From contig JBDTZG010000028.1 of assembly GCA_040005235.1 (NCBI GenBank), positions 1 through 64,000 of the forward strand: a stretch of 64,000 bases of DNA, read 5' to 3'. The notes beneath the pieces were generated by a model, which did not search any database, had not been told where the DNA came from, and worked only from the letters and a program-made list of their open reading frames with translations. Below, one piece after another: positions 1-64,000 of the stretch (within the stretch, counting starts at the first letter, position 1; each line of letters opens with the position of its first letter). The position numbers and the translations under genes were made by a program. Origin of the DNA: Acidobacteriota bacterium. GTDB taxonomy: Bacteria; Acidobacteriota; Thermoanaerobaculia; Multivoradales; UBA5704.

Positions 1-823
1 CGGCGCAGAGTGCTTCGGAATCGGCGATCCGACGCACCGCCAGGCGCGATAGATAGCGTGCGGCGAGCCGTGCTGCGGGTCCGCCTCCTGACGGTTCCCA
101 GAGCTCGAAGCGCGGATAAAGGTCGCGCAGGAAGGCCAGGAGACCTCGGACCGTGTCGCGCGGGGCGATCAAATCGGGATGAATCTCGACGAACAGCGCC
201 GGCTTTGCCTCGCGAAGCAGCCTGGCCGCGCCGCGCAGGACCGGACCCTCGAAGCCTTCGACGTCGATTTTGAGCAGGCCGAGCGGCGGCTCGATCAGGT
301 CGTCCAGCCGCCGGAGCGGCACCTCGATCTCTCCGGATTCGGTGACCACGCCGTTGAGTCCGGGCGCGAGCCGCGCGAACCCGTGAACGTCGCCAGCTGC
401 CACCGGGTGGATTCGAACGCACCCTTCGAGACGGTTTTCGCGCACGTTCAAGGCGAGGGTTTCGAGGTTGCCCGGTTCGGGCTCGAAGCAGTCGATCCGA
501 CCCGCCGGGCCGACGGCGCGGGCGAATAAGAGCATGTAGTAGCCGAGGTTCGCACCGACATCTGCGACGTGCATCCCCGGTCGGAGCAAGGCGGCGAGCA
601 GATGGCGCTCCGCGATCATCCGCTCCCCTTCGAGCCAGATCAGCCGCTCGGTGCTTGAGCGGCCGACATCGACGACCAACGCGCCGCCCGCGAAAGGGCG
701 GGCGAGCCGGGTTCCGGCAGAGGTTCCGGCGAACAGCGCCTCGGAGTAGGGCAGCGTGCGCAGGCGCCAAACGGCGGAGCGAAGGCGCGCCCAGCGAAGA
801 CGGAGAGGAGAGGGAAGGGGCAT
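1..823 (-). CDS. FkbM-family SAM methyltransferase (3' end runs off the window)
   Basis: Manually translated from ATG at 823: ...VADVGANLGYY...DCFEPEPGN...LLKIDVEGFEGPVLRGA...FVEIHP. Open to position 1; absent from the ORF track because no stop lies in the window. Confidence 0.85.
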   Translation of the reverse strand, partial: MPLPSPLRLRWARLRSAVWRLRTLPYSEALFAGTSAGTRLARPFAGGALVVDVGRSSTERLIWLEGERMIAERHLLAALLRPGMHVADVGANLGYYMLLFARAVGPAGRIDCFEPEPGNLETLALNVRENRLEGCVRIHPVAAGDVHGFARLAPGLNGVVTESGEIEVPLRRLDDLIEPPLGLLKIDVEGFEGPVLRGAARLLREAKPALFVEIHPDLIAPRDTVRGLLAFLRDLYPRFELWEPSGGGPAARLAARYLSRLAVRRIADSEALCA

Positions 824-854
824 GGGGAATCGGGCTCGCGAACCCTATTGTGAC

Positions 855-1928
855 TCAAGCCGGCGAGGCCCCGGCGGCCTGGTAGGCCGCGAGGCAACGC
901 TCAGCGACCCGGCGCCAGGTGAACCGCTCCTCGACCGTGCGGCGGGCGGTGGCAGACATCCGGACCCAGAGAGCCGGGTCGTCGCGCAGAATGGCGATCG
1001 CGGCGGCGATTGCCGAGGGGTCGTTCGGCGGCACGAGGAGCCCGGATGCCCCGTCGTCTACGATCTCAGGCAGCGAAGCCGCGCGGCTCGCGATCACCGG
1101 TGTACCGCAGGCCATCGCCTCAACCAGAGCGAGACCGAACAGCTCATGGGCGCCGGCCGAGCCGTCTGGACCGACTGGGGTCGGGTGGACCAACGCCATC
1201 GCGCGGCCGAGCCGTTCGATCACCTCGGCGTCGGAGAGGCCCTGGAGAAAGGCGACCTCCTTGCCGGCGGCTAGGCTGCGCAGCCGGTTGAGATACTCCG
1301 CGTCGGCCACGCTTCCGATCACCTTGAGGGGTACGCCTTCGGGCAGCCCTTCGATCAGAAAATGGATGCCCTTGTGCGGCAGGATGCGGCCCAGGAAGAC
1401 GACCGAACCGTCGTGTTCCGCCCGGCCGCGAGCCGGATAACGGTCGAGATCGACACCGCCGTACAACACCCGAGAGGCAGCCGTGGAATCCCCAGCCGCC
1501 GCATAGGCGGAGATCGGCAGCTCGGCGGCGATCCAGTGACCGATGTCGATCTGATAGCCGGGAGTCCAGCCGCCGCCGCCGAGATCGGAGACGAACACCG
1601 GCAGGCCGCGCCGGTGCCCCCAGCGGGCAGCCAGGAAGGTCGGCAGTACGTTTTTCTGAAAGCAGTGAATGGCGTCGGCACCGCGCAGCTCACGACCGAG
1701 CCACGGGGAGAATGGGGTCATCGGATCGCGCGTCCAGCTCCTGAGGATCGACCTTTCGAGGCCCGGTTCGGGTCGCTCGCGGAGCGCCCGGCTGCCGAAA
1801 CTAATGAATCGGACCTCTGCCTCGCCGCTCCGTGCGAGCGCCCGCGTGACCTCCTCGGCGTAGCGTTCGCCGCCGCCGAGCACCGATTCGGGGGCGAAAT
1901 AGGTCGGGCTCACGCAGCAGATCCTCAA
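855..1928 (-). CDS. Glycosyltransferase family 4
   Basis: GGGERY near the N-terminus, FLGRILPHKG and ELFGLALVEAMACGTPVI. Start taken at the TTG overlapping the upstream stop (TTGA); the longer 527-aa ORF start is judged spurious. Confidence 0.88.
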   Translation of the reverse strand: MRICCVSPTYFAPESVLGGGERYAEEVTRALARSGEAEVRFISFGSRALRERPEPGLERSILRSWTRDPMTPFSPWLGRELRGADAIHCFQKNVLPTFLAARWGHRRGLPVFVSDLGGGGWTPGYQIDIGHWIAAELPISAYAAAGDSTAASRVLYGGVDLDRYPARGRAEHDGSVVFLGRILPHKGIHFLIEGLPEGVPLKVIGSVADAEYLNRLRSLAAGKEVAFLQGLSDAEVIERLGRAMALVHPTPVGPDGSAGAHELFGLALVEAMACGTPVIASRAASLPEIVDDGASGLLVPPNDPSAIAAAIAILRDDPALWVRMSATARRTVEERFTWRRVAERCLAAYQAAGASPA

Positions 1929-2479
1929 GCGGGGCTCGCGCTCGATTCCATCTTGGCCAGCTCGAAGACCAGGAACCAAGCCGGAACGATCCATGCGAAG
2001 CGCCGTTCGTAGGCTTCCGGATGCCGGTTGGCCCAACGCGAGAATCGGCCGATCAGGCGCCCGGAGGGGAAAACCATCAGGCGGCTGACGATCTCGAAGC
2101 GGGCTTCGGAGTAGAAGTTCCAGCCCGACCGGTCGGTGAAGTAGTCGAACGAGAAGTAGCCGAGATGGTGGCGGTGGGTCGGATCGGTGAACGAGTTGGC
2201 GCACGAGAAATGGGGCGTGGTGATTTCGAGCACCCCGCCCGGCGCGAGCAGCCGGTGCGCCTCCTCGACGAACGCGACCAGGTCGCCCAGGTGCTCGACC
2301 ACGTCGAAGGCATAGATCCGCTCGAAATGGCCCGCTGGAAGCGGGTAGGGCGGGCGGTCGAGATCCCAGACCAGGTCGGGTGCGACGCTTGCCACGCGAT
2401 CGACGTTCCACGCCTCCGGAATTTTGCGCCGTCCGCATCCGAGGTTGAGCCGCTTGGGAAGATCGCTCATCGTCGCCAT
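1925..2479 (-). CDS. Class I SAM-dependent methyltransferase domain protein
   Basis: LNLGCG motif I, VVEHL, RLLAPGG and DPTH, typical of glycan-cluster methyltransferases. Confidence 0.85.
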   Translation of the reverse strand: MATMSDLPKRLNLGCGRRKIPEAWNVDRVASVAPDLVWDLDRPPYPLPAGHFERIYAFDVVEHLGDLVAFVEEAHRLLAPGGVLEITTPHFSCANSFTDPTHRHHLGYFSFDYFTDRSGWNFYSEARFEIVSRLMVFPSGRLIGRFSRWANRHPEAYERRFAWIVPAWFLVFELAKMESSASPA

Positions 2480-2525
2480 CGTACCGATTCTGGGCTCACT
2501 ATCGAAGGCGGCCCGCCCTTGGCCC

Positions 2526-3803
2526 TCAATGCCACGAAGCCCACGCGGGCCTCCGGATTCCCACGACGAAGATCGCGAGCTGGAACACGATCCCGGCGGT
2601 GGCGCCGCCGACTTGAAACCAGATCACTCCGGCTGTGGTCGAAAGGTGAAGAGTTGCGACCAGCGCGGCTTGCACCGAGACCTCACCCGCAAGCGCCGCG
2701 GCTTGCAGGCGCGTCCAGCCGCGGGAGAGGTTGACGTTCGCGACGAATGCACCGAGCACGGAGAGCCCGGCGCCCGCAATCAACAGCAGCAGCTCGTGCC
2801 GAAGCCCCCGGTAGTGGGGGCCGAGGACCGCAAGGAAGAGGTTCGGCAGGAGTGCGGCCGAGAGCCATAAGCTCCCCGCCAGGGCCGCGAGCAGCGCGCC
2901 ATAGCGGAGAAAGCTCGCGACGAAGCTGCGCGGATCGGCGATCCCCGCCAAGCGCGGCACGAGGATCGCGCCCGAGAGGCCGGAGAGCAGTCCGACGATC
3001 ATGGCAAGGCGGCCCAGCGCACCGACCTCGGCGATGCTCCGCGTGTTGCCGAAGGTCGCGGCGAGCCAAATCACCAGAGGGCCTTGGACGGCGAAGTAGA
3101 GCGCGCTCGGAAGAGTCGGCAACAGGTAACGGCCGACCGCTCTCTTCGCCAGCTTCCGGCCGGCCGGCTCGCCGCGTTCCGGATGGGCGGCGGATGAATC
3201 GGCGAGCGCGAGCACCAGGATCGCCGCGAGGGCGCCCACCGCGAGCGCGGCGAGCGAGGAGAGGCGGGCGAGGACCACCAAGAGCCCGATTACCCCCAGG
3301 CGCAGAAGTCCGCCGCCCAGCTCAGCACGGTAAGCCGCGCCGTAGCGAGCCGCAAGGCGCAGCAGGACCAGCCGGATCGATGAGCCGATCTGGCACCAGA
3401 CGGTGACCAGGACGATTCCCGCCGCTGCGAGCGACTCGGCGCGGCCGAATCCGCGTGCCGCGCCGACGAACGGGGCCGCGACCAGGAAGGCGACCGATCC
3501 GACGGCGAAGGCGGTCCGGCGCAGTTCGAGCACCGCGCCGACGTAGTCGGCGAACCGCTCGCCGCGCGATTCGGCACCGCGGTAGAAGTGGAGTAGCGAA
3601 GAGGTGCTTCCGAGGTCGGAAGCGATGGCGAGCAGAGCGGTGACCGAAGAGGCGAGGGTGTAGAGCGCGAAATCGCCCACGGTCAGATGCCGAACCACCA
3701 GGATGCCGGCGAGGACCCCGGCGAGCTGGGTCAGGCTCTGCGCGGTGAAATAAGCGCCGAGCAAGCCGATCCAACGCTTAACCCGCGACGGCCCTTCTGT
3801 CAT
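2526..3803 (-). CDS. Wzx-like oligosaccharide flippase / polysaccharide biosynthesis protein
   Basis: About 12 hydrophobic segments, N-terminal VRHLTVGDFALY...DLG pattern, glycan-cluster context. Confidence 0.75.
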   Translation of the reverse strand: MTEGPSRVKRWIGLLGAYFTAQSLTQLAGVLAGILVVRHLTVGDFALYTLASSVTALLAIASDLGSTSSLLHFYRGAESRGERFADYVGAVLELRRTAFAVGSVAFLVAAPFVGAARGFGRAESLAAAGIVLVTVWCQIGSSIRLVLLRLAARYGAAYRAELGGGLLRLGVIGLLVVLARLSSLAALAVGALAAILVLALADSSAAHPERGEPAGRKLAKRAVGRYLLPTLPSALYFAVQGPLVIWLAATFGNTRSIAEVGALGRLAMIVGLLSGLSGAILVPRLAGIADPRSFVASFLRYGALLAALAGSLWLSAALLPNLFLAVLGPHYRGLRHELLLLIAGAGLSVLGAFVANVNLSRGWTRLQAAALAGEVSVQAALVATLHLSTTAGVIWFQVGGATAGIVFQLAIFVVGIRRPAWASWH

Positions 3804-3841
3804 CGCGGGCTCCAGACGGCTTCTCGACTAGAATTCGACTC

Positions 3842-4579
3842 ATGTATGAACCAAACGTCGCTGCGCTGCTGGCGAGACTGCAGCCGGACGACCTGGTGCT
3901 CGACATCGGCGGTTGGGCCTGTCCGTTCAACCGGGCGCAGTGGGTGCTCGACGCCGAGCCCTACGAGACGCGGGGGTTTTACCGCACCTTTGGCGGCAAT
4001 GCGTACCAAGGGGGAGAGAAGGAGTGGTTTTCCGCCGACACCTGGGTCCGCCACGACATCTGCGGCCGGGCTCCGTTCCCTTTTCCCGACAAGCATTTCG
4101 ACTTCGTGATCTGTTCGCACACCTTGGAGGACATTCGAGATCCGATCGGGGTGTGCGCCGAGATCGTGCGGGTCGGAAAGCGCGGCTATATCGAGGTGCC
4201 GTCGCGCGCCTTTGAATCGACCCATGGCATGGAACAGCCGAACCTCACCGGCCTGTCGCATCACCGTTGGCTGATCGAGATCGGCGAGAAGCGGATCGAC
4301 TTCCTCCAGAAGTATGGATTGATCCACGACTGGCGCTACAGCCTGCCCCGCTCTTATCGAAAGCGGTTGAGCGAGGAGGGGGCGGTGCAGTGGCTCTGGT
4401 GGGAGGGCGACTTCGCATTCCGCGAGGTGGGCCTCCACGGCATGGCCGAGGTCGAGGCCGAGCTCTCGCGGTATGTCCGTGCGACCTGTCCTCATCCGGC
4501 CTGGAAGCTCGCATTGGACCACCAGCGCCGCCGGGCGTCGCATCTCGCCCGCCGCGTGCGGGCCGTTGCCGGCTCGTAG
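3842..4579 (+). CDS. Class I SAM-dependent methyltransferase domain protein
   Basis: VLDIGG, FPFPDKHFDFVICSHTLED, GYIEVPS. Confidence 0.8.
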   Translation: MYEPNVAALLARLQPDDLVLDIGGWACPFNRAQWVLDAEPYETRGFYRTFGGNAYQGGEKEWFSADTWVRHDICGRAPFPFPDKHFDFVICSHTLEDIRDPIGVCAEIVRVGKRGYIEVPSRAFESTHGMEQPNLTGLSHHRWLIEIGEKRIDFLQKYGLIHDWRYSLPRSYRKRLSEEGAVQWLWWEGDFAFREVGLHGMAEVEAELSRYVRATCPHPAWKLALDHQRRRASHLARRVRAVAGS

Positions 4580-4620
4580 AGCGACCGGCCGGTCGCCGCT
4601 CGATCCCGGTACGGCCGGAC

Positions 4621-6432
4621 TCAAACCCCGACCTCGACGCCGAACCCTGCGAGCACGCGCAAAGCCAATCGGCGCGACTGCTCGCCGTGGTTGCGAGCGC
4701 CGCGAGCCAAGTCCGTCCGCTCGGGTTCCAGCCATTCCATCACCGGGATATAGAAGCCCGATTTCGCCCGGTCGAACAGGGCGGCTGGCAGCTCAGGGGC
4801 GACGCTCCGCACCAGAGCGCCCTTGCCGCGGCTCTTGGCGGGTTCGAACCCGCGGGCGCCGAAGCCGGACTCCAGGACCGGATCGACCAGCGGCACGCGC
4901 AGCTCCAACGAGTGCGCCATCGAGGCCCAGTCCGAGTCTCGAAGCAGCTGGTTGCGCATGTAGAGCCGCGTCTCCAGGCGGTGGACGGCGGTCCAGCTGT
5001 TCGAGCGGGCGGGCTTCCAGTCCGCCAGGGCCCGCTTGGCATCCGCCGCCGGATCGTAGGCGGCGAGCGCCTCGGCGGCGGTTTGCCGTCCGAGGATTGT
5101 GGGAAGGTCTTCCGCCAAGAACAGCCCGCGAAAAAGCGCATACGCCCCGGCGAGCCCGGGACCGGTCCGGCCGAGCGCCGCGAGCTTCGGCTGGCCGCGC
5201 CGTAGGGCGAGCGCCGCGGTCAGCTCGCGTGGGGCGAGGCGGGCGAAAGGTGCTGCAAGGGCAAGCCGCGGTACCTGGCGGAAGCTGGGGTAGCTGCCGA
5301 ACAGCTCGTCGCCGCCCAAGCCGGAGAGGGCGACTTTAATCCCCGCCTCGCGGGCGGCGCGGGCGACCACGAAGGTGTTGAACCCGTCGATCGACGGCTG
5401 GTCCATCGCGGCGAGCGCCGCCTCCCAAAGGTCGAGAAAGTTCTCGCGGTCGATCCGGGCGATCGCGTGCGGCAGGCCGAGGGTGCGGGCGACCTCCGCG
5501 GCGAGCGGCACCTCGTCGAGCGGCGTGCCTGCCAGGCGATCGAACGAAACGGTGAACGCACGCGGTGGTGGAACACCGGAGGCTTTCGCCTCGCGGGCCG
5601 CGAGCGCCGCGATCAGCCCGGAATCGAGTCCGGCGGAGAGGAACACGGCGACCGGCACGTCCGAGACCAGATGAGCCCGCACGGCGTCGGCGAGCAGATC
5701 GGCCGGCGCCCTCGGCACATCCGGTGGGGGAACCTCCGCCGACTCGGCGCTCGGAAAATAAGCGACCGGCGCGCCGGGATCGCCGTCCCGGGCGATCTGA
5801 TAACTCCCGGCGGGAAGCGCCTTCACCCCGCGGCGGATCGTCCAGGGTTCCGGCACGGAGCCCCAGAGCAGGAAGCCCGCGACGGCGGCCGGCTCGACGG
5901 CGAGCGAGATTCCGCCGCCCGCTTCGAGCGCTTTCACCTGCGAGGCGAAGCGGAGCGTGCCCCCTTCGGTCGAAAGATAGAGCGGCTTGATCCCAAACGG
6001 GTCGCGGGCCAGCAACAGCTCACCGGTCGCCCCGTCCCAGAGCGCCAGGGCGAACATGCCGCGGAGTCTCGGCAACATCCGCTCGCGATCCCGGCGCCAG
6101 AGCGTGAGGATCACCTCAGTGTCGCTTTCCGAACGAAAGCGAACGCCGTCGCGTTCCAGTTCGGCGCGCAACTGCCGGAAGTTATAGATCTCGCCGTTCA
6201 GGATCAGTTGGCAGCGCCCGTCCGCCGAAGCCATCGGCTGGGCGCCCGCCGCCGAAAGATCGAGGATCGCAAGCCGGCGGTGCCCGAGGGCGACCCGGCC
6301 GTCGGGGGAAATCCAGCGCCCCTCGCCGTCCGGCCCGCGCCGGGCGAGCGCGGCGGATGTGCGATCGAGCTCATCCGGATCGAGCGCCGGAGCGTGGGAC
6401 GCGAAACGGAACAAGCCGTGGAGACCGCACAT
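4621..6432 (-). CDS. asnB: Asparagine synthase (glutamine-hydrolysing)-family amidotransferase
   Basis: MCG N-terminus, RGPD, HRRLAILDL, NGEIYN, LSAGLDS, LSGLGGDELF, SLELRVP. In this context likely a glycan amidotransferase (inference). Confidence 0.92.
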   Translation of the reverse strand: MCGLHGLFRFASHAPALDPDELDRTSAALARRGPDGEGRWISPDGRVALGHRRLAILDLSAAGAQPMASADGRCQLILNGEIYNFRQLRAELERDGVRFRSESDTEVILTLWRRDRERMLPRLRGMFALALWDGATGELLLARDPFGIKPLYLSTEGGTLRFASQVKALEAGGGISLAVEPAAVAGFLLWGSVPEPWTIRRGVKALPAGSYQIARDGDPGAPVAYFPSAESAEVPPPDVPRAPADLLADAVRAHLVSDVPVAVFLSAGLDSGLIAALAAREAKASGVPPPRAFTVSFDRLAGTPLDEVPLAAEVARTLGLPHAIARIDRENFLDLWEAALAAMDQPSIDGFNTFVVARAAREAGIKVALSGLGGDELFGSYPSFRQVPRLALAAPFARLAPRELTAALALRRGQPKLAALGRTGPGLAGAYALFRGLFLAEDLPTILGRQTAAEALAAYDPAADAKRALADWKPARSNSWTAVHRLETRLYMRNQLLRDSDWASMAHSLELRVPLVDPVLESGFGARGFEPAKSRGKGALVRSVAPELPAALFDRAKSGFYIPVMEWLEPERTDLARGARNHGEQSRRLALRVLAGFGVEVGV

Positions 6433-6461
6433 CGTTCAGCTTTTCCGCCGGCTCGATCCGG

Positions 6462-7301
6462 TCAATGGGCCAGCTCGGGATCGCGCCGCGCGGCGAAGAT
6501 GTAGCCTACGGTCATCAGCCGGGTCTCAAGGCCCACCGCCCGCAACGCACGCCGCGCCAGGCGCTGCGGCAGGCGGGGCGAAAGGCCTTCGCTCGGCACC
6601 GCTTCGTCGATGACGAACCCGCCGCAGCGGAGGAGATATTCAAGCTCGGCCCGGGTGTAGGCGATCTCGGTCGTTCCGGTCGCCCGGGAGATCGCGATGC
6701 CCTGGTTGCGCCGGCCGGCGATCTCGCGGGGGAGAGCGGGAGTTTCGAGGACGAATAGCGTCCCGGTCGGCTTGAGCATCCGGAACGCCTCGCGGAGCAC
6801 TCGGATCGGCGCCAGGGCGTGGTGGATCGCCGCGATCAGGAACATCGCGTCGTAGGTCGCATCGGGGCGGGGTACCCGTTCGAAGGTGCTCGCGAGTAGG
6901 CGGACCTTCTCCCGCTCACCGTCGCAGACCGCGAGCATCCGGCTGCCGGTCCCGGCGAGAAACGAGGGGGCCAAGTCGATCGCCGTCACCTCTTCGACCG
7001 CCGGTACGCGCGACAGGCGGGCGGTCGCCCAGCAGGTCCCGGCGCCTAGATCCAGAACCCTACCGTGGACTCTCGGTCCGAGACGGGGATGGGCGAGCAA
7101 CTGTTCGAGCTGCGGCATGCTCCCCGGCTCGTAGGCCGCGATCACGTTCAGCCAGGGCTCGGCGTGCGGCCCTGGAACCGCTGCCGCCGCGCGATCCGCC
7201 GAGCCGTCCTCGTACTGCAGGTACTCGGGATACTCGGGGTCGCGCGGCGTCGGGACGGTGCCGATCTCGACTTCGAGCGCTCCGGTCTGCGGTGGGGTCA
7301 T
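6462..7301 (-). CDS. Class I SAM-dependent methyltransferase
   Basis: VLDLGAGTCW, AIHH, RMLKPTG. Confidence 0.82.
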   Translation of the reverse strand: MTPPQTGALEVEIGTVPTPRDPEYPEYLQYEDGSADRAAAAVPGPHAEPWLNVIAAYEPGSMPQLEQLLAHPRLGPRVHGRVLDLGAGTCWATARLSRVPAVEEVTAIDLAPSFLAGTGSRMLAVCDGEREKVRLLASTFERVPRPDATYDAMFLIAAIHHALAPIRVLREAFRMLKPTGTLFVLETPALPREIAGRRNQGIAISRATGTTEIAYTRAELEYLLRCGGFVIDEAVPSEGLSPRLPQRLARRALRAVGLETRLMTVGYIFAARRDPELAH

Positions 7302-7337
7302 GGTTCGTTTCTCCAGAACGGGATTCTCGGGGCTGCC

Positions 7338-8498
7338 TTAGGGGCGCGGTCCCGCCAACCGATCGAGATGTCCGGCCAGCCGGTCCCGAAACCGGGCATA
7401 TCTGAATTCCCGTTCCCAGCGGATCTTACCGGCTGCGCCCATCCTGCGGCCGATCTCGGGTGACCCCAGCAACTGCGCGAGCGCCGCGGCCAGCTCTTGA
7501 ACGTCCGAGGGATCGACCAACCGGCCGGTTTCGCCGTCTTCCACCACCTCTGCGGCGGCGGTTCCGCGCACCGCGAGGCAGGGCCGGCCGGAGCGCATCG
7601 CCTCCAGGTAAACCAGCCCGAACCCCTCGCCCCGGCTGGGCATCGCGAGCAGCGCCGCCCGCTCGTAGAGCACGGCGAGGGTCGCCTCGGAGACGAAGCC
7701 GGTGAAGAACACCCGGTCGGCGACCCCAAGTGCGGCGGCTTTCGCTTCGAGCCGCGCCCGGTCGTCGCCCCCGCCCGCAATCACCAGGCGCGCATCGGCC
7801 ACCTCGCGCGAGACCGCGGGGAGCGCTTCGAGCAATTCGTCGTGCCCCTTGTAGCGTTCGCTCGCCGCCATCCGGCCGACGATCAGGGCGAACCCTTCGC
7901 CCGCCCGCTCGACCCGGGAAAGGTCGACTCCCCCCTCCGGCGTTCGCTCTTCGAGCGCGAGCGGCAGGATCTCGGCGTTCAACCCCGGATGGATCTCGCG
8001 CGCCCGGGCCAGGGTGTAGGCCGAGATCGAAAGCCGGAGCGCCGCGCCGGCAAGCGCCCGCTGCCGCGCCGGTTCGAGCGGGCGCCAGACCTCGATGCCA
8101 TAGAGCATGACCAGGTAGGGCGTGCGGAGCGGAGCGGGGAGCAGCGCCTGGGTGCGGGCGAGGCCGAGCAAGTCGAACAGCAGCGCCGGGCGGCGAGCGG
8201 AGAGCTCGGCGCCCCAGGTGGCCGCGGCGAGCCGGCCGAAGCTCCGCCCGAAGAATCGCTTCCGCCCCGGCAGGCCATTCGGAAAGGTCGCGTTCAGAGC
8301 GTCGTCCAGCGCGGAGCCGGGAGAGCCGAGGGCCAGAAAATCAGCGCTCACCCCGCGCGCGAGCGCCCATTCCGCCGCGGCACGCGCGATTAGCCGGCCG
8401 GCGAGCGCGCGGCCGCCGCCGTCGAGCTCGATCCCGGCGGAGACGAGCGTCAGGTCGCGCCGTCGGCCGGGCGGGAAGGGGGAGGGGCTCTCGGGCAT
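7338..8498 (-). CDS. Glycosyltransferase family 4
   Basis: VGRM...YKGHD and EGFGLVYLEAM; start at MPESP chosen to avoid overlap with cls. Confidence 0.88.
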   Translation of the reverse strand: MPESPSPFPPGRRRDLTLVSAGIELDGGGRALAGRLIARAAAEWALARGVSADFLALGSPGSALDDALNATFPNGLPGRKRFFGRSFGRLAAATWGAELSARRPALLFDLLGLARTQALLPAPLRTPYLVMLYGIEVWRPLEPARQRALAGAALRLSISAYTLARAREIHPGLNAEILPLALEERTPEGGVDLSRVERAGEGFALIVGRMAASERYKGHDELLEALPAVSREVADARLVIAGGGDDRARLEAKAAALGVADRVFFTGFVSEATLAVLYERAALLAMPSRGEGFGLVYLEAMRSGRPCLAVRGTAAAEVVEDGETGRLVDPSDVQELAAALAQLLGSPEIGRRMGAAGKIRWEREFRYARFRDRLAGHLDRLAGPRP

Positions 8499-8560
8499 TC
8501 TCGGGGGAGGCTGGATCGATCCGGTGGAATCCTCGCAGATGGCGCCGGTTCGGGGAAGCC

Positions 8561-9991
8561 GTGCAATCATTCGGGTCTATGTCCTCGCATTGGATTCTCG
8601 CGGTCATGGAGATTCTTTGGGTGTTCGGCATCGGGCTCTGGATCGTGCTCGAAAAGCGGAGCCCGGTCTCAACACTCGCCTGGGTCTTCGGTATGGCGTT
8701 TCTGCCCATTATCGGTTTCGTGGTCTATCTTTTGCTCGGCCCTCGCCGCATCGAGCGCAAGCGGAAGAAATACCTGACCGCGCGCGCCCTGCGCGGAGAT
8801 GAGGCCGCGCTACGCCACCTGCCGGCGGTCTCGTCGGACGTCATCCGTCAGGTGCGCCTGGCGGCGGCTTCCAGCGCGCCGCTTCACGTCGCGAACGAGC
8901 TTCAGATTTTCCAGGACGGTCCCCAGCTGTTCGCCGCGATGGACCAGGCGATCGCAGCCGCGCGCCACCACGTCCACCTGGAGTACTACATCTGGGAACC
9001 CGATAACCTGGGCCGCGAGCTTCGCGATCGGTTGATCGAGCGCGCCCGGGCGGGGATCGAGGTCCGGCTGCTGGTCGATGCGCTCGGTTCGCCGCGCGCG
9101 GATCGGAAGTTTTTCGAGGAGCTGACCAAGGCCGGCGGCGAGGTCGCGTTCTTCAACCCGCCCCGCTTCTACCTGCCGAGCTTCCGCTTCCTCAATTTCC
9201 GCACCCACCGGAAAATCGTGGTCGTCGACGGCGCGGTCGCCTTTTCGGGCGGCATGAACGTCTCGGTCACCCACACCTCCGGGTCGTCCGGAGAGGTCGC
9301 CTGGCGCGACACCCACCTGCGGCTCGCCGGTCCGGCGGTCTGGGGGCTGCAGATGGCGTTCCTCGACGACTGGCAGTTCGCGGCCCACTGCTCGCCGCAG
9401 GGCGCGGCCTACTTTCCGTGCCTCGCGGTGGGGGAGGGACCGAACACCTACGTTCAGGTGGTGGCCTCCGGCCCCGACCGCTCGACCTACCCGATCCACG
9501 AGCTGGTGGTCTCTGCGATCTCGGCGGCGGATGAGCGGGTGTGGATCGTCTCCCCCTACCTGGTCCCCGATGAGGCACTGCTAACCGCGCTCAAAACCGC
9601 CGGCCATCGCGGCGTGGATGTCCAAATCCTCGTGCCGTGCCACGGCGACAGCGGCCTGGTCACCGCCGCCATGCGCTCGTTCTTCGACGAGATGCTCGAA
9701 AGCGGCGTCAAACTCTTTGAGTACCTGCCCGGCATGCACCACGCGAAGACCCTGATCGTCGATGACGAGCTGGCGATCGTCGGCACCGCCAACCTCGACA
9801 ACCGGAGCTTCCGGCTGAACTTCGAGGTCGTGGTGGCGATCCACGGCGGCGTTCGAACGGAGGAGCTGGCGCTCTCGTTCGAAAACGACCTCAAGAAGGC
9901 CCGCCCGATCACCGCGGAGAGCCGGTCGGCCCTGCCGTTCCCGCGGCGTCTCGCCGAGGCGAGCGCCCGGCTGTTCGCGCCGGTTCTCTGA
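8561..9991 (+). CDS. cls: Cardiolipin synthase (PLD family)
   Basis: Two N-terminal TM helices and two HKD motifs (HRKIVVVD, HAKTLIVD). True start may be ATG 8579. Confidence 0.92.
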   Translation: MQSFGSMSSHWILAVMEILWVFGIGLWIVLEKRSPVSTLAWVFGMAFLPIIGFVVYLLLGPRRIERKRKKYLTARALRGDEAALRHLPAVSSDVIRQVRLAAASSAPLHVANELQIFQDGPQLFAAMDQAIAAARHHVHLEYYIWEPDNLGRELRDRLIERARAGIEVRLLVDALGSPRADRKFFEELTKAGGEVAFFNPPRFYLPSFRFLNFRTHRKIVVVDGAVAFSGGMNVSVTHTSGSSGEVAWRDTHLRLAGPAVWGLQMAFLDDWQFAAHCSPQGAAYFPCLAVGEGPNTYVQVVASGPDRSTYPIHELVVSAISAADERVWIVSPYLVPDEALLTALKTAGHRGVDVQILVPCHGDSGLVTAAMRSFFDEMLESGVKLFEYLPGMHHAKTLIVDDELAIVGTANLDNRSFRLNFEVVVAIHGGVRTEELALSFENDLKKARPITAESRSALPFPRRLAEASARLFAPVL

Positions 9992-10085
9992 GGGAAGCGT
10001 TTCCTCACCGATTCCTCACCGAGATTTCGCCCCTGGCGCCCGAGTGGGGAGTTAGGCTTGCCGCCAACCAACAAGGAGCCGCTCG

Positions 10086-10472
10086 ATGACCCCACCGATT
10101 CACATCACCGCCGTGGGCCAGATCGCCTGGTCGGTCAAGAATCTGGACGCCGCCACCGCGTTCTACCGCGACGTGGTCGGCCTCAAGTTTCTCTTTAGAG
10201 CGCCCCCTGGCCTGTCGTTCTTCGACTGCGGCGGCGTGCGCCTGATGCTTTCGGCCGAAGAGTCGAGCGGCGCCGCGGCGGGCGACACGTTTCTCTATTT
10301 TTCCACCGGCGACATCGAAGGGGCGACCGCGGCGCTCGAAGCGGGAGGGGCGGCGATCGTCCAAAAGCCGCACGCGGTGGCGGACCTGGGCGACCGGGTT
10401 CTCTGGCTCGCCGTCTTCCATGACTCCGAGGGGCGGGTGCAGCACCTGATGAGCGAGGTGCCGAAAGGGTAG
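10086..10472 (+). CDS. VOC / glyoxalase family protein
   Basis: VGQIAWSV...AFYRDVVGL...FHDSEG; AAGGAG RBS upstream. Confidence 0.88.
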   Translation: MTPPIHITAVGQIAWSVKNLDAATAFYRDVVGLKFLFRAPPGLSFFDCGGVRLMLSAEESSGAAAGDTFLYFSTGDIEGATAALEAGGAAIVQKPHAVADLGDRVLWLAVFHDSEGRVQHLMSEVPKG

Positions 10473-10481
10473 GACCTGGCG

Positions 10482-11288
10482 TTAGCTTGTTTCGGCCCAT
10501 TCCTTCAGGGAACGCCGGTGGACGGCATGCAGATTGGCGTTCGTAACGTCCAGCGTCGTCACCTTCGAAAGGTGAAAGCCGGTCGCCAGGAGCGTTTCGA
10601 TCAGCTCCGCCAGCGGATAGACCGCGGGGTGATACTCGATCGCCATCGAATCGATCCGGTCGAGCAGGGCGGGGTCGAGCGAGCGGAGGATCGCGAGCTC
10701 GCTCCCTTCGCAGTCGAGCTTGAGCAGCCGGATCCGCTCCAGGCCGAATTCCTCGATCACCGCGGGGAGCGAGCGGACCCGCACCTCCGTCCGCCCTGTA
10801 ATCGGCAAAGTCGCGGCCAGCTCGGGATGGAGCGTGCTGGTCCCGCCGCCCAGGACCGGGCTGATCAGCAGCTCCGCGCGTCCCTCCTGTCCGGAGATCG
10901 CCTCAGGGAAAGTGCGCACCCGGTCCGCCAGGCCGTTGGCGGCGACGTTCTGCACCATCAGCTCGTAGACCTGCGGAGCGGGCTCGAAGGCGTAGACCCG
11001 CGCCCCGTGGTAGGCGAACCAGCAGGCCGCGAAACCGTGGTTCGCGCCCACGTCCAGCACCACGTCGCCAGGGCGCAAAGGGGCGGTTTCGATGTCGTAG
11101 ACCCGCGAGTGGCAGATCTCGCCCAGCATCCGGTCCGCCCCGCGGAGGCACCGGAAGTGCAGCCCCGTGCGCCGGTCGATGACGGTGACCATCTCTCGGC
11201 CGAGGGCGCGTTGCGCGAGCAGGCTGAACGGCCGGCGATAGTTGTGGACCGCCTTGGCGATGCGATACAGGCGGGCCGGGAGGCTCAT
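10482..11288 (-). CDS. FkbM-family SAM methyltransferase
   Basis: VLDVGANHG, AFEP, LLKLDCEGSE, IEYH; ATGA overlap with the upstream M20 gene. Confidence 0.87.
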   Translation of the reverse strand: MSLPARLYRIAKAVHNYRRPFSLLAQRALGREMVTVIDRRTGLHFRCLRGADRMLGEICHSRVYDIETAPLRPGDVVLDVGANHGFAACWFAYHGARVYAFEPAPQVYELMVQNVAANGLADRVRTFPEAISGQEGRAELLISPVLGGGTSTLHPELAATLPITGRTEVRVRSLPAVIEEFGLERIRLLKLDCEGSELAILRSLDPALLDRIDSMAIEYHPAVYPLAELIETLLATGFHLSKVTTLDVTNANLHAVHRRSLKEWAETS

Positions 11289-12535
11289 GAAAGGTCGGCG
11301 TCCGCCGCGAACAGATCCGCGAGCAGCACCACCCGGCGGGCGAGCGAGGTGAGATCGAGGAACTCTTCTCGCGTGTGCATACCGCCGCCCACCGGGCCGA
11401 GGCCGTCGAGGACCGGGACGCGGCCGGGGTCGGGGAGAAAGTTGGGAAACGAGATCCCGCCGCGGTCGTCCTCGACTTCGAGCGTCCAGCCGCGGGAGGC
11501 GGCGAGGGCGACCGCCCGGTCGCACCAGGAGCGCTGCGGGCCATGCGGATCGACCGGTGGCACGGTGTGGCCGATCGCCAGATCGAGGACGGTCCCCGTC
11601 TCCTCACCGATCTTCGTCGCGAGCGCCGCCAGATCCTCCGCGATCTTCTCTCCCTCCGCGGTGCGTAGAAAGCGAAACTCCCCCTCGGCGATCGCATGCT
11701 CGGGGACGACGTTCAAGCGCGACTCGGTGCCCAGCAGGGCGGCGTTGGCCGCCGGATCGGAGACGAATCCTGCATCGCCCGCGATCAGGCGGCCGACGTT
11801 GATCGTCGGACCTCCCCCGGGCGCCGAAAGAGCCTCGGCCTCGGCGCACCAGCGGGCCGCGGCGATCAGAGCCGAGTGCCCCTGCCAGTAGTGGAGCCCC
11901 GAGTGGGCGGGGGTGCCCGTGGCGGCGAGGCGCCAGTTGCGCATGCCACGCCGGCCGGCGACCATCGTCTCCGACCCCTCTCGCGGCTCACCCGGTTCGA
12001 GCACCCAGACCGCCCGCGCCGAGGCGCCCCAGCGGGCGGTCGCTTCGCGCGACAGCACGCCCCCCACTTCCTCGTCCGGCACCACGACCAAATGGATGTC
12101 GGCCGGCGGAGCGATGCCGCGCCGGGCGAGCAGGTCGAGCGCGCCGATCAGGGTCGCCAAGCCCCCCTTCATGTCGATCGCGCCGGTCGCGAGCAAGCGA
12201 CCGTCCTGGCGCACGGGAGGAATCGCGGAGAGCACCGTATCCATGTGGCCAAGCAGCAGCAGGCAGGGGGCGTCGTTTCGCGCCGCCGCGGGGCCGCGGG
12301 CGTGGAGCACCGGCAGCGTCGTCTCGCCCACCTGCCGCGGCTCGATCTCGACCGCCAGCCCGCGCGCTTCGAGCGCCTCGCGGAGGAACGCGGCGACCCG
12401 CTCCAGCCCCTGCTGATCGACGCTCGGCGAAGAAAGCGCCGCAAGCTCGGTGAGGAAGGCGAGGGTGGAGGCGAACAGGTCCGGCGGCAACAGCGGGTCG
12501 ACGGTTTTGTCGGTCGGATCGGCCAGATCGGTCAT
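11285..12535 (-). CDS. M20 family metallopeptidase (glutamate carboxypeptidase-like)
   Basis: GHMDTV, DMKGG, PDEEVG, AHSG, GGGMHT metal-binding motifs. Confidence 0.88.
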   Translation of the reverse strand: MTDLADPTDKTVDPLLPPDLFASTLAFLTELAALSSPSVDQQGLERVAAFLREALEARGLAVEIEPRQVGETTLPVLHARGPAAARNDAPCLLLLGHMDTVLSAIPPVRQDGRLLATGAIDMKGGLATLIGALDLLARRGIAPPADIHLVVVPDEEVGGVLSREATARWGASARAVWVLEPGEPREGSETMVAGRRGMRNWRLAATGTPAHSGLHYWQGHSALIAAARWCAEAEALSAPGGGPTINVGRLIAGDAGFVSDPAANAALLGTESRLNVVPEHAIAEGEFRFLRTAEGEKIAEDLAALATKIGEETGTVLDLAIGHTVPPVDPHGPQRSWCDRAVALAASRGWTLEVEDDRGGISFPNFLPDPGRVPVLDGLGPVGGGMHTREEFLDLTSLARRVVLLADLFAADADLS

Positions 12536-12539
12536 GGGG

Positions 12540-13295
12540 CTAGCGTATCGCGCCCCGGCCCTCGAACGCCCCGGTGGCGAGCACCTGGCGCCAGAGGCGA
12601 CGCCAGGCGAACCAGGTGTGGCCGCCATGCGTGTGGAGCACGCGATCGGGAGGCAGCAGCGAGGCGAGCAGGCGGTGCCCCCGGCGCAGACGGTCGGAAT
12701 CGCCGAATCCAAGCAGCAGCGGAGGGCGCTCTGCTCCCGGGGTCTCAAACCCTTGGAACCACACCCAGAGCCGCCGCAGATCGCGCGGCTCGGGTGGAGC
12801 CGCGGGATGCCATTTGCGCGGGCCGCCGGCTTTCTCGATCTCGTCCAAAATCGGATCGTCGCCCAGGTAGGGGGAAAGGAGGACCAACCCTTCTACCTCC
12901 CCGGGTCGGTCGCAGGCGTAGAGCGACGCGCCCAAACCGCCGAGCGAGATCCCGACGAGCCAGATCTTCTCGACCCCGCGGGCGCGGGCCGGCGCGATCA
13001 CGTCCTGATGGAGACGCTCGACGATCGAGCCGTCGGCGAAATAACCGAAATGGCTTTCGACCGCGATCACCTCGCACGGAGATCCGCTGTCGCGGAACGC
13101 TTTCAGGAAGCCGCCCTTGTGGAAGAAGTCTTCTTTATGGTCGCCGAGACCGGGCAGGAAGACGACCAGGCATCGGCCGCCCGGCGCGCCGGGCAGGTCG
13201 GCGGTGGGGATTGGCACGGTGGTCGGCCCCGGTCGCGGTGGGCAGCCGGCGAGGATCAGCGCGGCGAGCAATCCCCAGATCGTTCGTAGGCTCAC
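12540..13295 (-). CDS. Alpha/beta hydrolase lipoprotein
   Basis: GTG start overlapping the upstream stop, lipobox LAGC, nucleophile elbow GISLG, C-terminal GGHTW. Confidence 0.8.
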   Translation of the reverse strand: MSLRTIWGLLAALILAGCPPRPGPTTVPIPTADLPGAPGGRCLVVFLPGLGDHKEDFFHKGGFLKAFRDSGSPCEVIAVESHFGYFADGSIVERLHQDVIAPARARGVEKIWLVGISLGGLGASLYACDRPGEVEGLVLLSPYLGDDPILDEIEKAGGPRKWHPAAPPEPRDLRRLWVWFQGFETPGAERPPLLLGFGDSDRLRRGHRLLASLLPPDRVLHTHGGHTWFAWRRLWRQVLATGAFEGRGAIR

Positions 13296-14701
13296 GGTCG
13301 TTCCTTTTCCGGCAAGACGTCCGGCCACCAGCCGCCCGGTTGGTTGAGCGGCAGAGGGCAGCGATCGACGATGTGCAGCTCGTGGAGCATTCTGTGGTCG
13401 GAGCGGAGCGCCAGATCCAACCCTTTCCGCCCGGCGCAGCGGTAATGGGTGGCGCCGAACGTCTGGGCGACCAGGAGCAACAGGGCGACCGGCGCCGCGA
13501 CCCGGAGCGCCAGCTGGACCCGCTGTGCATGCCGGGTCCGGAGGAGCGAATTCAGCCACAAAAGCGGCGGCAGCACCGCGGCGTGGAGGATCACCAGCCC
13601 CTGCCAGTTCATCACCGTGGTCGGCGCTCCGCAGTAGACGACCACGGCGGCGAGAAACGTCCACGCCGCGTACTCTTCGAGAAAGCGGCGGCCGCTCTTG
13701 CGAAGCACCGCGGGCGGCACCCGCCGACGCCAGCCGCGCCGGACGATCTTTTTGCCCAGGCGGAGATTCGCGATCAGCACCGCAATCATCGTCAACGCGC
13801 CGAGCGCGCCGAGCCCCTGGGCGAGCGGTGTCAGCCACGCGTCCATTCCGGGACCGAAATCGGGGGTGAAATCAAACACCGCCATCTTCCCGCCGATCGA
13901 CAAGCTCGCATGGCGCAGCCAGTAGAGCAACCCGCGCAGCAGGGGGAAGACATAAATCAGCCCGCGGAACAGGAACCCCTGGTTCGCAGCGGAGATCTCC
14001 GGATGGGCCCCGAGGGCAAGAACCCAGGGGACGAGCGGCAGGGCTCCGAGAGCGATCCCGAGCACCACCCCCGGCCAGTGCGGTCGAAACGCGCGACGCA
14101 GCCAGAGCAGGCCGACAGAGCCGAGCAACAGCAGCGCCGAGGGGTGGATCTGAAACGACAGGACAATGCTTGCCGCGAGCACCAGCGACGCGAAGAACGA
14201 AGCCTTCTCGCGCTGGCGCCGGATCGACCACAGGTGGAGCGCGCCGAACAGGAACAGGTAGTTCGGATTCCACAAGAAAGCCGAGTGGTAGAGCCGCCAC
14301 GGGTTCAGCCAATAGAGCAGGGCGAAAGGCAGGCGGGCGCGCGACCCCAGATCGCGATGGACGATCCGGTCGAGCAGCGCGTAGGCGGCGACGTGGAACA
14401 GCAGAATCAAGACGGTCGGCGCTCGGTGGTCGCGCCAAAGGTAGAGCGGCAGGGCGACCAGCAGGGTGGTGAATCCGCCCGCGGCATTGCCGCCGCTCGA
14501 CAGCGGATTGCCGAACGGGATGAAGACCTGATCGACCACCAGCAGCCAGCCGCGGGCGAGCAGATTTAGCTGGTCCCCTCCGACCTGACTGCGGAGCAAC
14601 ATAGCGATCGAGATCGCGAGCCCGGACAGAAAGCTAGCCGCGAGCAGCGCGCGTTCCCGTGGGGTCGTTTCCTGCCGAGGAGATGCTGCTTCGCGCGCCA
14701 T
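13292..14701 (-). CDS. Multi-pass membrane protein, GT-C (ArnT/PMT-like) glycosyltransferase
   Basis: TM1 followed by GDQ loop, WNPN and QIHP motifs, many TM helices. Confidence 0.6.
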   Translation of the reverse strand: MAREAASPRQETTPRERALLAASFLSGLAISIAMLLRSQVGGDQLNLLARGWLLVVDQVFIPFGNPLSSGGNAAGGFTTLLVALPLYLWRDHRAPTVLILLFHVAAYALLDRIVHRDLGSRARLPFALLYWLNPWRLYHSAFLWNPNYLFLFGALHLWSIRRQREKASFFASLVLAASIVLSFQIHPSALLLLGSVGLLWLRRAFRPHWPGVVLGIALGALPLVPWVLALGAHPEISAANQGFLFRGLIYVFPLLRGLLYWLRHASLSIGGKMAVFDFTPDFGPGMDAWLTPLAQGLGALGALTMIAVLIANLRLGKKIVRRGWRRRVPPAVLRKSGRRFLEEYAAWTFLAAVVVYCGAPTTVMNWQGLVILHAAVLPPLLWLNSLLRTRHAQRVQLALRVAAPVALLLLVAQTFGATHYRCAGRKGLDLALRSDHRMLHELHIVDRCPLPLNQPGGWWPDVLPEKERP

Positions 14702-14785
14702 GCCCGCCGAGGATAGCGCAGGCACTCGGAAGGGCACCGGACGCACAGGAGAGAGCCCCGGCGCCACGATAAGATCGAGGTAGCC

Positions 14786-16774
14786 GTGGAAAAACTCCGC
14801 CGACTCCTGCCGGGCTTCCTCGGCCTCGCGCTCTACGCCCTGCTGGCGACGCTTTTCCTCCGTCCGATCTGGCGGGTCTATTCCGATCACATCGCCCCTG
14901 GCCCGGGCGATCCGATTCTCAATATCTACTTCTTGAAGTGGGGGATGCATCAGATCGGGCTTGGTCTGCCGAACGTCTGGGATGCGAACTTCTTCTTTCC
15001 TATGAAGGGCACGCTCACGCTTTCGGACCATCTGCTCGGTCCGGCGCTCCAGCTGTTTCTGCTCCGGCCGCTCGTCCCGAGCGCGATCGTCGGTTACAAC
15101 CTGTTGCTCTGGAGCTCGTTCGTGCTCACCGGAGCCTCGACCGCCTGGGTGCTTCGGCAGACGGGCTGCTCGCGGCCGGCCGCGTTCCTGGGCGGCGCGC
15201 TGTTCGCGTTTTGCCCCTACCGCTGGAGTCAGCTCTGGCACCTCCAGGTGTTGCTGATGCAATGGCTGCCGCTCACGCTCTGGAGCTTCGACCGGCTGCT
15301 CGCCGAACGGACGCCGCGCCGGGCGGGTCTGTTTCTGCTTTTTTACCTGCTCCACGTGACCGGCGGGGCCTATCTTGCCTACATGGTCCACGTTCCGCTC
15401 GCGGCGCTGCTGCTGGTGCGGCTCGCTCGCCCAACCGAACGGCGCGAGTTGTTTTCGCCCCGCTCGCTGCGAATCCTGGGTGTCACGGCCGTCGCGGCGC
15501 TGCTGATGATCGGCGCGATCTTCGCCCCTTACGTGCGCTTTTCCCACGCCAACAAGCTCGAACGAAACGTGACCGACGTCGTGAGTGTCGGCGGCGCTTT
15601 CGCGAGCTATCTCTCGCCCGCGATGGGGGCCACGTACTTCGACGGCGGAACCAAGTATCTGCTGCGCAGGCGGGCTCCGAGCCTCGAAGGGGCGCTCACG
15701 CGGAATGAAAATTCACTCTTCCCCGGCTTCCTGGCCCTCGGATTCGGGCTCGCCGCGCTCCTGGCGGTGCGGGGTCGCCCGGCCGGGGAAATCCCCTGGT
15801 GGCGCCGACAGCCTCCTTCGGCGTGGACCGCGGCGGGGCTCTTGGCTGCCGCGGTCGCGGCTCTGGCGATCGGGGACCACCTTACCCTCCGCGGTCCCGG
15901 GTACGGCCCGCTTCCCGCGGAGGGTGTCTGGTGGGGCGTCGGGCTGGCCGCGTTGGCGGGGCTTGCCGGAGCGCTCTGGGTGCGGCATCGCGCGGGTGCT
16001 CCTCCTCTGCTCGATCGCTCCCGGCTGCCCCCCGAAACCGCCGACTGGTGGCTCGGCCTGGCGCTCGGCGGAGGGGTTTCGCTCCTCCTCTCGCTGCCGG
16101 CCATCTACATCCCGGCGATGCGCCTTCTGCCCGGGCTTTCCGGCATGCGGGTCTCCGCCCGGTTCGGCCTTTTCGTGGTCTTCACGCTCGCCGCCTTTGC
16201 CGCGCGCGGGGTCGATGCGGCGGCCGTCCAAATCTCGGCGGCGATCGGGAGCCAGAAAGCAAAACGACTCGCGCTTGGGGCGTTCGGGGTGCTGATCGCG
16301 ATGGTCGCTTGCTTCGAGCTCGGCCCCAACGGCGTCCGCTGGATGCGGGTGCTCAAAGAGGCCGAGTTTCCTCCGGTCTACGGCTGGCTCGCGAACCGGC
16401 CCGAAGTGTTGGCGGTCGCCGAGATCCCGATGTTTGCGACCCCGTCCGAGACCTCGTACATGTATTACTCGACCGCCCATTGGAAGCCGCTCGCGAACGG
16501 TTTTTCAGGCTACGACCCGCCGATCCATCGAGAGCTTGCGGCGCAGTTACGCACGGTACCGAGCCCCGCCGGCTTGGAACGGTTGCGCCAGTTGGGGGTC
16601 ACTCACCTGGTGGTCCACGCGGGCAATCGCCGGGCGCATCTCACCGAGGCGGATCTCGACCTTTGGACGATGCGCATGAACGGCGAGGTCGAGCGCGTGT
16701 TTTCGGCGCCGCCGGATTTCGTCTACGCGATCAAGCTCCCGAGCGACAGGAAGCCGAACCTCGCCGGTTGGTGA
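14786..16774 (+). CDS. Multi-pass membrane protein, GT-C / YfhO-like glycosyltransferase
   Basis: GDPILN...W, WDANFFFP, FAFCPYR, MRVSARF and HWKPLANGFSGY motifs. Confidence 0.62.
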   Translation: MEKLRRLLPGFLGLALYALLATLFLRPIWRVYSDHIAPGPGDPILNIYFLKWGMHQIGLGLPNVWDANFFFPMKGTLTLSDHLLGPALQLFLLRPLVPSAIVGYNLLLWSSFVLTGASTAWVLRQTGCSRPAAFLGGALFAFCPYRWSQLWHLQVLLMQWLPLTLWSFDRLLAERTPRRAGLFLLFYLLHVTGGAYLAYMVHVPLAALLLVRLARPTERRELFSPRSLRILGVTAVAALLMIGAIFAPYVRFSHANKLERNVTDVVSVGGAFASYLSPAMGATYFDGGTKYLLRRRAPSLEGALTRNENSLFPGFLALGFGLAALLAVRGRPAGEIPWWRRQPPSAWTAAGLLAAAVAALAIGDHLTLRGPGYGPLPAEGVWWGVGLAALAGLAGALWVRHRAGAPPLLDRSRLPPETADWWLGLALGGGVSLLLSLPAIYIPAMRLLPGLSGMRVSARFGLFVVFTLAAFAARGVDAAAVQISAAIGSQKAKRLALGAFGVLIAMVACFELGPNGVRWMRVLKEAEFPPVYGWLANRPEVLAVAEIPMFATPSETSYMYYSTAHWKPLANGFSGYDPPIHRELAAQLRTVPSPAGLERLRQLGVTHLVVHAGNRRAHLTEADLDLWTMRMNGEVERVFSAPPDFVYAIKLPSDRKPNLAGW

Positions 16775-17412
16775 AAATCGGGAGGATCGGCGAGGGTCGG
16801 CGACCAGGCGGAAAACTCGTGCGGAGTGTTCGGCGGGTTCGGCGGGCGTTCGATCCGATAGAAGTTCGCGCGCAGCAGCTCCGGAAGGGACTCCGGACCG
16901 ATGAGCGAAGCCCACGGCAGCACCAGAACCGCCCACCAATCCTGCTCGCCGACGCCCGTGTGAAGCAGATCGGTGCTTCCCGCGCCCCAGCGGATGTCCG
17001 GGCAGTTCCAGGCGGTCTCTACCTTTAGATCCTCGCGCCGGCCGGTCGGGTTCTCTACGCGCGCATCGAACAGCGCGCCGCGGGGGCTTACCTCGAATTC
17101 GAAGTACCGGCGCGGATCGTTGGCTCCGAAAGCCAGAAACAGCTCGACCACCTCTTCCTGCCAGAGCGGATCGTCTCGCTCGGTGAAGGTCCCCCAGGCC
17201 GCGCGATCCGCGCAGTCAAAGCGCACGGCGAGGCCGAACCGGTCGCGGCAGACGCGCACCGCCGTTTTCCAGATTGCGGCGCCGCCGGCGTCGGAACGGA
17301 GGAGCGGCGGCAACCGGGGAATGTGCTCCCAGGCCCAAAGGCCGACGACCGCATCGTCGTCGAGCGGTAGAGGCGCCATCGGTACGCGCCAGCGCGGCAA
17401 GGGAATCGTCAT
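16723..17412 (-). CDS. Carbohydrate-binding family 9-like protein
   Basis: LWQEEVVELFL, YFEFEVSP, RANFYR, AWSPT and DFHQP...FG. Confidence 0.75.
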   Translation of the reverse strand: MTIPLPRWRVPMAPLPLDDDAVVGLWAWEHIPRLPPLLRSDAGGAAIWKTAVRVCRDRFGLAVRFDCADRAAWGTFTERDDPLWQEEVVELFLAFGANDPRRYFEFEVSPRGALFDARVENPTGRREDLKVETAWNCPDIRWGAGSTDLLHTGVGEQDWWAVLVLPWASLIGPESLPELLRANFYRIERPPNPPNTPHEFSAWSPTLADPPDFHQPARFGFLSLGSLIA

Positions 17413-17497
17413 AGTGGTAGGCCCAACCTATTTGTAATAGCTTCTCACCCAATTGTCACCGCTTTTTCGTCCGTTTTCCCAAGAGGAGAGATCGGCC

Positions 17498-20308
17498 ATG
17501 AAGTTCCTTCGTACCCTCGGCCTCGTCGCGGGGCTCGCTTGGCTCGGTTCGGCAACCCTGTCGGCCCAAACCACCGGTTCGATCGTCGGCCGGGTGATCG
17601 ACGAGAGCGGCGCGCCGCTGCCGGGGACCGCGGTCGAAGCGACCAGTCCGTCGCTCCAAGGAACGCGCTCTGCGACCGCCGACGCCAACGGCGACTACCG
17701 CCTGACCCTCCTGCCACCGGGCAGTTACACCGTGACCGCGAACCTCCAAGGTTTCGCACCCGAATCGCGCCAGGCTGTGGCCGTGGGGCTCGACAAAGGA
17801 ACGACGATCGATCTGGCGCTCCGGGTGACGGCGTCCGACGAGATCACCGTGACCGGCGAAGCGCCGGTGATCGACTCGACCTCGACCACCCTCGGTACCA
17901 GCCTCGACATCCGCGCCATCCAGACCCTCCCCACGGCGCGCAACTATTCGTCGGTGGTGCAGATCACCCCTGGCGCCTCCTCTGACGCTAACCCGGAAAA
18001 CCAGGGGCAGACGACGATCTCGGTCTACGGCTCTTCCGGTGCCGAAAACGTCTTCTACATCGACGGCGTGAACACCACAGGGGTCGAATACGGCTTCCAG
18101 GGCAAGGAGCTGAACTTCGAGTTCATCGAGGCGATCGACGTGAAGACCGGCGGATACCAGGCGGAGTTCGGCCGCGCGACCGGCGGGGTGATCAACGTCG
18201 TCACCAAATCGGGCGGCAACGAATTTCATGGCGATCTGTTCGGCTACCTGGATAACGACTCGCTCCAGTCGAGTCCCGACCCGATCGTCTCGACCGGTGG
18301 CACGGTCGAAGGCTTCTCGCGGAAAGACTACGGCATCGGTCTCGGCGGCTTTTTGAAGAAGGACAAGCTCTGGTTCTTCGCTGCCTACGACAAGGTGAGC
18401 AACACGCTCACCAGCGCGCTGCCGGCCGGCCCGCGGTCGGGCCAGGAGGTCGATTCCGACTCCGATCGAAAGCTCGGCGCGGCGAAGGTCACATACCGCT
18501 TGACCGAGAGCCAGTCGCTGATCGGCAGTTTCTTCCAGGACCCGCGCGAGGACACCGGCGCGATCAACGATTCGAGCCATGCCCTGAACGGCGATCCCGA
18601 CACCTACACCGGCCGGATCGAGCTGGGAGGCAAGGACTATGCCTTGCGCTACCAGGGCATCGTCGCCTCCGAATGGGTTCTCACGGGGCAGGTCGCGCGG
18701 CACGAAGAGAAGAACTCCGTGGGTCCGTCGTCCGCCACCGGCGACACCGTGCAGTTTCGCGACGTGCAGAACGATTTCTTCCAAACCGGTGGCTTCGGCC
18801 TGATCCAGGACAAGAACTTCCAACGCGATCATGCCGGCGCCACTGCCGCGCGCTTCCTCGGCCGGCACGACCTGAAGCTCGGATTCGAGTACGAAAAGGA
18901 AAAGGCCGACGTGATCCGCCGCCAGTCGGGCGGCCAGTTGGTGGACGTCTTCCAGAATCCGTTGAACCCGAACCGGCCGATCTACCAGCACCACTACTGG
19001 ACGACGCCGGACGCGACGGTCGCCAACGCACCCCTGGGCCAGCTCACGGCATCGCCGGAGCACAAGAACACCACCCTCTACTTGCAAGACGGCTGGTCGG
19101 TGCGGCCGAACCTGACGGTCAACCTCGGCGTGCGCTGGGATCGCCAGCAGATCGTCGACGCCGAAGGCACCCAGCAGATCGACTTGAAGAAGGACTACGC
19201 GCCGCGCCTCGGCTTCGTCTGGGACCCGACCGCCGATAACAAGAGCAAGGTATTCGGATCGTACGGGCGCTATTACGAGCAATTGCCGATGGACCTGGTG
19301 ATCCGCTCGTTCTCATTCGAGCGCCAGCCGCGGATCGTCAACTTTTCGCCCACCGACATCCATCCGGATGCGGTGGCGGAAGGGATCTTGGGGACCGATT
19401 CGGCGATCCTCGGCGGATTCACCGAGCCGTCGGATCCGAACATCAAGGGCCAGTACCTGACCGAGGTGCTGCTGGGCGGCGAGCGCGAGGTGATGCCCGA
19501 CGTGGCGGTCGGCGCGAAGCTCATTTACCGCAAGTACGACCGGGTGATCGAGGATTTCCTCTGCGCCGATGACGGCACCTACTGCATCGGCAACCCGGGA
19601 GAGGGTTTCTTCAAACAGGTGTTCACGCTCGACTATTCGCGCACCCTGCCGGCGCCGAAGCCGAAGCGGGAGTACAAAGGCGTTCAGCTCGACGTGACCA
19701 AGCGCTTCTCGAAGAATTGGCAGGCGCTCGCCTCGTACCTCTACTCGAAGCTCGACGGCAACTTCGACGGCGAATACGCGCCGTTCACCAACGTCGGCGC
19801 TGACCCGAATATCTCGGCCGCCTACGACTACTTCGACTTCTTCACCAACGGCAGCGACCTCACCCGCATCACCAACAAAGGTCCCCTGTCGAACGAACGA
19901 CGTCACCAGTTCAAACTGTCGGGCATCTACCTCACCCCCTGGAATCTCCAGGTCGGCGCCTCGGCCTACTACCGCTCGGGCACTCCCCTCACCCGCTACG
20001 GCTACTCCGACGCCTATGGCCGCTACGAGTTCTTCCTCACCCCGCGCGGCGGCGAAGGACGAGGCCCGGCGACCTACGAGGCCGATCTCCACTTCGGCTA
20101 CCCGGTGAAGGCAGGACCCACGACGATCAACCTGCTGCTCGACGTTTTCAACGCCCTGAACGCCCAAAAGCCGATTCTGCTCGACCAGCGTTGGGGCTTC
20201 CAGGAGTCCGACAACACCCTGCCCAACCCGACCAATCCGGGCTACGGAAAACCGGTGCTGCGCACCGCCCCGACGTCGTTCCGAGTGGGTGTGAGGGTGA
20301 GCTTTTAA
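17498..20308 (+). CDS. TonB-dependent outer-membrane receptor (Oar-like, carboxypeptidase-regulatory N-domain)
   Basis: Signal peptide, QTTGSIVGRV...LPPGSYTV, AEFGRATGGVINVVTKSG, LYLQDGW...NLGVRWD, terminal Phe; GAGGAG RBS. Confidence 0.92.
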   Translation: MKFLRTLGLVAGLAWLGSATLSAQTTGSIVGRVIDESGAPLPGTAVEATSPSLQGTRSATADANGDYRLTLLPPGSYTVTANLQGFAPESRQAVAVGLDKGTTIDLALRVTASDEITVTGEAPVIDSTSTTLGTSLDIRAIQTLPTARNYSSVVQITPGASSDANPENQGQTTISVYGSSGAENVFYIDGVNTTGVEYGFQGKELNFEFIEAIDVKTGGYQAEFGRATGGVINVVTKSGGNEFHGDLFGYLDNDSLQSSPDPIVSTGGTVEGFSRKDYGIGLGGFLKKDKLWFFAAYDKVSNTLTSALPAGPRSGQEVDSDSDRKLGAAKVTYRLTESQSLIGSFFQDPREDTGAINDSSHALNGDPDTYTGRIELGGKDYALRYQGIVASEWVLTGQVARHEEKNSVGPSSATGDTVQFRDVQNDFFQTGGFGLIQDKNFQRDHAGATAARFLGRHDLKLGFEYEKEKADVIRRQSGGQLVDVFQNPLNPNRPIYQHHYWTTPDATVANAPLGQLTASPEHKNTTLYLQDGWSVRPNLTVNLGVRWDRQQIVDAEGTQQIDLKKDYAPRLGFVWDPTADNKSKVFGSYGRYYEQLPMDLVIRSFSFERQPRIVNFSPTDIHPDAVAEGILGTDSAILGGFTEPSDPNIKGQYLTEVLLGGEREVMPDVAVGAKLIYRKYDRVIEDFLCADDGTYCIGNPGEGFFKQVFTLDYSRTLPAPKPKREYKGVQLDVTKRFSKNWQALASYLYSKLDGNFDGEYAPFTNVGADPNISAAYDYFDFFTNGSDLTRITNKGPLSNERRHQFKLSGIYLTPWNLQVGASAYYRSGTPLTRYGYSDAYGRYEFFLTPRGGEGRGPATYEADLHFGYPVKAGPTTINLLLDVFNALNAQKPILLDQRWGFQESDNTLPNPTNPGYGKPVLRTAPTSFRVGVRVSF

Positions 20309-20317
20309 GATTCGAGT

Positions 20318-20342
20318 GGGGTGGGTCTTCGACGGCCCGCCC
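20318..20342 (+). terminator. Possible hairpin after the TonB receptor
   Basis: GGGTGGGTC-TTCGAC-GGCCCGCCC stem with G-U pairs; weak U tract. Confidence 0.3.
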
Positions 20343-20366
20343 AGTTAGTTCCGAGAACGAGATCCG

Positions 20367-20440
20367 CTAGTTTCCGAGGCCCAGCTCCTCGATCGAATCG
20401 ACTTCCAAGATCCGATCGGCCAGTCCACCCAGGGCCGAAG
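20367..20440 (-). pseudogene. Possible C-terminal remnant of a DUF4351/Rpn-type protein
   Basis: ...LGGLADRILEVDSIEELGLGN* resembles the terminal motif of DUF4351-type tails; no credible upstream body. Confidence 0.35.
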
Positions 20441-20483
20441 CCCTCTGGCGGCATCGGAAGCCATCTGGGCTAGAATCCTTGGA

Positions 20484-20717
20484 ATGATCGGAATTCAGCC
20501 AAGCCTTGAGCCCCCGATTCGAACGGTTTCGCGCCGGCCCCCGGGCGAAAATTCCCTGCGCGACGCGGCGATCCTTCTCCGCACGGTCAACCGCCTGCGC
20601 GGTGGGGGTATCGCTCCGCGGGGCGTTTACCGGTTCGCGAGCCACGAGGAAGCCGAGACATGGATGATGAGGCAGATGGCCCTTTCTCCCGTGCGCCGGA
20701 GCTTGAAGATCTCCTGA
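20484..20717 (+). CDS. Small hypothetical protein, putative partner of the nucleotidyltransferase
   Basis: 77 aa with PRGVYRFASHEEAETW; overlaps the downstream NTase start by 58 nt. Confidence 0.55.
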   Translation: MIGIQPSLEPPIRTVSRRPPGENSLRDAAILLRTVNRLRGGGIAPRGVYRFASHEEAETWMMRQMALSPVRRSLKIS

Positions 20718-21163
20718 AGCTTTGCGCCGACCTCAACCGTGAGGGCGCGCGCTATCTCCTGATTGGTGGCTTCGCCGTCATTCTTCACGGCTTTGTGCGC
20801 GCCACGAAGGACATCGATTTTCTCGTTGACGACTCAGTAGAGAACCTGCAGGCGATCAAGAGGGCCATGGCGTGCCTGCCGGATAATGCCGCGGCGCTTC
20901 TGGCGGACGATGAGGTTAGTCGCTACAAAGTCGTTCGAGTTGCCGATGAGTTTATCGTCGACCTGCTCGGCGCGGCCTGCGGCATCACCTATGCCGAGGC
21001 CGAGAAAGCAGGCGTAGAGCAGTTCGAGATCGAGGGAGTCAAGTTGCCGGTGGCAGGCAAAGGTCTCCTGATTCGCACGAAAGAGACAATCCGCGAGAGC
21101 GACGCGCTCGACGTAAGATTTCTCCGCATGAAAATCGCCGAGGAGGGCGGGCGGGAAGGGTAG
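20660..21163 (+). CDS. Nucleotidyltransferase family protein (Pol-beta superfamily)
   Basis: IGGFAVILHGFVRATKDIDFLV signature, LIRTK...RESDALD. Confidence 0.8.
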   Translation: MDDEADGPFSRAPELEDLLKLCADLNREGARYLLIGGFAVILHGFVRATKDIDFLVDDSVENLQAIKRAMACLPDNAAALLADDEVSRYKVVRVADEFIVDLLGAACGITYAEAEKAGVEQFEIEGVKLPVAGKGLLIRTKETIRESDALDVRFLRMKIAEEGGREG

Positions 21164-21180
21164 CAATCCATCTTTTCGCC

Positions 21181-22179
21181 CTACAGCTCGCCGGTCAGAA
21201 TCCGCGCCATCACCTCGCCGTCGACGTTTCCTCCAGAGAGAATCACCCCGATCCGCGCGCCGCTCGGCGGCTCCACCGCTCCCGAAAGCAGCGCCGCCAC
21301 CCCCAGCGCCCCGGAGGGTTCGACGACCAGTTTGGTGCGGGCGAAGAGGAATCGCACGGCTTCGGCGATGGCGGATTCCGAGACCGTCGCCATGTCAGCC
21401 ACGTATTCGCGCACCAAGGGAAAGGTGAGCTTGCCGAGCGAGGGGGTGCGGGTGCCGTCGGCGATCGTCGGCGGGTTCTTCACCGTATGGAGCACTCCCG
21501 TGCGGAACGAGAGGGTAGCGTCGTTGGCGACCTCGGGCTCGACGCCGATCGTGCGGCAGTCGGGCGCGGTGCCTCGGGCCGCGATCGCTGAACCGGAGAG
21601 CAACCCGCCGCCGCCGCAGGGCACGAGCAGCAGAGCAAGATCGGGCTGCTCTTCGAGCAATTCGAGCGCTGCTGTGGCCTGGCCGCTGATGATCCGCAGG
21701 TCGTCGTAGGGCGGAATCACCACGGAGCCCCGCTCGGCTTGAAGCTTGGCCGCCAGCTCTTCGCGCGCCGTCTCGTCGGGATCGTAGAGGATGATCTCGG
21801 CCCCGTATCCGGCCGTCGCCTCGCGCTTGCTCGCAGGAGAGTTAACCGGCATCACCACGGTCGCCGAGACCCCCTGCTCGCGGCAGGCGAGCGCGATCCC
21901 CTGAGCGTGGTTGCCGGAGGAGAACGTGAGCACGCCGCGCGCTTTTTCCTCGGTCGAAAGTTGTGAGACGGCGTTCCACGCGCCGCGGATCTTGAACGCC
22001 CCGACCCGCTGAAGGTTCTCGCACTTCAAAAAGACTCGCGCGCCGACCGTTTCATCCAGAGCGCGGGAGGTGGCCACGGGCGTCCGGTGGGCGATGGCCT
22101 TCACCCGCAATGCCGCGGCGCGGACCTCGGAAAACAGGGACTCGAAGGAGGGGAGATCGGCAGAGGGGAGGGGGCTCAT
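21181..22179 (-). CDS. PLP-dependent threonine/serine dehydratase family (hydroxyaspartate ammonia-lyase-like)
   Basis: KCENLQRVGAFKIRGA, SSGNHAQG, GGGGLLSG, EPSGA, LSGGN; no ACT domain. Confidence 0.9.
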   Translation of the reverse strand: MSPLPSADLPSFESLFSEVRAAALRVKAIAHRTPVATSRALDETVGARVFLKCENLQRVGAFKIRGAWNAVSQLSTEEKARGVLTFSSGNHAQGIALACREQGVSATVVMPVNSPASKREATAGYGAEIILYDPDETAREELAAKLQAERGSVVIPPYDDLRIISGQATAALELLEEQPDLALLLVPCGGGGLLSGSAIAARGTAPDCRTIGVEPEVANDATLSFRTGVLHTVKNPPTIADGTRTPSLGKLTFPLVREYVADMATVSESAIAEAVRFLFARTKLVVEPSGALGVAALLSGAVEPPSGARIGVILSGGNVDGEVMARILTGEL

Positions 22180-22317
22180 GGCGCCATCCTCCGCCGGAGG
22201 CGACGTGGGGTCAACCCTACCTCTAGGCTGCGGTCTAAGGGCGGTCCATCCGGAACGGGCTTTGGAGCGTAGACCCGCTTAGAGCCGCGCCGACTGCGGC
22301 TCGGGAATGGAGTTTCG

Positions 22318-22908
22318 ATGCCTCTGAGCGCACCCGCGGCCAGCCTTCCTCTCGATCCTCATCTCGCCCGGCTGGCGGCCGAGGTTGCCGAAATCAGCGC
22401 GGAGACCGAGACGCTCTGCGCCGGTCTTTCCCCGGCACAGCTCGCCTGGCGTCCGGCGCCGAACCGGTGGGGGGCGGCCGACTGCTTCATCCATCTGACG
22501 CAGGCGGCGGAGGTCTTCCACCCGCGATTCTTGAGCGCGATCGAGCGCACCCGGGCGGCCGGTGCCAAGAGCCGTGGCGCATGGAACGGTACTTGGGCCG
22601 GGCGCCTGTTCCAGGCCGTTTCGGGTTCGAAAGTGCGCATACCCCTTCCGGCGCCTCCAGCGCTCCGGGTGGTGGCTGCGGCGCCTCCGGACGCGCATCG
22701 ACGCTTTCTCGCCCGCGAGGTCGAGCTGATGGAGATCCTTCGCCGCGCCGACGGTCTCGACCTCGGGTTCTCGACGACGGGCTCGCCGATTTCTCGCCGC
22801 TTGCGCCTGCCGCTGGGCGATGGTCTCGCGCTGGTCGTCGGCCACGCCCGGCGCCATCTGGAGCAGGCACGGCGGGTTATCCAGATGGCCAGGTTCCCGC
22901 GGAGCTGA
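22318..22908 (+). CDS. DinB family protein
   Basis: WRPAPNRWGAADCFIHL and HARRHLEQ metal His triad. Confidence 0.82.
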   Translation: MPLSAPAASLPLDPHLARLAAEVAEISAETETLCAGLSPAQLAWRPAPNRWGAADCFIHLTQAAEVFHPRFLSAIERTRAAGAKSRGAWNGTWAGRLFQAVSGSKVRIPLPAPPALRVVAAAPPDAHRRFLAREVELMEILRRADGLDLGFSTTGSPISRRLRLPLGDGLALVVGHARRHLEQARRVIQMARFPRS

Positions 22909-22970
22909 GCGGCAGGGTCGTGGGCGCCCGGGGGGGCTCAAGCCCGGACGCCCAGTCTCCCCTGATCGAT

Positions 22971-24635
22971 CTACAGTCCGATCGGCTTCAATGTGGGTCC
23001 CACGATGTGACCGAACTCGCCGGGCTCCTCGTGGCTGATGTCGTGGGTGAAGTGAGCGCCGTACCAGACCACGACGTCGGCGTTGTCGATCGCCTCGTGA
23101 TTGACGAACCCGTCGATCCCCGCCTCGTACGGCGGACCGATGGCCACCGAGCCGTCGTCGATCTCGTTGCCACGGTAGCGGACGAACCAGAGATCCCCCT
23201 TCGGATAGGGCCAATCGGGAGACTGGGTGGCGATCCCGTCGTGCGGCCCAGGCTGAATCTCGTAGCCGGTTCCGCTCGCGATGTTCTCGACCCGCCACTT
23301 GCGTTGGAAGATCGGTGCCCGCGCCCTCTGGGTCTCGAACGGGACGGTCTTCCATTTGCCCGACTGGAACGGCAGCTTGTTGTACTCGCGGACCCGGTTG
23401 CCGCCCGCGGTTGCGATGTCGAGATCGAGCCGCCAATAGCAATGATGGTGATGGACGTTGCAGACGCAGGAAGAGGTGTCGACCGCGGTGAATCCGAACC
23501 GCGGGCTAATCGTGCCATCCACGTGCAACCGCCATTCGCTGACGTAGCGATACCAGCCGGCTTCCATCTCGCTCACCAGGACGACTTCGAGGCCGTCGAC
23601 GTAGATGCCTACGCCGAGGTAATTGCCGAGATCCACTCCGGTGTCGAGGATCGTCTTCGCCTTAGAAGGGCAGATGCGAAAGCCGGGGGCCACGTCGTTG
23701 CCGGCCGGCGCCTGGATCATGCTCTCCTCGTTCTGCCAATCGCGGTAGGGGCCGCAGGCGTCACCATCGTATTTGACGTTCAAGATCGGCACGTGCCCGC
23801 GATAGAGCACCCGTTTGCCCTTGTAGTCGACGTAGCGCAGCTCGATTCCAGAGCCGTTGGTGCCGGACGAGGCGGCCGGCCGGACCGCCAGAAACTTCCA
23901 GATCGTGGCCCCGCCGTATTTGACGGTGATCCAGACCTGGCCGGCAATGTTTTGTGCGGTCGCCTGGGTCGCGTGCGGCAAACCGCAGGTGCCGAACCGG
24001 GCGAGCGAGGCGGCGGGGGCCCGCTCGGGGAAACGCACGACTTTCTTGGCTCCAAGGTTGACGCCGACGATCTCGTGCTCGCGGTTCGCGCCGCTTCCCG
24101 GGCCGAGCAGACCGACCGTGACGCCGCGCTCGCGGCTGCCGTCCTCGTGCTCGGTGATGTGCAACGGCGGCATCGGGGGATAAGCGCGAAGCTTTTGGTC
24201 TTTGAGCCGGGGGCCGATCTCCGGATCGCGCAGCAAGATCCTCACCGCCTCGTCGAACTCCGCCGCGCTCGCCCGCGGCTGATCGCCCTTTACGCTCACA
24301 TCCAGCTTGCGCGGATCGGCTAGGCTCCCGCGGGCGTTGATCGTGCGCTCGTGGGTGTAGTCGTACCAGGTGGCGACGAATCGATCGGGGGGCGACGGGC
24401 GTGCGCTCTTGCCCGCGGCGTCCGGGTCCTCCCAGCGGATCGAGAGCAGCCGGTTGCGCGTTCCGGCGAGCAGCTCGGCGATCTGGCGGCTCGCGATGAG
24501 GCGCTCGGCGAGCGCGGCCACCTCTTCAGGGCCCGGACCGTTGGTGCGGACCTGTACTTCAATCGCTGGGGATCTCACCGAGCGGGCGGCTCGGGCTTTC
24601 GGGGAGGACTTCTTCGGGGTTTTGCGTGTTGCCAT
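22971..24635 (-). CDS. Copper amine oxidase-like protein with non-canonical cofactor motif
   Basis: Ordered matches to the CuAO catalytic domain: KRVLYRG...YRD, GWYRYVSEWRLHVDGTI, HHHHCYWRLDLDI, DVVVWYGAHFTH. Confidence 0.6.
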   Translation of the reverse strand: MATRKTPKKSSPKARAARSVRSPAIEVQVRTNGPGPEEVAALAERLIASRQIAELLAGTRNRLLSIRWEDPDAAGKSARPSPPDRFVATWYDYTHERTINARGSLADPRKLDVSVKGDQPRASAAEFDEAVRILLRDPEIGPRLKDQKLRAYPPMPPLHITEHEDGSRERGVTVGLLGPGSGANREHEIVGVNLGAKKVVRFPERAPAASLARFGTCGLPHATQATAQNIAGQVWITVKYGGATIWKFLAVRPAASSGTNGSGIELRYVDYKGKRVLYRGHVPILNVKYDGDACGPYRDWQNEESMIQAPAGNDVAPGFRICPSKAKTILDTGVDLGNYLGVGIYVDGLEVVLVSEMEAGWYRYVSEWRLHVDGTISPRFGFTAVDTSSCVCNVHHHHCYWRLDLDIATAGGNRVREYNKLPFQSGKWKTVPFETQRARAPIFQRKWRVENIASGTGYEIQPGPHDGIATQSPDWPYPKGDLWFVRYRGNEIDDGSVAIGPPYEAGIDGFVNHEAIDNADVVVWYGAHFTHDISHEEPGEFGHIVGPTLKPIGL

Positions 24636-24811
24636 GGAGAGTCAGCTCCTTTCGCGCCGAGCACGGCCGGACGGCCGCGCAGTGATGGCGTATGTGATGG
24701 GCGAAGAGGGAGAGTGGCGCGTTACAGCCGCGCCGGGTTGGAGCCCGTCCAACCTCCCGCGAGCGCCCTCGGAATCGAAACCTCCGCGCGCGATGCACGT
24801 AGTCTTCGGCT

Positions 24812-27253
24812 ATGCCAAAGACTCGCCTTTTCTACGGGCAAGACGTCCGTTACGCTTTTCGCCTCCTGGCCAAGAGCCCGCTTTCTTCGCTCCTGACGGT
24901 GGTCGTTCTCGCCGGGGGATTGAGCGTGAGCATCTTCACTTTCTCCTTTCTCTATACGGCGATGCTCAAGCCGCTGCCGGTTCGGGAAGGGGAGGGCATC
25001 GTCAAGCTCCTCTCGGTGACGAACGGATCTTGGGGGGCGATCGACGCCGCGGATCTTGCCGCCGTTCGGCGTCGACTGACAAGCCTCACGGACCTCGGCG
25101 CCTATTCCTCTCGGGAGTTGGTGGTCGGCACGGGAGAAGGGACTCGCGCGATCCAAGCAACCGAGACCGAGTGGAACATCTTCGAGGTGACCCGGACCTT
25201 GCCGGCGCTCGGGCGCGGCTTTCGGCGGGAGGATCAAGTGGCGGGAGCCGAGCCGACGGTGGTGTTGAGCGACGGGGTCTTCCGGAGCGTCTTCGGCGGC
25301 GACCGCGATCTCATCGACCGCCATGTCGTCCTCTCCGGCGTTTCGACCCGCTTGATCGGGGTAATGCCGCCCGGCTACGGCTTTCCCGTGGCCTCGGAAG
25401 CCTGGGTGCCGATTCGGCCCGAAATCCTCTCTGCTACCGTTCCCAATCAGCAGGCGGTCGAGGCCTACGCCCGGTTGGCGCCGGGATCGAGCCGTCGACG
25501 GGCGGCGGCCGAGCTTTCGGCGCTCTTGCTGGGGGTGCGGCGCGCGCGTCCCGCGGAGGCTACCGCGGAGGAGCGGGCCGAGCCGACCGGGATGCGGGTG
25601 GAGACCTTTCCGATCGCCCAGATCGGCGAGGTGGCTCCCCTCCTGCTCGCCGTTCTCAATACCCTCGCGACTCTGATCCTGCTACTCGCCTGCGTCAACG
25701 TCACGAATCTTCTCCTGGCGCGCGCCAACGAGCGGGCTCGCGAGACCGCCGTCCGGCTCGCCCTCGGCGCGCCCCGGCCGCGACTGATCATGCAGTGCCT
25801 TTGGGAAATCGTCCTCCTCTGTGTCGCGGGCGGATCGCTGGCGACGGGTATCGCTGCGGCGGCTCTGGGGACCCTCAACGATTGGGCTCATGCCCACCTG
25901 GCGGGAAACCTGGCGTTCTGGTGGGTCTGGGGCTTCGACCGTACCCTCGGGTTCGCGGCCGGTGCCTTCGTCACCTTGGCGGTCGCGGTTTTGGGCGGAG
26001 TGGTCGCGGTGCGGGCTACCCGCACGGAGGTCAACTCCATTCTTCAGGAGGGTGGTGCGCGGAGCGGCGACCGGCGCGAGGGCCGCATGGCCCGTGCCCT
26101 GGTGGTGACTCAGGTGGCGACGGTTTCGGTGTTGATGTTCGTCGGCTGCATGTCGGGCGTCATCGCCTGGCGGGTCGTCCACGTGGACTTAGGTTTCGAC
26201 ACCCGCAACCTCCTTGAATCCTCGGTCGAGCTTCCGGCGGAGCGGTATCCGGACGCGCCCGCCCGGGGCCGGTTCTACCAAACGCTCTACGAGCAGCTCG
26301 TTGCGCGGCCGGAGCTGCTCGGGGTGGTTTTGCGTGAACCGCTCGCCTCGATCTCCGGCGAGGAGGGCGAGTTCGAGCTGAGGGAGCCGGGCGCCGCCTC
26401 GGCTCGTGCGCGGACTTTCGTCCAGGCGGTGCTCGGGCCGCTCACTCCGCTCGGTATCGATCTCCGCGCGGGCCGATTCTTTGACAGCCGAGACCGCGAA
26501 TCCTCCGAACCGACGGTTTTGGTGAGCCGGGCCTTCGCCTCGCGGACCTGGCCGAACCAGTCGCCGATCGGACGCCAGATCCGGCTCGTGGGCCTTGAAG
26601 AAAAGCGATGGCGGACGGTGGTCGGCGTAGTGGACGACGCAATGTTGGGCAACCCGCTCTCCCGCGATCGGAGCACGATCGCGGCCTACCTCCCGCTGCG
26701 GCAAACCGGGGCGGAAGAGGCAATGGTCCTATTTCGCCACCGCGGCAGCCGCCCCGCGGGCCAGTCGGCGTTCCACCAGACGCTCGCCGGACTTGATCCG
26801 CTGCTCACTCCGGCCGGCGTCCAGAGCTTCGAAGAGGTCTTGGCCAAGACTACGATGATCGCCCGATCGGTGGCCGGGCTGTTCGGAATTTGCTTCGGCT
26901 TCGCGCTCCTGCTAGCGGCGAGCGGCACTTTCGGGCTGATGGCCCGCTCGATCGGCCGGCGCACGCGCGAAATCGGCGTCCGGCGCGCCCTGGGCGCTTC
27001 GGAGCGAAACATCCTCCGAATGCTCTTGGGTCAGGGCGGCCGGCAGCTGGGCATAGGCGCGCTCTTCGCGTTGCCGCTCACCGTGCTCGCGGGGTTCGGG
27101 TTCTCGCATTTCTTTCCTGTCTCGTTCGGTCTGTCGGTCGGTGTCGCACTCCTGGTCGCCGCCTCGGTCGGTGCGATGGTGCTCGCCGCGACCTGGGTGC
27201 CAGGTCGCCAGGCGGTCGCGGTCGAGCCGCGAGACGCCCTCTGGCGGGAGTGA
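24812..27253 (+). CDS. Duplicated MacB/FtsX-type ABC permease (ADOP-like, orphan)
   Basis: Two permease halves: ACVNVTNLLLARA...RLALGA and RTREIGVRRALGA; no adjacent ATPase. Confidence 0.88.
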   Translation: MPKTRLFYGQDVRYAFRLLAKSPLSSLLTVVVLAGGLSVSIFTFSFLYTAMLKPLPVREGEGIVKLLSVTNGSWGAIDAADLAAVRRRLTSLTDLGAYSSRELVVGTGEGTRAIQATETEWNIFEVTRTLPALGRGFRREDQVAGAEPTVVLSDGVFRSVFGGDRDLIDRHVVLSGVSTRLIGVMPPGYGFPVASEAWVPIRPEILSATVPNQQAVEAYARLAPGSSRRRAAAELSALLLGVRRARPAEATAEERAEPTGMRVETFPIAQIGEVAPLLLAVLNTLATLILLLACVNVTNLLLARANERARETAVRLALGAPRPRLIMQCLWEIVLLCVAGGSLATGIAAAALGTLNDWAHAHLAGNLAFWWVWGFDRTLGFAAGAFVTLAVAVLGGVVAVRATRTEVNSILQEGGARSGDRREGRMARALVVTQVATVSVLMFVGCMSGVIAWRVVHVDLGFDTRNLLESSVELPAERYPDAPARGRFYQTLYEQLVARPELLGVVLREPLASISGEEGEFELREPGAASARARTFVQAVLGPLTPLGIDLRAGRFFDSRDRESSEPTVLVSRAFASRTWPNQSPIGRQIRLVGLEEKRWRTVVGVVDDAMLGNPLSRDRSTIAAYLPLRQTGAEEAMVLFRHRGSRPAGQSAFHQTLAGLDPLLTPAGVQSFEEVLAKTTMIARSVAGLFGICFGFALLLAASGTFGLMARSIGRRTREIGVRRALGASERNILRMLLGQGGRQLGIGALFALPLTVLAGFGFSHFFPVSFGLSVGVALLVAASVGAMVLAATWVPGRQAVAVEPRDALWRE

Positions 27254-27366
27254 ACCGCAGTGGGGGCTGAACGCCCGCCGACCTACCCGGCGGGTCGTTG
27301 CCTCGCCCTGGGCTTGCCTTTATCCTGTGCCTTCCGATCCGCCGAACCGACCTTCGAGGAGGCCGC

Positions 27367-29301
<1,935 letters not shown>

Positions 29302-29323
29302 GGGAAGGACCCCCTCCAGTATG

Positions 29324-30103
29324 CTACTCATTCGGGTGAATGACAGGGAAGGTGATGCCGAACACGCTGTAAGCAACCTCCTGTTCGGTAGTCCATAGGC
29401 GATGGTCGATGCCTCGGTATTCGATAACGAACGGAATTCGTAGAGACCTCGGGCCCTGCGACGGCATGGGTACCTCTAATAGCGCGCGCTGGAGCGATGC
29501 GTTAAAGTTGCTGACGTTTTCATGAATGAACTCGCCAGGCTGGAGGCTTTGGAAAGGTCCTCTCACCAATGAGCTGCGGTCGCCGATACTGATCTTGGGT
29601 ATATTGATGTTAACTGCTGACGCGAGACCAAGATTCACAATGCGGACTCTCTCCACGGTGTACTCTTGGCCGGTCTCTTCGTGCTCGACTGCTTCGCGAA
29701 AATATTCGTCTATAACTACCCAGGGCCTCTGAGGCATCGTGACTATCGTTCCAGGAGCTCGGCTATCCAGTTCGCTGAGTGCAGTTTCCTCAGCTAATTG
29801 TTTCCAGGAGCGTAGGATAGTTTCGGGAAACCGATTTACATCAGAATCGATGAGTTTTGCGCAGGTTTGGCAAAGCCAAATCGCATTTTCTGCAGACTTT
29901 CTCTGTGACGCTGTAATTTCTGGATGGTAGCGAGGTCCGCCTGGAGAAGCGGAAGTGATATGAGCTGCCACGCCAACATTGATCACACCGTTCCCAAGGA
30001 GAGCTGGGCCGCAGGTTTGTTTTCGGCACTTTTCATTCGAACAGTGGTTGGCAACGCGGTGAGCCAGTTCTGCTTTGATTTTTGCGCTGAAGTCGTCTCT
30101 CAT
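29324..30103 (-). CDS. Hypothetical protein with HNH-like Zn-binding N-terminal domain
   Basis: RDDFS...CSNEKC...AAHITSASPGGPRY...NAIWLCQTCAKLID; visibly lower GC than the flanks. Confidence 0.65.
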   Translation of the reverse strand: MRDDFSAKIKAELAHRVANHCSNEKCRKQTCGPALLGNGVINVGVAAHITSASPGGPRYHPEITASQRKSAENAIWLCQTCAKLIDSDVNRFPETILRSWKQLAEETALSELDSRAPGTIVTMPQRPWVVIDEYFREAVEHEETGQEYTVERVRIVNLGLASAVNINIPKISIGDRSSLVRGPFQSLQPGEFIHENVSNFNASLQRALLEVPMPSQGPRSLRIPFVIEYRGIDHRLWTTEQEVAYSVFGITFPVIHPNE

Positions 30104-30187
30104 CCGTAGAGCCTCTAGTTCTTTTGTTGATCGAGAGATCAGATACATCCACGGGCTCCTGGTTTAATTCTTGAAGGGCGAATTTCA

Positions 30188-30276
30188 AGGGCCGAAGGCC
30201 CATCCAATAATAGCCTAGGGCAACGCCCTAGGTTCCCGGTTCGCGCCCACCCCAAAAGGGCTGAAGGCCCGCACCA
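30188..30276 (+). repeat. REP-like triple-hairpin element, left copy
   Basis: GGGCCGAAGGCCC, AGCCTAGGGCAACGCCCTAGG and GGGCTGAAGGCCC hairpins. Confidence 0.8.
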
Positions 30277-30283
30277 TCCACCC

Positions 30284-30736
30284 TTAATCCCACACATACC
30301 GCTCATCGTAAGCCACTTTATATTTCGCCAGGAACGCCCGATATTCCTCCTGGAACGTGCGCGTTCGATGGTGCTCCTCCTGGTTGTCAATGTAGGCCAC
30401 CAAAGCCTCCAGATCGCCGGGGCCGACAGAGAACACGCCGTAGCCGCGTTGCCACGCAAAGTTCTGAAGATCGGGCGACTGGGTCTTGAGCCATTTTGAG
30501 GAGGAAGTCTTGAGCTCTTCGACGAGGGCGGCAATCGTGATCGTTCGAGAAAAGCGAATCGCCATGTGAACATGATCGGCCACGCCTCCGGCGCGATCGC
30601 AGAGGCAGCCCGCGTTGCGGGCGACGGTGGCCAAGTAGGCGTGTAGCGGTGTGCGGATCGTCGGTCCTATATATGCATAACGGTCCTTCGTGCTAAAGAT
30701 CAGGTGAAGGACGACGTTGGCTAGCGATTGTGGCAT
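30284..30736 (-). mobile_element. tnpA: IS200/IS605-family HUH (Y1) transposase, possibly REP-associated
   Basis: HLIFSTK, DHVH (HUH), FAWQRGY, catalytic YIDNQ; no tnpB adjacent. Confidence 0.9.
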
Positions 30737-30743
30737 GGTGAGT

Positions 30744-30833
30744 TAGGGCGGACTTTCAGTCCTTGGTGGGGTGCCAAACGGTCCTGTCCTGGGGCGTTGC
30801 CCCAGGCTTTTATAGGTTCGCGCCTTTGGCGCT
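30744..30833 (-). repeat. REP-like triple-hairpin element, right copy (inverted)
   Basis: Reverse complement reads GCGCCAAAGGCGC, AGCCTGGGGCAACGCCCCAGG, GGACTGAAAGTCC in the same order and spacing as the left copy. Confidence 0.8.
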
Positions 30834-30985
30834 GGCGGGATCGTACACCTCGCCGACGGGTGGCGGCGACTCAGCTTCCTTAGCGTGTAATCCCCCTTAC
30901 CGTTGGTGCCAAAGGGTAGACTGTGCTGAATCGGCACTGAGCACGGCCAGGAACCGCCGCAATCACCCTTCGATCTAAGCCAGGC

Positions 30986-31531
30986 ATGATCAACGTGAAG
31001 CCTTGGTTCCGCCGCACGGTCTTGATTCTCGGTAGCGCGATTCCTGTCAGTTTCGCCATTGGCTTTCTCGGCCATGGCGAATTTCCCGTGACGCATGTTG
31101 CGGTCCAGGCACTGGTAGTTGGTGGGTTCGTCTTTCTGGTCGTTGGCGGCGTGCTTCCCGCTACGCTGGCACGAGGGAAGAGCAGTGTCCTTCGATCGGG
31201 GCTGGTGTGTCTCGTCGCCGCGTTGCTCGTTTTTCCGGCGGCGCGGCTCGCCTGGCGCATCGACCTCTTCCGGTTCGACCGCTACGTTCGCCGCGAGCTG
31301 ACTACGAAGCTCGAATCGACCCGCGCCGCACGGGGCGAATATCCGGAAAGTTTATCCGCCCTCGGCTTACCCTCCGCAGCGAGTCCCTGGCTCTTGAAGC
31401 GAAGCGGTTTTGTACCGAAAGGAGGAGGCTTCACGATCTCGGTAATGGACCCGGGGGTTTGCGGACACCTACTGACCTACGATTCCGTTAGCACTCGTTG
31501 GGCCGAGTCGTGGGAGTCGTGCTGGTTCTGA
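30986..31531 (+). CDS. Hypothetical membrane protein
   Basis: Three TM segments followed by a short GEYPESL soluble domain. Confidence 0.55.
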   Translation: MINVKPWFRRTVLILGSAIPVSFAIGFLGHGEFPVTHVAVQALVVGGFVFLVVGGVLPATLARGKSSVLRSGLVCLVAALLVFPAARLAWRIDLFRFDRYVRRELTTKLESTRAARGEYPESLSALGLPSAASPWLLKRSGFVPKGGGFTISVMDPGVCGHLLTYDSVSTRWAESWESCWF

Positions 31532-31650
31532 GGACCGGGTCTGCCCGTCCCATGGGATCCGGGATTCGGACCGGACACCACGGGCTGAGAGCTCGCGAGA
31601 GATAGGATCTCTTCTCCTGAGAGAGCACACAGGAAAGGGAAGCCTCACAG

Positions 31651-33792
31651 ATGAGCCCGTTTTCGAAGTCTGGCGCGGTGATCGCCGCTTTTGCGGTGGC
31701 CGCGGTCACGGCCACCCACGCGCAGGCGTCCTCACCCGCTGCCGCTGCCCCCACCCCCTTCGCCGCCCTCTACCAGGCGATCGGGAATCCCAAGATCGAC
31801 GCCTCCATGCCCGCCCCGGCGCGCCTGATGATCGGCCGGGCGGAGATTCGTCCCGCGGCAGGCGCCCAACTCTGGCGGATGGTGGCGAATGGCCGTCCTT
31901 GCGGGGTGATGCTGGACGGTCCGGCGGTTTGGAGCTACCGGGTGGAGGATCGGTTCTCGCAGCCGATCGCCAAGCGGAATGCTCGGCGGGGATCGAAGTT
32001 GGAGGCAAAGGACGAGGACGGCGTGCTGGTGTTGAGCGGGAACCTTCGCGGGGTGGCGATCTGGAGTTGGTCGATCGCTTCGGAGTTGAGCTCGGCGGGG
32101 GCGACGGAGTGGCATGCTGGAGAGTCTCGGAAGCTCCCCGAGTGGGCGACGGATCGGTTGTCGCATCGCCTGTCGGCGAATCCCGCGCGCGACCTTCTTT
32201 TGAGCGACGGCAACGGCGATCCGCGGTATGCCTGGACACTGCTTCATGGCGACAAGGTCGACTACGTGCTCGATTGGGATGCTCGGACGACCGTGGCGAG
32301 CGAATCGTTGTCGCGGGCGGAAACCGAGCCGCTCGCCAGCGAATACCGCGGGCGGTGGAGTGACGTCGAGATCGCAGCCCAGCCGATCGGCCGCTCTTGG
32401 TGGGATGCGCCCGGCGCGCTCGAATGGGTGAGCGTCGCGACCGACCTCGACGTGAAGGAGCAGCCGGGAGACCGGGCGCGAGTGGCGAGCCGGGTGCGGA
32501 TGGAGGCGAAGGCGCCGGGGCTCAAGGTGCTCGCCCTGGCGCTTCTCTCCGAGACGGCGAACAGCGCGGGCTCGCTCCGTCCGGCGACGCTCGAAAAGGT
32601 GACGATCGCCGGCCAGCCGGCCGACTACGTGATGGACCGCAACCACCTGTTGATCGCTCTGCCGCAGCCGGTGGCCAAGGGGGGAACCGTCGAGGTCGAG
32701 ACGGTCTGGTCGGGCGAGTTGCTCGCCCGGCCGAACGGCGATAGCTATTGGCGGGTGGGCGGCATTCCTTGGTACCCCATGCCGGTCGGGGCGGGGAGCG
32801 CGCCGGCTTCGAGCTTTCACGTCGCGCTCGAAGTGCGGAAGCCGTTCGTCCCCTTCGCGCCCGGCAAGACCCTCGAACGGACCGAGACGGCGGAGACGAA
32901 CAAGGTTGTCACCGAGCTGGCGGGGCCGATGTCGATCGCCTACATCGGCGCCGGAAAATACGCGACCGGCACCACGACCGAGGGGGATTTCAAGATCGGG
33001 ATCTCGACCTACGGCGCCCGATTGCCGGGCGAGCTGGAGCACGCGGGCGAGATCGTCCTGGGCTCTCGACGGTGCCTGACCGACCTGTTGGCCGAGCCCT
33101 ATCCGTTCGCCGAGCTGCACGTGCTCGAAGTGAACGAGTGGGGCTGGGGCCAGGCGCCCCCGGGGATGATCTTCATCACCAAAGAGGCTTTCTTGAGCAA
33201 GGCGCGGCTGCGGGCGATGAAGACCCAGCAGGGTCTCGCGCGCGCCATGGTCGCGAACGTCGATGCCCGAATCACCCACGAGGTGGCGCACGGTTGGTTT
33301 CCCCACGTGGCGCAGATCAACGATTCCGAGGACGCCTGGCTGTCGGAGAGCTTCGCGGAGTACGTCTCCTCCGTCTGCGTCAGCCTGCTCGCCTCGGGAG
33401 CGCGCGAGCGCGACGCCGCCTGGCAGTTCCAGCTCACGCAGTGGAAAGAGCTGGTCCGCTCGCTCGGCGATGAGCCCGCGGCGAGCGTCTTCTCCGCGAA
33501 TCGCATCCCCATCGCCTCGGGCGAAGATTTCGCGATGCGCCGGGCACTCCTCTACGGCAAGGGGCCGCTCGTCCTCCACGCCTTGCGGCAAGAGCTGGAA
33601 CGCCAGGCCGGCAACCAGGCCGACGGCGATCGCTTGTTCTTCAACTGGTTGCGCCGCATCCTCCACGACCACCGGTTCGCGATCACCCACACCCAGGACA
33701 TCGTTGCGATTCTCGAAGAGATGACCGGCAAGCCATGGCGCCCGTGGTTCGAGAAATATATTTACAACAGCGACATCCCCAAAATCGACTGA
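31651..33792 (+). CDS. Secreted M1-family (gluzincin) metallopeptidase
   Basis: Signal peptide, HEVAH-x18-E (WLSESFAEY), LYGKGPLVLHAL. Confidence 0.82.
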   Translation: MSPFSKSGAVIAAFAVAAVTATHAQASSPAAAAPTPFAALYQAIGNPKIDASMPAPARLMIGRAEIRPAAGAQLWRMVANGRPCGVMLDGPAVWSYRVEDRFSQPIAKRNARRGSKLEAKDEDGVLVLSGNLRGVAIWSWSIASELSSAGATEWHAGESRKLPEWATDRLSHRLSANPARDLLLSDGNGDPRYAWTLLHGDKVDYVLDWDARTTVASESLSRAETEPLASEYRGRWSDVEIAAQPIGRSWWDAPGALEWVSVATDLDVKEQPGDRARVASRVRMEAKAPGLKVLALALLSETANSAGSLRPATLEKVTIAGQPADYVMDRNHLLIALPQPVAKGGTVEVETVWSGELLARPNGDSYWRVGGIPWYPMPVGAGSAPASSFHVALEVRKPFVPFAPGKTLERTETAETNKVVTELAGPMSIAYIGAGKYATGTTTEGDFKIGISTYGARLPGELEHAGEIVLGSRRCLTDLLAEPYPFAELHVLEVNEWGWGQAPPGMIFITKEAFLSKARLRAMKTQQGLARAMVANVDARITHEVAHGWFPHVAQINDSEDAWLSESFAEYVSSVCVSLLASGARERDAAWQFQLTQWKELVRSLGDEPAASVFSANRIPIASGEDFAMRRALLYGKGPLVLHALRQELERQAGNQADGDRLFFNWLRRILHDHRFAITHTQDIVAILEEMTGKPWRPWFEKYIYNSDIPKID

Positions 33793-33809
33793 GAGGAGAA
33801 TCGAAAGCG

Positions 33810-34295
33810 ATGACCTCGACCCTGCGCACCGGTGCGATTGGCGCCATGCTTGACGAATACGATCGAGCTGCGGCGGAGCTGTACCGCCTGATCGAAAGCC
33901 TTCCGGAAGCGGACTATCTGCGGATTGACCCCAAGGTCACCGACGAAGACGGCCGGTCCGTCCAGACGATCATGTCTCACGTCGTGGGCGCCGGATACAG
34001 CTACGCCTTCTACATCCGCCAAGCGCTCGGGATGGAAGCCGCGCGGCCCGCCCGCCCGCTGTTGTCTCAAACCGAGGTGCTCTCCGGTTTCCAGGCGATG
34101 CTCGCCCACACCGCCCAATCGTTGGAGGGTCGGTGGGAGATGCCCTACGAAGAAATGGAGAGCATCGCGATCCAATCCCGGTGGGGGCCGACCTACAACC
34201 TCGAACAGATGCTGGAGCACGCGATCGTCCACATCCTGCGGCACCGCCGGCAGATCGAGAAGATGGGGTTGGGGGCGGCGGCGCCAAAGGCGTGA
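33810..34295 (+). CDS. DinB family protein
   Basis: SVQTIMSHVV and EHAIVHILRHRRQ; GAGGAG RBS. Confidence 0.82.
   Translation: MTSTLRTGAIGAMLDEYDRAAAELYRLIESLPEADYLRIDPKVTDEDGRSVQTIMSHVVGAGYSYAFYIRQALGMEAARPARPLLSQTEVLSGFQAMLAHTAQSLEGRWEMPYEEMESIAIQSRWGPTYNLEQMLEHAIVHILRHRRQIEKMGLGAAAPKA
34227..34264 (+). repeat. Direct repeat A, copy 1 (dinB 3' region); partner at 35481-35518
   Basis: GTCCACATCCTGCGGCACCGCCGGCAGATCGAGAAGAT; 36/38 identical to the partner. Confidence 0.85.
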
Positions 34296-34332
34296 AGACG
34301 CCTGAGCTTTGCAGGCATCGGGTTCGAATTTC

Positions 34333-35010
34333 ATGTCACCGTCCAACTTCCCTGCCACCGGTTTCGCACTCGTTCCGGAGGTCTTCTCCGCTGCGGAGTG
34401 CGAAACGCTCGCCGCGCTTGCACAGCCCTCGGATGGCGCTTCCCGAGGAACCCGCAGCCTCCTCCAGCAGCCGTGGTGCGCAGCGCTGGCGGAGCGCCTC
34501 CGGGCGCACCCGGTGCTGTCGGCTCTGATCCCGGCTGATCTCGCGGCCGTTCAGTGTACATACTTCGAGAAATCGGCCGCGCGCAATTGGCTGGTTCCGT
34601 TCCACCAAGACTTGAGTATTCCGGTGGCCGAACGGGTCGAGGCTCCAGGGCTTCGGGGCTGGTCTAAGAAGGAGGGTGGCCTGTTCGTTCAGCCGCCTGT
34701 TACGCTTCTGGAGCAGATGCTCGCGGTTCGGCTCCATCTCGATGCGTGCTCGGAGAACGATGGTCCGCTGCGGGTCGTTCCGGGTTCTCACCTGGAGGGT
34801 CGCCTCGAACCGGAAGGGGCTGCGCGCGCACGGGCGCACGGAACGGAAGTCGCGTGTATCGCGGACGCGGGCGCGGCGGTCGTTCTCCGGCCTCTTCTCC
34901 TACACGCATCCTCGAAGGCCACCGGCGAGAGTCGTCGTCGCGTGCTGCATTTCGTCTTTGGCCCCCGCGAGCTGCCGTTTGGCCTCCGTTGGCCGATTTC
35001 CACGCCGTAA
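34333..35010 (+). CDS. Phytanoyl-CoA dioxygenase (PhyH)-family Fe/2OG oxygenase
   Basis: HQD, RLHLD...NDGPLRVVPGSH, LLLHAS, RRVLH. Confidence 0.85.
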   Translation: MSPSNFPATGFALVPEVFSAAECETLAALAQPSDGASRGTRSLLQQPWCAALAERLRAHPVLSALIPADLAAVQCTYFEKSAARNWLVPFHQDLSIPVAERVEAPGLRGWSKKEGGLFVQPPVTLLEQMLAVRLHLDACSENDGPLRVVPGSHLEGRLEPEGAARARAHGTEVACIADAGAAVVLRPLLLHASSKATGESRRRVLHFVFGPRELPFGLRWPISTP

Positions 35011-35085
35011 CGTCGCTCTCGGCGACCGCAGTTGCTGATGGCTCGGCGCGCTGCAAACTCCGGCGCGGATAGCGGCTATTCGGCG
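34999..35085 (+). repeat. Direct repeat B, copy 1; partner at 35529-35615
   Basis: 87 bp; first 42 identical, 80/87 overall by manual alignment. Confidence 0.9.
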
Positions 35086-35088
35086 TTT

Positions 35089-35406
35089 TTACGCGGCTCC
35101 GCGCTCCAAAGCGGGAGAACAGCTAACGTCAACTCTGACTCCGGCGCGAGCGAGCATGTCGACCAGGGAGTCGCTGCTAAAGAGATCGACTCGTCCTCGC
35201 ACCAGGTCGCTGATCCGAGGTTGGGTGACGCCGAACAACTGCGCGGCCTTGATCTGCGTCAGCTTGCGATCCTGCATCAGCTTGCGAATCGTGAACATCA
35301 ACGACGAGCGTAATTCGAGATGCGCCGCTTCCTCCGCTCCGAAGCCTAGATCCAAGAAAACGTTGCCGCTCGAAGGTGTGATTTCACTCATGCGGAGCGG
35401 CTTCAT
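35089..35406 (-). CDS. HigA-like XRE HTH protein (orphan antitoxin-like)
   Basis: SSGNVFLDLG and LTQIKAAQLFGVTQPRISDL; start uncertain (35391-35424). Confidence 0.8.
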   Translation of the reverse strand: MKPLRMSEITPSSGNVFLDLGFGAEEAAHLELRSSLMFTIRKLMQDRKLTQIKAAQLFGVTQPRISDLVRGRVDLFSSDSLVDMLARAGVRVDVSCSPALERGAA

Positions 35407-35480
35407 TGGCAGAGAACTATACAAGCTTCAGTATGCCGCACCAAGCGAGGCGCCACGCGCGCTTCAAAGATAACCGGCAA

Positions 35481-35615
35481 GTCCACATCCTGCGGCACCG
35501 TCGGCAGGTCGAGAAGATAGCCGCTGTCTCCACGCCGTAACGTCGCTCTCGGCGACCGCAGTTGCTGATGCCTCGGCGGGCTGCGAAATCCGGTGCGGAA
35601 AGCGGCTATCCGGCG
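35481..35615 (+). repeat. Direct repeats A' and B' (second copies, adjacent)
   Basis: A' at 35481-35518 and B' at 35529-35615; reads in frame as VHILRHRRQVEKIAAVSTP*, a displaced dinB-like 3' end. Confidence 0.85.
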
Positions 35616-35660
35616 CGTAAAGCCGATTGCGGAGCCCGATTGCCGGATTCGGGAGTTGAA

Positions 35661-35950
35661 CCGCGTGTTTTGCGACGGCAAGCCGCGTTTCGGGACCGCA
35701 TTCGCGGTTCTGGGACCGCAAGCCGCTTCCTGAGACGGATAGCCGCTTCCTGGGACTTCTCGCCGCTTTCTGGGACGGATAGCCGCTTCCTGGGACTTCT
35801 CGCCGCTTCCTGGGACGGATAGCCGCTTCCTGGGACCTCTCTCCGCTTCCTGGGACGGATAGCCGCTTCCTGGGACTTCAAGCCGCTTCCTGGGACGGAT
35901 AGCGACTTCCTGGGACAGATCGCGGAGTTTCGGGACGGCTACGCGCTTTC
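35661..35950. repeat. Tandem array of a 20-bp unit (AGCCGCTTCCTGGGACnnnn) with 40-bp higher-order alternation
   Basis: About 10 well-conserved units at 35721-35920 with degenerate flanking units; unit ends alternate GGAT-A and TTCT-C. Confidence 0.92.
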
Positions 35951-35998
35951 CGCGGCGCGGAGCCGACTGCGGCGACTTTTCTCCGTGATTCCTGACCG

Positions 35999-37789
35999 TT
36001 AACTCGCCACGGCCAATTCTGCAGGCCGGGGGAGCGCGGGAACCATCGTCGGCCGCCGTTCGCCGATCTGCTGGCGCCACATGGCGAAGTAGAGACCTTT
36101 CAAGGCGAGCAGCTCGTCATGGCGGCCCGATTCGACGATCCGGCCGTGTTCCAGGACGTGGATGCGGTCGGCGTGCATGATGGTCGAAAGCCGGTGGGCG
36201 ATCAGGATCGTGATGACCTGGCTCGACGCCACCTCGCGGATCGTGTCGGTGATCTCTTCCTCGGTCAGCGAATCGAGCGACGAGGTCGCCTCGTCGAACA
36301 CCAGCAGGCGCGGTCGGCGGAGAAGAGCGCGAGCGATCGACAGCCGCTGCTTTTCGCCGCCGGAGACTTTGACGCCCCCTTCGCCGATCACCGTGTCGAG
36401 ACCGCGGTCGGCGCGCGCGAGCAGGCTTTCGCAGGCCGCTTTGTGGAGGACTTCCAGGCACTCGTCGTCGGTCGCATCCGGATTCACGAACAGCAGATTC
36501 TCGCGGATCGATCCGGAGAACAGCTGGGTGTCCTGGGTGACGAAGCCGATCTGTACCCGCAGTTCGTCGAGGTCGATCTCTTCGCCCGACTTGCCGTTGT
36601 AGAGGACCCGTCCCCGGCCCGGGGAGTAGAGACCGACCAGCAGCTTGACCAGCGTCGTCTTGCCCGAGCCGGAAGGGCCGACGAATGCAGCGGTCTCTCC
36701 CCGGTGCAGCGAGAACGAGATGTCGGAGAGCGCCGGGGCGGACGCGGTCTGGTGGGTGAAGCCGACGTTTTCGAAGTCGAGAGTGGTGAGCTGGCCCAAA
36801 GGAAGCGGATTCACCGGCTTCGCCTCGATCGGGGTGGCGAGCACGGTCTGGAACATCTCGAGCGACGCTTCCGTCTCGCGGTAGGTGTTGATCACCGTCC
36901 CCAGCTCCTGGAGCGGGCCGAAGATGAAGAAGGAGTAGATGAACAGCGAGAAGAACTGCCCGACCGTGATCTGCTGGGTAAAGATCAGGTAGAGCATCAA
37001 GAACAGGATTGAGGTCCGCATCGCGTTGACCAGCGTCCCCTGGATGAAGCTCAACAGGCGGAGCGATTTAACCTTCTTGAGCTCCAGCTGGAGGATCTTC
37101 GCGGTCGTCGCATTCAGCCGGCCGATCTCTTGCCGCGCGAGGCCCAGGCTTTTGACCAGCTCGATGTTGCGCAGCGATTCGGTGGTCGCCCCGGCGAGCG
37201 CCGTAGTCTCGGCGACGATCACCTTCTGGATCTTCTTGATCCGTTTCGACAGCACCGAACTCAAGATCCCGATCAACGGCACGGTGAGCAGATAGACCGG
37301 CGCGATGATCCAGTGCACGCTCGCGGCGTAGATCATCACGAAGACCACGCCGACTAGCGTCGTGAACAACAGGTTGACCGCGATCGCGATCAGCTTTTCC
37401 ACGTCCGACCGCACCTTCTGGAGACGTCCGAGCGTCTCGCCGCTCCGCTGGTCTTCAAACAGCGAGTAAGGCAGCTCCAGCGAATGGCGGACGCCGTCCG
37501 AATAGAGATCGGCACCGACCCGCTGAGTGACGACGTTGACGAAATAGTCCTGGAAGTTCTTGGCCACGCGCGACACGAACGCCACACCGACCGCCGCGGC
37601 GAGCAGGAGCGACACGCCGCGGAAGAACTGCTCGGTGGTGTACTCGGAGTAACGAGTGGCGTATTCGTCGATGACGTGACGAAAAATCAGGGGATCGAGC
37701 AGAGAGAAGACCTGATTGATCGCCGCCAGCACCAGGGCGAGCACCACCAGACCCCAGTAGCGACGGAGGTAGGAGTAGAGAAGTTTCAT
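35999..37789 (-). CDS. ABC exporter, fused permease/ATPase
   Basis: Six-TM N-half, GPSGSGKT, VSGGEKQR, VFDEATS, IAHRLST. Confidence 0.93.
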   Translation of the reverse strand: MKLLYSYLRRYWGLVVLALVLAAINQVFSLLDPLIFRHVIDEYATRYSEYTTEQFFRGVSLLLAAAVGVAFVSRVAKNFQDYFVNVVTQRVGADLYSDGVRHSLELPYSLFEDQRSGETLGRLQKVRSDVEKLIAIAVNLLFTTLVGVVFVMIYAASVHWIIAPVYLLTVPLIGILSSVLSKRIKKIQKVIVAETTALAGATTESLRNIELVKSLGLARQEIGRLNATTAKILQLELKKVKSLRLLSFIQGTLVNAMRTSILFLMLYLIFTQQITVGQFFSLFIYSFFIFGPLQELGTVINTYRETEASLEMFQTVLATPIEAKPVNPLPLGQLTTLDFENVGFTHQTASAPALSDISFSLHRGETAAFVGPSGSGKTTLVKLLVGLYSPGRGRVLYNGKSGEEIDLDELRVQIGFVTQDTQLFSGSIRENLLFVNPDATDDECLEVLHKAACESLLARADRGLDTVIGEGGVKVSGGEKQRLSIARALLRRPRLLVFDEATSSLDSLTEEEITDTIREVASSQVITILIAHRLSTIMHADRIHVLEHGRIVESGRHDELLALKGLYFAMWRQQIGERRPTMVPALPRPAELAVAS

Positions 37790-37891
37790 AGGCGAACTAT
37801 ATAGGATGTGGGGGCCTTGGGCCGATGCCCGCCGGCCTCAGGTGCTACGTTGGCTCAGGGGGAAGTGCCAGTGCGTGGACGCCGTTCGAGC

Positions 37892-38500
37892 TCAGGCGAG
37901 GTCATTCTCGCCTCCGATCACGAAGAGCTTCAGCTGGGAGGCGATGCGCGCGACAAAGGAGTCGTTGCGGGCGCGCTTGCCGCGCCATTCCGCGCGCGTC
38001 ATCACGGTGGGATGGACCGGCCGGGAGAGGTGAGCCTCCGTAGGTTCGAGGGCGGCAAAGACATCGGCGTATTCTAGGTCGTCGCTCAATACCAGAAGGT
38101 CGAGATCGCTGTGAGCCCGGTCGCTCCCCTTCGCGAGTGAGCCATAGACGAAGGCTGCCGCAATGCGACGGCTGAGCGGTTCGAGGGCGGCGCGGATCGG
38201 CTCGACGATTCCGACGGTCTTTTCGACCAAGCCACGCAGCTCCGGGAAGATCGGCGACTTCGGGTCGGCCTGGTAGTACTTTTGATTTCCCGCGTGGGTG
38301 GCGAGGACGAGGCCGCTCGCTTCGAGTCTTTGGAGCTGACGATGCACGGCGCCGGTGCCGCTGTCGGCGAGGCGAATCAGCTCGGCGCTCTGGAATCGCC
38401 TTTCGGGTTGTCCGAAGAGAAGGCCCAACACCCGCTGTTGAACCGGGGTGAACAGCGCTGCGGCGAGCCCGCTATCGGTGTTTTCTACGACCGTTCCCAT
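37892..38500 (-). CDS. wHTH plus minimal nucleotidyltransferase (MNT antitoxin-like)
   Basis: ALFTPVQQRVLGLLF HTH and AFVYGSLAKG...SDLDLLV. Confidence 0.82.
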   Translation of the reverse strand: MGTVVENTDSGLAAALFTPVQQRVLGLLFGQPERRFQSAELIRLADSGTGAVHRQLQRLEASGLVLATHAGNQKYYQADPKSPIFPELRGLVEKTVGIVEPIRAALEPLSRRIAAAFVYGSLAKGSDRAHSDLDLLVLSDDLEYADVFAALEPTEAHLSRPVHPTVMTRAEWRGKRARNDSFVARIASQLKLFVIGGENDLA

Positions 38501-38529
38501 AATGGGAATGATCCTACCCGAATTGGGAA
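38494..38529. promoter_or_regulatory. Paired palindromic operators overlapping the HTH-MNT start
   Basis: TTCCCATAATGGGAA (perfect, 38494-38508) and TACCCGAATTGGGAA (38515-38529), 21 bp apart. Confidence 0.6.
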
Positions 38530-38639
38530 CGATTGTCGTCCCGCGACTCAACAACCGACACCCGCCCGCTTCCGGCCCCAAGGGGGTTAAGGCCGGGGGG
38601 CGGACGGGTGTCGCACTGCGGAACCTACGTTTCCTGCGG

Positions 38640-39914
38640 TCAGTCCATCTGCTTGCGCAGCACGGTCGGGATGTCGTAGTCGTCGACGTTCGACCAGTTC
38701 GGGCCGAAGCCGCCCGGATCTTCGCCGCGGCCTTGGGCGATCACCTTGCGGTAGAACGGCACGTCCATCTCCGGCTCGGGCTCCGAACGGTCGAAGACCG
38801 GCGCTGCGGCGAGGCTCTGGACCGGCGAAATCGGCGAGAGGTTCTGCGGCGGCACCGCCATCGGCCGGTGGACGCCGAGGACGGGATTGGCCCGGGCGCG
38901 CAGGCCCTCGACCCGGTCGAAGCCGGTCGCGATCACGGTGACCTTCATCGCGTCGTCGAGCGTCGGGTCGATCACCATGCCGGTGATGATGTTGGCGTCC
39001 GGATCGACCGCTTCCTGAATGATCCGGGCCGCTTCGTTCACCTCGTGGAGGGTGAGGTCGTGGCCGCCGGAGATGTTGATCAACACCCCCTTGGCCCCCT
39101 GGATCGAGGTCTCTTCGAGCAGCGGCGACGAGACCGCGCGCTGCGCCGCCTCGATCGCCCGGCTCTCGCCGCGGGCGATGCCGGTGCCCATCAACGCCAT
39201 TCCCATGCCGGTCATGATCGTCCGTACGTCGGCGAAATCGACGTTGATCTCGCCCGGCACCGTGATCAAGTCGCTGATGCCCTGCACCGCCTGGCGCAGC
39301 ACGTCGTCGGCGATCCGGAACGCCTCGGTGAGCGGCGTACCGCGCTCGACGAAGTTGAGCAGGCGCTCGTTCGGAATCGTGATCAGCGTGTCGACCGACG
39401 CGCGCAGCTCTTCCACCCCCCGCTCGGCGAGCTGCATCCGGCGGCGTCCTTCGAAGCCGAAGGGCTTGGTGACGATCGCCACCGTCAGCGCACCGATTTG
39501 CGCCGCGAGCGAGGCGAGGATCGGCACCGCGCCGGTTCCCGTGCCGCCGCCCAGGCCGGCGGTCAGGAACACCATGTCCGCGCCGTCGAGCACTTCCAAA
39601 ATCCGCTCGGAGTCTTCCAGAGCGGACTTCCTGCCCACCTCCGGATCTGCGCCCGCGCCGAGGCCTTTGGTCAACAGGGTGCCGAGCTGGATTTTGGTCC
39701 GTGCCCGGCACTTGGCGAGAGCTTGGAGGTCGGTGTTGGCGGCCACAAATTCGATGCCGCGCAAATTGGCATCGATCATCCGGTTGACCGCGTTACCGCC
39801 CCCGCCACCCACGCCGATGACCTTGATCCGAGCGGGAACGATGTCGAGGCTCTGCATCACGATCGTGTGCTCGAGCTCCTCGTTCGCTGCATCCTGGTCG
39901 TCGAAGAGAATCAT
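38640..39914 (-). CDS. ftsZ: Cell division protein FtsZ
   Basis: [24 protein letters not shown]-terminal DIPTVLRK. Confidence 0.98.
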
Positions 39915-39973
39915 GCGTTACCCCCTTGGTTCGATTTTCCGCTGCGTTTCATTCTTCGATTCCGAGTCAATTC

Positions 39974-41218
39974 CTAGAGCAGATCCGAGAACATGCCGCG
40001 CAGGCTCCCCATCACGCCGCGCACGCTAAAGCCTGCCTTCTTCTTCTGAGCTTTGCCCTGCCGCGATTCTTCCGCCGCGAGGCCGTAGAGCAAGAGTCCC
40101 GAGGCGGTCGACCAGCTCGGGTTGCTGATCACGTCGACCAGGCCGCCGAGCCCGCGCGGCAGGCCGTAGCGGACACCGGCGTCGAACATCTGCTCGGTCA
40201 GTTCGAGCAAACCGTCGAGCTGCGCGCCGCCTCCCGTCAAGACCACGCCGCCGCGCAGGGAGTCCTCCGAGGCGTGGCGCATCAGATCCTCGCGCAGCAG
40301 GCCGAAAAGCTCCTCGGCGCGCGGCTGAAGGATCTCGCACAGCTCGCGGCGCGGCACCACGCGCGAGGAGCCTCCGGCGACCGTGGGGACCGAGATCCCT
40401 TCGTCGTCGGTGACCATGCTCGCCATGCAGCAGCCGTGTTTGGTCTTGATCTTTTCGGCTTCGGCAAACGGCGTGCGCAGCACCATCGCGATGTCGTTGG
40501 TGAAATGGCCCGCGCCGATCGGCGCCACCGCGCTGTATTGGATCTCGCCGTCGGCGAACAGGGCGTATTCGGTGGTGCCGGCGCCCACGTCGATCAACAG
40601 CGAGCCGAGCTCTCGCTCGTCCGGCGTCAGCACCGCCTCGGCGGTCGCGAGCGGCTCGAAGACCATCTCGATCACCTCGATGCCCGCGCGGTTGACGCAG
40701 GTGAGCAAGGTTTTCGAGCGGGTGATGTTGCCGGTCACGAGGTGGACCATCACCTCCAGGCGGCTGCCCAGCATGCCGAGCGGATCGCCAATTCCCCCCT
40801 GCTCGTCGACCAGGAACTCCTGCGGGATGGCGTGCAGGATCTCGCGGTCGGAGGGGAGCGCCGCGGACTTTGCCGCGTCGAGCACGCGTTGGATGTCCGG
40901 CCGCGCGATTTCGCGATCCTTGCGCGCCACGGAGACCATGCCGCGCGAGTTGACGCTCCGGATGTCGGCGCCCGAGATGCCCACGTAGGCGCGCGAGATC
41001 TCCTGGCCGGCCATCACCTCGGCCTCCTCGCTCGCCGCCTTGAGCGCCTCGACGGTCGCCTCGACGTTGACGATGTTGCCCTTGCGCGTGCCGCGATTGG
41101 GCGCAAGGCCCTTGCCCACGACCTCCAGGCCGCCTTTGGCGTCCCTTTGGCCGATGAGCACGCCCACTTTGGACGACCCGATGTCGATCGCTACGAAATA
41201 CGGTTCCGGTTTCGCCAT
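39974..41218 (-). CDS. ftsA: Cell division protein FtsA
   Basis: DIGSSK, DVGAGTT, VLTGGG, C-terminal amphipathic helix. Confidence 0.97.
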   Translation of the reverse strand: MAKPEPYFVAIDIGSSKVGVLIGQRDAKGGLEVVGKGLAPNRGTRKGNIVNVEATVEALKAASEEAEVMAGQEISRAYVGISGADIRSVNSRGMVSVARKDREIARPDIQRVLDAAKSAALPSDREILHAIPQEFLVDEQGGIGDPLGMLGSRLEVMVHLVTGNITRSKTLLTCVNRAGIEVIEMVFEPLATAEAVLTPDERELGSLLIDVGAGTTEYALFADGEIQYSAVAPIGAGHFTNDIAMVLRTPFAEAEKIKTKHGCCMASMVTDDEGISVPTVAGGSSRVVPRRELCEILQPRAEELFGLLREDLMRHASEDSLRGGVVLTGGGAQLDGLLELTEQMFDAGVRYGLPRGLGGLVDVISNPSWSTASGLLLYGLAAEESRQGKAQKKKAGFSVRGVMGSLRGMFSDLL

Positions 41219-41229
41219 AGGCTCGACCC

Positions 41230-42177
41230 TCAGCTTGCCAATCTCGAAGCGGCTTCTTCCGAGCGCGCGCCGGCCGACGCGCCTTCAGCCGCAGGTTGCA
41301 CCACGATCCGGTGGGAGAAGCGCAGATCCACGGCCGCGAGGGTGGGATACCGCTCGGCGAGCCGGGGGAGCAACGTCTCCAACCGGTGGACTTTGTCGAT
41401 CACATCGCCGTCGCGGACCAGCAGCGGAAAAGGCAAAACGCCGATCCGCAGACGGAAATCTTCCTCGCCCAACACCTCGATCTCAGCCAGGCGCGCGGCC
41501 CAGTCGGGATTTGCCTTGCCCAGCTCGGCGGCGACGCCGAGCGCACGGGCCACGCCATTGGGAACCGGCGTGGCGAAACTGACCACCAGAAAGCCACCCG
41601 CCGCCCTCGGCGCCCCCGGGCCCCCCGGCCCGACACTCGATTCGGCCAAAGCGCGCTCGCGGGCGATCTCCTGCGCCGCCTCCGCCGCGGAAAGCGGCGC
41701 GATCGCCTTGCCGGCAGCATCGGCCCAGAACAGGCGACCGCCGCTGCGCAAGAAGACCGCGGGCTTCTTCTCGGACACCCGGACCACCAGCCGGCCCGGC
41801 AATTCCTTGGCGATCTCCAACGAATCGACCCAGGGGTGGACCGACAGACGTTCCGCCGCCGCCGACAGCGGCAGCAACGGCAGATTGCGGCCGAGGAGAG
41901 GCGCGAGGCGGGCGCGAATCCAGCTCTCGCCCACCCGGCCGGCCCCTTCGATCTTGATCTCGGAGAGGGCGAACTGCGGCGCGGTAGCCACCCAGAATCC
42001 CCCCGCAAGCGGCACCCCGAGGATCGCGAGAGCGGAGCCCAAGGGGCGCATCAGCTTGCGCCATAGGCTCCGGCGCTTCCGCTTCGGCGGACCCTGGGAG
42101 CGGCGGAACGGGATCACGTTGCCGCCCGGGCCGTCCCCTTCCGCATGGCCTGCGGCTCCGAAGCCGTCGTGCTTCAT
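41230..42177 (-). CDS. ftsQ: Cell division protein FtsQ/DivIB
   Basis: TM, POTRA domain (HPWV...LPGRLVVRVSEKKP), VDLRF; position before ftsA. Confidence 0.88.
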   Translation of the reverse strand: MKHDGFGAAGHAEGDGPGGNVIPFRRSQGPPKRKRRSLWRKLMRPLGSALAILGVPLAGGFWVATAPQFALSEIKIEGAGRVGESWIRARLAPLLGRNLPLLPLSAAAERLSVHPWVDSLEIAKELPGRLVVRVSEKKPAVFLRSGGRLFWADAAGKAIAPLSAAEAAQEIARERALAESSVGPGGPGAPRAAGGFLVVSFATPVPNGVARALGVAAELGKANPDWAARLAEIEVLGEEDFRLRIGVLPFPLLVRDGDVIDKVHRLETLLPRLAERYPTLAAVDLRFSHRIVVQPAAEGASAGARSEEAASRLAS

Positions 42178-43595
42178 GACGCGGCCTCCACTTCCGCTGG
42201 AACCGTTTCCGCCACCAGCTCGCGGCCCAGTTTGTAGATGTCGCCGGCTCCGAGCGTGAGCACCAGATCGCCCGGCGCGACCTCCGCGGCGAGCACTCCA
42301 TGGGCGTCGTGCCAGGAGGGGCAGTAGACGACGTTGCGGTGACCGCTCTTCGTCGCCTCTTCGACCACCCGCTCGCCGGTGACTCCCGGGATCGGCTGCT
42401 CGCGCGAGGCGTAGACGTCGGTGACCACCGCGCGGTCGGCGCCCAGGAGCGCGCGGCCGAACGCCTCAGCCTGGTCCTGGGTGCGCGAATAGAGATGCGG
42501 CTGGAACACGGCGTGGACCTTGCCGCGCGGGAAGCTCTGGCGTGCCGCTTCGAGGGTGGCCGTCACCTCCGTCGGGTGGTGCGCGTAGTCGTCGACCACG
42601 GTAGCGCCGCGCCAGGTGCCGATCGTCTCGAACCGGCGGTGCACCCCTTTGAACGTCGCGATCGCCGCTGCGATCGCGGCGAATTCAAGCCCCAGCACAA
42701 GGCCGATGCCGATCGCGGCGAGCGCGTTTCGGACGTTGTGGCGGCCGGGCATCGGCAGCTCGATCGAACCCAGCAGGCCGCGCTCCCGGCTGCGCACGCC
42801 GAAGCGGACGCCGCCCGAGGCTCCGAAGGTCGGCTCCATATCGACCGCCGCGAGATCGGCCTGCGGCGCGAAGCCGTAGGTGATGATTCGGCGCTCGGCG
42901 ATCCGCGGCAGGATGGTCTGGACGTTCGCGTCATCCAGGCAGACCAGCACCCGGCCGAAGAACGGCACCCGGTTGGCGAACGCCACGAACGCGTCGAGGA
43001 TCGCCTCCATCGTGCCGTAGGTGTCCAGGTGGTCGCGGTCGATGTTGGTGAGCACCGCGACGATCGGCGCGAGGGTCAAGAAGCTGCGATCGAACTCGTC
43101 GGCCTCGGCCACCAGGTACTGGCTGTGGCCCAGGCGGGCCCCGGTGCCGAGTACCCGGACTCTGCCGCCGACGATGACCGTCGGGTCGAGCCCCGCCTCG
43201 GTGAGCACGTGGCCGACCAGCGAGGTGGTGGTCGTCTTGCCGTGGGTGCCGGCGATCGCGAGGCCGTATTTGAGGCGCATCAGCTCGGCGAGCATCTCGG
43301 CGCGGCGGACCACCGGAATGCCGCGTCGCCGCGCCTCGCGGATCTCCGGGTTCTCTTCCGGCACGGCCGAGGAGACCACCACCACGTCGGCGCGGTCGAC
43401 GTTTTCGGTCGCGTGGCCGATCTGGATCGTCGCGCCGAGCGAGGCGAGCCGCTCGGTCGCTTCGCCTCCGGCCTGATCGCTGCCCGAGACCTCCAGGTCG
43501 TATTCGAGCAGGATCTCGGCGATGCTGCTCATCCCGGCGCCGCCGATGCCGACGAAATGAATGCGCGAGAGGTCGGCGAATTGGGCGAAGCTCAT
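42174..43595 (-). CDS. murC: UDP-N-acetylmuramate--L-alanine ligase
   Basis: HFVGIGGAGMS, GTHGKTTT, EADEFD, DDYAHHPTE. Confidence 0.97.
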   Translation of the reverse strand: MSFAQFADLSRIHFVGIGGAGMSSIAEILLEYDLEVSGSDQAGGEATERLASLGATIQIGHATENVDRADVVVVSSAVPEENPEIREARRRGIPVVRRAEMLAELMRLKYGLAIAGTHGKTTTTSLVGHVLTEAGLDPTVIVGGRVRVLGTGARLGHSQYLVAEADEFDRSFLTLAPIVAVLTNIDRDHLDTYGTMEAILDAFVAFANRVPFFGRVLVCLDDANVQTILPRIAERRIITYGFAPQADLAAVDMEPTFGASGGVRFGVRSRERGLLGSIELPMPGRHNVRNALAAIGIGLVLGLEFAAIAAAIATFKGVHRRFETIGTWRGATVVDDYAHHPTEVTATLEAARQSFPRGKVHAVFQPHLYSRTQDQAEAFGRALLGADRAVVTDVYASREQPIPGVTGERVVEEATKSGHRNVVYCPSWHDAHGVLAAEVAPGDLVLTLGAGDIYKLGRELVAETVPAEVEAAS

Positions 43596-44767
43596 CGCGA
43601 CCCTCCCGATCCGGTGGCTGCGGCGGGCCGCGCCACGGCTTCCAGCGCGTCGGCGATCGCCGCGACGGCGCGCGGCTTGGAGAGCGACCGGGCAGCCGCC
43701 GCCCGGCGCGCCAGGCCTTCCCGATCCGCCAACAGGTCGATCAATTTATTTGCGAGCCGGGCGGCCAAGCGCTCGGCGAACGGCTCTCCCGACTCGCTGG
43801 AATCGCCTTCGACCAGCACCTCCGCCGCTCCCGCCCGTTCGAGCAGACGAGCGTTTTCGATCTGGTGCCCCTTGGCGATCGTAAGCGGCAGGAACAGCGC
43901 CGGCCGACCCGCGGCGCAGATCTCGGCGACCGTCACCGCCCCGGCGCGCGAAACGATCAGATGGCTCTGGGAGAGTGCCGAGGCGACGTCCTCGATGAAC
44001 GGCACGACGGAGACCCGCGCGAGCAACGCGTCGTCGAGCCCCGCCGCGCGATAGGCGGCGAGCGTCTCGTCGACGTTCTTGCCCCCGGCCTGGTGGCGGA
44101 TCGAAAGATCGGGGATCTCGGTCAGCAGCCGGCGGGCGGCCTCCGGCATCGCCCGGTTGACCTGGCGCGCCCCCTGGCTGCCGCCGAGCACCAGCAGCCG
44201 CGGCGGTCCGGCCGGCAGGTCGGCCGCAATCTCGAAGAACGCTTCGCGCACCGGCACGCCGGTCACCGTGGAGCGGCAGGCGAGATCGCGGCGGGTGTCT
44301 TCGAAAGCGACGGCCGCCGCGGTGGCACAGCGCGCGAGCATCCGATTTGCCACTCCGGCTCGGGCGTTCAGCTCCAGCAGCAGGATCGGCCGTCCGGCGA
44401 GGCGCGCGCCGACCACCGCGGGCGCCGAGGCGTAGCCGCCGGTTCCAAGCACCGCGTCGACGTCGAGCCGCTTTACCAATGCGCGCGCCGCCACACTCGA
44501 CCGGACCAGTGTGGCGAGGGCGCCGATCTTCGCGCCGACGCCCCGGCCGAGGAACGCTTTGGCCGGCAACGGATGAAACGGCCAGCCCTCCTGCGGCACC
44601 AGGCGCGCTTCGAGGCCCGCGGCCGAACCGGCGTAGCTGATGGTCCAGCCGCGCGACGCCAGCTCCCGGCCGACGGCGATCGCCGGGAAGACGTGGCCCC
44701 CCGTGCCGCCCCCTGCGAGCAGGGCGTGGCGGGGGCGCGCGGCGGAGGCGGAGGTCGCTTCGCTCAT
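43592..44767 (-). CDS. murG: Undecaprenyl-PP-MurNAc-pentapeptide GlcNAc transferase
   Basis: GGGTGGHVFP, GGSQGA, SRAGA, HQIENA; ATGA overlap with ftsW. Confidence 0.96.
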   Translation of the reverse strand: MSEATSASAARPRHALLAGGGTGGHVFPAIAVGRELASRGWTISYAGSAAGLEARLVPQEGWPFHPLPAKAFLGRGVGAKIGALATLVRSSVAARALVKRLDVDAVLGTGGYASAPAVVGARLAGRPILLLELNARAGVANRMLARCATAAAVAFEDTRRDLACRSTVTGVPVREAFFEIAADLPAGPPRLLVLGGSQGARQVNRAMPEAARRLLTEIPDLSIRHQAGGKNVDETLAAYRAAGLDDALLARVSVVPFIEDVASALSQSHLIVSRAGAVTVAEICAAGRPALFLPLTIAKGHQIENARLLERAGAAEVLVEGDSSESGEPFAERLAARLANKLIDLLADREGLARRAAAARSLSKPRAVAAIADALEAVARPAAATGSGGSR

Positions 44768-45849
44768 CCGTGTTGCGACAGGTTGAGCAGCACGCCGCAG
44801 GCGGTCATCGTGACCACCAGAGACGAGCCGCCGTAAGAGATGAACGGCAGCGGAATGCCCTTGGTCGGCAGAAGCGCGAGCGCCACGCTGATGTTCAAGA
44901 GCGCCTGGAGCACGAGGACGATCGTGAAGCCCCAGGCGAGATAGCGGCCGAAGGCGTCCGGCGCCTTGGCCCCCGCGACATAGCCGCGCCAAGCGACGAT
45001 CCCGAACAGGCCGATCACGAACAGCGCGCCGGCCATCCCCAGCTCTTCGCAGACGATCGCGTAGACGAAATCCGATTCCGGATGCGGCAGGAACCACAAT
45101 TTCTGCAGGCTCTGCCCGGCGCCGAGCCCGAATGCGCCGCCCGAGCCGATCGCGATCAGCGATTGGAGCGCCTGGAAGCCCGAGCCGAGCGGATCGCGCT
45201 CGGGATCGAGAAAGGCGAAGAAGCGCTCTCTGCGATAGGGCACCGCGATCACCAGCGCGTAGAGGAGCGGCACCGCGAGCGCGAAGCCGCCGACCACGTA
45301 GCGCCAGGAGAGCCCGGCGAGGAAAAGCAGGAAGAAGACCGTGCTGCCGAGCAGCACCGCGGTGCCGAAGTCCGGCTGGATCAAGATCAGACCGCAGACC
45401 AGGCCGCAGCCGAGCGCGATCGGCAGCAGCAGGTCGCGCTGGTTCACCCGATCGAGCTTCCGCGAGATCTGGTAGGCGGCGAACGGGATCAGCGCGAGCT
45501 TCGCGATCTCCGACGGCTGGATCGAGATCGGCCCGAGCAGGAACCAGCGTTGGGTGCCGTTCAGATGGCCGGAGAAGAGGACGGCGACCAGCAGTAACGT
45601 GATGCTCGCGAGCAGGCCATAGACCACCTCCGCCCGGCGCAGCACCCGGTAGTCGATGTGCATCACGACTGCCATCGCGACCAGACCGATGATCCCGGCG
45701 ATCGACTGCTTGAGCAGGAACGGATTGATCCCCGCGGCGCGGTCGCGGGCGATCGCCGCGCTCGCCGAATAGACCATCACCAGGCCGAAGCCCGCGAGCA
45801 GGGCGACCGCGCCGAACAGCAGCTTGTCGTAGGCGAGCTTTTTGGCCAT
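44764..45849 (-). CDS. ftsW: Peptidoglycan polymerase FtsW
   Basis: QPSEIAK, QPDFGT, EELG, LPFISYGGSS. Confidence 0.96.
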   Translation of the reverse strand: MAKKLAYDKLLFGAVALLAGFGLVMVYSASAAIARDRAAGINPFLLKQSIAGIIGLVAMAVVMHIDYRVLRRAEVVYGLLASITLLLVAVLFSGHLNGTQRWFLLGPISIQPSEIAKLALIPFAAYQISRKLDRVNQRDLLLPIALGCGLVCGLILIQPDFGTAVLLGSTVFFLLFLAGLSWRYVVGGFALAVPLLYALVIAVPYRRERFFAFLDPERDPLGSGFQALQSLIAIGSGGAFGLGAGQSLQKLWFLPHPESDFVYAIVCEELGMAGALFVIGLFGIVAWRGYVAGAKAPDAFGRYLAWGFTIVLVLQALLNISVALALLPTKGIPLPFISYGGSSLVVTMTACGVLLNLSQHG

Positions 45850-47282
45850 CAGGCGTTCCCTCCGGCCTCGCCGAGCACCCGCGTGCGCACCAGCTCCTGG
45901 AACACCTGCCCCCGGTGCTCGAAGTTCTTGAATTGGTCGAAGCTCGCGCAGGCCGGCGAAAGCACCACGACATCGCCCGCCCGGGCGTGCCGGGTCGCCG
46001 CCTCGACCGCCCGGTCGAGCGTTCCGACGTTTTCGATCGGCGCGGCACGGCCAAGCGCCTGATCGAAATCCTCGGCCGATTCGCCGATCAGATAGACCCG
46101 GCGCGCCTTCACGGCGACCAGCGGCGCGAGCACCGAAAGGTCGGCGCCTTTGTTGCGGCCGCCGAGAATCAGATGGACGGTGCCGTCGGCGAACCCTTCG
46201 ATCGACTTGCATGTCGCCGCCGGGTTGGTGCCTTTGGAGTCGTCGTACCAGGCAACACCCTCGTGCTCGCAGACCCGTTCCAGCCGGTGGGGGAGGCCGC
46301 GGAACGCCCGGATCGCTTCGCGGATCGCGCCCGCGCCGGCTCCGATTGCGCGAGCGAGCAGGGCGGCGGCCATCGCGTTTTCGACGTTCTGCACCCCGGC
46401 GAGCGGAACGTCGGCGGCCTCGAACAGGGGAGTCTTTCGACCGTCCGGCTCTACCTCTACCACCCAGCCGTCTTCAAGCTGGCAGCCGTCGGTGACCGGC
46501 GCCAGACGCGAAAACACCCGCCGCCGCGCCGCGGTCGCCAATTCGAGCGTCCACGGGTCGTCGGCGTTCAGCACCGCGATGCCATCGGGCCGCATGCGGG
46601 CAAACAGCCGCTTCTTTGCGTGGGCATACGCCGCGAGGCTCGGATAGCGGTCGAGGTGATCCTCCGAGAGGTTGAGCAGCGCCGCGGCGTCCGGCCGGAA
46701 ACGGTCGAGCCCTTCGATCTGGAAGCTCGACACCTCGACCACGAACGCCCGGCCGGGCGCGGCCCCCGGCTCCGCATCGGCCCGTTCGGTGAGGGGAGTG
46801 CCGATGTTGCCGCAGACCTCCACCCGGCGGCCCGCGACGCGGAGGATCGCGCCGAGCATTTCGGTCACCGTGCTCTTGCCGTTGCTGCCGGTGATCGCGG
46901 CGATATTGGCGCCCTCCGCTTCGAGCGCGGGAAACGCCAGCTCGACCTCGGCGATGACGGGCAAGCCCTCGGCCCGCGCTTCATGGATCAGCGGCTGGTC
47001 CATCGGCACGCCGGGGGAGACGACGACCGCGTCGAGTCGATCCAGCAGGCCCAACCGCGTGGCCGAGTCGGCGCCCAGGCGCAGCTCAACGCCGGGATCG
47101 TGGGCCAGCTCTTCGAGATGGAGGTCCTCGGCGAGCTTCTTGTCGACCCCGACCACGGCGACGCCTCGCTTCCTTAAAAAGCGCGCGGCCGAGATCCCCG
47201 ACACTTTAAGCCCATAGACCAGCACCCGCTCGAAGCGGCCGGTGCCCCAAGGGGCGAACAGGGATGGATTCGTGCCGCTCAT
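45849..47282 (-). CDS. murD: UDP-MurNAc-L-Ala--D-glutamate ligase
   Basis: [36 protein letters not shown]. Confidence 0.96.
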
Positions 47283-48355
47283 CGCAGTTTCAACGTCGAG
47301 ATGGAAAGCAGCGCGAACAGGATCGAGAGAATCCAGAAGCGCACGATCACCTTGGGTTCGGCCCAGCCCGACAGCTCGAAATGGTGGTGGAGGGGCGCCA
47401 TGCGGAACACTCTCTTTCCGCGCAGCTTGAACGAGGCGACCTGGATGATCACCGACAGGGCTTCCATCACGAACACGCCGCCGACCACCACGAGTAGGAT
47501 TTCCTGCTTCGCGAGCACGGCGACGCTGCCGATCGCCGCGCCGAGCGACAGCGAGCCGACATCGCCCATGAACACTTCGGCCGGATGGGAGTTGAACCAG
47601 AGGAATCCCAGGCCCGCGCCCACCAGGGCGGAGCAGAACACCGCCACCTCGCCGACACCGGGAACGTAGGAGATCTGGAGGTAGTTGGCGATCACCTTGT
47701 TGCCACCGACGTAGGTGAACAGGGCGTAGGTTCCCGCGGCGACCGTGGTGGCGCCGATCGCCAGGCCGTCGAGCCCGTCGGTCAGGTTGACCGCGTTCGA
47801 GGCGCCGACCAGCACCAGGACCACGAACGGCACGTAGGCGAGGCCGAGCGGAATCACCAGGCGCTTGAAGAACGGAAACGCCAGGGTCGAATCGAATTCC
47901 GGAATCGCCCACAAGGCGAGCCCCAGCCCGAGGCCGGCCACGACCTGCAACAAAAACTTGGTGCGCGCGGTGAGCCCTAGGTTCTGCCGCCGCTTCACCT
48001 TCAGATAGTCGTCGAGGAAGCCGACGGCGCCGAAGGCGACGGTCACCCCCATCGCGAGCCAGAGGTATCGGTTGCGTAGGTTGCCCCAAAGGAGCGTCGG
48101 CACGATCAGGGCGAACAGGATCAGCAGTCCCCCCATCGTGGGGGTGCCGGCTTTCACCTGATGCGCCTGCGGTCCCAGCTCGCGGATGTTCTGGCCGACC
48201 GACAGGCGCCGGAGAGTGCGGATGAACCAGGGACCGAGCAGCCAGGAGAGCAGCAGCGCGGTGACGATCGCCGCCGCCGCCCGGAACGTGATGTAGCGGA
48301 AGACGTTGAAGACCGCGAACCGCTCGTGGAGCGGATAGAGCAGCTCGTAGAGCAT
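47279..48355 (-). CDS. mraY: Phospho-MurNAc-pentapeptide transferase
   Basis: [34 protein letters not shown]. Confidence 0.98.
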
Positions 48356-49866
48356 CAGGCCCTTTCCTCTCCGCGCATCCGATCAACCACCCGATCGAGA
48401 TGCACCCCGCGCGAGCCCTTCACCAGCACGACGTCTCCCGGCACGACATGGCTTGCCGCCCACTCCGCCGCCGCATTGGCTTCGGAAAAGTGAATCGCTT
48501 CGGCGCCGCCCGCCGCGGCGCCGGCCACCAGCTCGCGCGCCAGCTCGCCCACTCCCACGACCGGGGAAAAGCCGAGCGCCGCGGCTTGTTTTCCGGCTTC
48601 GCGATGAAACGCCGGACCGCTGGCCCCCAGCTCCAGCATGTCGCCGAGGATCGCCACCCGGCGATGGCTGCAGCCAACCCGGCCGTTTGGCCGGTTGCTT
48701 GAAACAAGACCCGCAGCTCCGGCGAGAGCCTTGCCCACCGCATCGGGATTCGAGTTGTAGGAGTCGTCGATCAAAACCGCGATCCCGCCTTCCAGCTCCA
48801 GGCGATGGACCTCGCCGCGCCCTTTGGCGCTCGGCATCTCGGCGGCGACTTCGAGGATCTCTTCGAGCGGCACGCCGATCGACCAGGCGGCCGCGGCGGC
48901 GGCGAGGAAGTTCTCGACGTTGTAGGCGCCGTGGAGAGCCAGGTGAACCGGCCGGCGCTCCCCCTCGACTTCGAGGGTGAAGCGGCTGCCGAGGCCGTCC
49001 GGATCGGCGAGGACGTCCAGCGCGCGAAGGTCGAGGCGATCCTCGCCGTCGGCGAAACCGTCCACCGGCTCGCCCAAGGCGTACCAGATGATTCGTCCCC
49101 CTTGCTGCTCATCGCGCTCATCGCGCTCGTCGCGATGCCGGCGGACGATCCGGACGATCTCCGGGTCGCAGGCGTTGGCGACCACCCAGCCATCGCTCGC
49201 CAGACCGGCGAGCAGCTCGGCCTTCGCCTCGGCGATCGCCCGCACCGAATCGAAGAATTCGAGGTGCGCCGGCCGGACGACCGTAAACACCGCGAGGTCC
49301 GGCCGGGCCAGCAAGGAGAGCTCGCGCAGCTCGCCGGCCGACGACATGCCCATCTCGGCGACCATCCATTCGGTGTCGTCGGGGACGTTGAGCAGCGAGA
49401 CCGGCAGGCCGATCCGGTTGTTGAAGTTGCCCACCGTGCGCCCGACCCGGAAGCGGCGGGCGAGCATCGCGGCCAGCAGCTCCTTGGTCGTCGTCTTGCC
49501 CGCCGAGCCGGTGATCCCCGCCAGCTGCTCCGGCGCCCGGTCCCGCAGGCTGCGAGCCAGCTCGACCAGCGCGTCGCCGACGTCGCCGACCTCGATTAGG
49601 AATCCATCGGAACCGGCCGGCAGGCGCGCCGCCGGATCGCCAGCCCCGCTCTCGGCGCTTTCAACGACCGCTCCCGCGGCGCCTCGGGCAAACGCATCGG
49701 CCACGAACGAGCGACCGTCGACCCGCTCGCCGCGGAAGGCGAAGAACAGCTCGCCGCCGCGGATCGTTCGCGAATCGATCGCCGCGCCGCCGAAACGCGC
49801 GGCGGGATCGCCCGCGGCGAGCCGGCCGGCCATCGCGAGCACCGCTTCAGCAGCCGAGGCGTGCAC
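48355..49866 (-). CDS. murF: UDP-MurNAc-tripeptide--D-Ala-D-Ala ligase
   Basis: [29 protein letters not shown]. Confidence 0.95.
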
Positions 49867-51376
49867 CGAATCTCTCCGTGAGCGCGCGCTCGATCTCTTC
49901 GAAATCCGAAAACGGCAGCTTGCGGTCGCCGATCGTCTGGTCGCGTTCGTGCCCTTTGCCGGCGATCAGCACGGCCGACCCCTCTTCGGCGGCGGCGATC
50001 GCGGTGCGGATCGCATCGCGCCGGTCGGGGATCAATAGATAGTTGTTGCGCCCGGTCGAGCGCAGACCCTCTTCCACCGCGGCGAGGATCGCGTGCGGAT
50101 CTTCGCTGCGCGGGTTGTCGGAGGTGGCGATCGCGAGATCTGCCAGCTCGCCCGCGACCCGGCCCATCACCGGCCGCTTGCCCGGATCGCGGTCGCCGCC
50201 GCAACCGAAGACGACGATCGTCCGGCCCGGCGCGATCTCGCGCACCGAGGCGATCGCGGCGGAAAGGGCCGCGTCGGTATGGGCGTAATCGACGATCGCG
50301 GCAAACGGCTGGCCGCATTCGACCGGCTCCAGGCGGCCGGGAACCGGCTGCTGCGCCGCGGCGGCTGCGACCACGGCCGAGACCGGAATTGCCGCCGTCT
50401 GGAGCGCCAGGGCGCCCGCGATCGCGGCGGTCAGATTCGACAGGTTGTAGCGGCCGAGCAGCGCCGAGGCGATCTCGAATTCATCCAGATTTCCGGAGTC
50501 GGAATCGGCCACGACGATCGTCGCGGAGAGCCCATGGCGATCGAGCTTCGCGTCGCGCGCCGAGACGGTGGCCGCGTTCCCTTCGACGCTGTAGGTCCAG
50601 GCCCCGGGCAGCTCGGCTGCCAGCCGTCGGCCGTACTCGTCGTCGACGTTGATCACCGCCCGGCCGTTCGGCTTCAAGCGCGTAAACAGCCGGCGCTTCG
50701 CGGCGAAGTAGCTCTCCATGTCGCCGTGCAGATCGAGATGGTCGCGCGACAGGTTGGTGAACAGAGCGAGATCGAATTCCGCGCCGTCGGCCCGGCCCTG
50801 TTCGAGGGCGTGCGACGACACCTCCATGGCCACCGCCGCCGCCCCGGCGTCGCGCATGGCGCGCAGGGTGCGGAACAGGTCGCTCGCCTCAGGCGTCGTC
50901 CGCTCGCCGGGAAAGCTCTTCCCGCGCAGGCGATAGCCGAGCGTGCCGATGAATCCCGCCGGCTGCCCGGCCTTTTCGAAGATCGCAGCGAGCAGCGTCG
51001 CGACGGTCGATTTGCCGTTCGTGCCGGTCACCCCGGCGAGGATCAGCTCGCGATCCGGATGGCCGTAGATCCGCGCCGCGAGCGGCGGGAGCAGCGCGCG
51101 GGGATTCGCCGCCGAAAGCCAGGGGATTTCGGTCCCGAGCCCCGCCGGACGGTTCCCCGGTGCGACCACCGCGACGGCGCCCCGCTCGACCGCCTGGGGC
51201 GCGAACTCCCGGCCGTCGAACCGTCCGCCGGACCAGGCGACGAACAGGTCGCCGGGCCGGACCGCGCGCGAGTCGTGGCAAACGCCGGAAATCGTCGGGT
51301 CGCCCGGCAGACCGCCGTCGGCTTCCACCGCTAGCCTGAGCCCGTCGATCAGCTCCGAGAGGGGGAGCGCGCTCAT
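49847..51376 (-). CDS. murE: UDP-MurNAc-dipeptide--meso-DAP ligase
   Basis: GTNGKST, TTPE, DHLDLH, DYAHT, DNPR (DAP-type), AGKGHE. Confidence 0.96.
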   Translation of the reverse strand: MSALPLSELIDGLRLAVEADGGLPGDPTISGVCHDSRAVRPGDLFVAWSGGRFDGREFAPQAVERGAVAVVAPGNRPAGLGTEIPWLSAANPRALLPPLAARIYGHPDRELILAGVTGTNGKSTVATLLAAIFEKAGQPAGFIGTLGYRLRGKSFPGERTTPEASDLFRTLRAMRDAGAAAVAMEVSSHALEQGRADGAEFDLALFTNLSRDHLDLHGDMESYFAAKRRLFTRLKPNGRAVINVDDEYGRRLAAELPGAWTYSVEGNAATVSARDAKLDRHGLSATIVVADSDSGNLDEFEIASALLGRYNLSNLTAAIAGALALQTAAIPVSAVVAAAAAQQPVPGRLEPVECGQPFAAIVDYAHTDAALSAAIASVREIAPGRTIVVFGCGGDRDPGKRPVMGRVAGELADLAIATSDNPRSEDPHAILAAVEEGLRSTGRNNYLLIPDRRDAIRTAIAAAEEGSAVLIAGKGHERDQTIGDRKLPFSDFEEIERALTERFGARLGC

Positions 51377-53292
51377 CCTTCGCCTCCCGGAGTTACGGGC
51401 GTTGCCGCCGGGGTAATGCTGAGGGTGCTCGCCGGGATCGGCCGAACCGCCGGCCGGCCGGTCGGCTGGGTCGCCGGCTGGGCGGCCGGTGTGGCGCGGG
51501 CCTTGGGAGCCGCCGGAGGTCCCGGAGCGGCCCCCTCCGGTGCCGGAGTCAACCCCGCCGTCACCATTTTCGGCATCGCCTGGCCGTCCGGCCAGTCGGG
51601 CCGGGCCCGCTCCGGGCGGACGCCGAGGTAGAGCAGGACCTGGCGGGCGATCGCGCCGAACACCGGCGCCGCGACCTGTCCGCCGTGATATTCGAAACCC
51701 TGCGGCGCGTCGATCGCGACGACGCCGACGATCTGCGGCCGGTCGCCCGGCGCGAAACCGACGAAGCTCGGCACGTAGTGGTTCCGATCGTAGCCGCCGT
51801 CGAGTGGAATCTGCGCCGTCCCGGTCTTGCCGGCCACGTTGTACCCCTCGACCGCGGCGGACTTGCCCGTTCCTCCGGTCACCACCCCTTCGAGCAGGCG
51901 CGTCACTTCGGCGGCGGTGGCCACCGACATGGCGCGCCCGACCGGCAGCGCCGCGGCATGAAGCGGCTCGATCTGCCCGGCGGCGCCGGTCGCGGCGACC
52001 ATGTAAGGCCGAAGGCGGACGCCGCCATTGGCGACGGTCGCCGCCGCCACCGCGAGCTGGAGAGGCGTCACCGACACCCCCTGGCCGAACGAGATGTACG
52101 CCTTGCTGAGCGGAAAGCGGCGCCACTCGGACAGGGGGTGGAGGATGCCCGAGGCCTCGCCGGGCAGGTCGATGCCGCTCTTCCGGCCGAAGCCGAGCGC
52201 GCTCGCCATCCCGTACAGCCGCTCGTCGCCGAGCAGCAGGGCGGTCTTGATCATGCCGACGTTGCTCGATTTGGCGATCGCCTCGGCGAAGGTCAGGAGC
52301 CCGAACGGCTTGTGGTCGCGAATCCGGATGCCGGCCAGGGTGATGCCACCCATGCCGCAGTCGAAGGTGTCGCTCGCCTTGACCACGCCGCTTTCGAGCG
52401 CCGCCGAGGCGGTGACGAGCTTGAACGTCGAGCCCGGCTCGTAGGAATCGGTAACCGCCCGATTGCGCGCCCGGTTGCGCAACAGGTCTTTCGACGTCTC
52501 GCCGTACTGGTTCGGATCGAAGCTCGGGTAGCTCGCGAGAGCCAAAATGCCGCCGGTTCGCGGGTCGAGAAACACCGCCATCCCTTTGCGCGCGCCCCGC
52601 TCGTCGACCGTCTGGGCCAGCTCGCGCTCGACGATGTGCTGGATCGTCGCGTCGAGCGTCAGGTGCAGATCGCGCCCCGGCTCCGGATCGGTGAACGACA
52701 GCTCGGGGTCCATCACGGTCCCCTTGCGCGCATCGCGAAGGACGGTTCGGCGGCCCGGTTTGCCGGCGACGGTCGAGTCGTAGAGCTTCTCCAGCCCTTC
52801 CAGGCCATGGTTCTCGGTGCCGACGAACCCGAGCACTTGGGCGGCCAGCTCGCGCATCGGGTAGTAGCGCTTGCTCTCGGTGACGAACCGTAGTCCTTTG
52901 ACCTGGAGCGCGCGAATCTGATCGGCGAACTGTGGATCGAGCTTCCTTTTGATCCAAACGAAGTCGCGGCTCTTGTCGCCCAACTGCTTGGCGAGCTTCT
53001 CCGGCTCTTTGTCGACGAGCTTCGAAAGCTGGCGCGCCACCGCGGCCGGGTCGGCGATCTCCGAGGGGATGGCGTAGACCGAATCGACCTCGATCGAGAC
53101 CGCGAGCTCCCTTCCCCGCGCGTCGTAGATCGTGCCGCGCGGGGCATCGAGCTCGACCACCCGCTGCTGCTGATTGCCGGCGCGCTGGGTGTAGTGCGCG
53201 TGGCGGATGACCTGGAGGTAGTAGAGCCGTCCGGTGATCAGCGCCACCCAAGCGAGGCCGAGGCCGGCGACCACCCGGAGCCGCGTCTTCAC
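51373..53292 (-). CDS. ftsI: Division transpeptidase PBP3 / FtsI
   Basis: RGTIYD, STFK, SSN and KTG motifs; Pro/Ala-rich tail. Confidence 0.93.
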   Translation of the reverse strand: MKTRLRVVAGLGLAWVALITGRLYYLQVIRHAHYTQRAGNQQQRVVELDAPRGTIYDARGRELAVSIEVDSVYAIPSEIADPAAVARQLSKLVDKEPEKLAKQLGDKSRDFVWIKRKLDPQFADQIRALQVKGLRFVTESKRYYPMRELAAQVLGFVGTENHGLEGLEKLYDSTVAGKPGRRTVLRDARKGTVMDPELSFTDPEPGRDLHLTLDATIQHIVERELAQTVDERGARKGMAVFLDPRTGGILALASYPSFDPNQYGETSKDLLRNRARNRAVTDSYEPGSTFKLVTASAALESGVVKASDTFDCGMGGITLAGIRIRDHKPFGLLTFAEAIAKSSNVGMIKTALLLGDERLYGMASALGFGRKSGIDLPGEASGILHPLSEWRRFPLSKAYISFGQGVSVTPLQLAVAAATVANGGVRLRPYMVAATGAAGQIEPLHAAALPVGRAMSVATAAEVTRLLEGVVTGGTGKSAAVEGYNVAGKTGTAQIPLDGGYDRNHYVPSFVGFAPGDRPQIVGVVAIDAPQGFEYHGGQVAAPVFGAIARQVLLYLGVRPERARPDWPDGQAMPKMVTAGLTPAPEGAAPGPPAAPKARATPAAQPATQPTGRPAVRPIPASTLSITPAATPVTPGGEG

Positions 53293-53633
53293 GGCAGCTC
53301 CTCCCAGAAGATCACGCGATTGAGCGCGGGCGGTTCGAGCCCCAGCTCGTGCCGGGCGCGCTCCTCGATCCGCTGCGGGCTCGCCAGGTAGGCCGCTTCG
53401 AGCGACAGTTGCCGTTCGGTGCGGGTCATCTCCCGAAGTTGGGTTTCGAGTTTGTCGATCTTGTAGCCGGTCGACAGCACTTCGAGATGGATCCAGGTGT
53501 ACGACAGCAAGCCGACGCCCAGAGCGCCGACCGCCGCCAGCACCAGACCCAGCTCGCGGAAGCGCTTGCGATCGCGCTCCCGAACCAGGTAGGCGTTGGC
53601 GACCGGCCGCGTGAAGGCGTAGGCATTCCTCAC
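53289..53633 (-). CDS. ftsL: Cell division protein FtsL
   Basis: TM plus coiled coil, LASPQRIEERAR; between rsmH and ftsI. Confidence 0.88.
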   Translation of the reverse strand: MRNAYAFTRPVANAYLVRERDRKRFRELGLVLAAVGALGVGLLSYTWIHLEVLSTGYKIDKLETQLREMTRTERQLSLEAAYLASPQRIEERARHELGLEPPALNRVIFWEELP

Positions 53634-54574
53634 CGCGTCTCCAGTCTCCGACCCGCGCGCAGGCGCGCCGAGCGCGACCGGGGGTTGATCGCGATTTCTT
53701 CCTCGGTCGGGCGCACCGACCGCTTTGTCAGCAGCTCGATCGCCTGGCTCTCCGAGCGGGGACGGCCGGTGACGAGATCGATCTCGCCGCGGTGCAGATC
53801 GCGCAGCGTGTTCTTGACGATCCGATCCTCCAGGCTGTGGTACGAGATGATCACCAGACGCCCTTCGGCGTCGAGCTGGTCGACTGCTTGGTCGAGAAAG
53901 CTAAGGAGTCCGGAAAGCTCCTCGTTGACCTCGATGCGCAGCGCCTGGAACACGCGGGTCGCCGGATCGACCCGCCCTTCGCGATTACGGTGTCCGGCCT
54001 CATGCCCCTTGCCGCGGTCGATCGCGCGGCGCAGCTCCGAGGTGGTCTCGATCGGTTTCTCGCGGCGCGCCGCGACGATCGCGCGCGCGATCCGCCGCGA
54101 TTGCCGCTCCTCGCCGTACTCCCAGAAGATCTTGGCCAATTCTTCCTCCGAGCTTTCGTTCACGATGTCCGCCGCGGTAAGGCCTTCGTGGCCCATCCGC
54201 ATGTCGAGCGGTCCGCCGAACCGGAAACTGAAGCCCCGTTCCGGCGAATCGATTTGCAACGACGAAACGCCGAGGTCGGCGAGAATCCCCGCCACCCGGC
54301 CGATCCCTTCCGCCCCGAGCAGCTCACCCAGGTCGGCAAAATTCCCCTCGACCAGCCGCACCCGGGGGCCGAAACGCGCCAACCGTTCGCGCGCGAGCCC
54401 GAGCGCTTGGCGGTCGCGATCGATCCCCACCAGCTCGACCCCGGGGCCGGCCTCGAGGATCGCTTCCGCGTGACCGCCGAGCCCAAGCGTCGCGTCGACG
54501 AACACGCCGCCCCGCTCTGGCGCGAGAAGCTCGACGACCTCGCGGAGCAGGACGGGGACGTGACGTGCGGCCAC
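53630..54574 (-). CDS. rsmH: 16S rRNA m4C1402 methyltransferase
   Basis: HVPVLL, DATLGLGGH, DLGVSS, FQALRIEVN, NPRSRSA. Confidence 0.97.
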   Translation of the reverse strand: MAARHVPVLLREVVELLAPERGGVFVDATLGLGGHAEAILEAGPGVELVGIDRDRQALGLARERLARFGPRVRLVEGNFADLGELLGAEGIGRVAGILADLGVSSLQIDSPERGFSFRFGGPLDMRMGHEGLTAADIVNESSEEELAKIFWEYGEERQSRRIARAIVAARREKPIETTSELRRAIDRGKGHEAGHRNREGRVDPATRVFQALRIEVNEELSGLLSFLDQAVDQLDAEGRLVIISYHSLEDRIVKNTLRDLHRGEIDLVTGRPRSESQAIELLTKRSVRPTEEEIAINPRSRSARLRAGRRLETR

Positions 54575-54609
54575 GGGCTCTCGATCTCGGCGCGCGGAAG
54601 TCGCACGGA

Positions 54610-55053
54610 CTAGATTCCGCCGCGCTCCGCCAGGGCGCGGGAGTCGTCCTCGGTGAACGGCTGCTCGGCCATCCGCGCGACCAGGCGCTCGTGGTTCCAG
54701 ACGATCAGGTGGTCGATCTGCGCCATCACCACCACGTCGCCGCTCATCCCGGCGCTCTCCCGCAGGATCTGCGGAATCACCAACCGCCCCTGGTCGTCCA
54801 ACCGCACCTGCTGGCCGTAGTAGCTCGCGCGCTCCAGGAACCGCTGCTTCGAGGGATCGGCCGAGGGCATCGCTTGGAGCTTCCCCTCGATCTCTTCCCA
54901 GACCGGCAGCGGGTAGAGCCGTGCGCAATCGCCGTGGACCGAGGTCACGAACAGCTCGCGCCCATACCTCTCCTCAACGAACCGGCGGAAATCCGTCGGC
55001 ACCTTGAGGCGGCCCTTCTCGTCGATCTTCGCTGGTGAGCTACCCCGGAACAT
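54610..55053 (-). CDS. mraZ: Division/cell wall cluster repressor MraZ
   Basis: Two DxxGR motifs (DEKGR, DDQGR). Confidence 0.96.
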   Translation of the reverse strand: MFRGSSPAKIDEKGRLKVPTDFRRFVEERYGRELFVTSVHGDCARLYPLPVWEEIEGKLQAMPSADPSKQRFLERASYYGQQVRLDDQGRLVIPQILRESAGMSGDVVVMAQIDHLIVWNHERLVARMAEQPFTEDDSRALAERGGI

Positions 55054-55100
55054 GACCCCCGCCTTTGGGTCCAGCTATTTGGAGGGTGATTCTAGTCTGG

Positions 55101-55140
55101 TTGCTCCACTTCTGTCCAATTTTATCCACTAGGGGCCACC
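55101..55140 (-). promoter_or_regulatory. MraZ-binding repeats
   Basis: GTGG/GTGG/TTGG/GTGG at an exact 10-bp period upstream of mraZ. Confidence 0.75.
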
Positions 55141-55366
55141 AGGACCCCGCGGTGGGCTCTGAAACCTCTTTCCGCAGGGTCGGCGCGGGCGGCAGAGTCG
55201 GCACGGGTGTTGAGTACCCGGTCCGGGCACGAGGCGTACCTCAGGGGCTGTCGGCGCAAAAATTTGCGAAATTTGCCGCCCAGGGGTCCCGCTGTCTCGC
55301 ATTGACGCGCCGAAGCACCGTAACATTGCAGAGACCACACAATTGATTCGACCGAGGAGACCCCCC

Positions 55367-56827
55367 GTGTCGCAAAATCCTGTGCCGCTGCTTGCCGTGG
55401 TGTTGCGGAATCTCCGCGAGCGAGCCGGCTGGACCCAAGTCCGGCTCGAACGCGAGGCTCGCCTCAGCAAGGGATCGCTCTGCCGGCTGGAGAAGGGCAG
55501 CCAGACGGTCGATCGTTTCCTGCTCAATCGGCTGGCGAAGGTGATGAGAATCGCCGAGGGTGACGTGGAACAGGCGCTCGCAGTGCTGGAGCAGCTCCCG
55601 GCGGAGACCGGCGCCGGTTCGTCCGCGGACCTGCCGGTTCGCGACCGGCAGACGATCGAAACCGTCAGCGCGCGCTTTTCCCGCATGGTTCGCGAGAAGG
55701 CCCAGAACCGAATCGGGGGGAAGGTCCGCGCCCGGCGCTGGCGTCTCGACCGCGCGGCGGCCGCCGTGGCGTGGCAGCGGCTGCGCAAAATGCCCTCCGA
55801 GGATCGCCGGCTGATCGTTAAAGCGGTTGAGGCCTTTCACACCTGGGCGGTGGTGGAACGGCTTTGCGAGGAGAGCGTAAGGGCGGCGGCCAGCGATATG
55901 GAGGAGGCCCGTAGGCTGGCGCAGCTTGCCCGGCAGGCCTCGACGGCCGCGAGCGGTGCCGAGCGAAGATATAAGTCGCTCGAAAATTACGCGGCGGCCT
56001 TCGAAGCGAACGCCTGGTGCGCTGCCGGCGAATTTCGGAAAGCCGAGCAGATTTTTGCCGAGGTCGATGCGCTCCATGGAGAAGGGCTGGACATCGCGGC
56101 AGTACCGGTCGATTGGGCCAGGCCACTGATCTTTCGAGCGGTGCTTATGATTTATCGGGCGAACCTCGATCCGGCATTGGAATGGCTGAACGAGGCGCTT
56201 TCGCTCACTCGCTCGCCGACCGTCAAGACTTGGGCGTTAATCTGGCGAGCCGCTGTGCTCAAGCGGAAGCTCCAATTTCCCGCGGCGCTTGAGGAGCTGG
56301 AAAAGGCTCGGCCGTACGCCGAGCTTGCAGGCGATGCCCGGCTTCGATGGGCCATCGCCTTCAATGAAGCGGGTTATTTATGCGAAGCCGGCCATTTGGC
56401 GGAGGCTGCCGCCCGCCTTCCAGCCCTGAAGCTGGCAGCGTTGGAGCTCGGAGGAGCTCTGGATCGCCTGCGGCTCCGCTGGTTGACCGCGAGAGTGGCT
56501 GCTGCTTCAGGCCTGTTCCAGGAAGCCGCGACGAACCTCTCCGAGGTTTGGAATGCCTTTGCCGACCGGAACCTCTGGCTCGACGCGGCGATCGCGGTTC
56601 TCGAGCTGGCCAGCATCAACCTGGAGATGGGTCTGTCTGCCCAGGTCAAGAAGCTCGCCACGGCATCTGCTCACGTCTTCGCGGCGCAGACCCTGCCCGA
56701 CCACCTTCTCGCGGCGGTTCGACTATTCTGGCAGGCCGCCCTTCAGGAAGCGGCCACTTCACAAATGGCGCGACAGCTGGTTGGGGACCTTCGCCGCGCC
56801 ATGGTGGCAAACGCCGAAGCCTCCTGA
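55367..56827 (+). CDS. XRE-type HTH regulator with long TPR-like helical C-terminal region
   Basis: LRNLRERAGWTQVRL...LCRLEKG HTH, FHTWAVVERLCEES, Ala/Leu-rich helical repeats; GAGGAG RBS before GTG. Confidence 0.8.
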   Translation: MSQNPVPLLAVVLRNLRERAGWTQVRLEREARLSKGSLCRLEKGSQTVDRFLLNRLAKVMRIAEGDVEQALAVLEQLPAETGAGSSADLPVRDRQTIETVSARFSRMVREKAQNRIGGKVRARRWRLDRAAAAVAWQRLRKMPSEDRRLIVKAVEAFHTWAVVERLCEESVRAAASDMEEARRLAQLARQASTAASGAERRYKSLENYAAAFEANAWCAAGEFRKAEQIFAEVDALHGEGLDIAAVPVDWARPLIFRAVLMIYRANLDPALEWLNEALSLTRSPTVKTWALIWRAAVLKRKLQFPAALEELEKARPYAELAGDARLRWAIAFNEAGYLCEAGHLAEAAARLPALKLAALELGGALDRLRLRWLTARVAAASGLFQEAATNLSEVWNAFADRNLWLDAAIAVLELASINLEMGLSAQVKKLATASAHVFAAQTLPDHLLAAVRLFWQAALQEAATSQMARQLVGDLRRAMVANAEAS

Positions 56828-56846
56828 AGTCGTCGTCTCGCTTGGG

Positions 56847-57134
56847 CTAGGTCCCACACAGACCGTTCGGGTTGATCTCGCAGCCGACTTCGCCGAGAGG
56901 AGGCTTACTTCTCGGGCGACCGGAGTCGGAAGCACTGCGTCCGTCTGGGCTTGCGCCGCGGCGCCCGCTGGGCTCGATCTCGCAACCGCTCGGCGCCCAC
57001 AGCGCGGAAAAGAATCTCCCGGCTTTGGCGAGCAGGTTCCCGAGATCCCACGGTGCGGCGGAGGCCTGGGTCGGGAAGGCGAGGACCACGACGAGAAGCA
57101 AGAGCGGCAGACGGCGGGGCGACGAAGCGGACAT
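56847..57134 (-). CDS. Small secreted peptide with repeated GCEIxPxG motif
   Basis: AGGAG RBS, Sec signal ending ASA, GCEIEPSG and GCEINPNGLC; fits between the two regulator genes. Confidence 0.7.
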   Translation of the reverse strand: MSASSPRRLPLLLLVVVLAFPTQASAAPWDLGNLLAKAGRFFSALWAPSGCEIEPSGRRGASPDGRSASDSGRPRSKPPLGEVGCEINPNGLCGT

Positions 57135-57334
57135 GACCGACTCCTATTCCGAGGGGACCGGCGCCGCGGCCTCCATGGCCGAACGGGCACCCTGCGAGTT
57201 CTTCCAGGCGCGCCTGGGCGAAGCTTGGACGCAAAATTTTGTGCTGCCAGGCGTACGGTGGGGTCTATCTTAGGAGCAAGCCCCGCCCTGCACGCTCTTT
57301 CGATACGATTCCCTCCAGAAACTCGGGAGGTGAC

Positions 57335-58159
57335 ATGAACGACGCCTTGGATCGCCGCGCGGCAGGCTTGGTGATGCAGTTGTTTCGCTTCATGGCCGGC
57401 CGCCACCAGCACGACCTGAGCGAACGGACCGGGATCGACATAAAGCGGATTTCGCGTTACGAGCAGGGAAAAGTTCTGCCTCTTCGGCCGACGCTCGAAC
57501 GACTCGCTGCGGGCGTCGGCGTCTCCGCGACCCGGCTCGATCAGCTTCTCGCGTTGATTCGCACCGTGTGCGCCGAGGGCGAGGCGGCGACCGCCCAAAA
57601 GGAGCACGCCACAGCAGACCCCGACGAGTCCGATTGGCCGGACGATCTCGCCGAGCTGGCGGCGGAGATCGCCGAAGACCTACAGCCCGAGATTTACCAA
57701 GCCCTGAAGGAATTGAACGCCGAGCTGAACGCGCCGCCTCCGCCACTCGCCCCGGAAGCGGCGCGCGCCCAGGCTCGGGAGCTATGGGGAAGGTTCGAAC
57801 CCTTGCCGGATCGCGTTCGCCGCCTGGTGATCGAACATGGCAAGGAGTACCAAACCTGGGCCTTTTGCGAACGGCTCTGCGAAGCAAGCCTCGACGCCGG
57901 ATCGCGCGCGCCGGAGGACGGTCAGGCCTTGGCCGACCTGGCGCTCTCGGTCGCCGAGGCCGCCCAAGGGTCCGACGTGCTGCGCCAGCGCCTGACCGCC
58001 TTCGCCCTCGCCTGCGCCGCCCACGCGGATGTCCTCGCCGGGGACTCGGAAGAGGCCGCCGAGAAGCTGGGCCGGGCCAAGGCGCTCTGGACGGCCGGGG
58101 ACGGCACCGACGATCTCGACCTCGGCCAGATCGCCGATCTGGTGCCCGCCGACTCGTAA
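57335..58159 (+). CDS. XRE-type HTH regulator, short paralog of 55367-56827
   Basis: GGAGGTG RBS, HQHDLSERTGI...ISRYEQG HTH, YQTWAFCERLCEAS. Confidence 0.78.
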   Translation: MNDALDRRAAGLVMQLFRFMAGRHQHDLSERTGIDIKRISRYEQGKVLPLRPTLERLAAGVGVSATRLDQLLALIRTVCAEGEAATAQKEHATADPDESDWPDDLAELAAEIAEDLQPEIYQALKELNAELNAPPPPLAPEAARAQARELWGRFEPLPDRVRRLVIEHGKEYQTWAFCERLCEASLDAGSRAPEDGQALADLALSVAEAAQGSDVLRQRLTAFALACAAHADVLAGDSEEAAEKLGRAKALWTAGDGTDDLDLGQIADLVPADS

Positions 58160-58168
58160 GGAGTCCCC

Positions 58169-58570
58169 TCAGTTCGGCGCCCGCCGACTTGCGTCCGGCG
58201 GAAGCTCCGGCGGCGGCGGGCCGAGACGGCGCTCCAGGTCGGCGATCTTCTGTTCGAGATCTTCCGCCAGGATTTCGAGAGCCTGACAGAGCCGGTCCTC
58301 TTCCTCGGTCACCGTCGAGAGCCGCCGGGTCGCGGCGAGCCCGGCGAACGCCTGCTTTGTATGCCAGAGGTCGTCGATGCCGGCGCGCGTTCCCGCCTTG
58401 AGCCACGGTTCTCCGAACCCCGAGCCGTCTTCCAGCTCCAGCGCTTCCTCGGCGATCTTTTCGCAGGCATCCTGGACGCGTTGGCGCAAACCCGGCCGGG
58501 TGAAATGGACCAGGACCGACTCGCGGAACGGCGCCATCTCTCTCCAGCGGCGCTTGATCGGGTTGGTCAT
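58169..58570 (-). CDS. Hypothetical helical/coiled-coil protein
   Basis: ATGA overlap with the upstream gene; ends 9 bp from the convergent regulator. Confidence 0.6.
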   Translation of the reverse strand: MTNPIKRRWREMAPFRESVLVHFTRPGLRQRVQDACEKIAEEALELEDGSGFGEPWLKAGTRAGIDDLWHTKQAFAGLAATRRLSTVTEEEDRLCQALEILAEDLEQKIADLERRLGPPPPELPPDASRRAPN

Positions 58571-59001
58571 CCTGGGGATGCCCGTCGCTCAGTCCGCACG
58601 GCGGCCCGGTGCCGGCCCAGGCGTCTCTCCTGCACCAGACCCAGGAATGCGTCCCGATTCGCGGCCCCATGGGTCATCAGCGCCGCGAAGACCCGAAGGT
58701 TCAGACGGGCACCTTCCGGGGGCGGTGTACCTTCCAAGAGGGCGAGCAGTCGGGCGGCCAGCTCCGGCAAGATGCCCCCTCGCCCCTGGCGCAACAATAC
58801 GGTTCCCAGCTCGATGTAGGCGTCCGCCGCTGCCATCACCTCGCCCGATGCGCGCCAGGTTCCCGCGGCGCGGCCGAACAGTCGCGCCGCCTCTTCGAGG
58901 TTCCCATCGTCCCGCTCGCGCTCGGCCCGGTCGAAGATCTCTCCGGCGGCCCGCCGCAACTCGCCGGGTGCGAGGGGAGAGGCCGGACTTACAGAGGCCA
59001 T
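58567..59001 (-). CDS. Small TPR-like protein resembling the regulator C-terminal domain
   Basis: GNLEEAARLF...AAADAYIELGTVLLRQG...LAARLL...LRVF; AAAGGA RBS. Confidence 0.62.
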   Translation of the reverse strand: MASVSPASPLAPGELRRAAGEIFDRAERERDDGNLEEAARLFGRAAGTWRASGEVMAAADAYIELGTVLLRQGRGGILPELAARLLALLEGTPPPEGARLNLRVFAALMTHGAANRDAFLGLVQERRLGRHRAAVRTERRASPG

Positions 59002-59438
59002 TCCATTCCTTTTCTGTGCTTCCGGACGTCCGCGAGCAACTCGCCTAGTAACGGCGAGCTCGGCGGGGTGATCTCGAGCAAGAGCAAAAGGTTGGAAAAA
59101 AGCTCGATTTCCGGCGGCGCCACGGCGAGCGTCGCCGGCTTGGCGGCGAGCCAGTCCGGCAGGTCGACACGTTCAAGGCGATAGACCGCGGCCAGCGAGA
59201 GCGCCGCTAGCCCTTCGAGCCAGGGTTGCTCCGCTTTGCCGAAGGCATGGACGGCGAGAATAAAACTCTCTTCTGCCTGGGACAGGTTGCCCGCCGCCGC
59301 GGCGCGCTCGGCAAAATCCATCGAGCGCCAAGCCAACCGGAAAAAAGCCGGATGCGCCGGTTCCTTAGCCGGCGCATCCGCGGGCCCTGCGAGCGCGAGA
59401 GGGGGTGCGGGTCGCCCGCAGGGGAAAAAGGAGTCCAT
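58989..59438 (-). CDS. Small TPR-like hypothetical protein
   Basis: GNLSQAEESF...AF...GLAALSLAAVY; overlaps the next gene by 13 nt; start uncertain. Confidence 0.5.
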   Translation of the reverse strand: MDSFFPCGRPAPPLALAGPADAPAKEPAHPAFFRLAWRSMDFAERAAAAGNLSQAEESFILAVHAFGKAEQPWLEGLAALSLAAVYRLERVDLPDWLAAKPATLAVAPPEIELFSNLLLLLEITPPSSPLLGELLADVRKHRKGMEWPL

Positions 59439-59633
59439 GCGTGCGAGGGTAGGTCCAGGGATTCAGCTTTCGCGCTAGCCTGCCGCTCGTGGATGGCGTA
59501 GTTATCCATTTCGATAACATTTCTTGGGATGCCGGGGAACTTTCCCAGCTCGTCATGCCGAGCGAGAGCTCTGCACACTCCAGCGGAGGCGGGGGGGAGT
59601 TCCGGCACTACATTCAATATTGCAGGAACCACC

Positions 59634-60716
59634 CTAGGGCTGCAGGCCGCCGTTCCACGAAGTGTCCTTGAGCAGATCGGCCCAATTCACGTCGGCGCTC
59701 AGCACATTGAATTCGTCGCTGCCGTCCGAGAAGACGTTGAGGTGTGCCGCCCGCCGAAAGACCTCCTCGCCTTGAATTTCGAAGCCGGGCCGTAGCGGCG
59801 GCAAGATGTAGAGGCCCATCCACGGACTACCGGTTGGGTTACAGCCCGTCTGGCCGGAAGCGGTGCAGAAGGGGAGCGCCGTGATTTCGCCCGTCGTCAA
59901 GCGTCCCTGGGTATCGGTGTGCAGGCGCAGCAGGAAGGGGATTTCCAGGTCACTGTAGACACACACTCCGTCGTCATCGCAGGAAAGGGCAGAGTCATAG
60001 GCGTCAATCCGGTAAGTCAGCGGCTCCTCCGCCCGGTAGAGAGCGGTCTTGTAGGAAATAAAGGCGCAGAACGGATTGGGAATGGGTTCCGCCAGGCAGC
60101 CTGTCGGCCGAACCGTCCGCGCGAGGATCGAGTAGACCTTGAGGTCAAAGTCGGTCACTTCGGTATGGCAGGGAGAGAGTAGGTCGTCGACGGTCAAACC
60201 GCGTCCCGCGGTGTCCGCGTGGTCCGCCTGCGCGTCCTGGAGAGTGGTGATCCGAATCGAATTCTTCGGCTGAAAAGGGTCTGGCGGCTCCCGGGACAGG
60301 ATGAGATCCACGAGCATCGAGAACCGGGTCGTCCCCTCGAGATTCGAAGACGCATCCCGCCGAACCAAGGTGGCCTGGGGCCGGCGATCCCTTCGGGGGT
60401 TCAAGAAGTCCTCGTCCTCGCGAAGGATCAGGTCGAACGCCAGCTGTTTCTCCTGTCGCTCGCGGTCGCCTTGAACCGTGGTGTGTCGCAACTGGCTGGT
60501 GCTGGCCAATCCTCTGTAGGTGCCGCCATTGGCGCTCGACCGCCAGAGGAGGAGGCTCGACTCCCCGTAGGAAACCCCCATGCGGTGCAGCAACCTCCCC
60601 ATTTGCCGCTCTTCGCAGGCGACCTGCTCGGACGTGAGGGGGCGGCCGAAGGGCTGGGCCACAGCATTGCGTACCGCACATGCGCCGAAGACCAGGGCCA
60701 CGGCCCAAGCCGGCAC
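59634..60716 (-). CDS. Secreted Cys-rich hypothetical protein, paralog 2
   Basis: Signal-like N-terminus, then QPFG...; collinear with the upstream paralog; start uncertain (60716 or 60749). Confidence 0.75.
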   Translation of the reverse strand: MPAWAVALVFGACAVRNAVAQPFGRPLTSEQVACEERQMGRLLHRMGVSYGESSLLLWRSSANGGTYRGLASTSQLRHTTVQGDRERQEKQLAFDLILREDEDFLNPRRDRRPQATLVRRDASSNLEGTTRFSMLVDLILSREPPDPFQPKNSIRITTLQDAQADHADTAGRGLTVDDLLSPCHTEVTDFDLKVYSILARTVRPTGCLAEPIPNPFCAFISYKTALYRAEEPLTYRIDAYDSALSCDDDGVCVYSDLEIPFLLRLHTDTQGRLTTGEITALPFCTASGQTGCNPTGSPWMGLYILPPLRPGFEIQGEEVFRRAAHLNVFSDGSDEFNVLSADVNWADLLKDTSWNGGLQP

Positions 60717-60724
60717 CCGCCACC

Positions 60725-61828
60725 CTACGGCTGCAGGCCGCCGTTCCACGAGGTGTCCTTGAGCAGGTCCGCCCAGTTGACGTCGGCACGTAGAATGTTC
60801 AAGTCAGGAAAGGCAACCGAGAAAAGGTTCAGGTGGGCCGCACGCCGAAAGACTTCCTCTCCCTGAACCTCGATGCCGGGTCTCAGGGGAGGTAAGACGT
60901 AAAGGCCCATCCAAGGACTGTCCTCCGGGCTGCATCCGGTTTGGCCCGACGCTGTGCAAAACGGCAGCAGCGAGACCTCCCCGGATGCCAACCGGCCTTG
61001 GGCGTCGGCTTGGATGCGAAACAGCAGTGAATTCTGCTCGTCGCTGTAAACGCACACGCCGTCTTCGTCGCAGGACAACGAGGAGAGATATACGTCGGCC
61101 CGATAGGTCAGCGGCTCCTCCGCGCGGTAGAACGCGGTTTTAAAGGAAATGAATCCGCAGACCGGGTTGGGAATGGGTTCCGCCAGGCAGCCCGTCGGCC
61201 GCACCGTCCGGGCGAGGATCGAGTAGACCTTTAGGTCGAAATCGGTCACCTCAGTATGGCAGGTATTCAAAAGGTCGTCGACGGTCAGACCGCGTCCGGC
61301 GGTGTCCGCGTGGTCCTCCGGCGCTTCCTGGAGGGTGGTGATCCGGATCGAATTCTTTGGGTGGAAAGGGTCGGGCGGCTCCGGGGACAGGATGAGATCT
61401 ACGAGCATCGAGAACCGGGTCGTTCCCATCGGGTCGAGGTTCGACGCCGCGTCCCGCCGGACCAGCGTCGCCTGCGGGCGGCGTTCCCGCCGGGGGTTCA
61501 AGAAGTCTTCATCGGCGCGGAGAATCAGGTCAAACGCCAGCTGTTTCTCATCGCGCATCCGGATGTCTACGGTCGTCGTAGGATCGAAATAAAGGTGGTC
61601 CGTACTGGCCAAGCCTCTGTAGCTGCCGCCGTTGGCCGCCGATCGCCAAAGGTAGAGGCCAGCCTCGCCATATGAGACCCCCATACGATGAAGCAATCGC
61701 CCCATCTGGCGCTCCTCGCAGGCGACCTGCTCGGACGTGAGGGGGCTGCCGAAGGGCTGGGCCGCCATAATTCCCGGGGCGATGATTACCAGGAAGAGAA
61801 TCGCGAACAACGCGCTTTTGGGTTTCAT
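60725..61828 (-). CDS. Secreted Cys-rich hypothetical protein, paralog 1
   Basis: MKPKSALFAILFLVII signal peptide; ATGA overlap with the upstream frame. Confidence 0.8.
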   Translation of the reverse strand: MKPKSALFAILFLVIIAPGIMAAQPFGSPLTSEQVACEERQMGRLLHRMGVSYGEAGLYLWRSAANGGSYRGLASTDHLYFDPTTTVDIRMRDEKQLAFDLILRADEDFLNPRRERRPQATLVRRDAASNLDPMGTTRFSMLVDLILSPEPPDPFHPKNSIRITTLQEAPEDHADTAGRGLTVDDLLNTCHTEVTDFDLKVYSILARTVRPTGCLAEPIPNPVCGFISFKTAFYRAEEPLTYRADVYLSSLSCDEDGVCVYSDEQNSLLFRIQADAQGRLASGEVSLLPFCTASGQTGCSPEDSPWMGLYVLPPLRPGIEVQGEEVFRRAAHLNLFSVAFPDLNILRADVNWADLLKDTSWNGGLQP

Positions 61829-63760
61829 AGCTTCCCCGCTGAACCTGTCTTCTGTTGGACCTGGAGAACGATGTCGAAGGAATAGAACGGCGAAACGATC
61901 TCGCAACTTCCCCCGTTGCAGGTTTTGTGGATGGGATCCCAATTGATGGTCTGGACTGCCGTCATGGTTCCCGTTGCCGGCGTGACCCACTGGACCTCGA
62001 ACCGATCGGCCGTCGGTCCGAGGTTCAAGAGCGTCAAGCGGTCTTGGTATTTCTGCGCCAGCCAGATCCGCGCGTCGAAAGCGTTGCGCGGGAGAAATAT
62101 CGGTTTGGCGCTCGGAGACGTGGACTCTTTGGGGCATCCGTTCGCAGTGAACTCCGCCTCGGGCGCGTTCGATGCCGTGCTGGCCGCGCAGCGGATCGTG
62201 CTGTGGTGTAGATAGAGCAGGAAAAGCCGGTTCGGCTCCGGTCTCCGACCTGGATCGGCATCAATCGGTATCCGTCGGAGATTGAGGGCCTTGATGTAGG
62301 TCGGGTCTCGCAGCGCTATTGGGCAGCCCTCCAGACCAAGCTGACCGGGACGAGGTGAGGCGCCCGAGCGGCAGCGCGTTGACGAATTTCTTGAGTACGC
62401 CGAGTTGGCGCCGAATGGTCGCGGGGGTGTTCGGGTCGCCTCCGGAGAGATATCCGAAATGGTCGTAGGTGGCGCCCTGGTCGAACAGAAACTCCCAGGC
62501 TTCGGCGCGCGCCGGTTCGGCGAGCTTTTCTGTCAGGGCGCCGTTGGTATGGGCGCGGGTGCCGCTCTTGCCTCCGACATCTGGGTTGCCGATGAACTGA
62601 CCGGCGCCTTTGGTCGTAAACGGCTGTACCGCCACCAAATGCCCGCCGGCGGCCAAGCGCGGGTATTTCGCTTCCTGAAAGGTGACCTGGGCAATCATGT
62701 CGCGCTGCCACTTGGCGACCTCGAGGGGATCGACGGTCTGGGCCTCCGGCTCGTTGGCGATCTCCCAATAGACGGTGTCGAAGCACCAGAGTTCTTGGAC
62801 CGTCCACTCGATCACTTTGGCCTGGGCCACGCGCATGCGCTCGTTCGTCAGGGCCTCCTGGGTGCCTCGCGTGTCGTGGGTCACGAAGTACTCGGGCTTT
62901 GAGAACTTCACCGTCTCGAACGTCCCGTCCGACTTCGGCATCATCCCCTTGCCGCCCCAGGGACCCTGGGAGAAGAAATCTCCCTCGAACGGCGCGAAGA
63001 TGGTCACTTCGACGATCATCTTCCTCGGGTCCTGGGCGTAGGCCACGACATCGCGCAAGCGTTGGAAATACCGCGTGTTCGGCTTGTCCAGGCGCCAGAA
63101 CGGGTAGGCGTTGGCCGGGAAGTTGGCGCAGTCGGGGCTCGCCACGGCGCTCGGGCAATAGAGGAACGGGACGTTGTTCGGGTTTTTCTCTCCGGCCAGG
63201 GCGATCCAGAGGCGGAGCTTGTTCAGGCCCGCTTCGAAGGCGGCTTGGATCGTCGTGGGGTAGTTGGTCCAGTTGCATTTGTCGGAGGAGAGTTCGAGGT
63301 GGCAGCCGTTGTCAGCCGAGACGCCGACGAGGGTCTGGATCGTGTTGCGGTACGAAAAGTAGCGCGAGGCGAAAGGCAGGGCGGCGGTCGTTTTGCCGAT
63401 CTTGATCGGGGTGATCGTCTGCGTGATGTTGCCGCAACCGGTGGCGGAAATCGTGGGATCGGCCGGAACGTCGGGGTCGGTGCCCAGCAGCTCGGGCGGA
63501 TAGAGATCCTCCGAGTCGAGCGAATTCGGGTCGCCGTCGTAGGGGAGCAAGTCGTCGCCGAGGGTCCACAGCTCGGCGGGCAAGCTGGGGTCGGTGGTCG
63601 AGCCACCGTCGCCGAAGACGGAAGAGAGGGGTGGCTCTTCTTCGGGTCCGGGTGGGGGTTGGGCGGGAAGGGGGGCACCGACCGAGAGGAACGAAAGAAA
63701 GATGAAGGCGAGGGTCGCACGGTGGCAGAGGGATAAGAGTAGCGAGCGAGTTCGGTCCAC
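61825..63760 (-). pseudogene. Secreted glycoside hydrolase-like (GH-A clan, NEP) protein interrupted by an internal inversion/frameshift
   Basis: Signal peptide, NKLRLW, YFQRLRDVV, WEIANEP and RAEAWEF. The frame breaks near 62340, and protein-like sequence (LFLLYLHHS...VQWVTPATG...SFDIVL) resumes in another frame to 61825. Confidence 0.65.
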
Positions 63761-64000
63761 GGCGCTGTCCTTTCAAGGTTTCCGCGTTACGCGGAAGACT
63801 GCTGGAACGGTAGCAGCGCCGACGATATTTTCGCAAACAATTTCATCACATTCGGTATGGCTTTCAGATTTCTGCGGCTCTGGGGTGACCTGGGAACTGA
63901 GACGGATGGGAGCGGGCGTTTTCTGCCCGCGGGGCGATGACGATGAACGGTGAGGACCCTAAGAGCCAAATGCTCCCAATGAGGAAACCAGGTTTCCTCT

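Follow-up and report, generated by a model that had tools for sequence, protein, structure and literature searches.

Candidate Peptide-Receptor Modules of RRNPP-like Logic in a Diderm Acidobacterial Lineage

In the available parts of three published accounts, peptide signaling through TPR receptors is treated as a trait of the Bacillota (PMC10075063, PMC9765709, PMC11343458), and RRNPPA propeptides with tandemly duplicated pheromones are described in the same parts of two of them (PMC11343458, for the phage phi3T and phi105 Rap proteins; PMC9765709). The module analyzed here resembles NprR-NprX and PlcR-PapR of the Bacillus cereus group (Bacillota) in several respects: a cytoplasmic receptor with an XRE-type HTH at its N-terminus and a TPR superhelix, a neighboring small gene for a propeptide with Sec export (predicted here), a candidate active unit at the C-terminal end of that propeptide, and an operator at the peptide-gene promoter, which implies a feedback loop. 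However, the host is a diderm acidobacterium, sequence similarity to PlcR and NprR is not significant beyond the generic HTH (PlcR, E 0.011), and the peptide gene is convergent with the receptor gene rather than co-directional. The NprR and PlcR peptides are linear and unmodified, whereas the units found here are Cys-x7-Cys loops that are probably disulfide-closed; moreover, this module has a third gene, encoding a short HTH paralog, and recurs as ~30 modules per genome. The Rap-Phr systems provide the best structural match for the TPR domain (RapJ-PhrC, 4gyo) and share with our module the multiple pheromone copies per propeptide and the many paralogs per genome. Rap proteins, in contrast, lack an HTH and act on response regulators, and Phr peptides are linear and five or six residues long, unlike the Cys-loop units here.

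The window, a 64,000-nucleotide stretch of an acidobacterial contig, contains a three-gene module composed of an HTH-TPR regulator, a convergent gene for an exported-type peptide and a divergent short HTH paralog. The long regulator (55367-56827, + strand) runs from a GTG start at 55367 to a stop at 56827 and encodes 486 residues, arranged as an XRE HTH (aa 8-75), a linker and long helix (aa 90-140) and a TPR-like superhelix (aa ~156-480); its homologues are 477-490 residues long with an identical start position. Residues 9-63 match Pfam HTH_31 (E 1e-8; 35.8 bits, cut-off 27), and the long-regulator profile matches XRE regulators in the PDB down to E 7e-8. Across a stop-to-stop spacer of 19 bp (56828-56846) lies the peptide precursor gene (56847-57134, - strand), a 95-aa ORF with AGGAG 7 nt 5' of its ATG. 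A 200-bp intergenic region separates this gene from the short paralog (57335-58159, + strand), whose 274 residues comprise an HTH and the start of a helical domain, most of the TPR domain being absent. The short protein matches HTH_31 (E 7.5e-8), aligns to long-regulator residues 32-237 and, like that protein, also matches HTH_3. An earlier note on this DNA had described a 486-aa XRE-HTH regulator 19 bp from a convergent 95-codon gene, with a good ribosome-binding site and Sec signal on the latter and a second regulator paralog divergent from it, and our coordinates and domain matches verified each of these points. Across seven orthologous modules the short paralog is 60-84% identical, exceeding the conservation of the long regulator in every one. 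The module is accompanied by three small cytoplasmic helical genes (58169-59438, - strand) encoding 133, 144 and 149 residues, among which the 144-aa protein gave the sole domain match, a weak one to TPR_12. By tblastn against 11 related loci, the 133-, 144- and 149-aa genes were present in 9, 5 and 1 loci, respectively, on either flank of the module. A promoter and terminator scan of 55000-59700 returned nothing beyond shuffled sequence except a promoter-like site on the mraZ side, and no RNA runs covering 55200-58300 were listed, the two available runs being DNA and possibly from the source sample.

The first 26 residues of the precursor (57057-57134, - strand) form a predicted Sec signal peptide, in which a basic K/R N-region and a hydrophobic core precede A-S-A and then A, the cleavage site being judged by eye; across the peptide family the N-termini reach a maximum Kyte-Doolittle 19-residue score of ~2. 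The remainder comprises a conserved pro-region helix ending in FFSALWA, decayed repeats 1 and 2, and an intact C-terminal Cys-loop. The duplicated GCEIxPxG motif reported previously was located as GCEIEPSG (aa 50-57; 56964-56987, - strand), where RR stands in place of xC and the closing Cys is gone, and as GCEINPNGLC (aa 84-93; 56856-56885, - strand), the sole intact Cys-x7-Cys unit of the window copy. Two of the three units of this copy have decayed, repeat 2 being lost, and its Cys count is odd (3); both points count against the signaling reading. The position of repeat 1 reads GC(E/V)IxPxGRC in orthologues P0036 and P0041, and within the window orthologue group the C-terminal unit is retained (5/5 close orthologues: P0036, P0041, P0047, P0049 and P0053) while the other units decay. 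The window peptide matches the family HMM with E 4e-29, and its orthologues are 51-64% identical with the frame open in seven loci. Because the open frame, ribosome-binding site and motif are kept across dozens of genomes, we ruled out a chance or non-coding ORF. Neither Pfam nor NCBIfam returned a meaningful match to the window peptide or to nine of its paralogs, and the ESM Atlas gave only unnamed Acidobacteriota clusters and a low-confidence model.

Throughout the family, precursors carry two to five units, and many proteins terminate on one, for example as ...DPNG followed by the stop codon. At the variable positions, repeats within a precursor are more similar to each other than to those of other precursors (0.466 vs 0.321), a difference reached by 0/5000 permutations. 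Both Cys positions were occupied in 158 units and a single position in 12 (7 of these offset by one residue), and 66/71 peptides have an even Cys count; these paired cysteines lend indirect, sequence-level support to the earlier suggestion that the motif may be disulfide-closed. Comparison of close orthologues shows less conservation in the repeats than in the signal peptide and in the pro-region helix (APWDFG.LLAKAGGFFSALWAP), and a helix consensus, W..FLS.LWA, extends across the family. A plain pheromone precursor would not predict a pro-region better conserved than its repeats, and this observation therefore counts against signaling.

The region C-terminal to the HTH of the long regulator had been described as long, helical and TPR-like. 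The helical character and the TPR-like fold held up, even though the window protein has no Pfam match across this region: its TPR identity rests on homologues and paralogs that match Pfam TPR_12 above the cut-off, and on the predicted structure. The AlphaFold2 model (pLDDT 83.9, pTM 0.72) is all helical, with a TPR-like superhelix at aa 156-480 modeled at a pLDDT mostly >85, and the receptor has no transmembrane segment. These results describe the long regulator as a cytoplasmic protein with a TPR-type predicted peptide-binding domain. Foldseek placed RapJ-PhrC at the top (4gyo; E 7.5e-5, target TM 0.66), with PlcR-PapR (3u3w) at rank 33. In VIA comparisons RapJ-PhrC scored Z 21.8 (rmsd 3.7 over 298 residues), within a range of Z 20.6-21.8 for Rap-peptide complexes (phi3T Rap, 20.6-21.1), followed by apo NprR (5dbk, Z 20.4), NprR-NprX (4gpk, Z 19.8) and AimR (Z 17.3). 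The model therefore offers a predicted TPR superhelix, and hence a candidate groove, and among solved structures peptide-bound Rap and NprR are some of its best matches. Eukaryotic TPR proteins, namely APPBP2 (Z 22.6), LGN (Z 20.9) and APC/C subunits, tie with the RRNPP members (VIA Z 17-22), so that these matches indicate a peptide-binding type of TPR fold and not kinship. A profile search of PDB sequences returned generic HTH matches, a weak TPR match to RapH (E 0.0046) and PlcR through its HTH, and RRNPP membership by sequence is not established. Between orthologues the TPR part is diverging faster than the HTH (60% vs 80% identity). Prediction of a complex between receptor residues 100-486 and the mature peptide (aa 28-95) from alignments, run without controls, gave scores of 0.04 and 0.02 where the mark is 0.32, a result that speaks neither for nor against binding.

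A conserved palindrome, CGCAAAATTTTGCG, marks two positions in the module. The first operator-like copy, CGCAAAAATTTGCG (55255-55268), lies ~110 bp 5' of the long regulator, between that gene and mraZ, and differs from CGCAAAATTTTGCG by one substitution; the second, CGCAAAATTTTGTG (57230-57243), lies in the peptide/short-regulator intergenic region. When 11 related intergenic regions were aligned, GCAAAATTT.G was the longest invariant block, and the palindrome occupies the equivalent position 5' of the long regulator in 13/16 related loci, 12 of which also have the intergenic copy. Across the genome, matches with up to 3 substitutions have a background density of 0.03 per kb. Window counts of the 8-mer AAATTTGC and the 12-mer GCAAAATTTTGC were not significant, the observed values being reached by 14/100 and 8/100 shuffles, respectively; the case for the palindrome rests on its positional conservation across loci and not on these counts. 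We found no copy 5' of the o149-o133 operon or of two large secreted-protein genes, and the palindrome was seen at the promoter regions of the module alone.

The long regulator has 41 paralog matches in this genome, which holds about 30 paralogous copies of the module. Of the 32 peptide genes curated in this genome, 30 have an ORF with the same TPR domain no more than 700 bp away, and peptide genes of this kind likewise lie close to 34/43 receptor-family ORFs (E <= 1e-25), where simple arithmetic gives a chance expectation of ~3% per random gene for such proximity to any of the 41 matches. In other Thermoanaerobaculia genomes, the peptide gene is convergent and just downstream at 58/78 regulator loci, and some peptide match falls within the flanks at 73/78, bearing out the enrichment of peptide genes beside regulator homologues that the earlier reading anticipated. 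Fifteen loci of this genome have the arrangement of the window, with an HTH-TPR protein and a convergent peptide gene (class A). The motif is likewise conserved, and its form is specific to clades of the receptor tree. CE[IL]xPxGxC accompanies the clade of the window regulator (19 rows, support 100), and Cx[ILV]DPxGxC, which has subclade-specific residues between P and G, accompanies the other clade. Unit types of paralogous modules include GCMIDPNG, GCGFDPNG and PVG. Co-inheritance of neighboring genes could suffice to explain this agreement between motif class and receptor tree. In addition, the unit core (hydrophobic-D-P-x-G) is common to nearly all paralogs, which leaves few positions for separating ~30 channels and counts against the signaling reading.

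Besides the HTH, the TPR domain has a second fusion partner, a ChrR-like zinc anti-sigma domain. Members of this second class (class B) number ~15 loci in this genome, with the peptide gene upstream of, and on the same strand as, the gene for a zinc-motif/TPR protein. Their N-terminal domain has the motif H-x(24)-H-x(3-4)-C-x2-C, with H5, H30, C35 and C38 invariant in 8/8 aligned paralogs; its profile matches ChrR (2q1z, 2z2s; E 2e-6) and DdvA (E 2.6e-4), and Pfam zf-HC2 passes the cut-off at one locus and comes close to it at two others. A class-B HMM recovers class-A proteins with E 1e-43 to 1e-71. Both receptor classes pair with peptides bearing (C)x[ILV]DPxG(xC) units that are repeated and often C-terminal, and because both carry peptide genes, the constant pairing is that of the TPR sensor domain with the peptide, whatever the output domain. 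Among class-B receptors of five more distant genomes, 13/32 have an upstream signal-peptide ORF with the motif in its last 25 residues, compared to 0/32 in an opposite-strand control; these distant precursors keep the DPxG end and vary in the pro-region. The sister-class receptors, which are not window genes, thus share with ChrR-type ZAS proteins the N-terminal zinc motif and profile match, and differ from them in the fusion of this domain to a TPR sensor and in the pairing with a predicted secreted-peptide gene. One class-B receptor gene, at C103, is overlapped at its start by an ECF sigma gene. Adjacency of an ECF sigma gene was rejected as a general class-B trait, being present at C103 and C12 only, and most sister-class loci differ from ChrR-type ZAS and ECF pairs in having no adjacent sigma gene. 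The available parts of the ECF classification paper (PMC7826278) contain no description of an anti-sigma/TPR/peptide combination.

The reading that we prefer, and to which we give an even chance, is that these loci are putative autoregulated peptide-receptor signaling modules that follow RRNPP logic in a diderm. The earlier interpretation along these lines is supported in part: gene layout, enrichment, motif conservation and fold speak for it, sequence-level membership in RRNPP is not established, and its central claim, a motif that is the processed ligand of a cell-cell signaling system, stands as a proposal. In the proposed mechanism, Sec would export the 95-aa precursor and the signal peptide would be cut off, after which at least one short C-x-[IL]-x-P-x-G-x-C unit would be freed; in the window copy only the C-terminal GCEINPNGLC is intact, and it would probably be disulfide-closed into a small hairpin loop. 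The peptide would re-enter the cytoplasm and occupy the TPR groove of the long regulator, and its binding there may alter the action of that protein at the palindromic operator CGCAAAATTTTGCG, whose positions are those described above. The short HTH paralog, having no sensor domain, would probably serve as a ligand-independent partner or antagonist at the same operator. A difficulty for this reading is that a peptide of ~1 kDa would have to pass both the outer and the inner membrane before meeting its cytoplasmic receptor. A single Opp-type binding protein (PF00496, E 4.7e-89) is encoded in the genome together with an OppC-like permease, and this locus lies 3.4 kb from just one of the modules; among 8 window proteins and 31 proteins of 9 paralogous loci, neither an importer nor a processing protease linked to the modules was seen. 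More tentatively, at somewhat short of an even chance, we propose that one family-level Thermoanaerobaculia lineage operates ~30 parallel peptide channels per genome, in which disulfide-stapled hairpin nonapeptides from multi-copy Sec precursors would be read by a cytoplasmic TPR sensor whose output is either an XRE HTH or a zinc anti-sigma domain.

We weighed three alternatives against the same evidence. The HTH proteins may merely control a small secreted extracellular effector, for example a Cys-loop mini-protein with bacteriocin-like, adhesive, metal-binding or calcium-binding properties, with the TPR domain sensing something else or serving in oligomerization. An operator in the peptide promoter region is what any regulator-target pair would show, and a predicted secreted peptide with no linked importer or protease also fits such an arrangement, as does conservation of the entire mature part, pro-region helix included; disulfide loops in repeats are known from structural mini-proteins too. 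We nevertheless consider this account unlikely, at perhaps a one-in-four level of belief, as it leaves unexplained why each of ~30 tiny secreted proteins should have a dedicated regulator, why the TPR sensor stays the constant partner of the peptide under both outputs, HTH and anti-sigma, why units at the extreme C-terminus persist while others decay, and why sensor domain and peptide diverge jointly and faster than the HTH.

A more doubtful alternative, which we hold to be improbable, is that the cytoplasmic TPR domain binds the unexported precursor, for example through its amphipathic pro-region helix, and that the regulator reports on export in the manner of those TPR chaperones of type III secretion that also serve as co-activators. 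Receptor and precursor would then be made in one compartment, removing the problem of re-import, and the pro-region helix is the best-conserved part of the precursor both among orthologues and across the family; TPR proteins, moreover, often bind helices or extended segments. Such coupling gives no account of the repeated clade-specific Cys-loop units, their C-terminal position or their paired cysteines, which are sensible only outside the cytoplasm, and it sits poorly with the rapid export of Sec substrates of this size and with the distant class-B precursors, where it is the DPxG end that is kept and the pro-region that varies. Least credible of all, and in our view very improbable, is a RiPP pathway, in which the small gene would encode a multi-core precursor for modifying enzymes and the HTH proteins would be the pathway-specific regulators. 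Multi-copy Cys-containing core peptides are typical of several RiPP classes, yet a Sec signal peptide is unusual in RiPP precursors, and it would be strange to have ~30 such precursors outside any cluster. The examined loci are flanked by housekeeping or unrelated genes, with neither a modifying enzyme nor a dedicated protease or exporter beside them, and RiPP-type Pfam and NCBIfam families were absent from the same 8 window and 31 paralogous-locus proteins.

We found no publication that describes this module. Were the loci to encode secreted Cys-loop mini-proteins with dedicated regulators, they would still represent an undescribed and very large family. If instead the signaling reading is true, RRNPP-type peptide quorum sensing would not be confined to Gram-positive bacteria, and the ZAS-TPR wiring would constitute the first peptide-gated ECF sigma switch. 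A structural analogue of these systems in a diderm soil phylum, present in dozens of copies, with possible Cys-loop chemistry and with a second output through an anti-sigma domain, would widen the range of bacterial communication and would offer a handle on regulation in the largely uncultured Acidobacteria.

The peptide-receptor module occupies positions 55367–58159, where all three genes of the layout claimed by the earlier note are present. A long HTH-TPR regulator of 486 aa runs on the forward strand from a GTG at 55367 to a stop at 56827; Pfam HTH_31 matches residues 9–63 (E = 1e-8), nothing in Pfam besides this XRE-type HTH rises above noise, and NCBIfam adds a weak PorW TPR-type match at residues 262–429. 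The peptide ORF (56847–57134, 95 codons) lies convergent on the opposite strand, its stop codon separated by 19 bp from that of the long regulator. It has an AGGAG ribosome-binding site (RBS) 7 nt ahead of its ATG and an N-terminus composed of a basic stretch, a hydrophobic core and an A-S-A site, and carries the motifs GCEIEPSG (residues 50–57) and GCEINPNGLC (residues 84–93). Across a 200-bp intergenic region follows a short HTH paralog (57335–58159, forward strand, 274 aa), which aligns only to residues 32–237 of the long protein, so that the greater part of the helical domain is missing from it.

The long regulator is preceded by mraZ, the first gene of the cell-division (dcw) cluster. The module directly adjoins mraZ and this cluster (54610–55366, with rsmH, ftsL, ftsI and murE upstream), and mraZ also adjoins it in two other genomes (loci L034 and L038). 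On the other side, three small helical proteins (58169–59438) accompany the module in related genomes, on either flank, and may be output or accessory parts of it. Just past these genes, two paralogous secreted proteins are encoded on the reverse strand (59634–60749, 371 aa, and 60725–62137, about 350 aa from an internal start); they have long identical stretches in common and belong to no Pfam or NCBIfam family.

Within its own 6.2-Mb genome, the long regulator returns 41 matches. Peptide-family members were detected all over that genome, first by searching six frames for the motif and then with an HMM trained on nine peptides. These share a signal peptide and a conserved helix ending in W..FLS.LWA, followed by 2–5 units of the form GC-x-[ILVF]-[DE]-P-x-G-x-C, or, in Cys-less relatives, by G-x-x-[ILV]-D-P-x-G-[RK]-P; nearly all of their genes have a strong RBS, and none matches Pfam or NCBIfam. 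At E ≤ 1e-5, 17 of the 18 peptide-HMM hits have a regulator paralog match no more than 1.5 kb away. Signal peptide and motif guided the choice of 32 curated peptide genes among the HMM hits, a selection reflecting our own judgement. Of these, 30 had a receptor-family ORF within 700 bp; conversely, a curated peptide lies that close to 34 of 43 receptor-family ORFs (E ≤ 1e-25). By our arithmetic, a random gene would lie that near one of the 41 matches with a chance of about 3%. The finding of a peptide and receptor module is real and robust.

The receptors paired with these peptides fall into two classes. Class A comprises 15 loci, the window's among them: an HTH-TPR gene is followed by a convergent peptide gene at a gap of 23–170 bp, and at 11 of these loci a second HTH paralog, long or short, diverges from the peptide gene. 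At the roughly 15 loci of class B, the peptide gene precedes, in the same orientation, a receptor of about 450 aa that has the C-terminal domain of class A and a different N-terminus. This N-terminus contains invariant H5, H30, C35 and C38 in 8/8 aligned paralogs, and its profile matches the zinc anti-sigma factor (ZAS) ChrR (E = 2e-6) and DdvA (E = 2.6e-4); Pfam zf-HC2 exceeds its cut-off at one locus. An ECF sigma gene runs into the start of the class-B gene at contig C103, and no sigma gene is adjacent at most class-B loci. The C103 cluster (11797–17341; L112:1297–6342) encodes, on one strand, an ECF sigma factor that overlaps the ZAS-TPR start, the ZAS-TPR protein, a further ECF sigma factor, a peptide gene with three AGIQIDGNG units, an ECF sigma match and another ZAS-TPR protein. 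Class-B proteins score above the Pfam TPR_12 cut-off (up to 60.7 bits), their HMM recovers class-A proteins at E values of 1e-43 to 1e-71, and no transmembrane segments were found in either class. Because the same sensor domain occurs in both classes, the TPR domain is the peptide's constant partner regardless of the output domain, and we regard this constant pairing as the strongest argument for an interaction between the two.

Outside the window's own genome, the peptide profile retrieved 56 proteins from a collection of 5.8 billion, all from Thermoanaerobaculia MAGs and all unnamed or annotated "hypothetical protein". It is present in 17/18 genomes of the same family, where a single genome can have as many as 34 matches, and in 2/12 genomes of other families of the order; at E ≤ 1e-5 it gave 0/300 in other genomes sampled phylum-wide, with 16 candidates per genome scored. 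The receptor profile is found in 18/18 genomes of the family and 9/12 others of the order. A scan of one genome per species placed regulator relatives at 78 loci, all in Thermoanaerobaculia or Acidobacteriota MAGs, 72 of which had 450 bp or more of sequence downstream. Peptide genes had been expected beside regulator homologues, and one is indeed convergent just after the regulator in 58/78 loci (peptide HMM, E ≤ 0.01); a match anywhere in the 2.5-kb flanks raises this to 73/78. In most of the other 15 the peptide is divergent upstream, so that the regulator there is the module's second paralog. The receptor relatives in five more distant genomes are of the class B type. An upstream ORF on the same strand that begins like a signal peptide and has the motif within its last 25 residues accompanies 13 of their 32 distinct receptors, compared with 0/32 in the opposite-strand control (13/266 ORFs versus 0/307).

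Orthologues of the window peptide (51–64% identity) mostly contain three full GCE[IL]xPxGxC units. The window copy has decayed: unit 1 lacks its closing Cys, unit 2 is largely deleted, and the C-terminal unit, which is kept in all five close orthologues, is alone intact. In one orthologue Tyr replaces both unit-1 cysteines. Regex-matched units in 71 peptides have both cysteines in 158 cases and one in 12, seven of the latter with the second Cys merely shifted one residue further, and the Cys count is even in 66/71 peptides, the window copy with its three Cys being among the five odd ones. This pairing of cysteines fits one putative disulfide per unit. At variable positions, units are more alike within a precursor (0.466) than between precursors (0.321), a difference reached in 0/5000 permutations, and in many relatives the unit forms the exact protein end (...DPNG, then the stop codon). 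The motif classes follow the receptor clades on a FastTree of 70 receptors: the window clade (19 rows, support 100) pairs with CE[IL]xPxGxC and the other clade with Cx[ILV]DPxGxC. Subclades are set apart by which residue stands between P and G (H, Y, V or N/D/S), or have lost both cysteines. Since adjacent genes are co-inherited, such agreement is expected under any reading, and as evidence for binding it is weak.

To characterize the receptor, an AlphaFold2 model of the long regulator was built from an alignment of 35 homologues (mean pLDDT 83.9, pTM 0.72). It comprises the HTH, a low-confidence linker, a long helix (106–140) and helix pairs from about 156 to 478. The TPR-like region noted earlier, for which a comparison with PlcR and AimR had been suggested, is modelled as a superhelix. 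The top Foldseek match is RapJ with PhrC (4gyo; E = 7.5e-5, target TM 0.66), with LGN, RapF, RapH and phi3T Rap further below and the PlcR-PapR-DNA complex (3u3w) at rank 33. VIA returned APPBP2 with a degron peptide (Z = 22.6), RapJ-PhrC (Z = 21.8, rmsd 3.7 over 298 residues), RapF-PhrF (21.0), phi3T Rap with pheromones (20.6–21.1), LGN (20.9), NprR (20.4 and 19.8), AimR (17.3) and MalT domain III (17.3). The predicted fold class is a peptide-binding TPR superhelix, with RRNPP receptors (cytoplasmic peptide receptors of the Rap/NprR/PlcR type with exported propeptides) among the best matches, tied with unrelated proteins. The long regulator and these receptors are connected by sequence only through generic XRE matches and weak ones (RapH, E = 0.0046, TPR; PlcR, E = 0.011, HTH). 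Given the tied fold scores and weak sequence matches, we describe it as working like an RRNPP receptor, without classing it as a member. Among orthologues, conservation is 60% in the TPR part and 80% in the HTH. Of the two regulators, the short one shows the higher conservation in 7/7 orthologous modules. Asn residues N215 and N333, in TPR helices, are nearly invariant in the 35 homologues; N215 lies within an NA.R-like motif, and that Asn is invariant in class-B paralogs. Conserved Asn residues hold the peptide backbone in RRNPP receptors.

A 14-bp palindrome, CGCAAAATTTTGCG, occurs at two window sites, each with one substitution. One lies at 55255, between mraZ and the long regulator and some 110 bp ahead of the latter; the other lies at 57230, midway through the intergenic region that separates the peptide and short-regulator genes. 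Of the 16 loci in the window's receptor clade, 12 contain both copies at the equivalent positions, two only the intergenic one, one only the upstream one (its sequence stops early) and one neither. With ≤ 3 substitutions allowed, the element has a genome background of 0.03 per kb. The longest invariant block in an alignment of 11 intergenic regions is GCAAAATTT.G. The arrangement points to joint control of the long regulator, the peptide and the short regulator by one candidate HTH protein of the module, a predicted feedback loop of the kind found in quorum-sensing circuits. Any autoregulated regulator with a target would show the same layout, and no further copies defining an output regulon were found. 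Ahead of the peptide genes of other modules stand different AT-rich palindromes, such as CCCGTTTAAACGG(G) about 76 bp (contig C107) and about 17 bp (C76) before the peptide start in the window's own genome, and CCCAAAATTTTGGG in the C111 module; these differences suggest probable operator diversification among paralogs.

As a signalling system, the module would export the peptide precursor and cleave it into units closed by a disulfide, and the peptide would re-enter the cell, bind in the TPR groove and alter the receptor's DNA binding. In the main rival reading, the regulators do no more than control a secreted Cys-loop mini-protein, and the palindrome layout would look the same. The signalling reading itself meets difficulties: the pro-region is more strongly conserved than the repeats, some 30 paralogs share a uniform unit core, and the peptide must cross two membranes. 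The genome has one Opp-type importer without a link to the modules. Its only Opp/Dpp-type binding protein (PF00496) and an OppC-like permease (contig C8, 64197–67908; L119:8197–11908) lie 3.4 kb from one HTH-TPR/peptide/short-HTH module, with a histidine kinase and an unknown 437-aa protein between. Also problematic is that no protease candidate was found at the modules except a Peptidase_S51 gene beside one class-B locus (contig C44, 66082–67128; L114:3583–4629), which starts 4 bp past the ZAS-TPR gene that follows the peptide gene and is a possible processing enzyme at that single locus. The second rival has the TPR domain bind the precursor ahead of export. A RiPP product is a further reading, against which no neighbouring modifying enzyme occurs at the loci examined.

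Peptide quorum sensing has been assigned to Bacillota, with Acidobacteria absent from the parts of that account consulted (PMC10075063), and tandemly duplicated pheromones are described, in the portion consulted, for phage Rap-Phr systems (PMC11343458). We found no description of RRNPP systems in Acidobacteria in the literature, where supplementary files might list such groups, nothing on such a system in Thermoanaerobaculia quorum-sensing papers judged by title or abstract, and no description of ZAS-TPR anti-sigma factors with peptide genes in the consulted sections of PMC7826278. As far as we have searched, the peptide-receptor module is unpublished. From its established genes, conservation, peptide-TPR domain pairing, paired cysteines, fold class and conserved palindrome, we infer, with good motivation, that the module functions in signalling.
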